From Armatimonadota bacterium (GTDB taxonomy: Bacteria; Armatimonadota; HRBIN16), in the NCBI GenBank assembly GCA_026003195.1, contig BPGU01000004.1:70317-134316 (forward strand): a stretch of DNA of 64,000 nucleotides, read 5' to 3'. Shown piece by piece: positions 1 through 64,000 of this stretch (the stretch's first letter is position 1; every line of letters begins with the position of its first letter). Both the position numbers and the translations under genes were made by a program. The notes under the pieces were generated by a model, which worked only from the letters and a program-made list of their open reading frames with translations, had not been told where the DNA came from and did not search any database.

Positions 1-28
1 CGCGCCGTAAGGGGTGGTCTTCGCGTGG

Positions 29-1762
29 CTACGCCGCTTCCAGCACGTCAATAGGGGGTGTGTTCGAAGAGATAAACGCTTTGGCGGTCACCTCTTCCAG
101 CGTGGTGATGCCCTGTATCGCCTTCTTGATGCCGTCTTCTGACATTGGTATCATACCCTTGCGCAGGGCGGCGTCGAGAATCTGTTTGCTGGGGGCGTGC
201 TGGATAATCAAAGTGCGGATTTCATCATCCACCACCAGGATTTCATGCACGCTGACACGACCGAAGTAGCCGCGTCCTCCACACATGGAGCACCCTACCC
301 CGCGGTACAGCCTTTCTACGGGGCGACCGATCACTCGAGCCTCTGCGAGGGAGGGTTCGTATGCCTGTTTGCAGTGGGGGCAGATCACTCGCACCAGTCG
401 CTGCGCCACTACCCCCACCAGCGATGAGGAGATAAGAAACGGCTCCACTCCCATGTCCATCAGGCGAGGGATGGCGCTGGCTGCGTCGTTGGTGTGCAGA
501 GTGGAAAGCACGAGGTGCCCGGTCATCGCAGCACGGCAAGCGATTTCTGCCGTCTCCTGGTCGCGGATTTCGCCCACCAGCACCACATCGGGATCCTGAC
601 GCAGGATGGCGCGTAGCTGGGCGGCAAAGGTCAGCCCTGCTTTTTCGTTCACGTTGGACTGGTTGATACCTTCCAGCTCGTATTCTATTGGGTCCTCGCA
701 GGTGATAATATTCCGACTGACAGACCGAACCTCTCGCAGAGCCGCGTACAGGGTGGTGGTCTTGCCCGAACCGGTGGGACCGGTCACCAGGATAATGCCG
801 TTCGGTCGCTGTAGGAGCCAGCGGAAAGTTATCAGGTTGTGTGGCGAAAAGCCCAGCTCATCCAGCCTGCGCAGGCTTCTGTCGCGGTCCAGAATACGCA
901 TCACCACGCGCTCCCCGTGCTGGATGGGCAATGTGGAAACGCGCAGGTCTACCTGTCTGTCTTCCACGCGGATAGTGATGCGTCCATCCTGGGGGATGCG
1001 CCTCTCGGCAATGTCCATGTCCGCCATCACTTTGATGCGCGAGATGCACGCTGCCATCAGATTGCGGGGGATATTGCGCACGTGTTGCAGTTCACCATCG
1101 ATACGATAGCGCACTTCCATGTGCGTGCGACGCGGTTCCAGGTGGATGTCGCTGGCGCGCCCGTTGATGGCTTCCATCAGCAACATGTTCACGATGCGCA
1201 CCACCGGTGCATCTTCTACCGCCTTGCGGAGGTCTTCCAGGTTTTCATCGTCCTCCTCAGGCGTCGCGCTCACCTCGGAGATGGCGTCGTCCAGTGATTC
1301 GGTGCCGAGAGCTTTCTCGCTGTAATGAAAGTCAATCGCCTGAAACAGATTCTCGGGGCTCGTGTAAACAACCTTCACATACATACCGGTATGGCGCTGG
1401 AGCACGTCGATAGCATCCACGTCCAGAGGGTTCTCCATCGCCACGACCAGCTTGCCGTCCTCCACGCGCAGGGGCAACACTCTCAAACTTTTCGCCATCG
1501 CGGCAGACACCTTCGCGATGGCATCGGGCTGTACGCTGTCGGGAGTGACCTTCTCGTAGTCCACATCGTATTGCTCCGCCTGCGCTTCCGCCAGCTGGTC
1601 GGCGTCGATGTAGCCCAAGCGAATCAGAATCTGCCCCAGCATTCCGCCTTCGTGCTGCTGCAGCTGCAGGGCTTCCTCCAGCTGCGAGTAGTCTATATAG
1701 CCCAGATCTACCAGTATCTCTCCCAGCTTACGCCGACCATACATGGATTCTCGTCCTTGCAC
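29..1762 (-). CDS. pilB: Type IV pilus assembly / type II secretion ATPase (PilB/GspE family)
   Basis: 577 aa. N-terminal duplicated GspII_E_N-like helical domains. Walker A motif GPTGSGKTTT. C-terminal CxxC...CxxC tetracysteine zinc motif typical of GspE/PilB. Confidence 0.85.
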   Translation of the reverse strand: MQGRESMYGRRKLGEILVDLGYIDYSQLEEALQLQQHEGGMLGQILIRLGYIDADQLAEAQAEQYDVDYEKVTPDSVQPDAIAKVSAAMAKSLRVLPLRVEDGKLVVAMENPLDVDAIDVLQRHTGMYVKVVYTSPENLFQAIDFHYSEKALGTESLDDAISEVSATPEEDDENLEDLRKAVEDAPVVRIVNMLLMEAINGRASDIHLEPRRTHMEVRYRIDGELQHVRNIPRNLMAACISRIKVMADMDIAERRIPQDGRITIRVEDRQVDLRVSTLPIQHGERVVMRILDRDRSLRRLDELGFSPHNLITFRWLLQRPNGIILVTGPTGSGKTTTLYAALREVRSVSRNIITCEDPIEYELEGINQSNVNEKAGLTFAAQLRAILRQDPDVVLVGEIRDQETAEIACRAAMTGHLVLSTLHTNDAASAIPRLMDMGVEPFLISSSLVGVVAQRLVRVICPHCKQAYEPSLAEARVIGRPVERLYRGVGCSMCGGRGYFGRVSVHEILVVDDEIRTLIIQHAPSKQILDAALRKGMIPMSEDGIKKAIQGITTLEEVTAKAFISSNTPPIDVLEAA

Positions 1763-1943
1763 AAAGTCGTTTCCAGCGTTTTCAGCCCTCCAGCGAATAC
1801 AGGAAGATCAGCCAGGCACTCTGTCCCTTCGCCAAAGCTTCACACCACAGGCAAGCACAGAATGGTTGAGCGTTCTCGTGGCTAGAGCCCCCATAGGATA
1901 TTGTCGGCATCCGGGGGAAACAGGCTCAGTGCGGCAGAGCAGG

Positions 1944-2543
1944 TTACAATTCCCTGCGCCATTCGAGGGCAGAAATCAGCGTTGCCTGATCGGCGTAGTC
2001 CAGGTCGCCTCCTACAGGCATACCGTGCGCCAGCTGGGTGACACGGATGCCCAGCGGTTTGATCAGTCGGGAGAGGTACATCGCGGTAGCGTCCCCCTCG
2101 ATGGTGGGGTTCATCGCGATGATGACCTCCCGAACAGGTTCCGACTGAAGCCTCTGCAGCAGTTCACGGATGCGCAGCTGCTCCGTGCCCACGCCGTCCA
2201 TCGGGGAAATCACCCCTTGCAACACGTGGTACAGCCCGCGGTACTCCTGGGTGCGCTCGATAGCCATCAGGTCACGCACATCTGCCACCACACACAGTAC
2301 GGAAGTGTCACGCGAGGGATTGCGGCAGATAGGGCATAACTCTTCATCGGTGAAGTTGAAGCACCGCTTACAGGTGACGATGCGTTCCTTCACCTCGATA
2401 ATGGCTTCCGCCAGCGTACGCGCTTCCTCGTCGGGCATCCGCAGGATATGGAACGCCATTCGCTGGGCGGACTTGGGTCCCACGCCGGGCATCTTCTCCA
2501 GTTCGCGGATCAGTTTTGCCAGTGGCTTGGCGTATTCCACCAT
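1944..2543 (-). CDS. recR: Recombination protein RecR
   Basis: 199 aa. Helix-hairpin-helix N-terminus (PGVGPKSAQRMAFHIL), C4 zinc finger (CxxC...CxxC) and Toprim domain. Lies immediately downstream of ybaB and dnaX. Confidence 0.9.
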   Translation of the reverse strand: MVEYAKPLAKLIRELEKMPGVGPKSAQRMAFHILRMPDEEARTLAEAIIEVKERIVTCKRCFNFTDEELCPICRNPSRDTSVLCVVADVRDLMAIERTQEYRGLYHVLQGVISPMDGVGTEQLRIRELLQRLQSEPVREVIIAMNPTIEGDATAMYLSRLIKPLGIRVTQLAHGMPVGGDLDYADQATLISALEWRREL

Positions 2544-2882
2544 TTAGAACAGATTCCCCAGGTCGATGTTTGGCATCCCCGGAAGCGATGTCATTCGCCG
2601 TGTCGCTTCGGCAACCGCCTGCTCGCGTGCTTCATTCACAGCGGAAACAATCAGGTCCTGCAACATCTCCACATCGTTCGGGTCTACCACCACCGGATTG
2701 ATTTCAATGGAGATGAGCTCGCCGGTACCATCCACAACTGCCTTCACCACACCGCCACCCACCGACGATTCTACCCGAAGGTTTTTCAGCTCTTCCTGCG
2801 CCTTTTGCATCTGCTGCATCGTCTGCTCCAGCATCTTTTGCAGGTCGCGCGGGTTCGCTCCGAAAGGATTTCGCATTCTCAT
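2544..2882 (-). CDS. ybaB: Nucleoid-associated protein YbaB/EbfC
   Basis: 112 aa. Matches the YbaB family: MLEQTMQQMQKAQEELKNL...SSVGGGVVKAVVDGTGELISIEI. Conserved dnaX-ybaB-recR gene order. Confidence 0.85.
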   Translation of the reverse strand: MRMRNPFGANPRDLQKMLEQTMQQMQKAQEELKNLRVESSVGGGVVKAVVDGTGELISIEINPVVVDPNDVEMLQDLIVSAVNEAREQAVAEATRRMTSLPGMPNIDLGNLF

Positions 2883-4585
2883 CCTCCCTCCAGTTCAATA
2901 TAGCCGTTGAAAGTCTGCGCTACCTCTTGCGCGTATTGTTCAACATCTATCTCCTCATCATCCTGTCTTTGCTGTGTTGTCTGGCTCGCCGAACGAGAAC
3001 CGATGCTCGTTTGCTGCAGTTCACACCGGATGGTCATCGCCCTGCCACCCAGAAAGCGCGAGATGGTCTGCTCCACAAACTGGCGCCGCTTGTCGGACTG
3101 CATCTGGGCGTATGCGAACTCCGTGCGGAACTGCAGAACCACTGTATTCTTCCCTTCTAAGCGCACCGGCTTGGCGTCACGAAGCACCTCTGCACCGCCG
3201 CGACTGCGCTCCGCTACTCTGGCGATAATTTGTTCCCACCTGCCCTGAACCAGCTTCAGCAGTTCGAGTGCGTCGGCTTCTGGCTGCGAGGTCGTCACCG
3301 GCTCGGACGGGGCACTGGCAGCTGCAGGAGCCGACGCAGGAGCTGAAGCGGTGGGTGCGGATGCCTGTCTGGTTTCCTCAGGGCGAGAAGGGAAGGGCGG
3401 GGGAATATTCTCCTTCGCCCTGGCTTCGGTAACTGGCGGTGTCGTCGCGGCGGGTTTTACTGCCGTTTGCCCGCTGTTCAAGGGGGCAGCCGGTTCCGTT
3501 TCCTGTTTCATGCGGGCTATCTGTACCATCGCCATATCCAGAAGCACGCGCTGTTGGGGCACGTTACGCAATTGCGCCTGAGCACGCACGAGGATATCCA
3601 GCATCCCGCTCAGCGTGTCGGGGGTGAAATGCTGTGCCAGTGCTTTGAGCGCGCTCCGTTGTGCCACAGGAAGGCTTTCATCCAGTGCGCCTACCCGGGC
3701 GTACAGCAGATCGCGGACGCGCTGGGCAACTGCCTCCAGCACAGTGCGCACGCTACTCCCACGTCGCAGCATCTCGTCCGCCGCCATTAACGCCTTTGCC
3801 ACATCGCCGCGTGCAGCGGCGTTTATCACTGCACCGACCGCCTCTTCATCCACAATGCCCAGCACCGAGCGCACGGTCTCGTCATCTACATGTCCGCCTG
3901 CATATGCCAGAACCTGCTCCAGCAAGCTCAGGGCGTCCCGGAAGGAACCATCTGCCGCTCGCGCGATGGCTTGCACTGCTTCTGGCTCGGCGGTCAGACC
4001 TTCGCGCTCCAGAACGGTGTGGATGCGGAGAACCAGGTCTTCCAGAGAGGCGCGGCGGAAATCAAAGCGGATACAGCGCGAACGGATCGTGATGGGCACA
4101 CGCTGTACCTCCGTGGTCGCCAGCACAAACACCACATGCGGAGGCGGTTCTTCCAGCGTTTTGAGCAGGGCATCAAAAGCTTTGGCGGAGAGGTCGTGCA
4201 CTTCGTCGATGATGTATACCTTGTACCGCGCCTGCTGGGGCATATACTGCGCGTTCTCGATGATGGTCTCGCGCACGTCGTCGATGCCCGTTTCCGAGGC
4301 GGCGTCCATCTCTATCACGTCCACCGCCCTGCCCTCGCGAATGGCGATGCACATCGCACACCGGTCACATGGGGTAGGAGTAGGGCCCTGCTCGCAGTTC
4401 AATGCCTTTGCCAGCAGGCGCGCTGTGGTAGTCTTGCCCGTGCCGCGCGGTCCGCAGAACAGATAGGCGTGAGCCACTTTGCCTAAGCGGATGGCGTTCT
4501 GCAGCGTCTGGGTCACGTGCTGCTGCCCGATGACGTCTTCGAACGTCTGCGAGCGGTATTTCCTGTAGAGTGCGATGTGTGCCAT
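2879..4585 (-). CDS. dnaX: DNA polymerase III subunit gamma/tau
   Basis: 568 aa. AAA+ clamp-loader N-terminus (YRSQTFEDVIGQ, GPRGTGKTTTARLLAKALNCE, zinc-module cysteines). Pro/Ala-rich linker and C-terminal tau region. Confidence 0.9.
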   Translation of the reverse strand: MAHIALYRKYRSQTFEDVIGQQHVTQTLQNAIRLGKVAHAYLFCGPRGTGKTTTARLLAKALNCEQGPTPTPCDRCAMCIAIREGRAVDVIEMDAASETGIDDVRETIIENAQYMPQQARYKVYIIDEVHDLSAKAFDALLKTLEEPPPHVVFVLATTEVQRVPITIRSRCIRFDFRRASLEDLVLRIHTVLEREGLTAEPEAVQAIARAADGSFRDALSLLEQVLAYAGGHVDDETVRSVLGIVDEEAVGAVINAAARGDVAKALMAADEMLRRGSSVRTVLEAVAQRVRDLLYARVGALDESLPVAQRSALKALAQHFTPDTLSGMLDILVRAQAQLRNVPQQRVLLDMAMVQIARMKQETEPAAPLNSGQTAVKPAATTPPVTEARAKENIPPPFPSRPEETRQASAPTASAPASAPAAASAPSEPVTTSQPEADALELLKLVQGRWEQIIARVAERSRGGAEVLRDAKPVRLEGKNTVVLQFRTEFAYAQMQSDKRRQFVEQTISRFLGGRAMTIRCELQQTSIGSRSASQTTQQRQDDEEIDVEQYAQEVAQTFNGYIELEGG

Positions 4586-4588
4586 GGT

Positions 4589-5608
4589 TCACAGGTTGGC
4601 GGAAAGCCATTCCTTGAGTATGCTCACCAGCGCGGGCGCAAGAGGTCGCTGTGGGTTTGTCAACACGTCCTGCGTATCGCCCGTCGCAGCATCCTTGAAA
4701 GCATGAGCTGTCCCTCCGATGACTTTCAACTCCACCTGGCTATTTCCTGCGCTGCGTGCATGTTGCAACAGCAGCTCCCCATCCTGTTTGGGCGATACCC
4801 TCTTGTCCATCTCGCCGTACACCAGCAACACAGGAACCTTCACCAGTTTCAAACGCGCCACCGGGTTTTCAAAGTAGAACTCCTGCAAGTAAGGGCGGTC
4901 GGGCAGCATGAAGTAAGGAGCCACGTCCTCGTGCAGAGGAGGCATCGGCAGGCGATAGTAAAGGGCGGCAATGGCGGTGTCAAAATCCCCCAGTCTGCGC
5001 TGGATTTTATCTGCCGACAAGCCCTCGTTTCGCCATCGTTGCTGGAGGTTTTCGCGCAGGATGACAGCGGGCGTGCGCCCCGGCGGAGCCAGACACACCA
5101 GCACTTTGGGCGGGTCAGGCAGTTCTCCCGCCAGCGCCATCCCTATCAGCGCGCCGTCTTCATAACCCAGCACTCCCACGCGCCTGGGGTCCACCTCCGG
5201 CTGCTGACGCAGGAATTGCAAAGCGGCGGCTGCATCGCGGGCGACCTGGCTCAGGGTGGTTTTGCCCTCTTCTTTCTGGGGTATTTTGCTTGCGCCGACA
5301 CCGCGTTTGTCATAGCGCAGGGTCACATATCCCATCTGCGCCAGCTGCTGTGCCAGCTGGCGATAGAGGTCGGTGTTCAGTCCATCGCCGTTACCGTTGC
5401 GGTCTACCGCGCCGCTGCCGGGGATCATCAGCAGGGCAGGCAACTGGGAGGTACGCTGGGGCACGCTCAGCGTCCCCACCAGCACCACCCCATCGCTCTG
5501 AAAACGCACTTCGCGTTCATCCGCCAGAAGAGCCGTTGCCAGTATCAACGTGATCCCGATACCGACCAGCGCGGAACGCATCCTGTTCATCCACTTCATC
5601 ACAGACAT
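4589..5608 (-). CDS. Secreted alpha/beta-hydrolase fold protein (dienelactone-hydrolase-like)
   Basis: The ORF runs to 5824, but a signal peptide (MKWMNRMRSALVGIGITLILATALLA) begins at an internal Met near 5599–5608, so the upstream extension is probably not translated. Alpha/beta hydrolase signature is present, but the usual GxSxG elbow reads GYEDG, which is noncanonical. Confidence 0.55.
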   Translation of the reverse strand: MSVMKWMNRMRSALVGIGITLILATALLADEREVRFQSDGVVLVGTLSVPQRTSQLPALLMIPGSGAVDRNGNGDGLNTDLYRQLAQQLAQMGYVTLRYDKRGVGASKIPQKEEGKTTLSQVARDAAAALQFLRQQPEVDPRRVGVLGYEDGALIGMALAGELPDPPKVLVCLAPPGRTPAVILRENLQQRWRNEGLSADKIQRRLGDFDTAIAALYYRLPMPPLHEDVAPYFMLPDRPYLQEFYFENPVARLKLVKVPVLLVYGEMDKRVSPKQDGELLLQHARSAGNSQVELKVIGGTAHAFKDAATGDTQDVLTNPQRPLAPALVSILKEWLSANL

Positions 5609-5618
5609 CCAAAAACAC

Positions 5619-5909
5619 AGTGATAGAGTAGCCGTGCACCTGCCGTTGATGCGCGCCTTCCGGGTGTCGACCTGCGCAGTTGACTCCGGCTGGGTAGGTC
5701 TGCGGCACACGGCGAGCGTGTGGACCGTTGCTTCCTTCCGGACCTGGCGGGGTTGGCACGTCAACCGTTGCGCAGCGCCCAACCATCGACGCCACTTACG
5801 CAGGCACTGCCCACAAGACGCCACCGCGGGCAGGAGTTCACCCCCGCTATAGCGGATTGCGGGTACAGGGCACCGCTAGCTCCCCGGCTAGCACGGCTAC
5901 TCTATCACT
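5619..5909. repeat. ~291-bp intergenic element bounded by perfect 19-bp terminal inverted repeats (MITE-like)
   Basis: AGTGATAGAGTAGCCGTGC at 5619–5637 and its exact reverse complement at 5891–5909. The element exactly fills the gap between two minus-strand genes. Confidence 0.4.
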
Positions 5910-5930
5910 ATTGTAACACATCGGGTGAGG

Positions 5931-7286
5931 CTATTCCAGACCCGTGTACTCTACCGCCTCCCCTTTGCCGCTCAGCAACTGCTCGCGCGTGAGCATCAGA
6001 TGCTTGCGCACGCGGCGCACGTCCACCGTATACGTCTTACCGTCCTTGTCCACGGTGGTGACCTTGTCCAGGCGCAGATAGCGTTTATCGGTAATGCCTT
6101 CGCCTCGCCAGCCGATGCGGTCCTGCGTCTGGGGCGGTGCATACAGCGGGTTGAACCGCACCGTGATCACGTAGCGCGGAGCCTTAAAGTTATACATCAT
6201 CGGGTCCTTGCTCATGTCAATCTTGCGCTTGAACTTGCCCTTGATGATGGCTATCTGCTCCTGCATAATGGTCACGTCTGGCACCTCGAAGGTAAACACC
6301 TTCTGCCTCCAGACCTCGCCTGCCTCTTTCTCATCGGTCGGCAGGATGGAGGACTTGTAGCCTTCGTCGCGCAGCACCACGTCCACGCGCCCGGGGCGAT
6401 AATCCATCTTCTGCATCTGTTCGTCAAAGTACTGCCCCAGGTCTACCGTGCCGGAGACCTCGATAATCTTGGGCTCTACCACGCGTACCTTGACGTCAAA
6501 CTTGACATCGAGGGGTGGCTGTGTGTCCGGTGGTTGTTTCAGGTAGCGTCGGTACTGGCGCAGATCCGTCAGGGTGTAGTTGTGCTTCGCAACGTCTATC
6601 TGCACGCGCGCCATGTACTCTTTCTTGTGCTGCTCGTAATAGCGTTCATGTCTTTGCAGGATATCCTGCCAGGCGAGCAGGCACTGGTCAATCAGCCCCG
6701 CTTTCTCCCAAGCGTGCGCCAGCATGTGCCTTCGCGCAGGCGGAATGCCCGGTGAGTACTCGTCCGGGCGGTCCGGGAAATCATACGCCTTCTGGAACCA
6801 CTGGACGGAGTTGTGTGCTTGCTTAATCTTGTCGTACCACATCCAGCCCATCTCGAAGTACAAGTCGTACACATCGGGATTGTTCTCCACGCCCTCTTCC
6901 AGCAGTTTCAGCGCGGCGGAGAGGTAGCGTCGGTCCGAACGCTGTTCAGTGTCGGTGAAGTTGTAGCCGATGTGCCACGCGCCGGTGCTGTACACGTCCA
7001 GATTGTGCGGGTCCAGCCAGGTGACCAGCCGGATGATGGGCAGGATGGCATCGTAGTTGCCCTCGTGGAAGAAGGCGTCGGCACGCACCCACAATGCGCC
7101 TGCCACCACTTCGCGAAAGCCCAGCATGGTGCCGAAGATGTACTCGGTGGGCAGACCGGTCATCTTGCCGAACAGCCCCTGTACCTTCGGCTCAAACTGC
7201 TTGCGATGGGGGTCAATCGCGGTCTGCAGGGCTGCGCTCAGCGCCCATAGCACGAGCATAGCCAGTATGAGCTGCGTTCGTCGCAT
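5931..7286 (-). CDS. Secreted hypothetical protein with TPR-like helical N-terminal half and beta-rich C-terminal half
   Basis: 451 aa with an N-terminal signal peptide (MRRTQLILAMLVLWALSAALQTA). Last gene of an ABC-ATPase / ABC-2 permease / this-gene operon, with small gaps or overlaps. No confident family assignment. Confidence 0.5.
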   Translation of the reverse strand: MRRTQLILAMLVLWALSAALQTAIDPHRKQFEPKVQGLFGKMTGLPTEYIFGTMLGFREVVAGALWVRADAFFHEGNYDAILPIIRLVTWLDPHNLDVYSTGAWHIGYNFTDTEQRSDRRYLSAALKLLEEGVENNPDVYDLYFEMGWMWYDKIKQAHNSVQWFQKAYDFPDRPDEYSPGIPPARRHMLAHAWEKAGLIDQCLLAWQDILQRHERYYEQHKKEYMARVQIDVAKHNYTLTDLRQYRRYLKQPPDTQPPLDVKFDVKVRVVEPKIIEVSGTVDLGQYFDEQMQKMDYRPGRVDVVLRDEGYKSSILPTDEKEAGEVWRQKVFTFEVPDVTIMQEQIAIIKGKFKRKIDMSKDPMMYNFKAPRYVITVRFNPLYAPPQTQDRIGWRGEGITDKRYLRLDKVTTVDKDGKTYTVDVRRVRKHLMLTREQLLSGKGEAVEYTGLE

Positions 7287-7288
7287 GG

Positions 7289-8068
7289 TTACACCTCGCG
7301 CCGGTCAAAGATGATGACCGCGATGATCAGCAGCACCGCGATATACAGAACGGCGTAGCCGATGTTCTGGACGTAGTACACCCCTTCATTGATGATGCGT
7401 GTCTCGGGGTGGATAATCTTGTTCTGGACGTTGAAGTTGCCGAACTGGGGCAACAGATAGTGCAACACCGCGCCGATACCCTTCTGGATGATGGTGCGGT
7501 TCTCGCCCTTCATCAGTGACTCGGTCACGCTGGAGAGCGTTCCGACGATGTACACCCCGAGCGACATGAAGAAGTTGACGAAGGGGGTGAGGAACACCGA
7601 GAAGAAAATCGCCAGCGACACCAGAATGCTCATCTGGAAGAAAATCATCATGAAGCCCTTCCAGAGTTCCAGTGCCTGTTTGGGGGTACCTCGCCATGCC
7701 ACAACCGCGAAGAAAACGATGCCCATGAACAGGATGTTGAACAGCATGGTGAGGATTCCGCCCAAAAACTTGCCCAGTACGAACTCGTACCGCTGCACCG
7801 GTTTGGAGAGCACGGTATAAATGGTGCGACGTTCTATCTCGGTGGGTATCAGCGAGATGCCCATCACGATGCAGATGAACATGGAAGCGAGCTGGATCAC
7901 GCCCAGCCCGAGGCTTTTGAGCAGGGTCAGCTCCTCACGCGGAGAGAGGAAGCTGAACAGGGGCGACAAGACAATCAACACCAGTGCCCCGAACAGAAAC
8001 AGCAACACCACACGTCGGCTCAGAGCCTCGCGCACGGTGTTGTAAGCGATCGCCATAACCGCCGTCAT
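7289..8068 (-). CDS. ABC-2 family transporter permease
   Basis: 259 aa, about six predicted TM helices. Start codon overlaps the stop of the upstream ATPase (ATGA). Confidence 0.75.
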   Translation of the reverse strand: MTAVMAIAYNTVREALSRRVVLLFLFGALVLIVLSPLFSFLSPREELTLLKSLGLGVIQLASMFICIVMGISLIPTEIERRTIYTVLSKPVQRYEFVLGKFLGGILTMLFNILFMGIVFFAVVAWRGTPKQALELWKGFMMIFFQMSILVSLAIFFSVFLTPFVNFFMSLGVYIVGTLSSVTESLMKGENRTIIQKGIGAVLHYLLPQFGNFNVQNKIIHPETRIINEGVYYVQNIGYAVLYIAVLLIIAVIIFDRREV

Positions 8069-9009
8069 CTCTTTTCAACCTCCTCAATGGTGGAAACGAA
8101 GAGTTCTTCGAGGGTGCGTCGCTGTGGGGTCAGCGAGCGGATAACTCCATTCGCGCTGCGGATGATGTCTACCACCCTGTTCACCGAGGCGTCGTCCGGT
8201 TGCTGCACCACAATGCGTCCGTCTTGTCGCTGCACCACGCCCCCTGCGTCGCGAATCCTGGCGATGACGCCGTCATCCGAAATGTTCTCGGCAACGATTT
8301 CCACGCGCCCGCTGGGCAACAGCTCGTCCAGTTTGCCCGCCTTCAGCAGCTTGCCGCGGTTGAGGATAGACACGCGGTCGCAGATGAGTTCCACTTCCAG
8401 GAGCTGGTGCGAGCTCAGAAAAACGGTCTTGCCCTGCTGCTTCAGGCGGATGATCAGGTCGCGGATTTCGATGCGCGCCATCGGGTCCAGACCGGATGTC
8501 GGCTCGTCCAAGAACAACAGTTCGGGGTCATTGAGAAGCGCCTGGGCGATGCCAATACGCTGCAGCATTCCTTTGGAATAGTTGCGCAGGGTCTTGTCAC
8601 CGTCGCGCGACAGCCCCACCATATCGAGCAACGCATCCACTTTCTTCTTGCGCTCGCTGGCGGGAATGCCAAACAGTCGGGCGTAGAAATCCAGCACCTG
8701 ACGCCCGGTGAGATACTCGTAAAAGTATGGGCTTTCGGGCAGGTAGGCAATCTGCCTCTTGACGCTCACGTCACCGATAGGCTTGCCGAATATCCAGGCG
8801 TCGCCCTTCGTCGGGAAGATGAGCCCGAGCAGCATCTTGATGGTTGTGGTTTTGCCCGCGCCGTTCGGTCCTAAGAAGCCGAAGATTTCTCCCCTGTATA
8901 CTTCTAGATGCAGATCGTCCACCGCGCGGACCATTTTGCCGGTTGTTTTGTTCAGATACTCTTTGGTGAGACCTTCGATCTTGATGGCTGACTCCATCGT
9001 ACGTGCCAT
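8065..9009 (-). CDS. ABC transporter ATP-binding protein (ABC-2 exporter type with DUF4162-like C-terminal extension)
   Basis: Walker A GPNGAGKTTT, ABC signature YSKGMLQRIGIAQAL, Walker B LLFLDEPTSGLD. Start trimmed to MARTMESAIKIEGL, which has a strong SD (AAAAGGAGG) 6–8 nt upstream; the annotated ORF extends to 9096. Confidence 0.85.
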   Translation of the reverse strand: MARTMESAIKIEGLTKEYLNKTTGKMVRAVDDLHLEVYRGEIFGFLGPNGAGKTTTIKMLLGLIFPTKGDAWIFGKPIGDVSVKRQIAYLPESPYFYEYLTGRQVLDFYARLFGIPASERKKKVDALLDMVGLSRDGDKTLRNYSKGMLQRIGIAQALLNDPELLFLDEPTSGLDPMARIEIRDLIIRLKQQGKTVFLSSHQLLEVELICDRVSILNRGKLLKAGKLDELLPSGRVEIVAENISDDGVIARIRDAGGVVQRQDGRIVVQQPDDASVNRVVDIIRSANGVIRSLTPQRRTLEELFVSTIEEVEKR

Positions 9010-9418
9010 GCCTCCTTTTGGTTGGCGCCCTGAGATATGGGGTTTGTCGCAAAAACCACCGTCGGATAGTATACCGAAAGCCCTGCTCGGTGTCAAACAC
9101 CATCCGCTCTGCAGCAGGGCTCATACAGTATATACGGAAAGCGAGGCGAAAAGGTGCCTCTCATCCCCGAAGGATTCGCGGTTTCGAGCAAAAAACCCGT
9201 GCCTTTGCGAGAGGGAGATGTCCGATTGACGGCTCTGGAGCGGTACGCTAAACTATTTGCGTGGATAATGGACATCAGATTCCTTCTGGTGCGATGGGCG
9301 CGCTCCTTCCTGCCAGAATCTGTAGGGCAATTTTCTCAGCAGGCAGGGAGGAGAAGGTTCGGCAGGAGCCTCGCCCTCCGGGAGGATGATATCGATATCG
9401 GAAAGGAGCGGATATCAG

Positions 9419-10753
9419 ATGCGCTTTCGAACGATGCTTGTGTCCTGCTTGCTGGTATTTTTGTGCGCTCTTGCCAGCGCACAGCGCAAGTACGATTTCG
9501 TGATGTTACCTGCGGATAGTGACCTCAACGCGAACGTTTCCCTGCAGGCGTTTACCAGTGGCACTTTAATCGGCAATTACGACCCCAATACCAACCCCAC
9601 GGGCACGCGCACTAAACCCGGGTTGTTCGGCAATTTTGGAGCTACAGAAAACGTGCCTGTGCCGGTGGAGGTGAACCCTTTGGTGGAAGGCAACGTGGCT
9701 TCCAAACCGGCAGGCACGTTCAGTATGGTGCTGCACCCTGAAGCGGGGCAGGTTGTGCTGCTCGATTTCTTTTCCGACCTGCTGCACTCCGGCGCGGTCA
9801 GCTTGCCTGCCAGCGCGGAGTTCGCCACCGATGGCTTTCGCACGCGCAATCCCACCTCCACTTACCCCGCCGGGCGGTTCACCGTACCGGTAGGAGAAAT
9901 TCTGGTGACTCAGCTGACCGCCACTCAGGTAGGCGAACCGGCGGTGGGCACGCTCAGCCCGCTGGGCGGTAATCGCTACGCATTCGCCGTTGCGCCGACG
10001 GTGGTGCTGACCGTGCGGGCGGAGCTACAGGGTAGCGTGCTGGAGAGCACCTCTAACCCGAATCCCCTTGCACTGGTCGGCGAGGTGGAGATACAGGGCG
10101 ATGCCGCCACCATCCTCTCGGTGAATGCCATCGACTGGTCGGATGTGGATACGCCGAACCAACCCATCCCGCAGTTCGCGATGGACCTGCCTACCGTTTT
10201 CCCGCCCGGCGACGTCGCACACCTGCTGTTTGACCTTACGCTGAACGAGGTGCGCACGCGCGTAAACGGAACCTACACCATCGCCGCCAGCGGTGTGGCG
10301 AGCTACCGCATGGTGAGCGGTACTGTCATGCTGGGCGACTATACCGCACCGACGGGCGGGTTGAACATCCCGATAGAGATACGCACTCCGGGCGAGACGA
10401 CACCTCTGGAGACGCACGTGGTTGCGCTCAACGATGCGGGCGAATATCAGTTCCAGACCGCGCTGTGGGGCACGTTTGACCTCTCTGCGAAAGGCGTGCA
10501 CTGGCTGAGGCACACAGTTTCAGGCATCTCGCTGGAGAAAAATGCGCAGGTGGACTTCACCTTGACAAACGGCGACATCGACGGCGATAATGAGGTGACG
10601 TTGTTCGATTTCGGTGCGCTGGTTGCCGCCTTCGGCAGCATGCCCGGCGATGCTCACTGGAACTCTGAGGCTGACCTGGACGGCGATGAGGAGGTGACGC
10701 TGTTCGATTTCGGTATCCTGGTGAGAAACTTCGGGGCGATAGGAGACGAGTAG
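9419..10753 (+). CDS. Secreted protein with C-terminal dockerin-like (type I) repeat pair
   Basis: Start at MRFRTMLVSCLLVFLCALASAQ (signal peptide), RBS GGAAAGGAG upstream. C-terminus carries two dockerin-type calcium-binding repeats: DIDGDNEVTLFDFGALVAAFG ... DLDGDEEVTLFDFGILVRNFG. Confidence 0.7.
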   Translation: MRFRTMLVSCLLVFLCALASAQRKYDFVMLPADSDLNANVSLQAFTSGTLIGNYDPNTNPTGTRTKPGLFGNFGATENVPVPVEVNPLVEGNVASKPAGTFSMVLHPEAGQVVLLDFFSDLLHSGAVSLPASAEFATDGFRTRNPTSTYPAGRFTVPVGEILVTQLTATQVGEPAVGTLSPLGGNRYAFAVAPTVVLTVRAELQGSVLESTSNPNPLALVGEVEIQGDAATILSVNAIDWSDVDTPNQPIPQFAMDLPTVFPPGDVAHLLFDLTLNEVRTRVNGTYTIAASGVASYRMVSGTVMLGDYTAPTGGLNIPIEIRTPGETTPLETHVVALNDAGEYQFQTALWGTFDLSAKGVHWLRHTVSGISLEKNAQVDFTLTNGDIDGDNEVTLFDFGALVAAFGSMPGDAHWNSEADLDGDEEVTLFDFGILVRNFGAIGDE

Positions 10754-11053
10754 ATGAGCCAACCCTTGATGACCAGACGTCAGTTCCATCTCGCACTGAT
10801 GACATCTGTAGTAGCTCTGGCTGCGCCCGGCGGAGCGCAGGAACCCTCTACACACTCAGTCGACACCTTGCCGGCAGATGTCGTTAACTCCTGGCTTCCC
10901 GCACCGATGCCTCCTGAGCAGGCGCAGAAGGTGGCGGAAGCGGTAAAATCCATGCAGCAAACGTTAGCAAACCTGCGCGCTTACCCTCTACCCGAAGGCT
11001 CCGAGCCTGCTTTCGTATTCCAACCCCGCCCCCTCAGAAAGGAGAAGCGATGA
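10754..11053 (+). CDS. Small twin-arginine (Tat) signal protein, translationally coupled to amidase
   Basis: 99 aa. Tat motif TRRQFHLAL followed by a hydrophobic h-region and AxA-like site. Its stop overlaps the amidase start (ATGA). Confidence 0.5.
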   Translation: MSQPLMTRRQFHLALMTSVVALAAPGGAQEPSTHSVDTLPADVVNSWLPAPMPPEQAQKVAEAVKSMQQTLANLRAYPLPEGSEPAFVFQPRPLRKEKR

Positions 11054-12450
11054 GCGACGACCTGCTGTTCCTCACCGTCACCGAACAGGCGAAGCTACTC
11101 CAGTCACGCAAAATCTCTTCGGTAGAGCTCACAGAAGCTTACCTGCAGGCTTTGCGCACGCGCGGTACCATCCTGCACGCCGTCGCCGAAATCGCCGAAG
11201 AGGTTGCCATGCAGCAGGCACGACAGGCAGACAGAGAAATCGCTTCAGGTAAGTATCGCGGGGTACTGCATGGTATCCCCTACGGCGCCAAAGACCTCTT
11301 CGCCACGAAAGGCATCCCGACACGCTGGGGGTCGCCCGCTCACCGTGACCAGGTTTTGGACTATGACGCCACCGTCATCGAGCGTCTGCAAAAAGCGGGC
11401 GCAGTACTGGTTGCCAAGCTGGCGATGATCGAGCTGGCGGGCGCAGGGGGTTACGAATTTGCTCATGCCTCGGTGACGGGAGCCTGCCGGAACCCCTGGG
11501 ACACAACACGCTGGGCAGGTGGTTCCTCCAGCGGTTCGGGCGCGGCGGTCGCGGCGGGGGCGGTGAGCTTTGCACTGGGTACAGAAACATGGGGTTCCAT
11601 CACCGTGCCTGCCGCTTTCTGCGGGGTAACCGGACTGCGCCCAACCTACGGACGGGTGAGCCGCTATGGAGCGATGGCGTTATCCTGGACAATGGATAAG
11701 ATAGGCCCGATGGCTCGCAGTGCGGAAGACTGCGCCCACATCTTGCAGGCGATTGCTGGGCACGACCCGCGTGACCCATCGAGCGTGGACATGCCTTTCC
11801 GCTATCGCTTCTCCACGTGGCGCAACCACCGTTTCCGCATCGGCTTGCTGCCGGTGGACTTCGCGAAGAACAACGCACCTGATGCCGAACGGTGCTTTAT
11901 GGCGGCTCTGGAGGTGTTCAGGAAGCGTCGAGCGGAGTTTGTGGAAGTGAACCTGCCCGACCTGCCCTATAACGAGGCGGCGGAGGTTATTATCGTGGCG
12001 GAAGGCTCCTCTGCATTTGAGAACCTCATCCGCAGTGGTAAGGTGAACGAGCTGGCAGACCAGTCGCAGGTAACAGGCTTGCTCTCGGGGCTGGCACTCT
12101 CGGCGGTGGACTACCTGCGGGCGATGCGTGTTCGCGCCGAAGCCTCTCGTGCGGTAGCGGAGGTGTTTGAACAGTGTGACGTGCTGATGGCGCCAACCCT
12201 GCTGCAGAGTGCGCCGCCGGTCGATCGCAGTCTGAACGAGACATGGGTGAACATGGGTGGCAACGGCGGTTTCGCTAACCTGACAGGCTTGCCGTCGGTC
12301 TCCGTGCCGATGGGTTTCACTGCCAGCGGGTTGCCTCTGGGGCTGGAGATGATCGGCGCACCGTACGAGGAAGCGAAAATGCTGGCTCTGGCGCAGGTTT
12401 TCCAGCAGGAGACGGACTGGCATCGGAGGCGTCCACGTGCTCTGGGCTAA
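11050..12450 (+). CDS. Amidase (amidase-signature family)
   Basis: 466 aa. Amidase-signature Gly/Ser-rich motif GGSSSGSGAAVAAGAVSFALGTETWGSI with the catalytic Ser-cisSer-Lys context. No signal peptide of its own. Confidence 0.85.
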   Translation: MSDDLLFLTVTEQAKLLQSRKISSVELTEAYLQALRTRGTILHAVAEIAEEVAMQQARQADREIASGKYRGVLHGIPYGAKDLFATKGIPTRWGSPAHRDQVLDYDATVIERLQKAGAVLVAKLAMIELAGAGGYEFAHASVTGACRNPWDTTRWAGGSSSGSGAAVAAGAVSFALGTETWGSITVPAAFCGVTGLRPTYGRVSRYGAMALSWTMDKIGPMARSAEDCAHILQAIAGHDPRDPSSVDMPFRYRFSTWRNHRFRIGLLPVDFAKNNAPDAERCFMAALEVFRKRRAEFVEVNLPDLPYNEAAEVIIVAEGSSAFENLIRSGKVNELADQSQVTGLLSGLALSAVDYLRAMRVRAEASRAVAEVFEQCDVLMAPTLLQSAPPVDRSLNETWVNMGGNGGFANLTGLPSVSVPMGFTASGLPLGLEMIGAPYEEAKMLALAQVFQQETDWHRRRPRALG

Positions 12451-12503
12451 AAGCAGGCATTGTATCTCGCCTCGCTATGGGTTTCTTTCCTTTAGAGTAT
12501 ACT

Positions 12504-13499
12504 CTACACCGTCACCGTCAGTCCTTCTTCGGGTATCCACTGACGCAGGTAGTCGGCGTTGCGCTTCAGATCGTCCAGAATAACATCCTCGCGCTTGGTG
12601 GAGCCGGGGATGATTTCACAGATCAGATAGATGTTCTGTGGCAGGGGTAGCCACTCTGCCCACGGCTGCTCATCGCGCCAACGCAGGCTCTCGGCGATGG
12701 CATCCAGCACCTTCGGTATCTCGATATGCCCCTTCGCGTTGTATTCAGGGGTGAAGGGCCAGTGTGCGCTGGCGTCGGGCGTGGTCTGCTGCAGGTGTAT
12801 CACCTCCGCCGCCGTGCCGAAGCGGCGCAGCCATTCGGTGTAGTCCAGGTCGGCACCGCTCAAGCCGTAGTGCATCCCGGCGCAGTGCCCCACGTCCAGC
12901 GTCAGATAAACGGGTATGCCCTTGCGCTCACGGTTCACTTCCACCAGAAAGCGTTCCGCTTCGGCTAAGGTCCAGGGCGATTCGCTGGGGATGTACATCT
13001 GCTCCTGATACAGCGCGCGGATACCCTTCTGCGCCAGCGCTTCGGAGAGTTCGCGGAAGATGGCGTACTGTCGGTGCAATGCCTCTTCGTGGCGCGCGGG
13101 GTCGGAGAGTACCTCCACCGAGAAAGCGTCCCAGTGACCGCCGATAGCATCCACCCCCATCGCGCTGGCGATGTCGGCGCACTCGATAATCCACTCTTTC
13201 ATACGCTGGCGCACGCGCGGGTCGGAATGACTCAAACCGTGAAATCGGTGCGTGGCAACGCCGGTGTAGATGTCGTTGATGAACACACCGTACTTCTGCG
13301 CCGCTTCGCGGGTCGCGTGGGCTGTCTCTATTTGATACTCTTTGTCGCCGGAGAAGAAGGGGTCCAACACATCTGCACAAAACGAATGCACCCGATAACC
13401 GCATTCGCGGGTCAGGCGCATCCAGTTTTCGGGTTCCTCCCATCGGCGCGTGAGAAATGCGCCATTGATGCCCAACCATAGCTTGACGCTCTTGCTCAT
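12504..13499 (-). CDS. Sugar phosphate isomerase/epimerase (xylose-isomerase-like TIM barrel)
   Basis: 331 aa. Family-level similarity pattern (LGINGAFL..., metal-binding His/Asp/Glu pattern of AP-endonuclease-2 / xylose-isomerase-like TIM barrels). Confidence 0.65.
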   Translation of the reverse strand: MSKSVKLWLGINGAFLTRRWEEPENWMRLTRECGYRVHSFCADVLDPFFSGDKEYQIETAHATREAAQKYGVFINDIYTGVATHRFHGLSHSDPRVRQRMKEWIIECADIASAMGVDAIGGHWDAFSVEVLSDPARHEEALHRQYAIFRELSEALAQKGIRALYQEQMYIPSESPWTLAEAERFLVEVNRERKGIPVYLTLDVGHCAGMHYGLSGADLDYTEWLRRFGTAAEVIHLQQTTPDASAHWPFTPEYNAKGHIEIPKVLDAIAESLRWRDEQPWAEWLPLPQNIYLICEIIPGSTKREDVILDDLKRNADYLRQWIPEEGLTVTV

Positions 13500-13834
13500 G
13501 CTTCCTCCTCAAACGGTTGCCAGCGACAGGATGTCATATCTACCCGTCCGTCCTCGTGGAACCGTACACCCTCTTGCTGCAGCAGGTGACGTTGCAGAGC
13601 CGCCATGCGCGGGTCGCGTTTGGCAATCAGCAGGTCGCCCTCTTTGCCGACCACGCGCCACCAGGGAACACTGTCAGGAGCGTGGTACATCACCCTCCCC
13701 ACGATGCGTGCAGAGAGAGGTGGTACCATCCAGTCGCCCACCTGCCCGTACGACATCACCCTGCCAGCAGGAATCTGCCGCACCAGGTCATATACCTCTT
13801 GCATCAGGTTTGCGCCGATTCGCTGGCGTAACAT
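13496..13834 (-). CDS. MGMT-family DNA-binding protein (alkyltransferase-like, Atl-type)
   Basis: Ogt/MGMT C-terminal DNA-binding-domain pattern (VYDLVRQIPAGRVMSYGQVG...). The active-site PCHRV is replaced by PWWRVV, as in Atl proteins. The ORF is GTG-extended to 13975; I placed the start at an internal Met, which is uncertain. Confidence 0.45.
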   Translation of the reverse strand: MLRQRIGANLMQEVYDLVRQIPAGRVMSYGQVGDWMVPPLSARIVGRVMYHAPDSVPWWRVVGKEGDLLIAKRDPRMAALQRHLLQQEGVRFHEDGRVDMTSCRWQPFEEEA

Positions 13835-14067
13835 TTTCTGGGTTACTGCAGTCTGTATGATGGACGGACGGCAGCACATTTCGCTGTAGAAACAGCGTAT
13901 TCCTGCCATGATGAGTACAGGGCAGGAAGGAGGGAGGTCTTTTCGTGGTGGACAGGCTGTTTCGGGGCAAAACACAAGCGACGCTTTGGCGCGAAGCTCT
14001 CTCTACGACTCTGTTCTTGTGGAAGACAAGCACCGATTTCGCGCGCTCTGCAGGAAAGGGAGGCAGA

Positions 14068-14994
14068 ATGTCGGCTCTTCTGCGCATAATGCTCTGGACG
14101 GCGATGGTGTTGCTGGTGCATGTGGCGGCTGTGGCTCAGCAGGCACCGGTTCAGACGACGCCGCAGCTGTTCCGCTACCGTTTTGAGCCGGGCACTCCAG
14201 CAAAGTATCGGGTGAGCGCACAGATGTCGGGCACTTTGCCGTTGTTCGGTGGCTTGCCGGTAGAAAAGGTGCTGCTGGATATGACGGTAGTGTTGAAGGC
14301 GCGTCAGGTGCGTCCCGACGGCAACGTGGAACTGGGTATTGATGTGGAGACGTTCAAAGCGGAGATGGACGGGCAAGCGTTGCCGTTGCCGGTAGACCGT
14401 CTGCGTGCCAGTGTGCGCGACCTGGTGTTTGTGGTCACTCCACAGGGCGAGATCGTGGAGCGGAAAGGGGGAGGCGCAATGCCTTTCAGTATACCCATTC
14501 CGGGCATAGAAGCGAGCCAGCTGCCCTTGCTGGTGCTTCAACTGGTGTTTCCTCGCGAACCCCTCTCCAGAGAGCAGGAATGGAGCTATACTCGCGCCAT
14601 GACCACCCTCCCTAACGACACTCCTGCCCAGTTCACGGCACGATGGCTCAAAGAGGAGGCGGTGCACCATCTGGACGCCTCGCTGTTTCATCAGAAGATG
14701 CACTGGAGCCGCTCGTTCAAAGCGGACGTCTTTGACCTGCCTACCACCGACGAGAGCCTGATGGTCAAACAGATAGAACAGACCGTCAACGGCGAGGCGC
14801 AGATATGGTTCAGCCGCGCCGACGGCAGGCTGGTCAAAGCGGTGCTGGATGCACAATATGAGCAGCGGGCTCGCCTGCTGAATCCCGGCGAAACCGCCTC
14901 ACAACCCGCTCCGGCACGATTAACAGCCAGAGTGCAAATCACCCGCGAGGAACTGCTTTCTCGCGAGCAGCAAAACGGACAAACCGAAAGATAG
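14068..14994 (+). CDS. Secreted hypothetical protein, paralog of the next gene
   Basis: Start at MSALLRIMLWTAMVLLVHVAAVAQQ (signal peptide) with RBS AGGAAAGGGAGG; the longer ORF from 13945 is rejected. Shares sequence pattern with the 15010 product (Y+hRF/+hF..G..Y+h...G; ...DG.hEL.h.h.TF+.EM.GQ). Confidence 0.6.
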   Translation: MSALLRIMLWTAMVLLVHVAAVAQQAPVQTTPQLFRYRFEPGTPAKYRVSAQMSGTLPLFGGLPVEKVLLDMTVVLKARQVRPDGNVELGIDVETFKAEMDGQALPLPVDRLRASVRDLVFVVTPQGEIVERKGGGAMPFSIPIPGIEASQLPLLVLQLVFPREPLSREQEWSYTRAMTTLPNDTPAQFTARWLKEEAVHHLDASLFHQKMHWSRSFKADVFDLPTTDESLMVKQIEQTVNGEAQIWFSRADGRLVKAVLDAQYEQRARLLNPGETASQPAPARLTARVQITREELLSREQQNGQTER

Positions 14995-15009
14995 AAAGGG
15001 GTACGACAC

Positions 15010-15885
15010 ATGAGGTTCATGACACGATTTTTGACAGCGATGGCAGTTGTCACTTTGCTTACGGTAACAGTATTGCCTGCACTGGCGCAAGAGGGCTACA
15101 AACTGCGCCACGTCTTCAAGGTCAACGACATCCGCCGTTACAAGATGGTCATGGATATGAACGGCGAGATGCAGATGGGCGAGAACTCCATGCCCCAGAA
15201 CATGCAGATGGTGATGACCTATCGCGAAAAGGTAGCGGGCATCAAGGACGGCAAGGCGACCGTCCACACTACCTTCGAAGGAACGAAGATGTACATGAAC
15301 GGTCAGGAGTTCGTCTCGCCGATGGCTCCCGACATGAACAACATGGTCATCACCACAGTGATCGACGACCGCAACAAAGTGTATGAAATCAAGGGGCTGG
15401 AAAAGGTATCTATGGGCGCGCCCGGTATGGGCATCCTGAACATCGTCACGGTGTTCAATCCGCGTGCTGAGTTTCCCGAAGGAGAGATTAAAGTAGGCGA
15501 CTCGTGGGAGACCAAGGTGTACATTCCCAACGCGGGCGACCTGAAGATCACGGCCAAACAAACCTTTGTGAGCGTGGAGAAGGTCGGAGAGGTGGAAGCT
15601 GCCCGCATCAAGACCGAGTTCGAAATACCTTCTGAGAAGCTGATGGCAGCAATGGCAGGGCAATCTCCTGCGGGCGTCCCTCCCATGACGGGGACCTCCA
15701 AGATGGTGTCATACACCTACTTCGATCTTGCCACCGGCAACATTCTGAAGATGGATGGCGACATGGTCATGAGCATGCAGATGCTGGGCGGTGCGAACCG
15801 GCAGATGCCGCAGAACATGCAAATGAACATGACCGCCAAGATATCGCTGATGCAGGTGAAAGAGGAGAAGCCAGCGGGGAAATAA
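15010..15885 (+). CDS. Secreted Met/Gln-rich hypothetical protein
   Basis: 291 aa with signal peptide MRFMTRFLTAMAVVTLLTVTVLPALAQ. Multiple MxM/MQM motifs (MQMGENSMPQNMQMVM; MSMQMLGGANRQMPQNMQMNM). Confidence 0.6.
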   Translation: MRFMTRFLTAMAVVTLLTVTVLPALAQEGYKLRHVFKVNDIRRYKMVMDMNGEMQMGENSMPQNMQMVMTYREKVAGIKDGKATVHTTFEGTKMYMNGQEFVSPMAPDMNNMVITTVIDDRNKVYEIKGLEKVSMGAPGMGILNIVTVFNPRAEFPEGEIKVGDSWETKVYIPNAGDLKITAKQTFVSVEKVGEVEAARIKTEFEIPSEKLMAAMAGQSPAGVPPMTGTSKMVSYTYFDLATGNILKMDGDMVMSMQMLGGANRQMPQNMQMNMTAKISLMQVKEEKPAGK

Positions 15886-15996
15886 GCCACATCTTCATCA
15901 GGGGGATTGCTTCGGCACCTCCTGCCATGCAACGTCATGGCAAGGCAGCGTAGCAACCGAAGCAATCTCCCAGTGCATCTTTATGCTGGATAAAAA

Positions 15997-16914
15997 ATGC
16001 CTCACCTTATCACACTCCGCACCGTCGCGATGGGCTGCGACTTCGAAGTATTCGCCTTCGGAGAAGAGAGAGGGCTATTGCGCTCCGCTGCAGAGGCGGC
16101 TGTCGAGGAGATAGAGCGCATCGAGCAGCTGCTCAGCCACTATCTCCCCGAGAGTGAAATCAGCTACCTCAATGCCCACGCCGCCATCGAGCCAGTGCGT
16201 GTACATCCCGAAGTGTTCGCTCTGATAGAGCGCGCGCTACGCCTTTCCGAAGAGACACAGGGAGCGTTCGACATTACCGTGATGCCGTTGATACAGTGCT
16301 GGGGGTTCTTCGCGGGTGTTGGGCAGATACCGGATGCTCAAACTGTGGCGCAGGCTGTGGAACGGGTGGGGTCTTCGCGTCTCCTTTTGAATACGGAGAA
16401 TCTGACTGTTGCCTTTGACCGCGAGGGCGTACAGGTGCATCTGGGCGCTATCGGCAAGGGATATGCGGTGGACAAGGCGATAGAAGTGTTGCGTGACGCC
16501 GGTGTGGAAGCGGCGATGGTGCACGGTGGACATAGCAGTGTGCGGGCGTACGGAACCCCTCCCGATACGGGAGGCTGGCAGATAAACCTCCCCCATCCCC
16601 TGTATCCTGAACGTAGCCTTGCCCACTTACTGCTGCGCAATCGGGCAATATCCACCTCATCAGCAACCGAGCAGTACTTCGAGCGCGGCGGGCGGCGGTA
16701 TGGGCATATTCTGGACCCCCGCACGGGCTTGCCAGTGGAAAACAACCTGCTCTGTGTGAGCGTGCTCGCGGATGAGGCAGCGGTGACCGATGCGCTCTCG
16801 ACCGCCTTCTTCGTGCTGGGTGAAAGAGGGGTTCGGGAATACGTTGCCTCGCATGCGGGGGTGCAGGTAGCTCTACTGCGACAGGATGGCGAGCAGATCG
16901 AGTGGATAGGCTGA
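15997..16914 (+). CDS. apbE: FAD:protein FMN transferase (ApbE family)
   Basis: 305 aa. ApbE signature GAIGKGYAVD and Mg/FAD-binding C-terminal region. Confidence 0.85.
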   Translation: MPHLITLRTVAMGCDFEVFAFGEERGLLRSAAEAAVEEIERIEQLLSHYLPESEISYLNAHAAIEPVRVHPEVFALIERALRLSEETQGAFDITVMPLIQCWGFFAGVGQIPDAQTVAQAVERVGSSRLLLNTENLTVAFDREGVQVHLGAIGKGYAVDKAIEVLRDAGVEAAMVHGGHSSVRAYGTPPDTGGWQINLPHPLYPERSLAHLLLRNRAISTSSATEQYFERGGRRYGHILDPRTGLPVENNLLCVSVLADEAAVTDALSTAFFVLGERGVREYVASHAGVQVALLRQDGEQIEWIG

Positions 16915-17028
16915 GGTGCTTTGGGCAGGAGAACATCCCCAGATTTGTGAAGTATAATGTGTACGGCGAAGATATTCGCCGACAACATTGGCTGCGGTTC
17001 TGAAGCGGTTTGAGGAGGTTGAGGTTTC

Positions 17029-18387
17029 ATGTTCAAAGACAAGCATATTCAGGTATCCCGGCGCGAGTTTTTGCGCGACTCGGCATGGGCTGCTGCCGCT
17101 GCCGCCTTCGCAGCAGCATTTCAGGAGAGACTGGAGGCGCAACAGAAAAAGGGCCAGCCTGCCAGGACACAACCAGCAAAGCCAGCGACGCAACAAGCAA
17201 AACCCACGCCACAACCCGCCCGCAACCTGCCCCCGGTGAACATCGGTTTTATCGGCACGGGCACACAGGGGCAAACGCTGCTGCAACGCCTTGTGCGTAT
17301 CCCCGGTGTGCGCGTGCTGGCGGTGTGCGACATCTATCCACCGCATCTGTCGCGAGGGTTGCGTATGGCGGGTGCGCAGGCAAAAGGCTACGAGGACTAT
17401 CGGCAGGTTCTGGACAGAAAAGACATTGATGCGGTCATTATCGCAACGCCCCTATACCTGCACGCCCCCATGAGCATCGACGCCCTGCAGGCAGGCAAAC
17501 ATGTGTTCTGTGAAAAGACGATGGCTTATTCCGTGGAGGATGCGCGACGCATGGTGCAGGTCTCCCGTGAGACGGGCAAGCATCTGCAAATCGGACACCA
17601 GCGCCACTACAGCCCCATCTACGCGCACGCTCGCGAGATGATGGTGGAGCAAGAGGTTATCGGCAAGCTGGTACATGTGCGCGCATGGTGGCATCGCAAT
17701 AACTCGTGGCGGCGCCCCGTGCCCGATAAAAAGTACGAGGAGCTGCTGAACTGGAGGCTCTACCGCAAGTACTCACAGGGGCTGATGGCGGAGCTCGCCA
17801 GCCACCAGATAGACGTGGTCAACTGGTTTACCGGTGCAACGCCCATTTCGGTGATGGGCATGGGTGGAATCGACTACTGGAAGGACGAGCGTGAGGTATG
17901 GGATAACGTGGAGGTTATCTACGAATATCCCGACGGCGTGAAGGTCGTTTACACCTCTATCCTGTCTAACCAGTACGATGGCTATGCCGAGCAGTTCATG
18001 GGCGACAAAGGCACGTTGCTGCTCACGAACGAGAAGGACGGCTTCCTGTTCAAAGAGCCCACCGCGGAAGAACTCGGCTGGGAAGCACACGCCAAGAAAG
18101 CCGCAGGCAAGGGAGGCACCACCGGTCTGGTGCTGGATGTCACTGCCACCAAGAAGAGAGGCACTGGGGCGGTTATCGGTGGGCAGAAGATGGCGGCGGG
18201 CTATGAGCTGAAGGATGCCTACACTCTGGAGCTGGAAAGCTTCGTCAACGACGTGGTACGCAACGGGCAAAAACCGCTGTGCGACGCGGAAGTAGGTTTC
18301 AAAACAGCGGTCGCCGTGCTGATGGCAAACAAAGCCATCGAGGAGGGCACAAAGGTGACCTTTACACCCGACATGTTCCAGGTGTAA
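17029..18387 (+). CDS. Tat-secreted Gfo/Idh/MocA family oxidoreductase
   Basis: Twin-arginine signal SRREFLRDSAWAAAAAAFAAA. Rossmann motif NIGFIGTGTQGQ and GFO_IDH_MocA C-terminal domain. Confidence 0.85.
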   Translation: MFKDKHIQVSRREFLRDSAWAAAAAAFAAAFQERLEAQQKKGQPARTQPAKPATQQAKPTPQPARNLPPVNIGFIGTGTQGQTLLQRLVRIPGVRVLAVCDIYPPHLSRGLRMAGAQAKGYEDYRQVLDRKDIDAVIIATPLYLHAPMSIDALQAGKHVFCEKTMAYSVEDARRMVQVSRETGKHLQIGHQRHYSPIYAHAREMMVEQEVIGKLVHVRAWWHRNNSWRRPVPDKKYEELLNWRLYRKYSQGLMAELASHQIDVVNWFTGATPISVMGMGGIDYWKDEREVWDNVEVIYEYPDGVKVVYTSILSNQYDGYAEQFMGDKGTLLLTNEKDGFLFKEPTAEELGWEAHAKKAAGKGGTTGLVLDVTATKKRGTGAVIGGQKMAAGYELKDAYTLELESFVNDVVRNGQKPLCDAEVGFKTAVAVLMANKAIEEGTKVTFTPDMFQV

Positions 18388-18392
18388 CCGCA

Positions 18393-18427
18393 GGGGCAGG
18401 GGCAGAGCTCTGCCCGCCCCTTTCTCA
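18393..18427. terminator. GC-rich palindromic hairpin between convergent genes (putative bidirectional terminator)
   Basis: GGGCAGAGCTCTGCCC perfect palindrome, followed by CCCCTTTCTC. Confidence 0.45.
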
Positions 18428-18431
18428 CTGC

Positions 18432-19523
18432 TCAGAACTGATAAGAGTAGTAGACAGCGATACCTTGCTGGCGTGCGTATTCTTCCACATCCCGCTCGGA
18501 TATCATGTGGGTTACCAGTATCGGGAATGGATTGGGATATGCGCCCTGTAGCCGCTGCAGTTTGCGACGCACAAAGGCATCGACGTCGTTCTTCGAGAGC
18601 TGCGCTTTGCTTTCACCTACGATGGTGATGATATCGCCGTTGCGACGCGCCTGCCCAAAGATATTGACCTCGATGTACTCACCGGTATTGTCCGCCACGA
18701 ACTGCCTCTTCAGGTCGCCCTCTATCTCTATGCCGAAGTCCCGTGCGAGCAGGCGTGGCAAAGCTTTGTACGCCTCGTTCTCAATCGTGTACCCCACGGT
18801 GATAGAGAGGCCGCCAACCTGCTTGCGCAGGTCATCTAACCCCTGTGTGAGGCGGCGGATGTCTTCCTGAGTTTGCTGTTGCACCTGGATCAGCTGTTGC
18901 ATCATCCTCTGCAGGTTGCCAATCTCCTGCGAGTGCTGTTGTGTCACCTGCACCAGCTCCGCCGTTTGCTGCCTTAGTTCAGCAATTTCGCGGGAGTGCT
19001 GTTCGGTGACCTGAAGCAGCCTGTTCACCGCCTCCCGCAACTCGGCGATGGCTTCGGTGTTGCGCTGGGTCGCCTCCCGCAACTCGGCGATGGCTTCGGT
19101 GTTGCGCTGGGTCGCCTCCCGCAACTCGGCGATGGCTTGGGTGTTCTCGCGCACCATCTGCCTCAGTTCGGCAATCTCGCGAGAGTGCTGCTCGGTAATC
19201 TCAAACAGCCTGTTCACCGCCTCCCGCAACTCGGCGATGGCTTGGGTGTTCTCGCGCACCATCTGCCTCAGTTCGGCAATCTCGCGAGAGTGCTGCTCGG
19301 TGACCTGAAGCAGGTTCGCGAGGACGCTTTCGATGCGGGCAAAACGCTCTTCTACCTCCCGCCGCAGCGCGGTGGTTTCCTCATACAGCGTGCGGAACCA
19401 CTTTTCGCTCATCGATTCCTGGAGCTCTGTAAACGCGCTACCCAGCACCTCCGCGATGCCTTCTGCAGCGGCGGGATCCATTTTGTCCTTTAGCTTTTCG
19501 TAGATGGTCAACGTGTCTATCAT
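18432..19523 (-). CDS. Coiled-coil repeat protein with C-terminal PD-(D/E)xK-like (restriction-endonuclease-fold) domain
   Basis: Start placed at MIDTLTIYEKLKDK, with RBS GAGGGAG. Central heptad-rich region built from 14-aa and 34-aa repeats (EAIAELREATQRNT; VTEQHSREIAELRQMVRENTQAIAELREAVNRLL). C-terminus reads GEYIEVNIFGQARRNGDIITIVGESK (D...ExK). Confidence 0.6.
   Translation of the reverse strand: MIDTLTIYEKLKDKMDPAAAEGIAEVLGSAFTELQESMSEKWFRTLYEETTALRREVEERFARIESVLANLLQVTEQHSREIAELRQMVRENTQAIAELREAVNRLFEITEQHSREIAELRQMVRENTQAIAELREATQRNTEAIAELREATQRNTEAIAELREAVNRLLQVTEQHSREIAELRQQTAELVQVTQQHSQEIGNLQRMMQQLIQVQQQTQEDIRRLTQGLDDLRKQVGGLSITVGYTIENEAYKALPRLLARDFGIEIEGDLKRQFVADNTGEYIEVNIFGQARRNGDIITIVGESKAQLSKNDVDAFVRRKLQRLQGAYPNPFPILVTHMISERDVEEYARQQGIAVYYSYQF
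18940..19320. repeat. Intragenic perfect tandem DNA repeats (2 x 42 nt, 2 x 102 nt plus diverged flanking copies)
   Basis: CGCCTCCCGCAACTCGGCGATGGCTTCGGTGTTGCGCTGGGT occurs twice in tandem. A 102-nt unit (CCTGTTCACCGCCTCCCGCAACTCGGCGATGGCTTGGGTGTTCTCGCGCACCATCTGCCTCAGTTCGGCAATCTCGCGAGAGTGCTGCTCGGT...) occurs twice with about 3 mismatches. All are in frame with the minus-strand CDS. Confidence 0.8.
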
Positions 19524-19581
19524 GGACGCTCCCTCACGTACCGTTCCACTCGAATTATACCACCACGGGGCAAAATCTGTC

Positions 19582-20649
19582 TCAACGCAGCTTTTTGCCC
19601 GTGACCACCTCGTAAGCGGCGAGCACATTGTCCACCGGCGTGTTGGGCTGGATGCAGTGCGAAGGAGCGAAGATATAGCCTCCGTCCTTCCCAATGACCT
19701 CCACACGATGCTTTGCCTCGGCGATGCAGTCCTCTATTGTGCCGAAGGGAAGTGTTCTCTGGGTGCTGATGAGCCCGCACAGGGTGAGCTTATCGCCGAC
19801 CTCGCGTTTGATCTCTTCGGGGTTCATGCCCACCGGCTCAGGCTGCATGGCGTCCAGGATGTCCAGCCCCATCTCCACGAAGCGCGGCTGCAGTTTGCGT
19901 GTGCTCCCGCAGCTGTGCATCATCACCTTGCAACCGTACTGATGCCCCAGGTCGTAGAACTTTTGCAAGCGCGGGCGGAAGAAGCGGTCAAAAACCTCTG
20001 GAGAAACCATTGGACCAAGCTGATTGCCCAGGTCCTCCCCCACACAGAGCACATCTATCAGACCGTCTGCCTCCTCCAGTCCGCGCTTCACGAACTCATA
20101 ATAGAACTCCACGCGATGGTCAATGATGGCAACCCCCACTTCGTCTTCGGTGAGGATATCTATCAGCACCTGCTCCATGCCTCTGCCCCGGCTGACGCCG
20201 TTAATGATGTCGGGAATACCTGCCCCACCAAAGCACACGACGTAATCTCCCACCGCTTTGCAGGCTTCCTTGAGATGCAAGAAGTCGTAGTCGTCCACCG
20301 AGGGCCAGGGGTAGTCCTCCACCTCTTTCAACGTGCGCATATGGGCAAACGGAAGTTCGTACGCCTCCAGGTACTCGCCGAAACCGTATGACTGCCGAAT
20401 GTAGCCGATCCCCCACTCGTCGTAGTACGCCACCGGGCTACCCGGCTCTGGTTGGCGTAGTGGTTTCTTGCGCGGCACACCCACTGTGCGAAAGTCCACC
20501 TCCAGAACCTCCAGCAGGTTCTGACCCGGAAACCGCTCCTGCAGCTTCGCCTCGAATTCAGGGGTGGTGTAAAACTGGATAGGCGGTCTATCCGGCTGCT
20601 TGTGAGCTACGCACAGAGCAAATCGCTCCTTGGGACTCATCCACGACAT
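19582..20649 (-). CDS. Uroporphyrinogen decarboxylase (URO-D) family protein
   Basis: 355 aa. URO-D / MtaA-like (beta/alpha)8 pattern. Confidence 0.7.
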   Translation of the reverse strand: MSWMSPKERFALCVAHKQPDRPPIQFYTTPEFEAKLQERFPGQNLLEVLEVDFRTVGVPRKKPLRQPEPGSPVAYYDEWGIGYIRQSYGFGEYLEAYELPFAHMRTLKEVEDYPWPSVDDYDFLHLKEACKAVGDYVVCFGGAGIPDIINGVSRGRGMEQVLIDILTEDEVGVAIIDHRVEFYYEFVKRGLEEADGLIDVLCVGEDLGNQLGPMVSPEVFDRFFRPRLQKFYDLGHQYGCKVMMHSCGSTRKLQPRFVEMGLDILDAMQPEPVGMNPEEIKREVGDKLTLCGLISTQRTLPFGTIEDCIAEAKHRVEVIGKDGGYIFAPSHCIQPNTPVDNVLAAYEVVTGKKLR

Positions 20650-20733
20650 GGTCGTATACCTCCTCGCTCAGTAGCATTCGCGTCGAGAAGGAGGGTTGCC
20701 TGCTCCGCATTCTCTGTCGGTCGGGGGGGTGCG

Positions 20734-21759
20734 CTACCCGGCTACTTTGGCGAACGCCTCAATGGCGCGAGTGATGTCCTCGTCGTCCACGTCCTTGTGG
20801 GTGACTAAACGGATGGTATCTGGAAACACGTCCAGACACAGCACGCCCAGCATCTCCAGTTGCTGTACCACACGCCTCGCCGGCTGCGCCGTCTGTACGT
20901 ATACCATGTTCGTTTGCACGGTTTCCAGATCCACCGAGAAGCCTCGCAGGTGGGCTATCGCCTCCGCGAGCCTGCGGGCACGGGCGTGGTCTTGTGCAAG
21001 GCGGTCTATCATCGTGTCCAGTGCCACCAGCCCTGCTGCGGCGAGGATACCTGCCTGGCGCATCGCTCCACCCAGTATCTTGCGCACTCGCCGTGCCTCT
21101 TCGATAAAAGCACGAGAACCACACAACACCGACCCCACCGGGCACGCGAGTCCCTTCGACAGGCAGAACATCACCGAATCGGCGCACGCTGCCAGTTCTC
21201 TCGCGGGAACGCCCAGCGCGATGGAGGCGTTGAAGAGACGCGCCCCGTCCAGATGCACTGCTATCCCGTGTTGCTGAGCAAGTCCCCATATTTCGCGCAT
21301 ATACTGCAGGGGGAGTACCACGCCACCTGCCGCGTTGTGGGTGTTCTCCAGACAAATCAGGCGGGTAGGCGGCACGTGGTCATCGCCGGGGTGGATGCGT
21401 CTGGAATATTCCTCCACCGGCACAATACCTCGCTGATTGGGCAGGGTATGCAGTTGCACATTGCTGATGAACGCCGCTGCCCCCAGCTCCCACTTGACGA
21501 TGTGACAATCCTCGTCAATAAGCACTTCATCGCCGGGGCGCGTGTGCACCTTGATGGCGATCTCGTTGCCCATCGTGCCAGACGGTACGAACAGCGCCGC
21601 TTCCTTGCCTAGCAGCTCTGCTGCCCGTTCCTGCAAGCGATTGATGGTGGGGTCTTCTCCATATACGTCATCACCAACCTCGGCGTTCGCCATGGCGCGA
21701 CGCATCTCGGGCGTGGGCACCGTGACGGTATCGCTCCGCAGGTCTACCAGACGATGCAT
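20734..21759 (-). CDS. ltaE: Low-specificity L-threonine aldolase
   Basis: Beta-eliminating-lyase family: [37 protein letters not shown]-lysine region. Start trimmed to [12 protein letters not shown] with a GGAGG RBS. Confidence 0.85.
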
Positions 21760-21839
21760 GAGAACCTCCAGCACGCAGAGAATATCCATCTACAGCATAC
21801 ACGCCACGGTGCTGAAAATCAACCCTGAGGAGGGAACTC

Positions 21840-22874
21840 GTGCATAATCTGGATACATTCCTTGAACCCATCCGTGCCGAGGCGAAAGTGCCTGCGCTGG
21901 CGGCAGCGGTGATACAAAAGAACAAACTGGTCGCGCTAGGTGCGGTGGGTAAACGCCGGGCAGACAGAGATGACCCCATACGGCACGATGACCGTTTTCA
22001 TATTGGCTCCTGTACCAAATCCATGACCGCTACGATGATTGCCCGACTGGTAGAGATGGGCAAATTGGATTGGGGAAGCATGGTCGCAGAAGTACTGCCT
22101 GCCCTTCGCAAAAGGGTCCGTCGCGAATACTGGAGGGTCACTCTAGAGCAACTGCTTACGCACCGTTCCGGTCTACCCGAAGACCGCACTCCTCACCCCC
22201 AGGTATTCCCCAAGCTGTGGAGCCTCTCCCCGAAACAACGTTCGCAGGCGGCGGAGATTATCCTGCAGCAAGAACCTGTAGCCAGGCCGGGTGAGAGAAC
22301 CATCTACTCCAACGGCGGCTACGTGGTGGCAGGCGCCATGGCGGAGGCGGTGACAGGCAAGACGTGGGAGGAATTGATGGACGAGCATCTGTTTCGCCCG
22401 CTGGGGATAAAAAGCGCCGGGTTCGGCGCGCCTGCCACCGGAGCATGGGGACATCGCTCTGGTGTAGATGGATACCTTCCTGTGCCGCCCTCGCCCTTTG
22501 CAGATAACCCGCCTGTGCTCGGTCCCGCAGGGACTGTGCACCTGTCACTATCGGACTGGGCGCGCTACGCCATCATCCATTTGCGGGGATCGGTCGGAGA
22601 GCACCCTCCCCTCCTTCGTAAAGACACCTTTGCCACACTACACACTCCTCCCCACAACAGCACGTACGCCATGGGCTGGGGCATCGTACAACCAACCTGG
22701 GCACGCGGACGGGTACTGCAGCACGCGGGAAGCAACACCATGTGGTTTGCCCTTATCCTGCTGGTGCCGGATGCGCAAGCGGGCTTGCTGATAGCGACCA
22801 ACGCCGCCGATGAAAAGGCAATGGATGCGGCGCGCCGTGCAGCGGATACCCTCCGCGCGCAGTATATCCGGTAG
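21840..22874 (+). CDS. Serine hydrolase, beta-lactamase/transpeptidase-like family
   Basis: SxxK active-site motif ([12 protein letters not shown]), YSN-like and HxG-like downstream motifs. 344 aa. Confidence 0.8.
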
Positions 22875-22932
22875 GGAAAACCGGGTGGCGTAGCGAAACC
22901 AATGGTTAAGCAACCTGCAGGAGGTTAAGCAG

Positions 22933-23685
22933 ATGGGCAAGTTCGGGATCGCTTTACAGACCTATACGGTGCGCGACGATATGGCGCGCGATTTCCAGGG
23001 GACGCTGCAAAAGGTTGCCGAGATGGGCTACCCGGCGGTACAGCTTTCCGGCACGGGCGGAATGAGTGTGCAGGAAGCAAGGCAGTTTCTGGATAGCCTC
23101 GGCTTGAAAGTGTTCGGCGGACACTTCGGCATTGAACAGCTGGAAAAGGACCTGGATAGTGTGCTGGAGCTGGCACGAGGACTGGGCATGGAGTATATCG
23201 TGGTGCCCTGGATGCCCGAGGAGCTGCGCAGGGATGCAGAAGGCTGGAAGAACGTCGCCAAACGCATGAACGCTATCGGGGAGAAGGTCGTTGCGGCGGG
23301 GTTTACCTTCTGCTACCACAACCACTCGTTCGAGTTCCAGAAGTTCGACGGCAAATACGGTCTGGACATCTTCTACGAGAACACTGACCCCAAACTGGTG
23401 CAGGCGGAGCTGGATACTTACTGGGTCAAACACGGTGGCGAGGACCCCGCGGAGTACATCCGCAAGTATGCGGGACGGGTACCCTTGCTGCACCTGAAGG
23501 ATATGGCAGAAGACGGCAGCTTCGCCGAGGTGGGACACGGCATTCTGGACTGGGACGCCATCTTCCAGGCGGCGGAAGAAAGCGGCGTGAAGTGGATGGC
23601 GGTAGAGCAAGACGTATGCAAGCGTCCGCCGCTGGAGAGCGCGAAGCTCAGTCTGGAGTTCCTGAAGTCTAAGGGCTTGCTGTAA
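22933..23685 (+). CDS. Sugar phosphate isomerase/epimerase (xylose-isomerase-like TIM barrel)
   Basis: 250 aa. AP_endonuc_2-type TIM-barrel pattern. Confidence 0.75.
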   Translation: MGKFGIALQTYTVRDDMARDFQGTLQKVAEMGYPAVQLSGTGGMSVQEARQFLDSLGLKVFGGHFGIEQLEKDLDSVLELARGLGMEYIVVPWMPEELRRDAEGWKNVAKRMNAIGEKVVAAGFTFCYHNHSFEFQKFDGKYGLDIFYENTDPKLVQAELDTYWVKHGGEDPAEYIRKYAGRVPLLHLKDMAEDGSFAEVGHGILDWDAIFQAAEESGVKWMAVEQDVCKRPPLESAKLSLEFLKSKGLL

Positions 23686-23701
23686 CGTTGCAGGGGAATC
23701 C

Positions 23702-23737
23702 GGGAGGCACGGTCCCTACCATGCCTCCCTTTCTGCC
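23702..23737 (+). terminator. Rho-independent terminator
   Basis: GGGAGGCA-cggtccctacc-ATGCCTCCC: 8-bp GC-rich stem followed by TTTCTG. Confidence 0.55.
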
Positions 23738-23912
23738 ATTGCGAGGGGGATTTATCCCTGAAGCAGTTCCTTTCGAGGAAGTGGAGGATGTCTTCGCGGC
23801 TCGCGACGATACGTGAGCCAAGGTTCCCCCGAGGCTATAGCCCTGGTTTCCCGGTGTGGTTTCAGAGCTGTGACTGTAACTTGCAAACCAAATCCATGAT
23901 GGGTACACGTGC

Positions 23913-25898
23913 ATGGCAACAACTATCTGGCAAAGAATACGTGCAGAAGCAGAAACGCAGGAACAAGCGGTTGCCGTACAGCGTGGCGTGACTCTCCGTG
24001 CTGTAGTGGTCGGTGTCATTCTTGCACCGCTGATTGCGTGGTTCAACATCTCTATCGAAGCCATTCGCTATGCGGGGCAGCCGACCACTATCTCGTTGTT
24101 TCCTCACATCCTGTTCGTGCTTTTGTGCTTGATTGCGGTGAACGCGGTAGTCGGGCGCATCGTACCCCGGTGGCGTTTCTCCCCCGCAGAGTTGATGACC
24201 ATCTACTTCTTTACTCTGATGACGGCGGTGATGGCGTCGCATGACCTGATTGAGGTCATCACGCCTATTCTGACCTATCCCTTCAAGTACGCCAACCCTG
24301 CCAACCGCTGGGACAGCGATGTCATACCCTATCTGCCCAAATGGCTGTTTATCAGTGACCCCGATGCGGTGGACAAGTACTATATCGGCAACGCCAACTT
24401 CTGGAACGGACGTGACCTGCGCATCTGGACACCACCCCTGCTCATCTGGACGGGCTTCTTTACGGTGCTGGCGTTCGGCATGTTCTGCTTGAATGTGCTG
24501 CTACGCAAGCAGTGGACCGACCGTGAACGCCTCTCTTACCCCCTGGTGCAGCTGCCGCTGGAGCTGGTACAGCCGCGCGTGCCTGTGTTCCAGAATCGGC
24601 TGTTCTGGATTGCGTTCGCCATCGCTGCGATAAACGACATCTGGTTCGGCTTAAATCGGTTGTTTCCCACCATCCCGCAGCCCTACGTGCGCTGGCAGAC
24701 GCTGGAGCAGTATATCACCACGCCGCCGTGGAACGCGATTGGCTGGCTACCGCTGGCGTTCTTTCCCTGGATTGTGGGCATCGGGGTGCTGCTGCCTACC
24801 GACTTGCTCTTCTCGTGCTGGTTCTTCTTCTGGATGTGGAAGCTGCAACCCATCATCGCCGCCTACTACGGCTGGAACCAGATACCCGGCTTTCCCTACG
24901 TGAATGAGCAATCGTTCGGTGCGTATATGGGCATTGCACTCTTCACACTTTACACCGCAAGGAAGGCACTGGCGCAGGGGTTCTCGGCGATATGGAGAGG
25001 CTCGGATGGCAGCGACAAAGGTGAGGCATTACCCTACCGCTGGGCGGCGCTGGGCTTCTTAGCGAGCCTGGCAGCGATTTACCTTTTCTTCCTTTCTACC
25101 GGTATGAGCGGCTGGGTGATCGCGCTGTCTCTACTGATCTATCTGGCGATCTCTTTAGCGGTGACCCGTATGCGCGCGGAACTGGGCCCTCCCGCCCATG
25201 ACCTGCACGACTCGGGTCCGCAGAGGCTCATCCCCCTGCTGTTTGGCGTGGAGAACCTGAAGCGGCAGGACCTGGTGATGTTCGCACCGATTCAGGGCTT
25301 CAACCGCGCTTACCGTGCCCATCCCATGCCCACGCACATCGAAGGGTTGCGTGCAGCGGAGCGAACACGTTCCTCGATGCGGGCGATGTTCTGGGTGCTG
25401 GTGTTCGCAGTGTTCTGGGGAACGCTCACCGGCTTCTTTGTGAACGTGCACCTGCACTATCAGTGGGGCGCGGCATCGAAGGCGGACACCCCCTACGTCA
25501 GTACCATCTTCGGCAGGGAGCCGTACGACCGGATTACCTCCTTGCTGTCGGGATCGGTTTCCTCCCTACAGAAGCGTAACGTGATATGGGCGATGATGGT
25601 GGGCTTCGGCGTCACTGCGGTGCTGAGCATCTTCCGTATGAACATTGCCAACTTCCCCTTGCATCCGGTGGGCTACGCTATTTCCAGCAGCTGGAGCCTC
25701 AGCGTGTTATGGTTTTCCCTGCTGGTGGCGTGGGTGTGCAAGGTGACCATCATGAAGATAGGTGGGTTGCGCAGCTACCAGCGGGCGTTGCCGTTCTTCC
25801 TGGGGCTGGTGCTGGGCGAGTGCACGATAGGTAGCCTGTGGATGCTGGTGAGCATCTTCACCGGCACGAAAACATTTATTGTCTGGCCCTACGGATAA
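23913..25898 (+). CDS. Large polytopic integral membrane protein, function unknown
   Basis: 661 aa with at least 12 predicted TM helices. Immediately upstream of a Gfo/Idh/MocA oxidoreductase, with an 11–14 nt gap. Confidence 0.55.
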   Translation: MATTIWQRIRAEAETQEQAVAVQRGVTLRAVVVGVILAPLIAWFNISIEAIRYAGQPTTISLFPHILFVLLCLIAVNAVVGRIVPRWRFSPAELMTIYFFTLMTAVMASHDLIEVITPILTYPFKYANPANRWDSDVIPYLPKWLFISDPDAVDKYYIGNANFWNGRDLRIWTPPLLIWTGFFTVLAFGMFCLNVLLRKQWTDRERLSYPLVQLPLELVQPRVPVFQNRLFWIAFAIAAINDIWFGLNRLFPTIPQPYVRWQTLEQYITTPPWNAIGWLPLAFFPWIVGIGVLLPTDLLFSCWFFFWMWKLQPIIAAYYGWNQIPGFPYVNEQSFGAYMGIALFTLYTARKALAQGFSAIWRGSDGSDKGEALPYRWAALGFLASLAAIYLFFLSTGMSGWVIALSLLIYLAISLAVTRMRAELGPPAHDLHDSGPQRLIPLLFGVENLKRQDLVMFAPIQGFNRAYRAHPMPTHIEGLRAAERTRSSMRAMFWVLVFAVFWGTLTGFFVNVHLHYQWGAASKADTPYVSTIFGREPYDRITSLLSGSVSSLQKRNVIWAMMVGFGVTAVLSIFRMNIANFPLHPVGYAISSSWSLSVLWFSLLVAWVCKVTIMKIGGLRSYQRALPFFLGLVLGECTIGSLWMLVSIFTGTKTFIVWPYG

Positions 25899-25912
25899 GG
25901 AGGGTGTACGCT

Positions 25913-27160
25913 ATGTCTCGCGTGAGCGCAAACGACAAGATTCTCATCGGTTTCATCGGCACGGGCGGGCGAGGACAACATCTGATGCGCATTGCGCTGG
26001 GCAACCCCGATGTGCAAATCGCCGCCGTGTGCGACGTAATGGAACAGCGCCTGGCGCAGGCGGTACAAATCACGGGCGGCAAAGCCACGCCGTACAAGGA
26101 CTTCCGTCGTCTGCTGGAGCGTAAGGACCTGGACGCGGTGTTCGTTACCACGCCCGACCACTGGCATTGTATCATGACCATTGCGGCGTGTGAGGCGGGC
26201 AAAGATGTCTACGTGGAGAAGCCGCTGAGTCATAACGTTGCGGAGGGGCGTGCGGCGGTCAATGCCGCCAAACGGTTCCGACGCATTGTACAGCATGGCA
26301 CCCAACAACGGAGCGGGCAGCATTACGCCGAGGCGAGGGAACTGATACGCTCCGGTACGCTGGGCAAGATCACGCACGTGCGCATCTGGAATGTGTGGAA
26401 CGAGTCGCCTGAAGGTATCGGCAATCCTCCCGATACCGAGGCTCCTCCCGATATCGACTACGACCTGTGGCTGGGTCCCGCGCCCAAACGCCCGTTCAAC
26501 CCCAACCGGTGTTATGCACCCGGCTACTGGTTCCAGTGGGACTACTCTGGCGGGCACATGCTGGCGTGGGCGATACACCACATCGACACGGTGCACTGGG
26601 TGCTGGGCGTCACCGCGCCACGACTGGCGGTATCCGCAGGTGGAAAGTACGCGCTGAAGGATAACCGCACCACTCCTGATACACAGGATGCCCTGCTGGA
26701 CTACGGCGACTTCATCGTGCAGGCATCCATCTACCACGCCAGTGCCCGCCCTGTGGAGGGAAGCTGGTACGGCATCGCTTTCTACGGAACGAACGGCACC
26801 ATGCGTCTGCTGCGTGAGGGGTTTGAGATTTATCCCGAAGGCGACCGCACCCGCCCTGTGCAGCGCGGTGGTACCCCACAGGAAGAACCGCACGTGCGTA
26901 ACTTTCTGGACTGTGTGAAGAGCCGAAAGGAACCGGTGGCGCCCGTCGAATGGGGGCACTGGTCCACCAACGCCATGCATCTAGCAAATATTGCCCTTCG
27001 CACAAGACGGGCGGTACACTGGGATGCCAGGCAGGAAAAGGTCATCGGTGACGAGGAGGCAAACCGCTACCTGTGCCGCACCTATCGCAAGCCGTGGGGG
27101 CAATACGTGCTGCGCTATCTATCGCCAGCGCATCAGAAGTACTACAGGGAGACGACGTAG
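25913..27160 (+). CDS. Gfo/Idh/MocA family oxidoreductase
   Basis: Start at MSRVSANDKILIGFIGTGGRGQ with RBS TAAGGAGGG. Rossmann N-terminal domain plus GFO_IDH_MocA C-terminal domain. Confidence 0.85.
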   Translation: MSRVSANDKILIGFIGTGGRGQHLMRIALGNPDVQIAAVCDVMEQRLAQAVQITGGKATPYKDFRRLLERKDLDAVFVTTPDHWHCIMTIAACEAGKDVYVEKPLSHNVAEGRAAVNAAKRFRRIVQHGTQQRSGQHYAEARELIRSGTLGKITHVRIWNVWNESPEGIGNPPDTEAPPDIDYDLWLGPAPKRPFNPNRCYAPGYWFQWDYSGGHMLAWAIHHIDTVHWVLGVTAPRLAVSAGGKYALKDNRTTPDTQDALLDYGDFIVQASIYHASARPVEGSWYGIAFYGTNGTMRLLREGFEIYPEGDRTRPVQRGGTPQEEPHVRNFLDCVKSRKEPVAPVEWGHWSTNAMHLANIALRTRRAVHWDARQEKVIGDEEANRYLCRTYRKPWGQYVLRYLSPAHQKYYRETT

Positions 27161-27954
27161 AAACCCGCCGCCGCTCCCGCCAGCGTGCAAAGCAGGTTCA
27201 CCATGTCGTTGCTCATCCATCGCCAGCCGGCGACCTGTGTAGCGGCGAGATCGCAATGTTCCCTTCTCTCTACAACCTCGCCGCATCGTTCGCAACGATA
27301 CCTTGCCTGCAGGGTGGCGCCCAGCACGCTGTCCAGCAAATTGCCGACCATCCCACCCAGCGCAACGGCAAACATCTGCCAGAGAGGCACAGGATGTACC
27401 AGCCATGCCGTTGCCGCTACAACCACGCTACCTACACACCCCGCCAGCGTACCCCACAGAGTCACCCCACCCGAATCGCCTGCTCGCAGGGTACGACCTG
27501 TGAGGATATGACGCGGCGGGGCAGGAGAGAGTGCGCCGATTTCACTGCTCCACGTATCCGCATTGGCGGCAGCGTAAGCTCCGGCAAAAGCCAGCCACCA
27601 GTGTGCCTCACCAGTCAGAGCATACAGCGCCATGCACAGCGAGGCGACTCCACCGTTGGCAAGCACCTGTGCGGCATCGCGCCGCGCTCCCCGCGCGGTC
27701 AGGCTCTCCATACGACGCTTGCGCTCCGCACGCCAGCGGCTTAGCACACTGGAGGTGAGGAAAAAGGTAAGCAGCACGCTTGCCCCCTGCCAGCCACCAG
27801 CCGCCAGAGTCACCCATCCCACCGCCAGAGCGGCAATGGCTCCGGTGACGGATAGCCAGCGCAGACGGATAGCGGAGAGCACCACCGGCAAAACGAGCAC
27901 TGCAGAGAGAAAAGGGTCCACTACCCACACCGCTTCTCTACCGACGGATGCCAA
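27142..27954 (-). CDS. DUF92 (TMEM19-like) family membrane protein
   Basis: 270 aa, multi-TM, with a C-terminal CxxC-containing segment (CERCGEVVERREHC). Confidence 0.65.
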   Translation of the reverse strand: MASVGREAVWVVDPFLSAVLVLPVVLSAIRLRWLSVTGAIAALAVGWVTLAAGGWQGASVLLTFFLTSSVLSRWRAERKRRMESLTARGARRDAAQVLANGGVASLCMALYALTGEAHWWLAFAGAYAAANADTWSSEIGALSPAPPRHILTGRTLRAGDSGGVTLWGTLAGCVGSVVVAATAWLVHPVPLWQMFAVALGGMVGNLLDSVLGATLQARYRCERCGEVVERREHCDLAATQVAGWRWMSNDMVNLLCTLAGAAAGFYVVSL

Positions 27955-28723
27955 CGAGCGTCTTCAGGTATTTGGGGTCAGTGATGCGGTCTATTGCCAC
28001 GCGACCACGGCTGCTAGCAGCGTGGATAAAGTAGCCGTTGCCGATGTAGATTCCTGTGTGCGCAATGGGCTGTTTGCTGGAGCGGAAATACAGCCTGTCG
28101 CCCGGCTGCAGCATCGACAGGTCGGGGATCGGTGTGCCAACCTGTGCTTGATGTCTGCCCAGACGCGGTAACCGGATACCGTTGAGCGCGAACACCTTTT
28201 GCACGAAGCCCGAGCAGTCCAGCCCGTTGTAGGAGGTACCTCCCCAGCGGTAAGGGATGCCCAGAAAGCGCAGGGCGGTTTGCACGATGCGCTCACCCAG
28301 TACACCCGTTGCTGTGGGGTTAGCAGGTAGTACTTCGTAGTCCAGAAGACGCACATGCTGGCGCGGAATCCAGCCCACGCTGCCGTCCGCCATCAACACG
28401 CCGTACCACGCCCCGGCTTCATGGGTCACCGCGAGATACGTCAGGGTTTCACAGCGAGCATACAACCTGCTGCGTGTGCTCCGCATCGCGTAGATGGGAG
28501 CAGGGCTGACGGTCACGCCTAACCGCCCAATGGCTTGAGGGCGTTTGGATTCTGTTCTGCCGGGCGGAGGGCTACTGCGCGATGGTGTGGAGCGGGGTGG
28601 CTCCGGCGGGCGGATGGGCAGTTCGATGGAAAGGGTGGTATCGGCGCGAGCGCCCCCTGCTACCCATAGAACGAGCGTCGCCCCCAGAAAGGCAAGGTAC
28701 AACCAGCCTCTTCCCCACCCCAT
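27938..28723 (-). CDS. NlpC/P60 family (C40) cell-wall peptidase, secreted
   Basis: Catalytic Cys (LDCSGFVQKVF) and His (HTGIYIGNGYFIHA) motifs. N-terminal signal sequence, with the start trimmed to MGWGRGWLYLAFL. SH3-like region before the catalytic domain. Confidence 0.8.
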   Translation of the reverse strand: MGWGRGWLYLAFLGATLVLWVAGGARADTTLSIELPIRPPEPPRSTPSRSSPPPGRTESKRPQAIGRLGVTVSPAPIYAMRSTRSRLYARCETLTYLAVTHEAGAWYGVLMADGSVGWIPRQHVRLLDYEVLPANPTATGVLGERIVQTALRFLGIPYRWGGTSYNGLDCSGFVQKVFALNGIRLPRLGRHQAQVGTPIPDLSMLQPGDRLYFRSSKQPIAHTGIYIGNGYFIHAASSRGRVAIDRITDPKYLKTLVGIRR

Positions 28724-28813
28724 TTCCCTCAGGGAGGGGTTCGGAAGACAGGTATGATTCTTGAACCACACGACGGAGCGTGCCCCCCTCCGGAGATTGC
28801 ACCTGAAAGACTG

Positions 28814-29476
28814 TTACTGCACCAGTCTCAGCCAGTCGCTAAAGATAAAGTACATCCGGTCAAACAGCAGCGCCATACGTGCCATAATGGTTGTTCCAAA
28901 AATCGCGCCGAACGCCACCATCATCACCCAGCGTCCGAACTGCGCCGAGTTACGGATCGCTTTGCTCTTCTGCTCAAAGGAGAAGAAGAAGTAGCTCATG
29001 ACGGTGACGAGCACTACCATGAAGATAAGATTGTTCAAGCTCTTCGCAAAATCGAACGAACCGTTCTCCGTCACAACATACAGCGGTCGGAACGAATTCG
29101 ACAGCTGTGGCAGGTAAGTGTTGGAAAAAATCTGGAAAATCTGCCCTGCCGAGAAGCCCATCAGGAAGCCGATGGGCAGACGGCTGAGCCAGTTGTATTT
29201 TCGGCTGTGGATGAAATAGAACAGTAGTCCGAACATAAACACGAACGTCCAGTACCACTCGCCGTTCTTGAACACCGGCTGGTACAGGAACGGGTCGAGA
29301 ATATTTTTGACCAGCGCCACGATAGAAAAACCTGCAGCCAAGCCGATGAAGATGTGCTCAAAAAAGCGATAGACCACATTTTCACGGTAGATCAGGGTCA
29401 TCAGTCCGATGGTACAAAGGGCGCCGATGTACACACCCGGGCGCGCAACAAAGTCCTGCCACACCTGTTCGATCAT
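28814..29476 (-). CDS. Hypothetical polytopic membrane protein (operon gene 6 of 6)
   Basis: 220 aa with about six TM helices. 4-nt overlap with the upstream gene. Confidence 0.55.
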   Translation of the reverse strand: MIEQVWQDFVARPGVYIGALCTIGLMTLIYRENVVYRFFEHIFIGLAAGFSIVALVKNILDPFLYQPVFKNGEWYWTFVFMFGLLFYFIHSRKYNWLSRLPIGFLMGFSAGQIFQIFSNTYLPQLSNSFRPLYVVTENGSFDFAKSLNNLIFMVVLVTVMSYFFFSFEQKSKAIRNSAQFGRWVMMVAFGAIFGTTIMARMALLFDRMYFIFSDWLRLVQ

Positions 29477-30315
29477 CGCGACCTCCGTGCTCGCGTTGCG
29501 AAATAGCCGATGTTACCTATCACAATCAGCAACATGATCAACACGTGCGCCAGCGAGATGCTGCCCATGCCCACCGTCGCTAACCCCGGTTTTTTGAGCA
29601 ATCTCTCGTACTCTGCGGCGCCTCGCATTCCCTCCATCGTTCCCACAATCTGACCGGAAGCCAGATAGGGATATGTCTCCGGTACCATGACGGACGTAGG
29701 ACAAAACCCGAACTTCAGTTTGGGATTGGCACCCACAACCAGCCCAATCCAATCCGCATAGATACCAGAGGCAGCAATCTCCACAATCGCATCCACGTTC
29801 TGGATGTTCTTAATTCCCTGCATCATCGGCATATCCTTGGTTGGCTTGCCCTGGTAGTCTTTGTCAAAAGTGCCCGGGATGTCGCGCACCATCGATTTCA
29901 TCACCACGCCTACCTGCGGGCGAAAGCCCCAGTGAACCCAGTTCTTGCCGTACTCGTAACCGTATTCAGCGGCAAGTCGCTTAGCGATGTCCAGCGATAG
30001 CTGGCTACCCTGCACATCGAAGGAGAACACTGCCACCCGCAGTCCTCGCTGCATGGCATGGCGCAAGATGGCGACGGTCTGCGGCATATTTTCCGCGCGC
30101 GTGCCTCCACTCCATGTGGCGCTGACGATCACAAAACCGCCGGGCGGTATGGACTCGATAGCGTCGTATAACCTCTGTGTCGAGGGCATAGTGACCGTCG
30201 GCAGGCTTATAGGCAGAAACAGCGGCGCAATCACCACTATCAGCAACAGCAGATACAGTATCCGACGGTCAATCGCTTGCAGCTTGTCCCAAAAGTTCGC
30301 CGATGCCCCTGTCAT
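29473..30315 (-). CDS. Hypothetical bitopic membrane protein with large extramembrane domain (operon gene 5 of 6)
   Basis: 280 aa. N-terminal and C-terminal TM helices flank a soluble domain of about 200 aa. Confidence 0.55.
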   Translation of the reverse strand: MTGASANFWDKLQAIDRRILYLLLLIVVIAPLFLPISLPTVTMPSTQRLYDAIESIPPGGFVIVSATWSGGTRAENMPQTVAILRHAMQRGLRVAVFSFDVQGSQLSLDIAKRLAAEYGYEYGKNWVHWGFRPQVGVVMKSMVRDIPGTFDKDYQGKPTKDMPMMQGIKNIQNVDAIVEIAASGIYADWIGLVVGANPKLKFGFCPTSVMVPETYPYLASGQIVGTMEGMRGAAEYERLLKKPGLATVGMGSISLAHVLIMLLIVIGNIGYFATRARRSR

Positions 30316-30318
30316 CGT

Positions 30319-31128
30319 CTAAATCTCCTTCTCGAAGTAAGCCCCTCGTTCCAGGCTAAGCCAGATACGTAGTGAAATGGCAAGTCCGCCTACACCCAAT
30401 CCGAAAGCAATGGCACGCAGCGCCGCCGCATTCAGCACCGTTAACAGCCACTCCTTCATCACTTCCAGACGCAGCGAAGCCAGCATACTGTCACGGGGGA
30501 TCCAGGCGGTCAGAGCCAATCCCACCGGCACCTGCGCAAGCATTACCAGAAACGCCGTTGCCATCAGGATGGTGGCTTCCACCGAGCGGATACGAAAGGC
30601 GCGGTATGCCGCTGAGACAATGTAGAAAGCGATAAGCGAGAACATGGTAGCGTCCATGTTAATCAACATGCCCTCAAACAGCACACTGAACACCTGCTTG
30701 GCGGTTGGGTTGTTGCCGTATCGCTCCATCAAACCAAACACCACCATCGCCGTCATGGCTGCCAGCAAGGCGAGGCTGTTGTACCACCCGCTACGCAAGC
30801 GCGTGATATTACGACCATGCACTCGCAAAAGGCTCAGGATGCCCAGGGTCAACGTCATCCCTGCCAGCAAGCTGCCCAGCTTGCTGGCGGGCACAAGATA
30901 GTCGGTCAGGAAGTTCTTACCCTCTTTGTCTATCGGCAGGAAGAACTCTGTAGCGTAAAAGAGCCCTGCGAGAAAAGTGACTGTAGCGATAAGCGGCTTG
31001 CGTGCGCGCGAGGGCAGGTTCATCAGCAAGATGATGATCAGGATGCTCAACACAACCGCCCCTGCCACATAATACGGCAGCACCTCTGGCGGCTTGGGAC
31101 CGAAAAAGCGAACTATCGGCTCTAGCAC
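30319..31128 (-). CDS. Hypothetical polytopic membrane protein (operon gene 4 of 6)
   Basis: 269 aa with at least 7 TM helices. Confidence 0.55.
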   Translation of the reverse strand: MLEPIVRFFGPKPPEVLPYYVAGAVVLSILIIILLMNLPSRARKPLIATVTFLAGLFYATEFFLPIDKEGKNFLTDYLVPASKLGSLLAGMTLTLGILSLLRVHGRNITRLRSGWYNSLALLAAMTAMVVFGLMERYGNNPTAKQVFSVLFEGMLINMDATMFSLIAFYIVSAAYRAFRIRSVEATILMATAFLVMLAQVPVGLALTAWIPRDSMLASLRLEVMKEWLLTVLNAAALRAIAFGLGVGGLAISLRIWLSLERGAYFEKEI

Positions 31129-31145
31129 CGTCCGTTACCCCCCTG

Positions 31146-31949
31146 TTAACGAATGCGAAACAGGTCCACGAACCATTGGCCCGCATCCGCCAGCATCGGC
31201 ACTTTCAGTGCGGCAAGCGTTGCAGCCATCGAACCCACCACGCACAGCGCGGTAATCAGCAGCTTGCCAAAATCCTGACCGACCAGGCTACCCAGCATCG
31301 TCGGATTGCGCGAGATATATGCGCTGGCGGCGTAGTACTCATCGCCGATGATGGTGTAGTCACACGCGGCGATGAAGAAGGGAATCTGGGTCGTCTGCGT
31401 CGTACCGGCAACCTGTATCGCACCGGTCATATTGCCTGTCTCGGCGAAGATAAGCGACTCCGCGAAGAACTCCCCGAACATAAAGGAGCTGGCTACTTTC
31501 TCGCGCTGTATCAGTCCTGCCACGCCGGATGCGAACGCGAACTGGCGGTCGGAAAGGAAGCGAATAGAATCGGGGTCAAACCGTTCGGGATGTCCCTCTG
31601 CCTGATAGGCGTCACGGATGACCTCTTCCGCCACGGTATACACCGTGGGGTCTGCTACAGGCATCAGGATGCGGTTGCCGAACCTGGCGGTGGAACGGGC
31701 GATATAGCTGAAGATACTCAATGCCTGCAGGGCGATGATGCCAAACCCGCCGATACCAGGTACCATGAGCACAGGACGTCCCATTTCGGTAGCGCGTCCT
31801 ATCGCTTCATCGATGGCGTTCAAACCGGGAATACGTCGGATGAACATCTCCTTGCCCCGCTGAGCCGATAGAATGCGCCAGATAATTATCGTCGCCGTCA
31901 ACACTTCCATAATCAGCACGGGCCAGATTTTCTCAAAGGCGTGTTGCAT
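31146..31949 (-). CDS. Hypothetical membrane protein (operon gene 3 of 6)
   Basis: 267 aa with 4–5 hydrophobic segments. Overlaps its upstream neighbour. Confidence 0.5.
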   Translation of the reverse strand: MQHAFEKIWPVLIMEVLTATIIIWRILSAQRGKEMFIRRIPGLNAIDEAIGRATEMGRPVLMVPGIGGFGIIALQALSIFSYIARSTARFGNRILMPVADPTVYTVAEEVIRDAYQAEGHPERFDPDSIRFLSDRQFAFASGVAGLIQREKVASSFMFGEFFAESLIFAETGNMTGAIQVAGTTQTTQIPFFIAACDYTIIGDEYYAASAYISRNPTMLGSLVGQDFGKLLITALCVVGSMAATLAALKVPMLADAGQWFVDLFRIR

Positions 31950-32262
31950 GATCAGATGGCTCCTGCTCCTTTTCGTGTTCTAACTGTTCGATGCGCTCGA
32001 TCAGCCTCTCTACGTTCTCCCGCTTCTCCAGCAATCGGCTGTAGCGATGCACGTTGTCTATTCCCACAAAAGGCGCGAGAAACGGCGTCAGCACAATCAG
32101 CGACTGGCTGGCGACGAAAGAAAGGGGCTTGTTCAGCTCCAGAAACAGCACTGCCGGAGCTGCCATCCCGCGACGCACAATCCCCTGTGCGATACGCTCC
32201 AGAATAGCGTCGCGCTCTTCGTCGCTCAGTTCGTCTTCTTGCCAGCGGTCGATTCTCTCCAA
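31933..32262 (-). CDS. Small membrane protein with acidic coiled-coil termini (operon gene 2 of 6)
   Basis: 109 aa. Central hydrophobic hairpin (AAPAVLFLE...SLIVLTPFLAPFV) flanked by charged helical segments. True start uncertain, since it overlaps the upstream gene by 37 nt. Confidence 0.4.
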   Translation of the reverse strand: MERIDRWQEDELSDEERDAILERIAQGIVRRGMAAPAVLFLELNKPLSFVASQSLIVLTPFLAPFVGIDNVHRYSRLLEKRENVERLIERIEQLEHEKEQEPSDHATRL

Positions 32263-32693
32263 AAGGCAATCGCCTCCAGCACCTGGTCACGGTTGCCCGC
32301 GAAGCGCAGGTACACCCCGCGAAAGGGTTCCAGACGCGAACGGGGCGGCAAAGGGCTGAGCTTCACCCCGTCAGGAGTAACGGTCACATATTTCACGCGC
32401 TCCCACGCGATGTCAAACCCTGCCCCCAGATAGCGCACCCTCGCCCCTTGTTCGTCCACCGCATAGTGTACTGGCAGCCAGTAATCGCGTGTGGCCAGCC
32501 ACAGCAACAGCAGTGCCAGCAACCCCATTCCCGCACTGCGAAAAGCCACCCCTACCAGAGCAGACGCCAGCAGCATGATGGCTCCCGCCAACCATGCCTT
32601 CTGCGGCTGTTCACGTAACAGATGCACTCTCCATCGCAGGGTGTACTGGTTCGCCTGTTCCTCGTCGCTCATGCGCGGAGCACCGCTGTGCAT
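32226..32693 (-). CDS. Membrane-anchored protein with PH-like (YdbS/bPH_2-like) soluble domain (operon gene 1 of 6)
   Basis: 155 aa. Two adjacent TM helices followed by a beta-rich domain of about 75 aa. Confidence 0.45.
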   Translation of the reverse strand: MHSGAPRMSDEEQANQYTLRWRVHLLREQPQKAWLAGAIMLLASALVGVAFRSAGMGLLALLLLWLATRDYWLPVHYAVDEQGARVRYLGAGFDIAWERVKYVTVTPDGVKLSPLPPRSRLEPFRGVYLRFAGNRDQVLEAIAFWRESTAGKKTN

Positions 32694-32771
32694 AGCCCTG
32701 CGTCATTATAAGGAGAAACACCCCCCATGTCAAGGGTAACTATTCGGCATATCTGGTGGGTATCCCTTCCC

Positions 32772-32806
32772 AAACAAAAAGAGGGTCACGCTCTGCGTGA
32801 CCCTCT
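32772..32806 (-). terminator. Rho-independent terminator downstream of PEP-CTERM gene
   Basis: On the minus strand: AGAGGGTCACG-cagag-CGTGACCCTCT (11-bp stem) followed by TTTTTGTTT. Confidence 0.65.
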
Positions 32807-32824
32807 CGCCAAAGACATCTGGAA

Positions 32825-33481
32825 CTACGCACGTCGTCGGCGCAGAGCCAGCAGTCCCACCACTCCGCTACCCAGCACCAGCAGGCTGGCGGGTTCGGGT
32901 ACGGGAACCGTCTCCAGATAGAAGTTGGCTACTGGATTGCCGCCAAACCAGTAAGGTCCGCCGTTGTTGATGGTGAACAGGTCGTGGCTGGTACCCACTG
33001 TCGGCGGGTTGTAGATAAGCAGCCCAGCATCCGCCGCACTGAACGAGAAGCCAATCCACAGGTCCGCCGGTGCGGTGAGAGGAGCCGGTAACGTGATGGT
33101 GTAAATCCACCCGCCGGAGCCGTTCAGCGTGCCCAGCGGATACGAAGCGATGAGCGAAGCCGGCAAGTTAAAGTCGCCGTTGTTTTGATAGATGTAGAGG
33201 GTGACATCAGGTGCGCTGGTCGGCGCGTAATAGGCGAACGACACCTGCCCAATCGGCAGGCTGGTGGTGCGATGCACATCGTCCGCCACGATAGCCCCTG
33301 CTCCACCGGGATAATAAAAGCCGGTGGAGTTGGTGGTGTTGCTGTAGTCGGGAGCCATCTGGGGGGTTAAGCTGCCACGGAACAGGTCGGCTGGCACAGG
33401 CGTTGCCGTAACCCGAATCTGCGCGTTAGCTACTGCGACGGCACCCAGCAATAAAGCGGTGACCAGCAAAGTGCGAAACAT
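32825..33481 (-). CDS. PEP-CTERM sorting-domain secreted protein
   Basis: Signal peptide MFRTLLVTALLLGAVAVANAQ. C-terminal VPEPASLLVLGSGVVGLLALRRRRA (PEP motif, TM helix, Arg cluster) is the exosortase recognition tag. Confidence 0.8.
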   Translation of the reverse strand: MFRTLLVTALLLGAVAVANAQIRVTATPVPADLFRGSLTPQMAPDYSNTTNSTGFYYPGGAGAIVADDVHRTTSLPIGQVSFAYYAPTSAPDVTLYIYQNNGDFNLPASLIASYPLGTLNGSGGWIYTITLPAPLTAPADLWIGFSFSAADAGLLIYNPPTVGTSHDLFTINNGGPYWFGGNPVANFYLETVPVPEPASLLVLGSGVVGLLALRRRRA

Positions 33482-33524
33482 GCGAACCTCCCTTCCTTTC
33501 CTGAAAAAATGATTGTTGCTCTCA

Positions 33525-33552
33525 TTGTAAACAAATGGGTTCCTTCCGTCAA
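33525..33552 (-). promoter_or_regulatory. Sigma70-type promoter for PEP-CTERM gene
   Basis: On the minus strand: TTGACG, 16–17 nt spacer, TACAAT. RBS GGAAAGGAAGGGAGG lies before the ATG. Confidence 0.5.
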
Positions 33553-33610
33553 TGGGAAGACAACCATTGTGAAAAAAACCCGTACTTTTGCTGGTGTGAA
33601 AGATGCCGGT

Positions 33611-34750
33611 TTACGGGGCGCGCCAGGAATACATACCTTCCCTGGGTGGGAAAGCCAGCCTGTCGAAAGCGCGAGCAGGCGGTTTGTTCAACAGCTGCCA
33701 GTCGGCGAAATCCAGCAGAGCCTGCCAGTCCGCCAGCGAATGCTCGTGTCCACCTTCGCGGAACCAGATACCGATGCGCTGTTCCACCCCCAGGAAGCGG
33801 TACACCTCTTTCGCAGCGAGGTAGGTCACCTGTGTGCCTTCAGGGTTTGCCCACAGGTCCGCCAGCGCTTCGGTGCTGAGCTGCGCCCGCGGAGCCACCA
33901 GCGCCTTCACGATATGCTGGTCAAACGGCAACCTCTCCACCTTGCCGATGAACTGAGCAAAGCGCGGATGGAACCAGTAAGGAATGTTGCGCAGGATGTC
34001 GGCAATGGTTTCGCTGCCCTGTGCCTGGTAACGGTAGCACCCTGCACCGCCACAGCCTGAGTTGTTCGGGGCGGTGAGGGCGATGCGTTCATCGGTGGCA
34101 CCTGCCAGCAGGGCAGTCTTGCCACCCCGAGAGTGTCCGGTAACCACAATGCGCTTCGCATGGATAAAGGGTTGAGTCAGCAAAAAGTCTATCACGCGGT
34201 GATAGCCCCATGCCCATGCTGCCAGCCTGCCACCTTCGTCATGGGGGTATGCCTCATAAACACCCTTGCGCTCTGCGCTGTCGGGAGCGATTTGCGTGCG
34301 GTCAAAGAAGGCAAGCACGTAATGGCGCTGGAGCACTTCCCGGACGATTTCCCCCGTTGGCTCGCCCCACCCGAGGTCGCCGTCCACGATAACGGGCATC
34401 TTCCCTCGCCAGCGTGGACGAAAGAGGAGCAGGCGCGTGCTCAGGGGGACAGGAGATTCGATGTGCAGGCGGTATTCGGTGCGCACCGCCTTCAGGTCAG
34501 ACAGATCTGTCTCTGCCACAGTCTCTGCACGCACCCCACGCGGTGGGGGAGGCAGCTCGCCGTATTCGTAGTGCAGCACCAGCTTGAGCCAGTGTTCACG
34601 CAGCGATTTCCACTCCCGTGGCGAGGTCACACGCTTCCCATCAGGGCGCAAAAACGGATCGGGAAGTTCCCTCACCGGTGGCAAATCCTCCGCAGCGGGA
34701 AAATCAGCATCGGTCGTGAGATGCTCAAACTGATCGTGTCGGACATTCAT
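33611..34750 (-). CDS. Alpha/beta hydrolase, glucuronoyl-esterase-like (CE15-like)
   Basis: 379 aa. Nucleophile motif GHSRGGK resembles the CE15 GCSRxG. No obvious signal peptide. Confidence 0.5.
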   Translation of the reverse strand: MNVRHDQFEHLTTDADFPAAEDLPPVRELPDPFLRPDGKRVTSPREWKSLREHWLKLVLHYEYGELPPPPRGVRAETVAETDLSDLKAVRTEYRLHIESPVPLSTRLLLFRPRWRGKMPVIVDGDLGWGEPTGEIVREVLQRHYVLAFFDRTQIAPDSAERKGVYEAYPHDEGGRLAAWAWGYHRVIDFLLTQPFIHAKRIVVTGHSRGGKTALLAGATDERIALTAPNNSGCGGAGCYRYQAQGSETIADILRNIPYWFHPRFAQFIGKVERLPFDQHIVKALVAPRAQLSTEALADLWANPEGTQVTYLAAKEVYRFLGVEQRIGIWFREGGHEHSLADWQALLDFADWQLLNKPPARAFDRLAFPPREGMYSWRAP

Positions 34751-34941
34751 CTTTCTGTCTCCTTACAGTTGCTCATAGTTTCTTTGCGGATTGAACCGAC
34801 GCGCCAGATCGTTCCGTCCGAAGTGATGTCCACAAGTACCTCATCGCTCAAACGGATGGTCTCTACCTGTTCATCGGCTGTTCGAAAACGAATGTAGGCA
34901 ACTTTATACTTGGGACCGTACGTGATTTCCCATACCACCAC
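34747..34941 (-). CDS. DUF2283-like small protein
   Basis: Pattern YGPKYKVAYIRF...ETIRLSDEVLVDITSDGTIWRV resembles DUF2283. There is no in-frame ATG; the start is probably GTG after AGGGAGG, and the annotated ORF runs to 35061. Stop overlaps the esterase start. Confidence 0.3.
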   Translation of the reverse strand: MVVWEITYGPKYKVAYIRFRTADEQVETIRLSDEVLVDITSDGTIWRVGSIRKETMSNCKETER

Positions 34942-35002
34942 CTCCCTCAAAAATAAAGGATTCGAACGGTCTTTCCTGCAGCAGCACTCTCTTCCACTCT
35001 GA

Positions 35003-36010
35003 CTATACCTCCCCCTGATACAGCTCGGGACAGGGGTTGCCATGCTCGTCGTACCAGCCATAGCGTTCGCGCATCTCCAGCATCAGCAGATAACGTTCCA
35101 GCGGAAGCCCTTTGAACGCCACGTTGGTTGTTGCGTACACATATCCGCCGCCGGGCATTCCATGTTTCAGCACGTATTTGCAGTTCTGGATAATCTGCTC
35201 CTCCGTACCGGTCTGCAGCAGGCTACACTGCACCCCACCCAGCAGGCAGAGTTTCTCCCCTGCCAGCGCTTTTATCTTCGCGATGTCCATATCCTTCGCC
35301 TGACTGTCGATGGAGTGCAGTCCGTGTGGCTCCGCTTCCACAATCTGGTCCAGAATGGGCATGATGTTGCCATCGGTATGTTTGATGACGTACAGCCCCA
35401 TCGCGCGGTATCCCGCCACCAGTTCCTTCAGATAGGGGGTGACAAATTGCCGGAACATCCGCGGCGAGAGGAAAGGACCGTCATTAAAGGCGTAATCGGC
35501 ACACAGGGCGAAGCCGTCAATGCCGTACTCTTCGCGCAGGCGCTTGCCCCGTTGCAACGCCCATTGCACGTTGCGCTTTGCCGTGTCGTGCATCTCATCG
35601 GGGCGCTCGAAGAAGGCGGTTGCCACCTCCACCATATCGCTGCCTGTGGGGATGGCGAAGGTGGCGTCGCCGTGTGCAATCAGCAGGTACTTATCGCCCA
35701 CGAGGTCGCGGATGTAGCGAATGGTGTGTCCTAACCCATCATCATCGGGGGCATGGACAATCATGAGGATACTGTAGTCTAACCTCTCGGCAACCTCGAT
35801 ATACAGTTCTGCGTTCTCGCGCAATAGGCGGTCACATTGCGCAGCGGTCGCGTTCTGGAACTCATGCCAGTGGTGGTACTCTTTGCCCAGCAACTCTTGC
35901 GTCAACTGGAACTCCAGTTCGAAGGTGGGCACTTTGCTGTGGGGGCGTGGGGGCTTGCGCTCCAGCGCCCAGATAGCCTGTTGCTTGGGAGTGAGAGCAT
36001 CTGTTGCCAT
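35003..36010 (-). CDS. Uroporphyrinogen decarboxylase (URO-D) family protein
   Basis: 335 aa. URO-D / MtaA-like pattern; paralog of the 19582–20649 product. Confidence 0.7.
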   Translation of the reverse strand: MATDALTPKQQAIWALERKPPRPHSKVPTFELEFQLTQELLGKEYHHWHEFQNATAAQCDRLLRENAELYIEVAERLDYSILMIVHAPDDDGLGHTIRYIRDLVGDKYLLIAHGDATFAIPTGSDMVEVATAFFERPDEMHDTAKRNVQWALQRGKRLREEYGIDGFALCADYAFNDGPFLSPRMFRQFVTPYLKELVAGYRAMGLYVIKHTDGNIMPILDQIVEAEPHGLHSIDSQAKDMDIAKIKALAGEKLCLLGGVQCSLLQTGTEEQIIQNCKYVLKHGMPGGGYVYATTNVAFKGLPLERYLLMLEMRERYGWYDEHGNPCPELYQGEV

Positions 36011-36215
36011 GTAAGATGGAACCTCCTGTTGGCTTCCTCGAACGAATACACCGGAGGAGGGCGATTATCCTGTTGCCGAAGGAGCCCTGAAAGGAGACTT
36101 TGTGTTTGCGTGCGAGAGATGTGGCGAGGAGAAGGCACACCAAGACGCAAAGAGCACCCAGAGAGAACTCATCTTCTTCTCAGCGTCCTTGCGCCTCGGT
36201 GTGCGACCAGAACTC

Positions 36216-36926
36216 TTACGCAGCGGTCTCGGCGAGCTTCTGCGCCTCCTGCATGTCCACGCGGATGCCTGGTCCCATCGTAGAGGAGACGGTGATTCCG
36301 CGCAGATAGCGTCCCTTCGCGGCTGCAGGGCGCGCCTTCAGCAGGGCGTTGAGGGCAGCGCTGAAGTTCTCCACCAGCTGGTCCACCTCAAAAGACGCCT
36401 TGCCGATAGGCATGTGCACGATACCTGCTTTCTCCACACGGAACGCCACGCGCTTGCTCTGTTTCAGGTCGCGCACTACCCGATCGATATCATTGGTGAC
36501 CGTGCCCGACTTGGCGTTGGGCATCCGAGGACCGAGCAAGCGTCCCAGGCGGCTCACCTGCGGAACCATGTCCGGAGTAGCCACCAGCACGTCGAAGTCG
36601 CGCCAGCCCTGCTGAATCTGCTGGATCAGGTCTTCCGCACCAACCACGTCTGCGCCGGCGTTCAGTGCCTCTTCCGCTTTATCGCCTTTGGCGAATACCG
36701 CCACCTTCACCTTCTTACCGGTTCCATGCGGCAGGGTGGTGGTACCTCGTACCATCTGGTCGCCGTGTCGGGGGTCTACACCCAGATTGACAGCGATATC
36801 GATGGTCTCGTCGAAACCAGCTTTTGCCAGCGACTTCGCCAGCTCCAGTGCTTCACGCACTCCGTAGAGTCGGTTGCGGTCTATTTTCTGTTTCGCTTCC
36901 AGATAGCGTTTGCCATGCTGTGGCAT
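36216..36926 (-). CDS. rplA: 50S ribosomal protein L1
   Basis: [21 protein letters not shown]...[29 protein letters not shown]: canonical L1. Confidence 0.95.
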
Positions 36927-37150
36927 GGTTCTGTCCCTCCTGTGGTATGTGTTCTTTCTCGGGGGTTACCCCCTCCCACAGATTGTCCTGCTGAGAACAG
37001 CATCGCGGAGATTCTTCGCTTCAGAATGACACTTTGTTGCTCATCCTATCATGTTGGGCGTCAGTGAAGCATCTCAGAGTGTCTCTACGAGTGAGATTCT
37101 TCACTTGCGCTCAGAATGACATTTTTCCGAACGACGACGGGTGTTCCTCT

Positions 37151-37579
37151 CTAGGAGGGCACGATTTCGATGCCCATCGATCGAGCGGTTCCCGCCACAA
37201 TCTTCATCGCTGCCTCTTCGTCGTTCGCATTGAGGTCAGGCATCTTCGTGCGCGCGATTTCGCGCAGCTGCTCTATGGTAATTTTGCCCACCTTCTGACG
37301 GTTCGGAGTCGAGGAGCCTTTGTCGGCGCCCGCCGCTTTGCGCAGCAGCTCCGAAGCGGGCGGTGTCTTCGTGACAAAAGTGAACGAGCGGTCCTCGTAG
37401 ATGGTGATTTCTACGGGAACAATAGAACCCATCTGCGAGGCAGTACGCTCGTTGTACTGCTTGATGAACTCCATCATGTTAATACCGTAGGGTCCGAGCG
37501 AGGAGCCTACGGGTGGGGCAGGGGTCGCTTTGCCTGCCGGTATTTGCAACTTGACCACAGCCAGAATCTTTTTCGCCAA
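37151..37579 (-). CDS. rplK: 50S ribosomal protein L11
   Basis: [43 protein letters not shown]: canonical L11. Confidence 0.95.
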
Positions 37580-37604
37580 CGTGAACCCTCCGTTTTCGTG
37601 CGCG

Positions 37605-38132
37605 CTACGTGATTTTCTCTATCTGCTCGAAATCGAACTCCACGGGCGTGTCCCTCCCGAAGAGCGAAATGAGAACGCGCACTTTCTCTTTATCTGGTAG
37701 CACCTCCTGGATGGTGCCGTGAAAATCGGTAAACGGACCGGACACTACGCGCACCTGTTCACCCGGCTGCCATGCGATACGCGGCTTCTTTTGTGTGCCC
37801 TCCACTGTTTCCAGGATGGCTTCCACCTCTTTCTCCTGAAGAGGCACCGGCTTATCGCCCGAGGTGACAAAGCCGGTCACGCCCGCCGTGCTCTTCACCA
37901 GGTACCAGGTCTGGTCATCCAGGATCATCTCAATGAGAATATAGCCCGGAAAGATTTTGCGGCTGACGGTGACCTTCTTGCCCTGGCGGGTGCGCATCTC
38001 CTGTTCGGTGGGCACGAGAATACGAAAAATACGGTCGCGCAGTCCCATAGCTTCTGCACGCCGCTCGATAGCGGTCTTGACCTTATTCTCGTGACCGGCG
38101 TAAGTATGTACGGCATACCACTGTTTTTGCAT
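37605..38132 (-). CDS. nusG: Transcription termination/antitermination factor NusG
   Basis: NGN domain ([15 protein letters not shown]) plus KOW motif ([21 protein letters not shown]). Confidence 0.95.
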
Positions 38133-38141
38133 GGCACACCC

Positions 38142-38420
38142 TCAGAACAGCCTGAGCGCTCGTGTGACCCACGAGAGCAGAGCGTCCAGTACTCCAATAT
38201 ACACACTCATCAGCGCGATAAATCCCAGCACAATCAAGGTAGAGCGAACAATCTGTTCGCGCGTGGGCCACTCACAACGTTTCAGTTCTATCCATACGTC
38301 ATTCAGAAAGCGACGGATGCGCTCGAAGCTGGGTGTTTTCCGAATCGGAGGCTTGCCCGCTCCCGAACTGGCGGGCTTTGCCCGTTCCGCTTCTTTGGTT
38401 TTCGTTTTCGCTATGCCCAT
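38142..38420 (-). CDS. secE: Preprotein translocase subunit SecE
   Basis: Single C-terminal TM helix (IVLGFIALMSVYIGVLD) and conserved KVxWP-like motif (ELKRCEWPTREQIVRST). Positioned between tRNA-Trp and nusG. Start placed at MGIAKTK; the ORF has an upstream TTG extension. Confidence 0.8.
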   Translation of the reverse strand: MGIAKTKTKEAERAKPASSGAGKPPIRKTPSFERIRRFLNDVWIELKRCEWPTREQIVRSTLIVLGFIALMSVYIGVLDALLSWVTRALRLF

Positions 38421-38459
38421 CACGGTGTTCTCTCTCAACGTTCCGATTTGACAGACAAA

Positions 38460-38536
38460 TGGCAGGGGTGGAGGGATTCGAACCCCCGACCGCCGGTTTT
38501 GGAGACCGGTGCTCTACCAGGCTGAGCTACACCCCT
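38460..38536 (-). tRNA. tRNA-Trp (anticodon CCA)
   Basis: AGGGGTGTAGCTCAGCCTGGTAGAGCACCGGTCTCCAAAACCGGCGGTCGGGGGTTCGAATCCCTCCACCCCTGCCA folds as a cloverleaf with anticodon loop CUCCAAA and an encoded CCA. Confidence 0.9.
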
Positions 38537-38570
38537 GCACAGGTAGCGCAGGTTGCCCTGCGCTGATCCA

Positions 38571-38741
38571 TTACTTCACCTCACGGTGCACCACATGGTG
38601 GCGGCAGCGTGGGCAGTACTTGCGCAACTCCAGCCGGTCCGGATCGTTAATCCGGTTCTTGGTGGTGGTGTAGTTGCGCGAGCGACACTCTGTGCAAGCC
38701 AGCGTGATGATTATCCGGTTTTCTTTGTTCTTGCTCGCCAT
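38571..38741 (-). CDS. rpmG: 50S ribosomal protein L33
   Basis: 56 aa, [56 protein letters not shown], with a C4 zinc ribbon. Absent from the ORF track because it is under 60 aa. Confidence 0.9.
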
Positions 38742-38756
38742 CGCTATTCCCTGCTC

Positions 38757-39959
38757 TTACTCGATAATCTTGGTGACCACGCCTGCGCCCACCGTGTGAC
38801 CACCTTCACGCACCGCAAAGCGCAAGCCCTCCTCCATCGCTATCGGGGCGATCAACTCCACCTCTATCCGCACGTTGTCCCCGGGCATCACCATCTCCAC
38901 ACCCTCCGGCAACTTCATCGTGCCCGTCACGTCCGTCGTGCGGAAGTAAAACTGCGGACGATAACCGCTGAAAAACGGCGTGTGGCGACCGCCCTCCTCC
39001 TTCGTCAACACGTATATCTCCGCCGCAAACTTCGTGTGAGGTGTGATGCTGCCCGGCTTCGCCAACACCATCCCACGCTCCACTTCCTTGCGGTCTACCC
39101 CACGCAGCAACACCCCTGCGTTGTCCCCTGCCTGTATCTGATCCAACGTCTTGCGGAACATCTCCAACGAGGTCGCTACCGTCGTGCGCGTCTCCGGGTG
39201 CAAGCCCACTATCTCCACCTGCTCCCCTACACGCAATACCCCACGCTCGACACGACCCGTCACCACCGTGCCACGACCCGTAATCGTGAACACGTCCTCT
39301 ATCGGCATCAGGAACGGCTTGTCTACGTCACGCTGAGGCGTCGGAATATACGTGTCGATCGCCTCAATCAACTGCCAAATCTTCTGAACCCAGGGATCAC
39401 TCTTGTCCACGTCCGGTGCCTCTATCACCTTCAACGCACTGCCACTAATCACCGGAACCTCGTCCCCAGGAAAACCATACTTGCTCAGTAACTCCCGAAC
39501 CTCTAACTCCACTAACTCCAGAAGCTCGGGGTCATCTACCATGTCCTCCTTGTTCAGAAAAACCACAATATACGGCACCCCAACCTGACGAGCCAGCAAA
39601 ATGTGCTCCCGCGTCTGGGGCATCGGACCATCCGCCGCCGACACCACCAAAACCGCTCCGTCCATCTGCGCCGCGCCCGTAATCATGTTCTTGATGTAGT
39701 CCGCGTGACCCGGACAGTCCACGTGCGCATAGTGGCGATTGGGCGTCTGATACTCCGCATGGTAAATGTTAATCGTTACCCCACGCTCCCGCTCCTCCGG
39801 AGCCGAGTCGATGCGCTCATACGGCTGGTATTCCGCCAAACCCTCTTTCGCCAAAACGCGCGTGATGGCAGCCGTCAACGTGGTCTTGCCGTGATCCACG
39901 TGACCAATCGTGCCGATGTTCACATGCGGCTTCGTGCGCTCAAATCGCTGCTTGCCCAT
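38757..39959 (-). CDS. tuf: Elongation factor Tu
   Basis: [32 protein letters not shown]..., G-domain motifs DCPGHADY and NKED. 400 aa. Confidence 0.97.
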
Positions 39960-40047
39960 TGAGTCCTAACCTCCCAATCGTTTTGAACAGGGGCTGTCCG
40001 CGCGTGCACGGGTGCGGCACCGGAGCAGCCGATGGTTTCGCCTTTCC

Positions 40048-40122
40048 TGGAGCCCCCGACGGGACTCGGACCCGTGACCTCGTCTTTACCAAAGACGCGC
40101 TCTCCCTCTGAGCTACGGGGGC
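40048..40122 (-). tRNA. tRNA-Thr (anticodon GGT)
   Basis: GCCCCCGTAGCTCAGAGGGAGAGCGCGTCTTTGGTAAAGACGAGGTCACGGGTCCGAGTCCCGTCGGGGGCTCCA, anticodon loop UUGGUAA. Confidence 0.88.
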
Positions 40123-40174
40123 TCACGTTACAACATACCGCTTCCTGCTATGCTTCTTTCGGATAGTTTGGGAA

Positions 40175-40261
40175 TGGTGGGGGGAGGAGGATTCGAACCC
40201 CCGAAGGCATTCCGCCGGCAGATTTACAGTCTGCTCCCTTTGGCCGCTCGGGCATCCCCCC
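40175..40261 (-). tRNA. tRNA-Tyr (anticodon GTA)
   Basis: GGGGGGATGCCCGAGCGGCCAAAGGGAGCAGACTGTAAATCTGCC...(long variable arm)...GGTTCGAATCCTCCTCCCCCCACCA. Class II tRNA with a GUA anticodon. Confidence 0.88.
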
Positions 40262-40292
40262 ACGCACATAGCAGGCGGAGTTTGCACCATGT

Positions 40293-40322
40293 AATATACA
40301 TCATGCCATTGCTATTTGTCAA
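40293..40322 (-). promoter_or_regulatory. Near-consensus sigma70 promoter driving the tRNA-Tyr/tRNA-Thr/tuf cluster
   Basis: On the minus strand: TTGACA, 18 nt spacer, TATATT, located about 30 nt upstream of the tRNA-Tyr 5' end. Confidence 0.6.
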
Positions 40323-40351
40323 GGGGAGCAACGGGTGCACGCAAACGACTC

Positions 40352-41857
40352 TCAAAAACTCTGTCCCAGCGTGACGTAGGTAAACACCTTGCGTCTGCCC
40401 GCTGCGATGTCCAGCCGAATCGCACCAAGTGGACTGAAAAAGCGCACCCCCACGCCTGCGCCGGCGTTCAGGCGAATACTATCGCCCCGTTTCCATGCGT
40501 CGCCTGCATCGAGGAAGAGCACTCCCTGGATACCCTCCAGCACGGGGAAGCGCACCTCCCCGCTGAATAGCACCATTCGGTCGCCGCGAAACTCGTCGAA
40601 CTCGTAGCCGCGCAGGTCGAAACCGCCCAGCCAGAAGCTTTCGGACAGAGGCAAATCTTTCGTGGCGAATCCAGCCACTGCACGCAGGGCGAGCGTGCCT
40701 TCCTGGAGAGCACGCCAGTAGCCACGCACGTCCAGCGTGGCGCGGTCAAAGGCAAAGTCTCCGCCCCACGAGCGCTGAGCCGATTCCCACCCACCAGAGA
40801 CGAAGATGCCTCGACGGGGATCCATCCGGTTATCGCGCGAATCGTACTCCAGCTGGACGCCGGGCGCAACCACCCGTCCGCGGTTCAGTACCTTCTGCCC
40901 GAAAGAGAGCAGGTAGGGTGGCGCATCATCGTAATCCACCTCGTCGTTGCGGAAAGTAGCCATGATCTGCAGGCGGTCACTCCACTGTTTGCCCAGCAAC
41001 AGCGTGTACCCTCGCCGTTTTTCGAAAGTGCGCAGGGTCACGTCGGTTTGGGAGAAGCTGGGACGGAATACGGATTGCAGGTTGTATGCCGCGATACCCA
41101 CTATCAGTCCCCAATCGGTCAGGTAGGGGTCTGTGTAACGGAGCAGATATGCCTGGCGCTGCTCGCCCTCTTCGGGACCGCCGTCGTAGAAAAAGGTGCC
41201 ACGCTGCCATTGCAGCTGCAGGCTCTGACCACCTCCCAGCAGGTTGGAGTCCGAGAACTGCACATAGCCCAGCCATCCCCGCCGTGAGGTATAGCCCACC
41301 GCTGCTGCCAGCTGAGCGGTGTTCAGCTCGTCTACGATGATGTTCACCAGCACCTGTCCCAGTTCGTCAGCGGGTTCGGGTGCGACCTGCACCTCCTTCA
41401 GATAAGGCAGCCTTCCCAAACGCTCACGCTCGCGCTGTAGTTTGGGCAGCGAGTAAATCTCGCCCGGGCGCAGCTGCAGGTTGCGCAAGATGGCACTGCT
41501 GCGGGTACGCCGATTGCCCGTGACGCGCACCCCGCGGATCAGTCCCTCCGCGATACGCACAACCAGTGTGCCGTCCGGCTGCCGTTCCAGCCCGACCACT
41601 CGCGCAAGCGGATAGCCCTTCTGCTCATACAGCTTCTGAATAGCCTCCGCGTCCTGACGCAACCGCTCCTCATCGAACGCACTGCCGACCCGGGTCTGCA
41701 TCACCGAGAGAATCTCCTCTGCGGGCAGCACCGTCGATCCGTCGGCGTGGGAACCGTACAAGCGGATAGCGGTCACCGTTTGTGGCTGAGCAAGAGCCGC
41801 GGTGGCGAGAACGAAAACCGCGATAAAAGCCATCCAGCACCGAAACATGCGAGGCAA
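40352..41857 (-). CDS. Omp85-family outer membrane protein (POTRA domains plus beta-barrel; BamA/TamA/TpsB-like)
   Basis: 501 aa with signal peptide MPRMFRCWMAFIAVFVLATAALAQ. POTRA-like N-terminal repeats. C-terminal surface-antigen (D15) barrel ending in an aromatic residue (…TLGQSF). Confidence 0.75.
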   Translation of the reverse strand: MPRMFRCWMAFIAVFVLATAALAQPQTVTAIRLYGSHADGSTVLPAEEILSVMQTRVGSAFDEERLRQDAEAIQKLYEQKGYPLARVVGLERQPDGTLVVRIAEGLIRGVRVTGNRRTRSSAILRNLQLRPGEIYSLPKLQRERERLGRLPYLKEVQVAPEPADELGQVLVNIIVDELNTAQLAAAVGYTSRRGWLGYVQFSDSNLLGGGQSLQLQWQRGTFFYDGGPEEGEQRQAYLLRYTDPYLTDWGLIVGIAAYNLQSVFRPSFSQTDVTLRTFEKRRGYTLLLGKQWSDRLQIMATFRNDEVDYDDAPPYLLSFGQKVLNRGRVVAPGVQLEYDSRDNRMDPRRGIFVSGGWESAQRSWGGDFAFDRATLDVRGYWRALQEGTLALRAVAGFATKDLPLSESFWLGGFDLRGYEFDEFRGDRMVLFSGEVRFPVLEGIQGVLFLDAGDAWKRGDSIRLNAGAGVGVRFFSPLGAIRLDIAAGRRKVFTYVTLGQSF

Positions 41858-41868
41858 CCTCCTTGGTT

Positions 41869-42288
41869 TCAGTATAATACCTTGCCGATGATACTGCTCA
41901 GAGGAATAGGACCGAATGTACGACTGTCCTCCGATACCTCCAGGTTATCACCGACTACGTAAATATGGTTGGCGGGCACACGGGTACCATCTGGGGCGGT
42001 TTCGTAGGGCAAAGCCACCACCCGTTTCACCAGCAGCTGCCCCTCGCGCGTAAACACCACCACATCACCTCGTTTCAAGGCACCGAACAACAGCCCCCCC
42101 TTGCCCACCAGGATCACCTGTCCATCGTGAAAAGTCGGCTCCATCGATTTGCCTCTGACCACCGACAGAGTGAAAAAGTTGTGATAGAGGAAGGCGATAA
42201 TCAAAAAGACAAATAAAGCTACGGCTTGTCTCAACCAGCGTTGTTGTTTCGCCGTCTGTTCCGGTTTCGCGGCGGGTTCGGGTTGCAT
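41869..42288 (-). CDS. lepB: Signal peptidase I (S26 family)
   Basis: Catalytic Ser region SMEPTF and Lys region; C-terminal GDNLEVSEDSR box. Start trimmed to MQPEPAAK with an AGGGAGG RBS; the ORF extends to 42471. Confidence 0.85.
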   Translation of the reverse strand: MQPEPAAKPEQTAKQQRWLRQAVALFVFLIIAFLYHNFFTLSVVRGKSMEPTFHDGQVILVGKGGLLFGALKRGDVVVFTREGQLLVKRVVALPYETAPDGTRVPANHIYVVGDNLEVSEDSRTFGPIPLSSIIGKVLY

Positions 42289-42368
42289 GGCGGAGCCTCC
42301 CTTTGTGCGAATGGTTTCGTCTTGAGTATACTCTTTGAGGACAGCGCATTCAAGAGGAGGTCGGTAGC

Positions 42369-42878
42369 ATGTCCCTGTGGCAGGGAGTGCTGGAGAGTGT
42401 CGGACAAAATGTACAGGCATGGCTGACGGCGTGCCTGCTTCTGCAACTGTTGTGGGCGCTGGTGCTGGCACTGGTGCTGGTACGGGTGCGCACGCTCAGC
42501 AGGCGTCTGCACCGGTTGACAGCAGGCGCGACAGGAGCAAGTTTGGAAAGGGTGTTGATGGACCATCTTGCCCGGGTGGAAGAGGTGGATACCCGTCAGA
42601 GACAGGTGGAACAGCGGGTTTCTGCGCTGGAGGGGCGGATACCTCTGTGCGTGCAGCATGTGGGACTGGTGCGTTACGATGCCTTTGAGGATGTCGGGGG
42701 GCAGCAGAGTTTTTCGCTGGCGATGCTGGACGCCCAGCAAAACGGTATCATCCTGACGAGCGTTTACAGTCGTTCGGATGTGCGTGTCTACGCCAAGTCC
42801 GTGCGGCAGGGGCAACCCTCTCACCCGCTAAGCGAAGAAGAACTGCAGGCATTGCGCAACGCACTCTCTTCCACATGA
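42369..42878 (+). CDS. DUF4446 family protein
   Basis: 169 aa. N-terminal TM helix. Conserved core VRYDAFEDVGGQQSFSLAMLD...VYAKSV matches the DUF4446 pattern. Confidence 0.6.
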   Translation: MSLWQGVLESVGQNVQAWLTACLLLQLLWALVLALVLVRVRTLSRRLHRLTAGATGASLERVLMDHLARVEEVDTRQRQVEQRVSALEGRIPLCVQHVGLVRYDAFEDVGGQQSFSLAMLDAQQNGIILTSVYSRSDVRVYAKSVRQGQPSHPLSEEELQALRNALSST

Positions 42879-42888
42879 GAGGTACACG

Positions 42889-43476
42889 ATGACGTCTTCC
42901 GAGGATCGCCAGCTGATTGAGCGATGCCGTAGCGGCGACCGCGAAGCCTTTGACGAGCTGGTGCGCCGCTACGAGAGGCAAGCGTACAACCTGGCTTACC
43001 GCCTGTCGGGCAACTATGACGATGCCAGCGATGTGGTGGTGGAAGCCTTCGTGCGCGTCTTTCAGGGGTTGCACACCTTTCGCGGCGAAGCCCATTTCGG
43101 CACATGGCTACATCGGGTGGTAGTCAACACCTTTCTGGATATGCGCAAGCGGTCGAAGGGACGCCAGAATGTGTCGTTAGAGGAGCAGCTGGAGCTGGAC
43201 GGCGATACCCTGACGCGCCAGATAGAGGACACTGCGCCGGGTCCCGAGGAACTGGTGGAGAAGGAGGAACGCGAAGAGGTTTTGCAGCGGGCGATTGCGC
43301 AGCTCCCCCCGGAACGTCGTATCCTCATCGTGTTGTACCACTTCGAGAACCTCTCCTACGAAGAGATTGCACAGATGTTGAACCTGCCGGTGGGCACGGT
43401 CAAAAGCCGCCTCAACCGCGCCCGGCTGGCGCTGCGTGAGATTCTGGAACCCTCGCGGGAACTTTTCGGAAGATAG
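42889..43476 (+). CDS. ECF-type RNA polymerase sigma-70 family factor
   Basis: Sigma70 region 2 (DVVVEAFVRVFQGLHTFRGEAHFGTWLHRVVVN) and region 4 HTH (LSYEEIAQMLNLPVGTVKSRLNRAR). Confidence 0.85.
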   Translation: MTSSEDRQLIERCRSGDREAFDELVRRYERQAYNLAYRLSGNYDDASDVVVEAFVRVFQGLHTFRGEAHFGTWLHRVVVNTFLDMRKRSKGRQNVSLEEQLELDGDTLTRQIEDTAPGPEELVEKEEREEVLQRAIAQLPPERRILIVLYHFENLSYEEIAQMLNLPVGTVKSRLNRARLALREILEPSRELFGR

Positions 43477-43518
43477 AGTCGTCAAACGCAACGAAGAGCC
43501 TGCCGGCGAAAGAATGGT

Positions 43519-44415
43519 GTGAGAACCATGCATTGTGAACAGTTTCGGGAATGGATATCGGCATACATCGAGCGGAGCATCACACCTCCTCTGGCGGCGA
43601 AGATGGAGGAGCACGCTGCCAGTTGTCCGTCCTGCCGCGCCGAGCTGGAAGACGTTCGGGCACTGTGGCAGATGATGGCGGAGGTACAGCGCGTGGAACC
43701 GCCAGCTTCCCTGCACTCCCGCATCATGCAGGAGGTGCATGCGAGGGTGCCAGCCGCACCCGCCCTGCGCTGGTGGGAACTGGCATGGCGCCCGCGATTC
43801 GCTTTTGCAGCGGCAGCAGTTCTGGCGGTGATAGCGCTGGTGTTCTGGTCTTACAGCGTGCAGACAGATGCTATCGCTTTGAGCGTGGTGTCCAGTGGTG
43901 GCAGCCCGGTGACGCCAGTGAAAACCAGTATCCTGCCTCTGCGCTTCGAGCCGTTCCGGGCGGAGCGGGGAGACCTGCGCTGGATGCTGAAACTGAACGC
44001 TCTCCAGCCTACATTGGTGGAGATTACAGCAGGAACACAGACCGTGTGGAGCGGACTCGTTGCCAAAGAGATGCCGGTGGTATTGCCCATGTCGCCAGAC
44101 ACCTCTGTGCTGGAGGTTCGCGTGACGTGGGACAACGGCAGTGTGCTGCGTGCGTGGCTGCCTGCGGAGCTTTTGTCACCAGACCCCAAGCCTGTGCTGG
44201 TGTTGAAAGAAAAAACGGTGGAGGAGACGCTTTCGCACATCGCCCGGGCATACAGGGTGCCTCTGGTGCTTGTGGGTGAGGCAGACCCGCTGACGCGCGT
44301 GAACTTGAGGTCTACCGGCGTGGCACTGGACGAGATGTTACGCAAAGTGGCGGCGGAACTGAAACTGGAGATTTCGCGTGCCGAGGACGGCACCACTGTC
44401 TTAACTGCCCGATAA
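43519..44415 (+). CDS. Anti-sigma factor with N-terminal zinc-finger (ZAS-type), single TM helix and extracytoplasmic domain
   Basis: HxxxCxxC motif (EEHAASCPSCRAELE). TM helix FAFAAAAVLAVIALVFWSY. Lies immediately downstream of the ECF sigma gene. Start is GTG at 43519 or ATG at 43528. Confidence 0.7.
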   Translation: MRTMHCEQFREWISAYIERSITPPLAAKMEEHAASCPSCRAELEDVRALWQMMAEVQRVEPPASLHSRIMQEVHARVPAAPALRWWELAWRPRFAFAAAAVLAVIALVFWSYSVQTDAIALSVVSSGGSPVTPVKTSILPLRFEPFRAERGDLRWMLKLNALQPTLVEITAGTQTVWSGLVAKEMPVVLPMSPDTSVLEVRVTWDNGSVLRAWLPAELLSPDPKPVLVLKEKTVEETLSHIARAYRVPLVLVGEADPLTRVNLRSTGVALDEMLRKVAAELKLEISRAEDGTTVLTAR

Positions 44416-44440
44416 CCCCATCCCGTCCGCCCTACCCGAA

Positions 44441-44480
44441 CACACCGTCCCGTCACCCCGCGGGGCGGTGTGTTTGTCTT
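44441..44480 (+). terminator. Rho-independent terminator after anti-sigma gene
   Basis: ACACACCG...CCCCGCGGGG...CGGTGTGT nested GC-rich hairpin followed by TTTGTCTT. Confidence 0.55.
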
Positions 44481-44499
44481 GCAATACTCCCAATCTCCC

Positions 44500-44527
44500 T
44501 TGACCTGCACCAAAAATGTGTTATCCT
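44500..44527 (+). promoter_or_regulatory. Candidate promoter for ppdK (extended -10 type)
   Basis: TTGACC, 16 nt spacer, TGtTATCCT. Confidence 0.35.
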
Positions 44528-44601
44528 ATATAAGGGCGATGTGGCGCATCGCTCTGTTCGCCGACAGGCGACGCAAAACTCTCTATGACGGGTGGAAGGA
44601 T

Positions 44602-47280
<2,679 letters not shown>

Positions 47281-47298
47281 GCAAGAGTGCAACTCACC

Positions 47299-47329
47299 CT
47301 CTCCCCTCTCCCACACGGAGAGGGGAGAG
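47299..47329. terminator. Perfect 13-bp-stem hairpin between convergent ppdK and dockerin-propeller genes
   Basis: CTCTCCCCTCTCC-cacac-GGAGAGGGGAGAG. Confidence 0.45.
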
Positions 47330-47404
47330 AACCTCCCTCCTACGCTGGAGTGAAGGCAATGTGAGAGTTTCCCCCCTGGATGGTGCTCTGGAAACAAGGA
47401 GAAG

Positions 47405-49738
47405 CTACTCGTCTCCCACCATACCGAAGTGGGCTACCAGCCAGCTGAAGTCCCACAGGCTGACCTCGCCGTCGCCGTCCAGGTCGGCATCGATGTCGTA
47501 GCCTTCTTCACCGGCGAATCTGCCAAACGCCGCCACCATCCTGCCGAAGTCCAACAGGGTGACCTCGTTATCGCCGTCCACGTCACCAATCAGCAGAGAC
47601 ACAGGCTTTGGTGACCACCCCCCAGAAATCTCCGAGACCAGCACAGTGTGCTTCAGAAAGGGACTGCCCCCGATGGTGAGACGGAGGCTGGCAGGGTCTC
47701 TATCGGCAGGGATGGGCAGGGTAAATGTGCCTGTCGCCAGGTCAGGCACATTGGTCACGTGCAGTGTACCCTCGTCCAGCACCTCAGCCGTCAACGCATC
47801 GCGCAGGGTGTAGCGCAGATGTTCGGGGAACAGCCCGCACCATCCGTTCAATACCACTGTGCCCGATACCCCGACCTTATCAGAGAAACCGCGCTGAATG
47901 ACCGAACCAACAACGACGTAGCGACCGCTGCGAGAGAAGGTCAGGTTGGAAGGGGCACTGCTACCGCGCCAGAGGGTAATCAACCGCGGATGAGGGTCGT
48001 CCCAACGATACAGTATGGTCTCTCGCCAGCTGGATTGACTGCCTCGTGTGGTCATAATGACCTTCGCATCAGGAGACACGCTGACCGAAGCACCTTGCGG
48101 GTCTGTCGGGTCGCGCGACAGGAGGAGGCTGGTGTAGCGCAACAAGTCGCCTGTCGGCAAATCGTACAGGGATACACGATAGATGTTATACACTGCGTCT
48201 ACCAGCACTGTTGCTAACCGTTGACCGTCCTGCACTACCCCGAACCATCGCACGCGAGGAAGTGTGTACAGGATGGCACCGTCCGCGACACGACGCACGG
48301 TCAACACGTCCTCTTGCGTGACCAGTATAGAACCGTCTGGTGTGATGTCGAAGCCGTACGCACTTTGCGCCAGCGTGGAAATGGTACCATCGGCGATACG
48401 GATACGGTGAACCTTGCCCGAGTCGTCCCACACAAAAAGGGCGGAACCGTCTTCGCTCAAACGCATCCTCAGAGGTTCATCGATATCGCTGAGCGGAAAC
48501 AGCGGTATGGTCAGCAAGGGAATGGCAGCACCACTTGCTGGTAGATGGAAAACGGCAATGCCGCCCTCATAACCGCTGTAGACAGCGTAAGTGCTTCCAT
48601 CCCCAGAGATAGCAGCCGCGAAGGGGCGACCTTCAGGCACGTCCACCTGGCGAACGAGGGAGCCGTCCGCACTGGCGTAAAAACGCACGCTCTGCTCATC
48701 CGCAACCGTGACTTGCTCCTCGCTGGAGAGGAAGCCGAGCATCATCGCTCCTTTCGAAGTACGCCACTCATCCAGCACGACGCCCGAGCAAACATCTACC
48801 ACACTTATCCGTGATGGAAAAGATACATAGAGCGTGGCGCCGTCGCCAGAGAAGGCTACTGTCCACACTTCATTTTCTGAGGACCAGGGATAGTTCTCAC
48901 CCGCTATCTGTGCGCCGTCCGTCAATCGCCACAAACGCCATGCACCTTGCTCGTAGTTCAGTCCATACCCACCTGCCAGATAGTTGCCGTCCGGGCTGAA
49001 GCGCAGCGTGGTGAACTCCCATGAGCCGACGTCCGTGAACGTGTACAGCAGCTGTGCATCCGCCACGCGGTAAACATTCACCTGCATGGGCATGGCGAAA
49101 GCGATCCGGTCTCCAGAAGGTGATGCTGCGAGCAAACCGAAGGCGTTCACGCGGAACCGCCGCACCACCTGCCCCCCCGGTAGCGCCCGCACGGTAACCT
49201 CCGTGCTATAGTTGTCCATATATCTTCCTTCAAACAGGTAGCGTCCGTTCGCAGAGAGGGTGACCGTGCTGCGGTAAAGAGGTAGTGTCAGGCTTAAACG
49301 TCGCTGTGGAGGGGTCAGTTCCCACAGCTCAGCGAACTGCTCCCACCTGGCGTATCGATAGACGAGGAGCCATCGTCCGTCCCGCGATGCCTGCAAAAGT
49401 CCGTTGGTCGGGAGGCGATAAACGGGGCGGAAAGAGGGCACATCGCGCAAGACGACTCCTTCAGCGGTATCCAGCGCGATCAGGCGGTTTCCCACGAACA
49501 CAGGTGCCCGCCCGATGAGAACACGCACCAGACGGCGTTCGGACAAACTGTATACGCCTGTTTCGGAAGACCACACGCTGCTAACAGCCATCCACCGGTT
49601 GTCGGGCGAAACCTCGACGTGCGAAGCGGCTGCAGGAGCCTCTTGCAGACGGATCATGCCGTTTTGAGCAAGCGCTGGTAACGCCAGGCACCCCAGAGCC
49701 ACCAAGCCCCACCAGAGGCGCATCAAAAGACACCTCAT
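47405..49738 (-). CDS. Secreted beta-propeller-repeat protein with C-terminal dockerin-like repeat pair
   Basis: 777 aa with signal peptide MRCLLMRLWWGLVALGCLALPALAQ. Many S(P)DG..L/WD40- or TolB-like blades (SPDNRWMAVSS, SPDGNYLAGG, SPDAKVIMTT, SRSGRYVVVG). C-terminus GDVDGDNEVTLLDFGRMVAAFG...DLDGDGEVSLWDFSWLVAHFG. Confidence 0.7.
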   Translation of the reverse strand: MRCLLMRLWWGLVALGCLALPALAQNGMIRLQEAPAAASHVEVSPDNRWMAVSSVWSSETGVYSLSERRLVRVLIGRAPVFVGNRLIALDTAEGVVLRDVPSFRPVYRLPTNGLLQASRDGRWLLVYRYARWEQFAELWELTPPQRRLSLTLPLYRSTVTLSANGRYLFEGRYMDNYSTEVTVRALPGGQVVRRFRVNAFGLLAASPSGDRIAFAMPMQVNVYRVADAQLLYTFTDVGSWEFTTLRFSPDGNYLAGGYGLNYEQGAWRLWRLTDGAQIAGENYPWSSENEVWTVAFSGDGATLYVSFPSRISVVDVCSGVVLDEWRTSKGAMMLGFLSSEEQVTVADEQSVRFYASADGSLVRQVDVPEGRPFAAAISGDGSTYAVYSGYEGGIAVFHLPASGAAIPLLTIPLFPLSDIDEPLRMRLSEDGSALFVWDDSGKVHRIRIADGTISTLAQSAYGFDITPDGSILVTQEDVLTVRRVADGAILYTLPRVRWFGVVQDGQRLATVLVDAVYNIYRVSLYDLPTGDLLRYTSLLLSRDPTDPQGASVSVSPDAKVIMTTRGSQSSWRETILYRWDDPHPRLITLWRGSSAPSNLTFSRSGRYVVVGSVIQRGFSDKVGVSGTVVLNGWCGLFPEHLRYTLRDALTAEVLDEGTLHVTNVPDLATGTFTLPIPADRDPASLRLTIGGSPFLKHTVLVSEISGGWSPKPVSLLIGDVDGDNEVTLLDFGRMVAAFGRFAGEEGYDIDADLDGDGEVSLWDFSWLVAHFGMVGDE

Positions 49739-49818
49739 CGGATTTCCCTCCTTTCCAGCAAACTATCCCAATTCTAACTCGCGTTTCCGAAAAAGTCAAA
49801 ACCCCGCAAGAATACCTG

Positions 49819-49847
49819 TTGCACTTTTTGGCACAGGCATTTATACT
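49819..49847 (+). promoter_or_regulatory. Sigma70-type promoter for second PEP-CTERM gene
   Basis: TTGCAC, 17 nt spacer, TATACT. RBS AGGAAAGGAGGG precedes the ATG. Confidence 0.5.
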
Positions 49848-49889
49848 GAAGGTGTACTTCATGCCGTGCCAGGAAAGGAGGGCAGTATC

Positions 49890-50645
49890 ATGAAGATTCG
49901 TCTGTTTCTGGCGGCAGTTGTGGTGATGGCGCTGGCGACCGTCGCGGCGCAAGCACAGCTGGCATGGTACGATTCGAAGGGCTTCGAGGCACCGACCTTC
50001 GTTCCTGGCGTCCTGAACGGACAGGACGGCTGGATCAGCGAGGGAGGCGGCACCTCCGGGGACACTGCACGAGTGGTTGTCTCCCCCGAACCAGTATTCG
50101 GTGGGCAGGCGGTACGCCTGGAAGTAGGGGACAGCCAGGGCGACTATTCGCTGATGGCGCGTGAAATCCCCGACCCGCTGGCTGCTGGCTGGAAGGTGGT
50201 CATCGTCACCTTCGATATCTACCGCATCGGACCCCAGCAAAAACAGAACCTGTGGTGGTACTGGTTCGATAACGGCGAGCCGACCTACGGCTTGCAGTGG
50301 GACCTGTCGAACGCCACCCATCCGTTTGGCTGGAACCCCGGCGCCACTTCCACTCCCACCATCTTTGACCAGTACGTTACGCTCCAGATGATGTGGGATT
50401 TCAACAAAGGAAAGGCGTACTCCTGGTACAACGGGGTGATGGTGGACAACGGTATCCCCATCAACGGGATCACCACGCTTACCGGCTGGGGCATCTTGCT
50501 GTCTCACGATGCCGCGTCGGGGTCGGGGGCGGATGTGGTTTGGATTGACAACTTCGCCATCCACGTCGTGCCCGAACCGGCGAGCGTCGCGGTGCTGGCG
50601 GGCGGAGTGCTTGCGCTGGTGGGCATCAAACGACGCCGCGCGTAG
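49890..50645 (+). CDS. PEP-CTERM sorting-domain secreted protein
   Basis: Signal peptide MKIRLFLAAVVVMALATVAAQAQ. C-terminal VVPEPASVAVLAGGVLALVGIKRRRA. Confidence 0.8.
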   Translation: MKIRLFLAAVVVMALATVAAQAQLAWYDSKGFEAPTFVPGVLNGQDGWISEGGGTSGDTARVVVSPEPVFGGQAVRLEVGDSQGDYSLMAREIPDPLAAGWKVVIVTFDIYRIGPQQKQNLWWYWFDNGEPTYGLQWDLSNATHPFGWNPGATSTPTIFDQYVTLQMMWDFNKGKAYSWYNGVMVDNGIPINGITTLTGWGILLSHDAASGSGADVVWIDNFAIHVVPEPASVAVLAGGVLALVGIKRRRA

Positions 50646-50656
50646 CTGGCGCATAG

Positions 50657-50686
50657 GGGGCAGGCAGGGCGTCCTGCCCCTTTTTC
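50657..50686 (+). terminator. Rho-independent terminator after PEP-CTERM gene
   Basis: GGGGCAGG-cagggcgt-CCTGCCCC followed by TTTTTC. Confidence 0.6.
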
Positions 50687-50807
50687 ACTCTTCCCAAGAG
50701 AGCGTTCGTTTCTATACACTTGCGAAACGTGAATTTGTTATGGTAATATGAAGATGCTACAGGATTTGTAAGACTACCGTCTCAACCTTGCGAAAGGCGG
50801 TGCAACC

Positions 50808-51188
50808 ATGAGAAGAGCCATCGGGTTGGTCAGTGTTATCGTGCTTTTGGCAGTGCTGGGAGCGGTTTTACCAGCACGGGCAGTGGTCATCGAGGACGTT
50901 TTGAAGAACCATCCTTTGGTCGCGTTGGTGAATAGCTGGAACACTCCGGCAGAAACCAACCCATCCGTTACCTTGAGCCAAGCTGGAGATACTTCCGAGG
51001 GGCTGAACGCCCTACCGGCAGCAAACAGCCCGGTCGTTTCGCCCGACGACATGACCGTAGAGATTGTTCCCATTCGCCTGCCCAAACTACCGGTGCAGGT
51101 GGTGTTTGCGCTCTACCTGATAGGCGCGCTGGTTTTCTACACTCTGCTGGTGCTGATCGCACAACCCGGTCCAGCCGAGTACTCCTGA
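50808..51188 (+). CDS. Small secreted/membrane-anchored hypothetical protein
   Basis: 126 aa. N-terminal signal peptide (MRRAIGLVSVIVLLAVLGAVLPARA) and a C-terminal hydrophobic helix after LPKLP. Candidate promoter TTGCGA-18-TAATAT at about 50720–50749. Confidence 0.5.
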   Translation: MRRAIGLVSVIVLLAVLGAVLPARAVVIEDVLKNHPLVALVNSWNTPAETNPSVTLSQAGDTSEGLNALPAANSPVVSPDDMTVEIVPIRLPKLPVQVVFALYLIGALVFYTLLVLIAQPGPAEYS

Positions 51189-51257
51189 AACACTCTCATC
51201 TTACCTGGCACCTCCGCACTCCCCGGCACCAAGCTGCCGGGGAGTGTTTGTGATGCA

Positions 51258-52925
51258 TTATCGGCTTCTCTGTACCACTGGTAACAGGATATGGCTGGGA
51301 CGTTTGGTATCCATATAGATGGTGTTGTGTGCCGGACGGGTGCGTTCGCTAGCGCGGAAAGGCTCCCCAGTGTTCGGGTTGGGGTCAAAGGCTGGGGCGT
51401 TGCTTGAAGTGATGTGCACCCGAATCCGATGCCCCTTGTTGAAGACAATGCTGGTGCTCCACAGGTCTATCTCGAAGCGATAGGATGTGCCCGGTTGCAG
51501 AAGCTTTTCGCGAGAGAACCCTTCCCGGAATCGGGCGCGTAGAATGCCCTCACAGATGTTGATGGAGCGTCCGTCCGGATATACGTCGCACAGCTTGGCC
51601 GCGAAGTCGGTGTCCGGTGCATCGCTGGAAGCCCACAGGATTACCCGAACCCTGCCTGTGACTTCTACGGGCTCCCGCAGCGGTTCGCTGGTGAACACGA
51701 GCACATCGGGACGGCTCTCTATCCGACGCTGGTCCATCGCTCCGGCGGGCAGGGTCAGACGTGGTCCGCCCACCGTTGGCACAGGGTCTTTGGGGTCGTA
51801 GGTATAGCTCAGCATGCCGCCCTCTTCGGGCTTGTGCACGGAGAGCGAGCGGTCTGGATGCAGGTAGAAGGGGGTTGGCGTGGCATTCACAGGAGGCCAC
51901 CTGTCGGCGGTGCGCCACTCGTTGCCGGGAGCATTGCGGTCGGTCACGTCGCCCATCACATAGTAGGTCACCGCAGGCTCGCGGTCTACGCCGTTGTCCA
52001 CCCCTTTCAGATAGTGGTCGAACCACTTCCAGATGTCGTGCGCGCTTCCGGGCGGATTCTTGGCGTTGGGAAAGGTCAGTTCCCCCGCTTTTTCCTGAAA
52101 CACCCCATGCGTCCAGGGTCCTATCAGCAGCTTCTGTTTGCCGCGTGCACCCTGCCCGCCCTGTGTCTGCATGCCGACGAAGGCGTCTATCGTTGCCTGC
52201 GCGAAGATGTCGTACCAGCCGCCGATGTGGATGGCGGGTGCATGGGTGTAGCGGTAGCGGGTAGTCATATCTCGCTCACGCCAGTAGGCGTCGTAGGTAG
52301 GGTGAGATGTCCAGATGCGCAGCGCGTCGGGGCTAAAAGCACTGATGCGCAGCCAGTCCTCAATCATCGCTTTGCGGAACACACCGCCCCAATACACCAC
52401 ACCATGGTACAGGCTGGGTGCCCCGACAGTGATATGTTGAGCGGTCACCTTCTTCGTGCCAGTGCCAGCCAGCAGATACTGCGTGATGCCCAGCGCAGAA
52501 CCGCCCCACGTGCCGATTTTGCCGTTGCACCAGGGCTGACGGGCTATCCACTCTACGGTGTCCTCGCCGTCACGCAGCTTGCCCCAGCCATCGGTTTCAA
52601 AAGGCAGGTTCTCCCCTTCTGAGCCAAACCGCCCGCGTGTGTTCTGAACAACCATCACATATCCCCTGCGTGCCGCGTCCTGAGCGATTCCCTCGCCCAG
52701 CTTGCGGTCGTATGGGGAGCGCAACAGGATCACGGGGAAGGGTCCCTCCCCTTCAGGGAAATAGATATCCGTTGCCAGACGCACCCCATCGCGCATCGGC
52801 ACCATGACCGTTTGCTTCTTCACCGGCGGCTGCAGTTTAGAGAGCACCGCTCGCACGAGAAAACCGACGCCGATGACACATACACTGAGGGTCAGTACCG
52901 TTCGCCACCATTTTGTCCTGCGCAT
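51258..52925 (-). CDS. CocE/NonD family hydrolase (S15 X-Pro dipeptidyl-peptidase-like), membrane-anchored/secreted
   Basis: Start trimmed to MRRTKWWRTVLTLSVCVIGVGFLV, with a GAAGGAG RBS. S15 hallmark N-terminus (VMVPMRDGVRLATDIYFPEGEGPFPVILLRSPYD) and C-terminal beta-sandwich. Confidence 0.8.
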   Translation of the reverse strand: MRRTKWWRTVLTLSVCVIGVGFLVRAVLSKLQPPVKKQTVMVPMRDGVRLATDIYFPEGEGPFPVILLRSPYDRKLGEGIAQDAARRGYVMVVQNTRGRFGSEGENLPFETDGWGKLRDGEDTVEWIARQPWCNGKIGTWGGSALGITQYLLAGTGTKKVTAQHITVGAPSLYHGVVYWGGVFRKAMIEDWLRISAFSPDALRIWTSHPTYDAYWRERDMTTRYRYTHAPAIHIGGWYDIFAQATIDAFVGMQTQGGQGARGKQKLLIGPWTHGVFQEKAGELTFPNAKNPPGSAHDIWKWFDHYLKGVDNGVDREPAVTYYVMGDVTDRNAPGNEWRTADRWPPVNATPTPFYLHPDRSLSVHKPEEGGMLSYTYDPKDPVPTVGGPRLTLPAGAMDQRRIESRPDVLVFTSEPLREPVEVTGRVRVILWASSDAPDTDFAAKLCDVYPDGRSINICEGILRARFREGFSREKLLQPGTSYRFEIDLWSTSIVFNKGHRIRVHITSSNAPAFDPNPNTGEPFRASERTRPAHNTIYMDTKRPSHILLPVVQRSR

Positions 52926-53083
52926 TGCCGTCACTCCTTCGTCCATGTTTGGCATACACTTCGCAGAGGATGCAGGAGGTTCCTGTGAATCGTACACCCG
53001 GCGAGGATGAGGCTGCCGAGGTTGACATCCCCTGCCGAGCATGGTAGCTTGTAGCTGGCATCACGACAACGGAGGAAACAGCG

Positions 53084-53512
53084 GTGGATACCTGCAAAGT
53101 GTTCCATACCACCATCCGCAAGGAAACCCGGGGCAACGGGCACACGATAGACCTGACTTCAGAACTGCAGGCAGCGGTGCGCGAAAGCGGTATCCAGGAA
53201 GGAATCGTCAGCCTGTTCGTGATAGGCTCTACCGCAGGGTTGACCACGATGGAGTTTGAGCCGGGGCTGGTGAGTGACCTGCAGAGAGCTTTTGAGGCAA
53301 TCGCTCCCACTCAAGCCTCCTACGCGCACGAGGCTCGTTGGGGCGATGATAATGGACACGCGCATGTGCGTGCGTCGTTGCTGGGTCCTTCCCTCACCAT
53401 CCCGGTTGTGCAGGGGCAGGCGACGCTGGGCACGTGGCAGCAGGTGGTGCTGATCGATTTCGACACGCGCCCTCGTCAGCGGAGCGTGATGGTGCAGGTC
53501 CTGGGGCGATAG
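53084..53512 (+). CDS. YjbQ/UPF0047 family protein (secondary thiamine-phosphate synthase-like)
   Basis: 142 aa. Conserved UPF0047 pattern (GIVSLFVIGSTAGLTTMEFEPG...HAHVRASLLGPS). Confidence 0.75.
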   Translation: MDTCKVFHTTIRKETRGNGHTIDLTSELQAAVRESGIQEGIVSLFVIGSTAGLTTMEFEPGLVSDLQRAFEAIAPTQASYAHEARWGDDNGHAHVRASLLGPSLTIPVVQGQATLGTWQQVVLIDFDTRPRQRSVMVQVLGR

Positions 53513-53524
53513 CCATCGCCCCAT

Positions 53525-54124
53525 TTACTCCTGCTGGGTTAACAGCGTCTTCAGCCTGCTGGCGAATGCACGTGGTGGTTCGTAGCCGACCAGCGTGAGC
53601 TCTTTCACCCACTCGCCACGCTTGCTGAGAAACGCGACGGTGGGCAGACCCTCTGCGCCGTACTTCCTGGCGAGTTCCGCCGTTTCGGGGGGTAACGTGC
53701 TGGAGGTCATGTCCACCCGGAAAACCGCAAACTGCTTCGCCAGGCGGGCCACCTCTCCGTCGGTCAGGGTTTCCCTCTCGAGCTGACGGCAGAACGGGCA
53801 CCAGTCCGCACTGAACAGCAGAATCACCGGCTTGCCCTCATCGACAGCCTGCTGAATAGCCGCTTTGCTCGCAGGCAGCAGGGTCACCTGTCCTTTCCCC
53901 GCCAGTACGCCGGGCTGTGCAATCCACAGTGCTGCCATGATGAGCACGAATCCCAGCATCGTATGCGCGCCGCGTCTGCGCAGCAGGAGTATTCCCGCCA
54001 CGCCCAGGCTCACTGTCATCAAGACGCGCGCCACCTCTAAGGGCATCCTCTCGCGAGCCAGCCAGAGCACGCCGGCAACCGCCAGCAGGACCACCACAGG
54101 TAACCAGAAACCGAACCGTTGCAT
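53525..54124 (-). CDS. Membrane-anchored thioredoxin-family protein
   Basis: Two N-terminal TM helices, then a thioredoxin fold with WCPFC. Immediately downstream of dsbD. Confidence 0.75.
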   Translation of the reverse strand: MQRFGFWLPVVVLLAVAGVLWLARERMPLEVARVLMTVSLGVAGILLLRRRGAHTMLGFVLIMAALWIAQPGVLAGKGQVTLLPASKAAIQQAVDEGKPVILLFSADWCPFCRQLERETLTDGEVARLAKQFAVFRVDMTSSTLPPETAELARKYGAEGLPTVAFLSKRGEWVKELTLVGYEPPRAFASRLKTLLTQQE

Positions 54125-54135
54125 CGTACCTCTCC

Positions 54136-55998
54136 CTATCGCTTCGCTGTCTGTGTCGCCAGCGAATGGAATTGTGCCATCCGCTTCAAGAAAGCGTCCG
54201 GCGGTTCGAACTGTACCAGGCGCAGCGCTTTGTGTTCCTGCCCGGAGCCGTCCAGGAAGACAATCGTGGGTACGCCGACGATCCCGAAGCGTTTTTTCAA
54301 CTCCTGCACGGCAGGGCTATCGTCGCGCGTCAGGTCAGCCTTCAGCGCCAGCACGCCCTCGAACGCCTGCGCCACGCGCGGGTCCGAGAAAGTGTTTGCC
54401 TCCAGCTCTTTGCAAGGCAAGCACCAGTCGGCGTAAAAGTCAATCACCACCGGCTTGCGCTCGGCGATGGCTTGCTGGAGCGCCGTCTCACTGTAGGGCT
54501 GCCAAGCGATGTGAGCGCTTTCCGCTTTCTGTGTGGGCAGTGCAATCATCACCGCCCACGCTACAAGCGCAACGCCCAGCAGCCGCTTGAACCAGAAGAA
54601 AGCGCGTACCGTCTTCGCCAGCTGGTCGATGGCTACCAGGTACACCCCCACACCTGCTAGGAAGGCAAACATCAGCCACTTATAAACTGCTGCAGGCAGG
54701 ATGGGGCTGAGGAAGAATATCGCTACGCCAATCAGTGCAAAGCCGAACAGATGCTCCACCGCCACCATCCACTCACCGCTGCGAGGCAGGCGTCGGATCG
54801 CTCCCGAGAACATCGCCAGCACAATATACGGAATGCCCAGGCCGATTCCTAACGTCAGAAACAGTAGAAAGCCCAGAGGCACGTTGCCTGTGCCGGACAC
54901 CACCGCTGCCAGAGCAACCACCACAGGACCCACACACGGCGCTGCCGCCACACCCACCAGCAAACCCATCAACAACGCGCCCAGCCAGCCTTCGCGCAGG
55001 CGCGCCTTGTTCCGCAGACCGGCGGGCAACTGCAACTGATACACTCCAAACATGCTCAACGCCAGTGCCACCAGTATCACTGCGAACCCACCTAACACCC
55101 AGGGGTTTTGCAACTGGAACCCGAAAGTCTTTCCCAATGCCGCTGCTGCCGTGCCCAGCGCGGCGTACATCAACGCCATCCCGAACACATAGACCAGAGC
55201 CAGTCCGAAAGTGCGCCCCGAACTGCCGGAGGTCTGCCTGCTGAAAAAGGAGATGGTGATGGGAATCAGCGGATACACACAGGGCGTCAGGTTCAAAAGA
55301 AGCCCCAGCAGCAGGATGATAGGCAGAGCGATGGCAAATCGCCCGGTGTTCAACAGGTCTTGGAGTTTCTGCAGATATGCTCCCCCCGGTGTGGAAGAGA
55401 AGCTTCCTGCCGCGGCAGGCGTGCCCGCCGAGCCATCTGCCGGAGAGGTTTCGCCCGCCTGTGCCACTGCCTGTGTTTCCTCCGTCGCCGCGCTGGCGGA
55501 AGCGGTGCCCACCTTGAGTTTCAACGTAAAGGGCACATCCCCAGGAGGATAACAGGACTTGTCATCGCACGCCTGATAGTTCACCTTGCCGCGAACGGTG
55601 ACTTCGCCCGACTTCAGACCCTGAGAGGGCGTAGCAGGAACACGCACAACCACCTTGCCCTCGTAAACGGCGATTTTCTTGCCTCCGGTGAAAGCGAACT
55701 CGCGCAGCAAGCCCTTCGGATACTGGGGAGCAGCGAAGGTGATACCCGGTACAGGGTCTATCGTCACACTGGTAGGAATCAGGAACTTCTCGCTCGCCGG
55801 GTTGGCATTCACGTGGTAGGGATGTTTGATGTTCAACGTCACCAGTATCTGAAAAGGCTTCCCTGGCACGACCTGTTTCACTGATGCCGTCGCCTGTACG
55901 CTCAGCGCGTCCTTCGGCGGCGCAAACTGCGCTACGGCGGTGATGGTCAGCAGCAATATGGTGAACAACAGAGCAATGATTCGGTGCATGGACTTCAC
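54136..55998 (-). CDS. dsbD: Thiol:disulfide interchange protein DsbD
   Basis: 620 aa. Signal peptide plus N-terminal Ig-like domain, central DsbD/CcdA TM core with the conserved Cys pair, and C-terminal thioredoxin domain with WCLPCK. Confidence 0.85.
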   Translation of the reverse strand: MKSMHRIIALLFTILLLTITAVAQFAPPKDALSVQATASVKQVVPGKPFQILVTLNIKHPYHVNANPASEKFLIPTSVTIDPVPGITFAAPQYPKGLLREFAFTGGKKIAVYEGKVVVRVPATPSQGLKSGEVTVRGKVNYQACDDKSCYPPGDVPFTLKLKVGTASASAATEETQAVAQAGETSPADGSAGTPAAAGSFSSTPGGAYLQKLQDLLNTGRFAIALPIILLLGLLLNLTPCVYPLIPITISFFSRQTSGSSGRTFGLALVYVFGMALMYAALGTAAAALGKTFGFQLQNPWVLGGFAVILVALALSMFGVYQLQLPAGLRNKARLREGWLGALLMGLLVGVAAAPCVGPVVVALAAVVSGTGNVPLGFLLFLTLGIGLGIPYIVLAMFSGAIRRLPRSGEWMVAVEHLFGFALIGVAIFFLSPILPAAVYKWLMFAFLAGVGVYLVAIDQLAKTVRAFFWFKRLLGVALVAWAVMIALPTQKAESAHIAWQPYSETALQQAIAERKPVVIDFYADWCLPCKELEANTFSDPRVAQAFEGVLALKADLTRDDSPAVQELKKRFGIVGVPTIVFLDGSGQEHKALRLVQFEPPDAFLKRMAQFHSLATQTAKR

Positions 55999-56167
55999 CT
56001 CGTACAGAATTTCTCTTCCCTATACGATAGATACCTCGAAGCGCGTTTCGGATGCATCCTTGCGACGGAAGGTGTGATGCCTCACCCTTGCACAGGCTCT
56101 TTGCGGAAAGAGGAACGCTTTGCGCCGTCGGATAAAGTATAACGCAGCATTCTTCGGAGGTAGCACC

Positions 56168-57826
56168 ATGTCGGACAACTGGAACGCACGCTGGGATGCG
56201 CTGGCGGACCGCCTGACACAGATGACCCTGCAGCGCTACCCGGAAATGGCCACCTATCTGGGCGTACATACCTACGACCATCAGGTATACGACTACTCCG
56301 AATCTGCACGGGATGCGGAGATACGCGCCCTGTACAGCTTCTTCAGGGAGATGCAGTCCATCCCGCGCGAGCAGCTGAGTCCGGAGCGCGCGCTGGACTA
56401 TGCGCTGCTGGAAGGGGAAATACGCCACCGGCTGATTGACCTCGAATCGTGGCGCAGCTGGACGCATGACCCCGACACACCCAACAGTCTGGTCGTGGGT
56501 GGGGTGTTTGTCCTGGCAAAGCGGTCCTTTGCTCCACCGGAGGAGCGGTTCAAAGCGGTGATTGCACGCCTCAAGCAGGCACCGACCACGTTCGCTCACG
56601 CCCGCCGCCAGCTCACCGAGCCCGCCCGCGAGCCGACGGAAATCGCCATTCAGCAGGTGAAGGCGACCATAGGCTTTTACGAAAGGTCGTTGCCCGCCGC
56701 TTTCCGCGAGGTGAAGGACACCTCTCTCTGGAACGAGTTCGAGGAGGTCAACCGTGAGGTGATCGACACCTATCGCGCCTATGCGGCATGGCTGGAGGAA
56801 GAGGTGCTCCCTCGCGCAGAACATCCCTTCGCCATCGGTGAACGGCACTATAGCCTGCGTCTGAAATGGGGCGAAGGGGTGGAAATGCCTCTGGAAAAGC
56901 TCATCGACATCGGCAAGCGCGAACTGCAACGGCTGCAGGAAGAGTTCGTAGCGACCGCCGCACAGATAGACCCGCACCGCTCCCCACGCGAGGTGTTCGA
57001 CGAGATAGCTCAAGACCACCCCACTGCAGAAGAGCTCATCCCCTTCACCCAGCAGATGCTGGAGGAACTGCGGCAGTTCTGCATCGACCGCGAGATAGTG
57101 ACCATCCCTTCCGACGTGCGTTGTCGGGTGGAAGAGACGCCTGAGTTCATGCGCGAGCTGACCTTCGCCAGCATGGACACGCCGGGTCCTTTCGAGGAGG
57201 TAGCGACGGAGGCGTATTATAACGTTACTCTGCCTGCGCCCGACTGGTCGCCGGAGGACGTAGAAGCACACCTGCGTGCGTTCAATCGCTACAACCTGAC
57301 TGCTATCAGCATCCACGAGGCGTACCCGGGACACTACGTACAGTTTCTGTGGCTGAAACATGCTCCCACGCGCCTGCGCAAGATGCTCGGTTCGTACTCC
57401 AACGCAGAGGGCTGGGCACACTACTGCGAGGAGCTGTTCATGGAACTGGGCTATCAAGCGGATGACCCTCGCTACCGTCTGGCGCAGCTGCACGAGGCAC
57501 TGCTACGCGCCTGTCGGTACGTGGCAGGGTTCGGTATGCATACGCAGGGGATGAGCCTGGAGGAGGCAAAACAGCTCTTTATCGAGCAGGGGCATATGGA
57601 ACCCATCAACGCCGAACGAGAGGCAAAGCGCGGTACCGTAGACCCCATGTACTGCAACTACACGCTGGGCAAACTGCTCTTACTCCAGCTGCGCGAAGAC
57701 CTGAAGCGCAAACAGGGTGACGCTTTCAGCCTGCGCCGGTTTCACGATGAGTATCTGCAAGCAGGCTTCCCGCCTATCCCGCTGCTCAGGGAGCAGATGC
57801 TGGGCGAGGTGGGAGAGGTTTTGTGA
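56168..57826 (+). CDS. DUF885 family protein (metallopeptidase-like, HExxH)
   Basis: Start at MSDNWNARWD with a GGAGG RBS. DUF885 pattern including HEAYPGHYVQF. Confidence 0.7.
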   Translation: MSDNWNARWDALADRLTQMTLQRYPEMATYLGVHTYDHQVYDYSESARDAEIRALYSFFREMQSIPREQLSPERALDYALLEGEIRHRLIDLESWRSWTHDPDTPNSLVVGGVFVLAKRSFAPPEERFKAVIARLKQAPTTFAHARRQLTEPAREPTEIAIQQVKATIGFYERSLPAAFREVKDTSLWNEFEEVNREVIDTYRAYAAWLEEEVLPRAEHPFAIGERHYSLRLKWGEGVEMPLEKLIDIGKRELQRLQEEFVATAAQIDPHRSPREVFDEIAQDHPTAEELIPFTQQMLEELRQFCIDREIVTIPSDVRCRVEETPEFMRELTFASMDTPGPFEEVATEAYYNVTLPAPDWSPEDVEAHLRAFNRYNLTAISIHEAYPGHYVQFLWLKHAPTRLRKMLGSYSNAEGWAHYCEELFMELGYQADDPRYRLAQLHEALLRACRYVAGFGMHTQGMSLEEAKQLFIEQGHMEPINAEREAKRGTVDPMYCNYTLGKLLLLQLREDLKRKQGDAFSLRRFHDEYLQAGFPPIPLLREQMLGEVGEVL

Positions 57827-57850
57827 GCCTTTGGCGGTTGCCGAGTCTTC

Positions 57851-59044
57851 TCACGAACTGAGCAGAACCGTCTCCCGCTCGAACAGGCGGGTGGCTATCT
57901 GCAGCGTCAGCACCGCCACCAGACCGGAGAGGAGCAAAGAGACCAACAGAAACGTGGGGTTCACGATACCCGTCAGCACCTGTTTGATGATGATCGCACT
58001 GTTCAGCACGGGTATCGCCGCCAACCACAGCCCGGACTCCGTGCGTACGAACATCGATGCTACAGCGGGCAGCACAATGAGCGAACTGAGCGGTATCAGG
58101 TAGGTCTGAGCTTCCTTCTGGTTGCGGGCGAAGGTGGAGAGGATAACCAGCATCGCCGAGTAGAAAACGGTGAGCGGTAGCAGGGTGACCAGCAGTGCGC
58201 CCATTGCCGGCACGGACAGACCGAACTTGCCTGCCTGCTCAGCGAAGATATTGGCGCTCGTGGGCATCGCGAAAGCCAGCATCATCCCCAGCATGGCGAA
58301 TATCGCTGCCAACATGCACACGACCACTACGGTCAGGAACTTCCCCCAGACAATCTGTCGGCGCGAGGCAGGCGTCGCCAAAAGTGTTTCCAGCGTACCA
58401 CGCTCCTTCTCCCCCGCCACGAGGTCAAAAGCGGGCGAAACTGCCCCGAAAAACGCCGATAGCACGATGACGTAGGGCAGGATGATGCTGAGAACGAGGT
58501 TGCCCACCGGACTCTCGGTCTTTATCGCCTGAGTGACCACTGCCAGCGGTTGGGCGAACTCCGAACCGATGAAACGACGGGCGAGACGCCGTTGGAGCCA
58601 TACCGCGCTGAAGCTATCGGTCAAAGCCTTCAACCGCTGCACCGCGTCGCGAGAGCTGTCGTTCAAAGGGTCAAACAACACGACTAACTTCGCAGTGCTC
58701 TCGTTGTGCAGGTGCTCCTCGAAACGCTCTTCCAGCAGAACCACCACCTTCACGCGGCGGCTGCGCAACATCGCCTCCGCCTGTTGCCGGTTCTCAACGG
58801 TTTGAACGGCGAAGCCCCCCTCTTTCAGCGCGGTGATGAACTCCTCGCCGCCTCTGGGGGCGACCACCCCTGCGGGGATGACCACCGTACGGGCGGATTC
58901 CTGACGTTGCCGCACCATCATCCCGATGCCCCACAGCAGCATCGGGGTCAGTAAGAGCGGAGAGACGATGGTGGAGAATAGCACTCGTCGGTCGCGCAGA
59001 ACCTCGCGTAGCTCCTTCCAAAAGACCACAAAGGTTCGGTTCAC
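57851..59044 (-). CDS. ABC-2 type transporter permease
   Basis: 397 aa. N-terminal TM helix, large extracytoplasmic loop and C-terminal 5-TM ABC-2 core. Its start overlaps the ATPase stop. Confidence 0.75.
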   Translation of the reverse strand: MNRTFVVFWKELREVLRDRRVLFSTIVSPLLLTPMLLWGIGMMVRQRQESARTVVIPAGVVAPRGGEEFITALKEGGFAVQTVENRQQAEAMLRSRRVKVVVLLEERFEEHLHNESTAKLVVLFDPLNDSSRDAVQRLKALTDSFSAVWLQRRLARRFIGSEFAQPLAVVTQAIKTESPVGNLVLSIILPYVIVLSAFFGAVSPAFDLVAGEKERGTLETLLATPASRRQIVWGKFLTVVVVCMLAAIFAMLGMMLAFAMPTSANIFAEQAGKFGLSVPAMGALLVTLLPLTVFYSAMLVILSTFARNQKEAQTYLIPLSSLIVLPAVASMFVRTESGLWLAAIPVLNSAIIIKQVLTGIVNPTFLLVSLLLSGLVAVLTLQIATRLFERETVLLSS

Positions 59045-59787
59045 TCTTCGCCCTCCTTTTCGCCGATAAGACTCAGGAATATCAGTTCCAGTGCTCGCTC
59101 GCCCGTGCGCGCTCGCAGTTCCTCCAGTGTGCCGGTTGCCACGATGCGTCCCCTGTGGATGACCGCGATGCGGTCGCAGAGCCGTTCGGCTTCGCTCATG
59201 ATATGCGTGGAGAACAGGATGGTATGTCCACGCTGGCGACTGTGCTGGATAAACTGCATGATGGTGCGTGAAGTCACCACGTCCAGCCCCGCCGTGGGCT
59301 CATCCAGGAACATCACAGGGGGGCGATGGATGATGCTCCGGGCGATGCTCACCCTCTGTTTCTGACCGGTGGAAAGCCTGTCGCACCGCCCGTCGATAAA
59401 CTCCTTCATCTGCAGGGTCTCTACCAGTTCCTCGATGCGCTGGTGCAGCACCTTGCGCGACAAACCATACAGGGAGCCGAAATAGGTGAGCACCTCTCGC
59501 GCCGTGAGACGACCATACAACGCGGTGGAGCCGGTCAGGTAGCCAATATGCTGGCGCACCTCTTGCGGTTGCGTGCGGATGCTGTATCCGGCAACCGTCG
59601 CCTCGCCTGCGGAGGGAGCCAGTATCGTGCCCAACACGCGCAGAAGCGTGGTCTTGCCTGCACCGTTGACACCCAGAATGCCAAGCACCTCTCCGGGGCG
59701 CGCCTCAAAGCTCACCTCGTCCAGCGCAACCACCGTGCCCCGCTTGCGGTCGGTGAAGATTTTGCTCAAACCCGATGCCGTAACCAT
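59041..59787 (-). CDS. ABC transporter ATP-binding protein
   Basis: Walker A GVNGAGKTTL, signature LSTGQKQRVSIARS, Walker B VMFLDEPTAGLD. Start trimmed to MVTASGLSKIF; the ORF extends to 59886. Confidence 0.85.
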   Translation of the reverse strand: MVTASGLSKIFTDRKRGTVVALDEVSFEARPGEVLGILGVNGAGKTTLLRVLGTILAPSAGEATVAGYSIRTQPQEVRQHIGYLTGSTALYGRLTAREVLTYFGSLYGLSRKVLHQRIEELVETLQMKEFIDGRCDRLSTGQKQRVSIARSIIHRPPVMFLDEPTAGLDVVTSRTIMQFIQHSRQRGHTILFSTHIMSEAERLCDRIAVIHRGRIVATGTLEELRARTGERALELIFLSLIGEKEGEE

Positions 59788-59940
59788 CTCGATAATCCTT
59801 TCAACAAGGAGGACACCCTTCCCGCGTACAGGTTTCGCCTGTGCGCACCGCTCGTTATTGTACAGGAAGAAAAGAGCGTTGGGCAAACAAGTACTCCGTC
59901 AAGGCTCAATGTTGTGAGAGACCACCCGGCGACTGGAAGT

Positions 59941-60017
59941 CGCGGGCAACAAATGCACAAAACCCCCTTCGGGGGTTAGTAACCTGCGTGAGCAGGTTTC
60001 GTACCTTGTTGCCCGCG
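59941..60017 (+). ncRNA. Candidate structured RNA element (three-way junction with UUCG and GNRA tetraloop hairpins)
   Basis: Outer 12-bp stem CGCGGGCAACAA / TTGTTGCCCGCG encloses two hairpins: cccc(UUCG)gggg and aaccugc(GUGA)gcagguu. Both tetraloops are canonical only on the plus strand. It sits in the divergent intergenic region between the ABC ATPase gene and the rpiR promoter. Strand and function are not established. Confidence 0.3.
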
Positions 60018-60102
60018 ATTTTCCATCGCTGGGACAACACTTCAGAAGCAGGCCTGACAAAGTACGAGGTGTTGCACAATTTTTCTTTTGTGATAAACTC
60101 GG

Positions 60103-60131
60103 TTGACAATTTTTTTCTGCTTCACTATAAT
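60103..60131 (+). promoter_or_regulatory. Consensus sigma70 promoter for rpiR-family regulator gene
   Basis: TTGACA, 17 nt spacer, TATAAT. The ATG lies about 20 nt downstream of the -10, after a GGAGG RBS. Confidence 0.6.
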
Positions 60132-60151
60132 GGGAAGTGGAGGCGAGTATC

Positions 60152-61009
60152 ATGGCGTCGGTACTGGAAAAAGTTTCTGCGCTGTACACCTCCTTGAACG
60201 AAGCGGAGCGCAAAGTCGCCGACTTTGTGCTGAACCATCCCGAGGAGGCGCGGGGCTGTAGCGTCATTCACCTCAGCGACCGCAGCGGAGTCAGCGAGAC
60301 CACGGTGGTGCGATTCTGCCGCTCTATCGGCTTCAAGGGCTACGCGGATTTCAAGCTGGCGCTGGTCGCCGACCTGGCTCCCCAGCGCGAACCTGTGCCC
60401 GATGTGCATGGCGACGTATCGCCTGAAGACGACCTTCCCCGACTGGTGCAGAAGGTGCTGAACATGGACGTGCAGGCGGTCGCCAGCACGATGGAGTTGC
60501 TGGACATAAAGCAGTTCGAGCGGGCTGTAGACGTCATCGCCAGCGCACGCCGGGTAGCGATATTCGGGGTGGGCAGCTCACTGCCCGTGTGTATGGACCT
60601 GCAGTACCGTCTGCAGCGTTGTGGCATCAACACCCTCTTCTCGGTGGATGACCATCTTCAGGCAATCAACGCCGCTCTGCTGGAGCCGGGTGATGTGGGG
60701 CTGGCGGTATCCTATTCCGGAGCGAGCCGTGAAACGATCGAATCGGTGGAACTGGCGAAAGAGGCAGGCGCACGCACCGTCTGCGTCACCAGCTTCCGAC
60801 GCTCCCCGCTGGCGAAGCTGTGCGACATCTGTCTGGTGACCTCCGCCGGACGCACGCAGTGGCTGGATGAGACCATCACCGCGAGGCTGGTACAGCTGGC
60901 TCTGTTTGACGCGCTGTGTGTGGCGCTGGCTCGCCGAAAGCACGGTGAAGCACTGCCCATTCTGAACAAAATCGCCCGAGCGGTGGAGCGAAAGAGGCAC
61001 ACGGTATGA
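60152..61009 (+). CDS. MurR/RpiR family transcriptional regulator (HTH_6 plus SIS domain)
   Basis: N-terminal HTH (SDRSGVSETTVVRFCRSIGFKGYADFK) and SIS domain (RRVAIFGVGSS). Confidence 0.85.
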   Translation: MASVLEKVSALYTSLNEAERKVADFVLNHPEEARGCSVIHLSDRSGVSETTVVRFCRSIGFKGYADFKLALVADLAPQREPVPDVHGDVSPEDDLPRLVQKVLNMDVQAVASTMELLDIKQFERAVDVIASARRVAIFGVGSSLPVCMDLQYRLQRCGINTLFSVDDHLQAINAALLEPGDVGLAVSYSGASRETIESVELAKEAGARTVCVTSFRRSPLAKLCDICLVTSAGRTQWLDETITARLVQLALFDALCVALARRKHGEALPILNKIARAVERKRHTV

Positions 61010-62679
61010 GCACCCCTCTGCAACTGTTGCTGGGCATCAAAACCGACCCGATAGAGTATCGTTACTCCTACCCCTGGCTGTTCCGACTGGCGACAGAAGA
61101 GGGCGTGGAGTACATCCAGCTGGGGAGTACTTTCGAGTTCTACCTGTTGCCCGACGACTTCTTCCACTGGCTGCGCGAACAGGCGGAAAAGGCAGGGGTG
61201 CGCCTCTATAGCCTGTTCACCGCCCATCGCGAGCTGGGTGGTTTCTTCCGCAATGAGCCGGGCTGGGAAAGCGTCGCGCGGCGCATGTTCGAGCGGTATA
61301 TCCAGATTGGCAGCATTTTGGGAGCGCAATCGGTGGGACACAACCCGGGCGCGGTACTGCGTGACGAGATGCACACCAAAGCGCAGGGAGTCGCCCGCTA
61401 CCTGAAGCACTTCAAGGAGCTCATGCACTTTGCGCACGAGCAGGGCGTGCCCTGGCTGACCATTGAGCCGATGTCGTGTCTCGCCGAACCGCCTACCTTG
61501 CCCGAGGAGATTCGACAGATGGGCGAGGAGCTGGCGGCTTACCACCGCCAGCACCCCCACACCACCGCCCGTGTGGGCTTCTGCGCCGATGTGTCGCACG
61601 GTTACGCCGATGAGGCGGGCAACGTCGTTTGGGAGAACTTGCAAACCTTCGAAGCCACTCTGCCTTATCTGTACGAGGTGCATCTGAAGAATACCGATGT
61701 CCTCTTTCACTCCACCTTCGGTTTCAGCGAAGGGGAAAGGTCTAAAGGTATAGTGCAGATAGAACGGTTTCGCGACCTGCTTCATGCAAACGCACACCTT
61801 TTGCCGGTAGACAGGGTGGTGGGTTATCTGGAAATCTCGGGACCGAAGCTGGGGCGTGACTATAGCGATATCCACCTGGAGAGGCATCTGCGCGAATCGC
61901 TGAGATACCTGCGCGAAACGTGGTGCGCACTCCCGCAGCAGCCTGCAGCGTCATTCCCCACCCTTGCCCAGCCTTCCACAGAGCCGGTGCGTTTCTCGGC
62001 ATCGCTGATGTGCGCCGACCAGCTGAATCTGGAGCCGCATCTGCGCCAGCTGGAAGCGATGGGCGTTCACTATTTGCACGTGGACCTGATGGATGCGCAC
62101 TTCACGCCGAACATGCCGGTCGGTCTGGTGGTGCTAGAACAGCTGTGTGAGCGCACCCATCTGCCTCTGGACGTGCATCTCATGGTGGAGGACAACGACC
62201 TCTTCATCCGCAAGCTGTTGCCGCTGGGGGTACAGATGATTTCGGTGCACGCCGAGTCCGCCCGACATTTAGACCGCACGCTCAGCCTGATTCGCGAGGG
62301 CGGTGCGAAAGCCGGGGTTGCGCTCAACCCTGCCACACCGCTGGACACGCTGGATTACGTGTTAGAAAAACTGGACTTCGTGCTTATCATGGCCGTGAAC
62401 CCGGGTTTCGCCGGACAAAGGCTGATACCACAGACCCTGCGCAAAATCGCCGACTGCCGTCGCTATCTGGACGGACGTGGTTTCACAGAGATGCCCATTC
62501 AGGTGGACGGCAACGTGAGCTTCGAGAACATCCCGAAAATGGTGGCGGCAGGGGCGGATATTCTGGTGCTGGGCTCCAGTAGCCTCTATCATCCGGGGGC
62601 AACGCTCTGGCAGAACGGTCGGCAGGTGATGCAAGCGGTGCAGGAGGGGCTTCGCCGGCGCGCGGGAGGTGAGGCTTAG
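61006..62679 (+). CDS. Fusion protein: xylose-isomerase-like TIM-barrel sugar isomerase/epimerase domain plus ribulose-phosphate 3-epimerase (RPE/AlsE-like) domain
   Basis: Residues 1 to about 310 carry the AP_endonuc_2/XI-like TIM-barrel pattern. Residues from about 325 to the end carry RPE-family motifs (MCADQLNL..., HYLHVDLMDAHFTPN, HLMVEDND, ISVHAES, NPGFAGQRLIP, IQVDGNV). Start overlaps the rpiR stop. Confidence 0.75.
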   Translation: MSTPLQLLLGIKTDPIEYRYSYPWLFRLATEEGVEYIQLGSTFEFYLLPDDFFHWLREQAEKAGVRLYSLFTAHRELGGFFRNEPGWESVARRMFERYIQIGSILGAQSVGHNPGAVLRDEMHTKAQGVARYLKHFKELMHFAHEQGVPWLTIEPMSCLAEPPTLPEEIRQMGEELAAYHRQHPHTTARVGFCADVSHGYADEAGNVVWENLQTFEATLPYLYEVHLKNTDVLFHSTFGFSEGERSKGIVQIERFRDLLHANAHLLPVDRVVGYLEISGPKLGRDYSDIHLERHLRESLRYLRETWCALPQQPAASFPTLAQPSTEPVRFSASLMCADQLNLEPHLRQLEAMGVHYLHVDLMDAHFTPNMPVGLVVLEQLCERTHLPLDVHLMVEDNDLFIRKLLPLGVQMISVHAESARHLDRTLSLIREGGAKAGVALNPATPLDTLDYVLEKLDFVLIMAVNPGFAGQRLIPQTLRKIADCRRYLDGRGFTEMPIQVDGNVSFENIPKMVAAGADILVLGSSSLYHPGATLWQNGRQVMQAVQEGLRRRAGGEA

Positions 62680-63744
62680 GTGAAAGCATTGGTGCTCCAT
62701 GCGATAGGCGATTTACGCTACGAGGAAGTTCCCCAGCCGGAACCCGGCGCGGGCGAGGTGCTGGTGCGTGTAGCGTACTGTGGCGTGTGCGGCTCCGACA
62801 TTCCCCGTATCTTCTCCAAAGGCACATATCGTTTCCCATTGATATGCGGTCATGAGTTTGCAGGTGTCGTGGAACGATGCGGTGAAGGTGTCACAGGCTT
62901 CGCGCCGGGCGACAGGGTGGCAGTCTTCCCCCTGATATGGTGCGGGCAGTGCGCCGCCTGTGAAAAGGGCAGGTATGTGCAGTGCGAGTCGTACGATTAC
63001 CTCGGCTCGCGGCGGGATGGAGCGTTCGCCGAGTATGTGGTGGCACCTGCTCGCAACCTGCTGCGTCTGCCAGAGGGCGTCAGCCTTCAGGAAGGGGCGA
63101 TGACCGAACCGGCAGCGGTGGCGCTCCATGCGCTGCGTCGTGCCGGGGGATGCCAACCGGGCGAAACGGTGGCGATATTTGGCGCGGGACCGATCGGGCT
63201 GATGGTGGCGCAGTGGGCGCGGACGATGGGCGCGTCGCAGGTGGTGCTTTTCGACGTGGTGGAGGAGAAGCTCACGCTGGCAAAGGAGCTGGGCTTTGCG
63301 CACACGTACCACTCCTTACACCATACGCCCGAAGAGGTCATCGTCTCCTGGACAAAGGGTCAGGGGGCGCATCTGTGTATCGAGGCGGCGGGAGTGCCCC
63401 CCGCACTCCTGCAGGCTTGTACCTGCGCCAGAAGGGGAGGACGGGTGGTGATGCTGGGCAACCCCTCGGCGGATGTCACCTTCCCTGCCGCTCTGCTCTC
63501 GCAGCTGATGCGGCGCGAGGTGAACCTGTATGGCACGTGGAACTCGGACTACGCGGTGTATAGCGAAGAGGATGACTGGCATGCCACCCTGCAGGCGATG
63601 GCGTCTGGGCAGTTAGACCTGCTGCCGCTCGTGACCCACCGCGTGCCGTTGAGCCGTGCCGCCGATACCTTGCACGCCATGCGCGATAGAAGGGGGTTCT
63701 TCTGCAAAGTGCTGATATATCCCGACGGACAGGAGGAAGAGTAA
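62680..63744 (+). CDS. Zn-dependent medium-chain dehydrogenase/reductase (sorbitol/threonine-dehydrogenase-like)
   Basis: GTG start after GGAGGTGAGG. Catalytic Zn ligands (CGVCGSD...GHEFAGVV), structural Zn Cys cluster (CGQCAACEKGRYVQC), and NAD motif GAGPIGL. Confidence 0.85.
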   Translation: MKALVLHAIGDLRYEEVPQPEPGAGEVLVRVAYCGVCGSDIPRIFSKGTYRFPLICGHEFAGVVERCGEGVTGFAPGDRVAVFPLIWCGQCAACEKGRYVQCESYDYLGSRRDGAFAEYVVAPARNLLRLPEGVSLQEGAMTEPAAVALHALRRAGGCQPGETVAIFGAGPIGLMVAQWARTMGASQVVLFDVVEEKLTLAKELGFAHTYHSLHHTPEEVIVSWTKGQGAHLCIEAAGVPPALLQACTCARRGGRVVMLGNPSADVTFPAALLSQLMRREVNLYGTWNSDYAVYSEEDDWHATLQAMASGQLDLLPLVTHRVPLSRAADTLHAMRDRRGFFCKVLIYPDGQEEE

Positions 63745-64000
63745 TGCTGGCAGCTGTTCTGGAGAAACTGGGCAAGCTGGTGCTCCGGGAGGTGCCTGAG
63801 CCGGAGATAGACGACGATTCCGCGCTGTTGCGGGTGGAGTCGGTCAGTATCTGCGGCTCGGATGTGCGCATCCTGCACCATGGCAACCCGCGTGTGAAGC
63901 CTCCAGCAATTATCGGGCACGAGGCGGCAGGCGTGGTGGTGAAGGTGGGCAAAAACGTCACGCGCGTGAAGGAAGGCGACCGCGTAGCGATTGGTGCGGA
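63744..64000 (+). CDS. Zn-dependent medium-chain dehydrogenase/reductase, second paralog (5' partial at window end)
   Basis: ATG overlaps the previous stop (TAATG). MLAAVLEKLGKLVLREVPEPEIDDDSALLRVESVSICGSDVRILHHGNPRVKPPAIIGHEAAGVV... The sequence runs off the window. Confidence 0.7.
   Translation, partial: MLAAVLEKLGKLVLREVPEPEIDDDSALLRVESVSICGSDVRILHHGNPRVKPPAIIGHEAAGVVVKVGKNVTRVKEGDRVAIGA

Follow-up and report, generated by a model that had tools for sequence, protein, structure and literature searches.

Six consecutive genes on the minus strand of an Armatimonadota contig, here called g1 to g6, very probably encode a genuine new multi-subunit complex. They lie in a window of 64,000 nt, the whole stretch of DNA that was analysed, and we take their operon to specify the membrane-embedded portion of an envelope complex that has not been described before, and for which we infer a mechanism. 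The first-pass annotation had called the genes a candidate novel membrane complex. This reading is supported by the order of a four-gene core, g3 to g6, which species-representative genomes retain in 69 of 71 testable copies, and by profile searches in which no gene was confidently assigned to a known system (Pfam, NCBIfam, PADLOC and PDB sequences).

Operon layout and flanking genes

The six minus-strand genes are tightly packed, with overlaps and gaps that agree with the figures first reported. g1 (32226-32693; 155 aa) overlaps g2 (31933-32262; 109 aa, TTG start) by 37 nt, and g2 overlaps g3 (31146-31949; 267 aa) by 17 nt. A gap of 17 nt separates g3 from g4 (30319-31128; 269 aa, GTG start) and one of 3 nt separates g4 from g5 (29473-30315; 280 aa), which overlaps g6 (28814-29476; 220 aa) by 4 nt. 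The operon promoter (32705-32733, minus strand) is a 12/12 match to the sigma-70 consensus, TTGACA-17 nt-TATAAT. It is the sole 12/12 match across the 7.5 kb scanned, where by our own estimate far fewer than one would be expected by chance. Because the promoter ends ~11 nt ahead of the g1 ATG, the 5' leader of g1 is very short.

The gene upstream encodes a PEP-CTERM protein (PF07589 match) and, as previously described, has its own promoter, a 10/12 match, and its own terminator, a 13-bp stem at 32779-32807 on the minus strand. The suggested co-occurrence with PEP-CTERM or exosortase loci did not hold up: PEP-CTERM-like ORFs were found at 1/80 genome loci and 2/80 metagenome loci, and the neighbour is coincidental.

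On the other side of the operon, the promoter and terminator scan revealed no terminator 3' of g6. After a gap of 42 nt comes a gene whose profile match is to an NlpC/P60 peptidoglycan endopeptidase with an SH3b-like region (27938-28771, minus strand), which overlaps by 17 nt a gene with a profile match to DUF92/TMEM19-family membrane proteins (27142-27954, minus strand). Given the short gap and the missing terminator, the NlpC/P60 gene is probably co-transcribed with g1 to g6, as is the DUF92 gene, probably the last of the transcript. Neither is kept with the system elsewhere. The NlpC/P60 gene directly follows g6 only in the window and in two other loci (L001 and L002), where the two genes overlap by 4 nt; none of the remaining 162 fetched loci shows this adjacency. 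The gene is a lineage-specific passenger outside the conserved system. L001 and L002 are the closest relatives of the window locus. No other gene family is a conserved neighbour among the compared loci, including peptidoglycan, outer-membrane and glycoside hydrolase genes and ABC or Walker-type ATPases, and no riboswitch, cobalamin riboswitches included, is present at system loci.

The conserved core

The order g3-g4-g5-g6 is found in 40 of 40 loci of a metagenome set as well as in the genome copies, and the loci that keep it span at least a dozen phyla. The core occurs in Armatimonadota, WOR-3, Poribacteria, Zixibacteria, Eisenbacteria, Latescibacterota, Cloacimonadota, Stahlbacteria, Ignavibacteriales, Fermentibacterota and Nitrospirota, which bears out the expectation that the genes co-occur in other genomes. 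At four loci (L054, L064, L066 and L068) the whole block is present as tandem triplicates. The core is obligate, and in many phyla its four genes are passed on and duplicated together. Among the paralogous copies in L066 and L068, the best preserved part is the cytoplasmic domain of g3 (50-65% identity), and divergence is greatest in g5 (31-42%) and in the FN3 extension of g3 (34%); the spread among subunits is smaller in L054 and L064. Tandem paralogous modules were seen in one WOR-3, one Zixibacteria and one Ignavibacteriales genome.

The most conserved subunit is g3, with 67 positions that reach 85% conservation or more across phyla. Initially listed as unassigned, it belongs to Pfam DUF6754 (PF20539; E=9.6e-96, 320.3 bits against a cut-off of 27), itself an uncharacterised family; a literature search turned up no paper that names it. 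The g3 match is full-length, covering profile positions 11-250 of 257, and the domain is present in all 120 of the g3 homologues listed. Clustered at 50% identity, homologues fall into 2121 groups; at 90% the number exceeds 7500. The first-pass annotation had also considered g3 polytopic, with ~5-7 TM helices. The AlphaFold2 model (pLDDT 79.6) instead makes it bitopic, with TM helices at residues 8-30 and 216-248 that enclose a Rossmann-like alpha/beta domain; the hydrophobic stretch 61-79 is a buried helix within this domain. g3 thus runs from an outside N-terminus through a TM helix, a cytoplasmic Rossmann/SIS-like alpha/beta domain and a second TM helix to an outside C-terminus, and positive-inside charge counts agree with this assignment. 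In other phyla, a signal peptide and FN3 domain precede the first TM helix, PKD and He_PIG domains follow the last, and 14 of 65 long forms have BamB-like propellers. Residues ~160-200 are the most conserved stretch, yet the least confident in the model (pLDDT 49-62), so their true conformation may differ; this stretch could be an interface or partly membrane-embedded.

The obligate partners g4, g5 and g6, unlike g3, fall outside all Pfam and NCBIfam families. Topology prediction upheld the view that g4 and g6 are polytopic: g4 has ~7 TM helices here, with a core of 6 outside Armatimonadota and a conserved cytoplasmic SAAYRAFR motif, and g6 has ~6, with a conserved NPFYRxxEH motif following TM1. 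Weak evidence from topology counts suggests that the two may be oppositely oriented. For g5, the AlphaFold2 model (pLDDT 93.8) matches the architecture first proposed, N- and C-terminal TM helices around an alpha/beta domain of ~200 aa. This domain is Rossmann-like and periplasmic, both termini of g5 are cytoplasmic, and the N-terminus carries a conserved DRR motif. In g4 and g6, neither conserved charged residues at mid-membrane positions nor known transporter motifs were seen, and g4, g5 and g6 lack conserved clusters of Cys or His that could hold Fe-S or flavin.

Searches for more specific relationships were likewise negative. The six proteins gave no match at E<=1 to ABC/ECF permease or Walker ATPase families or to PADLOC models of anti-phage defence, and a profile search against PDB chains gave no match. 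For MotA/ExbB/TolQ there was no Pfam or NCBIfam match, and g4 and g6 lack a conserved mid-membrane carboxylate. A single g6 homologue of 58 had a sub-threshold match to PhaG_MnhG, too little to place g6 among Mrp/complex-I-like proteins.

Accessory subunits and a linked ATPase

g1 and g2 are accessory to the universally conserved unit g3-g4-g5-g6: they lie directly upstream of g3 in 23/57 testable copies, essentially the Armatimonadota clade. g1 is found mainly in Armatimonadota-type operons, and also heads the eight-gene operons of L075, L157 and L162 and the operon of L069. It had been described as two TM helices plus a PH-like domain. The TM hairpin (~residues 33-72) stands, and is followed by a beta-rich domain. 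This domain is possibly a bacterial PH domain: the window g1 has no Pfam match, and 6 of 34 g1 homologues match bPH_6 below threshold (best E=0.0016), weak support for that part of the description. g2 has, as proposed, a hydrophobic segment between charged arms, seen here as one hydrophobic stretch flanked by charged helical segments.

A 116-aa protein from Nitrospira is a homologue of g2, and its operon is more elaborate than that of the window. The order there is g2, a PF13941 ATPase (E=8e-129), a barrel-sandwich-hybrid (BSH) protein and then g3 to g6. In Nitrospirota and others a GlmL/MutL-family ATPase of the actin (ASKHA) fold and a BSH protein are encoded between g2 and the core. In a scan starting from the BSH protein, g3 was found at most 6 kb downstream in 43/52 loci, and g2 and the ATPase directly upstream in 46/49. 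In L031 and L069 the two genes come after g6 rather than ahead of g3, so that gene order is altered and linkage retained. The Nitrospira operon adjoins KdsA, KdsD, PlsY and CDP-alcohol phosphatidyltransferase genes.

The ATPase has intact phosphate and adenosine ASKHA motifs and an extra C-terminal domain of ~120 aa. Its matches to PF13941 are strong (~418-431 bits, E ~1e-125 to 1e-129). On the NCBIfam GlmL model, however, it reaches 223-233 bits against an equivalog cut-off of 475, and its neighbours are the DUF6754 system, not glutamate mutase genes. For these reasons it probably represents a separate subfamily. The BSH protein carries an invariant SGAT motif; one homologue matches RnfC_N above threshold (E=7e-8, 32.9 bits, cut-off 25.6), and the match to NQRA_N has E=6e-4. 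Since the g2 gene elsewhere directly precedes the ATPase gene, g2 is a candidate membrane adaptor for this ATPase.

Within the 64-kb window there is no homologue of either the ATPase or the BSH protein, and only 1 of ~32 Armatimonadota-type loci has both within 8 kb; here, then, the complex may operate without either. The earlier statement that no motor signature is visible thus holds for the window and fails for the system, which includes an ASKHA ATPase in the operons of other phyla.

Possible functions of the complex

What might such a complex do? That the system is ATPase-coupled in general is an evenly balanced proposition. The reading we prefer falls a little short of that: a complex associated with an ATPase, in which a very conserved domain in the cytoplasm is coupled to variable ones in the periplasm and which serves transport or transduction. 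A role specifically in transport or translocation is more tentative still. Counting against the preferred reading are the lack of ATPase and BSH genes in the window, the lack of transporter-like residues in g4 and g6, the low model confidence in the most conserved stretch of g3 and the lack of a riboswitch that might point to a ligand. The proteins encoded by g3 to g6 would come together as a single inner-membrane complex whose membrane body consists of g4 and g6. The cytoplasmic domain of g3 would be the invariant coupling or ligand-binding site, and its resemblance to the SIS fold is a hint that the ligand is phosphorylated. Partners in the cytoplasm would be tethered by g2 and, here, by g1. 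In systems that have the ASKHA ATPase, it would drive a conformational cycle transmitted across the membrane to the rapidly evolving parts in the periplasm (g5 and the extensions of g3), and this cycle would either move a substrate across the membrane or act on a periplasmic or cell-wall partner.

Parts of this arrangement have parallels. In PilM-PilN-PilO and GspL-GspM platforms, an actin-fold ATPase-like protein is docked on small bitopic membrane proteins; similarly, an ASKHA-fold cytoplasmic protein is encoded here beside the small membrane-anchored g2, with further bitopic proteins bearing periplasmic domains. There is, however, no relationship in sequence or Pfam family, genes for a secretin, pilin or hexameric ATPase are missing from the neighbourhood, and the linked ATPase is on the GlmL/hydantoinase branch, unlike PilM and FtsA. 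GlmL/MutL, EutA and diol-dehydratase reactivases are ASKHA proteins that remodel Rossmann-type cofactor-binding subunits. The linked ATPase matches PF13941 and scores on the GlmL model, and Rossmann-like domains are present in g3 and the BSH protein, with which it probably works. In this case, however, the neighbourhood has no B12-enzyme genes, and membrane proteins are the partners.

An unlikely alternative to the coupling complex is a scaffold for envelope biogenesis or cell-wall remodelling, through which periplasmic enzymes such as NlpC/P60 are positioned or regulated from the cytoplasm, much as actin-fold proteins and small bitopic adaptors organise elongasome and divisome membrane proteins. 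The protein mix resembles that of the MreB-MreC-MreD-RodZ elongasome core, an actin-fold protein with bitopic and small polytopic membrane proteins, although homology is lacking. The actin fold of the ATPase, the FN3, PKD and propeller domains on g3 (protein- or polymer-binding scaffolds), the genes beside the Nitrospira operon and the housekeeping-level conservation would all suit a scaffold. The cell-wall hydrolase gene also favours it, following g6 without a terminator here and overlapping it in L001 and L002, but this adjacency is confined to those three loci, peptidoglycan and outer-membrane genes are not conserved neighbours, and GlmL-family proteins are not known as cytoskeletal. Less probable again is a carbohydrate-uptake device with a logic analogous to polysaccharide utilisation loci, in which g5 and the g3 extensions capture sugar, g4 and g6 conduct it, and the SIS-like g3 domain and the ASKHA protein (a sugar-kinase fold) trap phosphosugar. 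PKD and weak CBM6 modules on g3 are consistent with this, as are the tandem paralogous modules, whose periplasmic parts diverge fastest in L066 and L068. However, all of the structural matches are non-specific, that to CBM6 is sub-threshold, kinase activity is not known for GlmL-family proteins, glycoside hydrolases are not among the conserved neighbours, and the autotroph Nitrospira also carries the system.

A distant relationship or analogy to ion-translocating complexes of the Nqr/Rnf type is very improbable. The subunit architectures are loosely parallel: the BSH protein would correspond to NqrA/RnfC, the two ~6-TM proteins to NqrD-E/RnfA-E, the TM protein with a periplasmic domain to NqrC/RnfG and that with a cytoplasmic Rossmann domain to NqrF. 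The RnfC_N and NQRA_N matches, the SGAT motif and the possibly opposite orientations of g4 and g6 favour this mapping. Yet the BSH domain is a common module, g3 to g6 have no Pfam or NCBIfam match to any Nqr or Rnf subunit, cofactor motifs such as Cys/His clusters are missing from g4, g5 and g6, a counterpart of the large NqrB/RnfD is absent, and an ASKHA ATPase has no place in either complex. Equally improbable is that the genes are a known transporter (ABC-2, ECF, TRAP or Mrp) diverged beyond recognition, or merely adjacent unrelated hypotheticals. Two permease-like proteins of 220-270 aa, and sub-threshold TMD0_ABC and DUF3394 matches scattered among a minority of g4 homologues, are what a diverged transporter might leave, but 58-60 homologues each of g4 and g6 yielded no consistent family, and neither a PDB-chain match nor a conserved Walker-type ATPase neighbour was found. 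The unrelated-neighbours reading is excluded by the conservation of core order in 69/71 copies across phyla.

Operon and conserved four-gene core

The operon comprises six consecutive minus-strand genes: g1 (32226-32693, 155 aa), g2 (31933-32262, 109 aa), g3 (31146-31949, 267 aa), g4 (30319-31128, 269 aa), g5 (29473-30315, 280 aa) and g6 (28814-29476, 220 aa). The ORF listing agrees with the coordinates in the first-pass annotation, which had proposed the genes as a candidate novel membrane complex. From g1 to g6, the junctions are a 37-nt overlap, a 17-nt overlap, a 17-nt gap, a 3-nt gap and a 4-nt overlap. The g5 product is 100% identical to "KatS3mg023_3139 [Armatimonadota bacterium]".

In no fewer than a dozen phyla, the genes g3-g4-g5-g6 form a block that is passed on and duplicated as one unit. 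Clustered at 90% identity, the relatives of g3, a member of DUF6754 (PF20539), number more than 7500; at 50% identity they fall into 2121 clusters. With one genome scanned per species, at least 575 g3 loci were found, and the best 80 of these come from Armatimonadota, WOR-3, Poribacteria, Zixibacteria, Eisenbacteria, Latescibacterota, Cloacimonadota, Stahlbacteria, Ignavibacteriales, Fermentibacterota relatives and others; Nitrospira also has g5 homologues. Armatimonadota-type or FCB-type operons also turn up at a few loci whose labels read Actinomycetota, Bacillota or Bdellovibrionales; these may be mis-binned contigs. Synteny was counted with iterative HMM searches of all ORFs in the fetched loci, using copies with enough flanking sequence. 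The order g3-g4-g5-g6 is kept in 69 of the 71 copies with enough downstream sequence, the two exceptions being lone g3 copies. Co-occurrence in other genomes therefore holds for g3-g6 across phyla, and the idea that all six genes travel together holds only in part: g1 and g2 lie directly 5' of g3 in 23/57 copies with enough upstream sequence, essentially the Armatimonadota clade. No further conserved neighbouring gene family was found at the compared loci. Three copies of the entire g3-g6 block stand in tandem in each of four genomes, namely a WOR-3 chromosome (CP070705; locus L054, 4288-14744), a Zixibacteria genome, an Ignavibacteriales genome and an unclassified MAG (the other three loci being L064, L066 and L068).

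The operon promoter (32733-32705, minus strand) matches the sigma-70 consensus at 12/12 positions with a 17-nt spacer and ends only ~11 nt 5' of the annotated g1 ATG (region 32693-32733, minus strand), so either the mRNA is near-leaderless or the true start is the second Met (residue 8). No terminator was found 3' of g6. After a 42-nt gap comes a gene for an NlpC/P60 endopeptidase with an SH3b-like region (27938-28771, minus strand), which overlaps by 17 nt a gene for a DUF92/TMEM19-family membrane protein (27142-27954, minus strand); the transcript probably spans eight genes, g1-g6 plus these two. Both were rejected as parts of the system because their linkage is lineage-specific. Upstream of g1 is a PEP-CTERM gene (32825-33481, minus strand; PF07589 match). 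As the first-pass annotation had stated, it has its own promoter (10/12) and its own terminator (13-bp stem, 32807-32779). The suggested association of the operon with PEP-CTERM or exosortase loci did not survive comparison of the loci, and the PEP-CTERM gene was rejected as a neighbour link.

Subunit folds and membrane topology

The four-gene block encodes two polytopic proteins and two bitopic proteins with alpha/beta domains, the latter pair predicted to be oriented in opposite directions. Pfam assigns only g3 among the six (DUF6754, E=9.6e-96); g1, g2, g4, g5 and g6 belong to no Pfam or NCBIfam family. Across the six proteins and their neighbours, these databases returned only DUF6754, NlpC/P60, DUF92 and PEP-CTERM, in line with the earlier observation that the operon carries no recognisable transporter or motor signature. 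Member-wise Pfam scans of 60 g4 and 58 g6 homologues gave scattered noise only. Nothing significant came from profile searches of g3, g4, g5, g6 and the two partner proteins described below against PDB sequences, PADLOC had no match for the operon proteins, and a Foldseek search of the g3 model against the PDB gave no match at E<=0.001.

In the AlphaFold2 model of g5 (90 homologues, pLDDT 93.8), one TM helix at the N-terminus and a long one at the C-terminus enclose a Rossmann-like alpha/beta domain of ~200 aa, matching the layout first read from the sequence. The g3 model (pLDDT 79.6) has the same kind of architecture, with TM helices at 8-30 and 216-248 around an alpha/beta domain. Thus, g3 is not the protein of 5-7 TM helices that it had been taken for; its hydrophobic segment 61-79 is modelled inside the alpha/beta domain, as the first of the buried helices. 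By family-averaged hydropathy, g4 has ~7 TM helices (6 in the core outside Armatimonadota) and g6 has ~6, so both are polytopic as previously described. The TM hairpin of g1 also stands, and the PH-like assignment of its C-terminal domain is weakly supported, with weak bPH_6 matches in 6/34 homologues. Although the g3 and g5 models share the order of their secondary-structure elements, hhalign detects no significant similarity between the two (P about 0.05), nor was anything found for g4 against g6 or for either partner protein against g3 or g5. Paralogy between subunits is therefore unproven. No gene fusions between subunits occur among the 506 collected proteins.

The core cytoplasmic domain of g3 is ~45-65% identical across phyla, a level of conservation typical of core cellular machinery. 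Sixty-seven positions are at least 85% conserved, including R38, R52, E55, E164, E170, Q179, Q188, C196, D197, E204, D226 and K229. Residues ~160-200 are the best conserved, yet they have the lowest model confidence (pLDDT 49-62); this region may fold solely against partners or the membrane.

How are the two bitopic subunits placed in the membrane? Outside Armatimonadota, g3 has a signal peptide and an FN3-like domain ahead of TM1, and some g3 proteins carry extensions of 450-720 aa or C-terminal PKD or He_PIG domains; a BamB-like PQQ_2 beta-propeller is present in 14/65 long forms. After TM1 comes a strongly basic stretch, RGKEMFIRRIPG. From these domain fusions and the positive-inside rule, g3 is predicted to have a cytoplasmic DUF6754 domain and both termini on the outside. 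The termini of g5 are basic and conserved (DRR ahead of TM1, RARRSR at the C-terminus), so that, by the same rule, this subunit would have a periplasmic alpha/beta domain. It and g3 would thus face opposite sides of the membrane. Among the tandem copies in L066 and L068, identity is highest in the g3 cytoplasmic domain (50-65%) and lowest in g5 (31-42%) and the FN3 extension (34%), as would suit a cytoplasmic mechanism that stays fixed and periplasmic recognition that is specific to each copy. Differences among subunits are smaller for the L054 and L064 copies.

Linkage to an actin-fold ATPase and a BSH protein

In other genomes, the system is strongly and reciprocally linked to two further proteins, an actin-fold (ASKHA) ATPase and a barrel-sandwich-hybrid (BSH) protein, homologues of which are absent from the 64 kb studied here. 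At a Nitrospira locus (L083), the genes run from a g2 homologue (116 aa) through those for the ATPase (611 aa) and the BSH protein (376 aa) to g3, g4, g5 and g6. The ATPase belongs to the GlmL/MutL family (PF13941, E=8e-129), reaches 233 bits with the NCBIfam GlmL model, whose equivalog cut-off is 475, and retains the ASKHA phosphate-1, phosphate-2 and adenosine motifs. The BSH protein is soluble, with an RnfC_N/NqrA_N/biotin-lipoyl-like domain. A reciprocal metagenome scan from the 376-aa BSH protein gave 80 loci, biased to Nitrospira-like sequences, although the distant ones (51-57% identity) mostly have the same arrangement. In this set, g2 and the ATPase gene are directly 5' of the BSH gene in 46 of the 49 loci with enough upstream sequence, g3 is no more than 6 kb downstream of it in 43/52 loci, and g4-g5-g6 follow g3 in all 40 testable copies. 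The order can vary. For example, two loci (L157 and L162) have g1 added in front, making an eight-gene operon, and an Eisenbacteria locus (L075) reads g1-g2-ATPase-BSH followed by g3 to g6. At L069 and L031, g6 is instead followed by the genes for the ATPase and the BSH protein; linkage is kept despite the changed order.

The BSH protein (L083 5772-6902) has an invariant SGATQIRAG motif in the alignment, resembling the (S/T)GA(T/S) flavinylation motif of NqrC/RnfG; the protein has neither the Asp upstream of that motif nor a signal peptide. Upstream of the L083 operon (1-3420) are genes for CTP synthase, KdsA-like and KdsD-like (SIS+CBS) proteins, a CDP-alcohol phosphatidyltransferase and PlsY, and downstream of the seven genes (10747-11991) is a Memo-like gene. 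This flank may reflect an envelope-lipid context, or coincidence.

A candidate envelope machine and its surroundings

The genes very probably encode a genuine new complex. Its core proteins, g3-g6, would form one inner-membrane assembly in which the conserved cytoplasmic domain of g3 could be the coupling or ligand-binding site, with substrate or conformational work passing via g4 and g6 to or from the variable periplasmic parts. The ATPase may be tethered by g2, since g2 has charged cytoplasmic arms and is encoded, in nearly all cases, immediately 5' of the ATPase. The chances that the system is ATPase-coupled in general are about even. It is rather doubtful that its task is transport or translocation, as opposed to scaffolding or regulation of periplasmic processes. 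A tentative proposal is that the DUF6754 system represents a new class of envelope machine: an inner-membrane complex, built from two 6-TM subunits and two TM-alpha/beta-TM subunits that face opposite ways, would draw its energy or its control from an actin-fold ATPase of GlmL type via a small adaptor. Armatimonadota, Nitrospirota and many FCB-group or candidate phyla might rely on such a machine for a housekeeping task, either transport or envelope assembly, for which model Proteobacteria and Firmicutes use other machinery.

An envelope or cell-wall scaffold would suit the probably co-transcribed NlpC/P60 gene, but that support is local: elsewhere the gene is 3' of g6 only in the closest relatives, L001 and L002, where it overlaps g6 by 4 nt. 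The SIS-like and SBP-like fold hints and the tandem paralogues point weakly to a glycan-uptake device. No riboswitch that might give a clue to a ligand was found in the window or in 15 loci searched. An Nqr/Rnf-like pump would account for the BSH domain and a loose architectural parallel, nothing more, and the cofactor motifs of such pumps are absent. The idea of a diverged known transporter has no support, given that neither the member-wise Pfam searches nor the PDB-profile searches of g4 and g6 produced a consistent match.

Judged from Pfam/NCBIfam, PADLOC, PDB-sequence profiles and Foldseek of g3 against the PDB, the system is rated as categorically new, because its sole family membership is DUF6754, itself uncharacterised, and because its closest analogies would be in logic only. 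These are PilM/PilN-type platforms, GlmL/EutA/Ddr-type reactivases acting on Rossmann-type subunits, the Nqr/Rnf architecture and the MreBCD/RodZ elongasome. In full-text literature that includes few subscription journals, no relevant paper was found on DUF6754/PF20539, on PF13941, on GlmL as an ASKHA protein or on GlmL and membranes.

What are the implications? The g3 family spans thousands of sequence clusters, and no subunit has a characterised homologue. The system occurs mainly in little-studied phyla (Armatimonadota, Nitrospirota, WOR-3, Poribacteria, Zixibacteria, Cloacimonadota and others), so its role, once worked out, could show how such lineages carry out an envelope or transport function. 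It would also be the first role for GlmL-type ASKHA ATPases outside B12-enzyme operons. The anatomy is now directly testable: four core genes, two accessory genes for membrane proteins, a pair of cytoplasmic partners, a topology and a set of invariant residues.

The base composition of the window is unremarkable. Its only Rfam matches are a bacterial large SRP RNA (5632-5896, minus strand, 172.6 bits) and three tRNA genes (38463-38536, 40051-40122 and 40178-40261, all minus strand), with no riboswitch near the operon. On the other strand, about 1.2 kb past where the DUF92 gene ends, is a gene for a 672-aa polytopic protein (23880-25895, plus strand) with DUF6785 (E=4e-161) and DUF6784. L001 and L002 encode a DUF6785/6784 protein 29% identical to it, 360 nt upstream of g1, and none was found in the other 162 loci, so that any association with the operon is doubtful; DUF6785 was set aside as a neighbour link. 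A regular expression picked out a second ORF with a PEP-CTERM-like tail, VPEPASVAVLAGGVLALVGIKRRRA (49668-50642, plus strand). It has no Pfam match at E<=0.001 and overlaps a longer opposite-strand ORF, making the gene call uncertain. Just upstream of the PEP-CTERM gene next to the operon is a gene for a glucuronyl-esterase-like protein (33611-34750, minus strand; GCE_fung, E=4.5e-45). Finally, a 785-aa protein (47408-49762, minus strand) combines WD40-like beta-propeller repeats with a C-terminal type I dockerin (E=1.2e-5), a domain that is unusual for an Armatimonadota genome.
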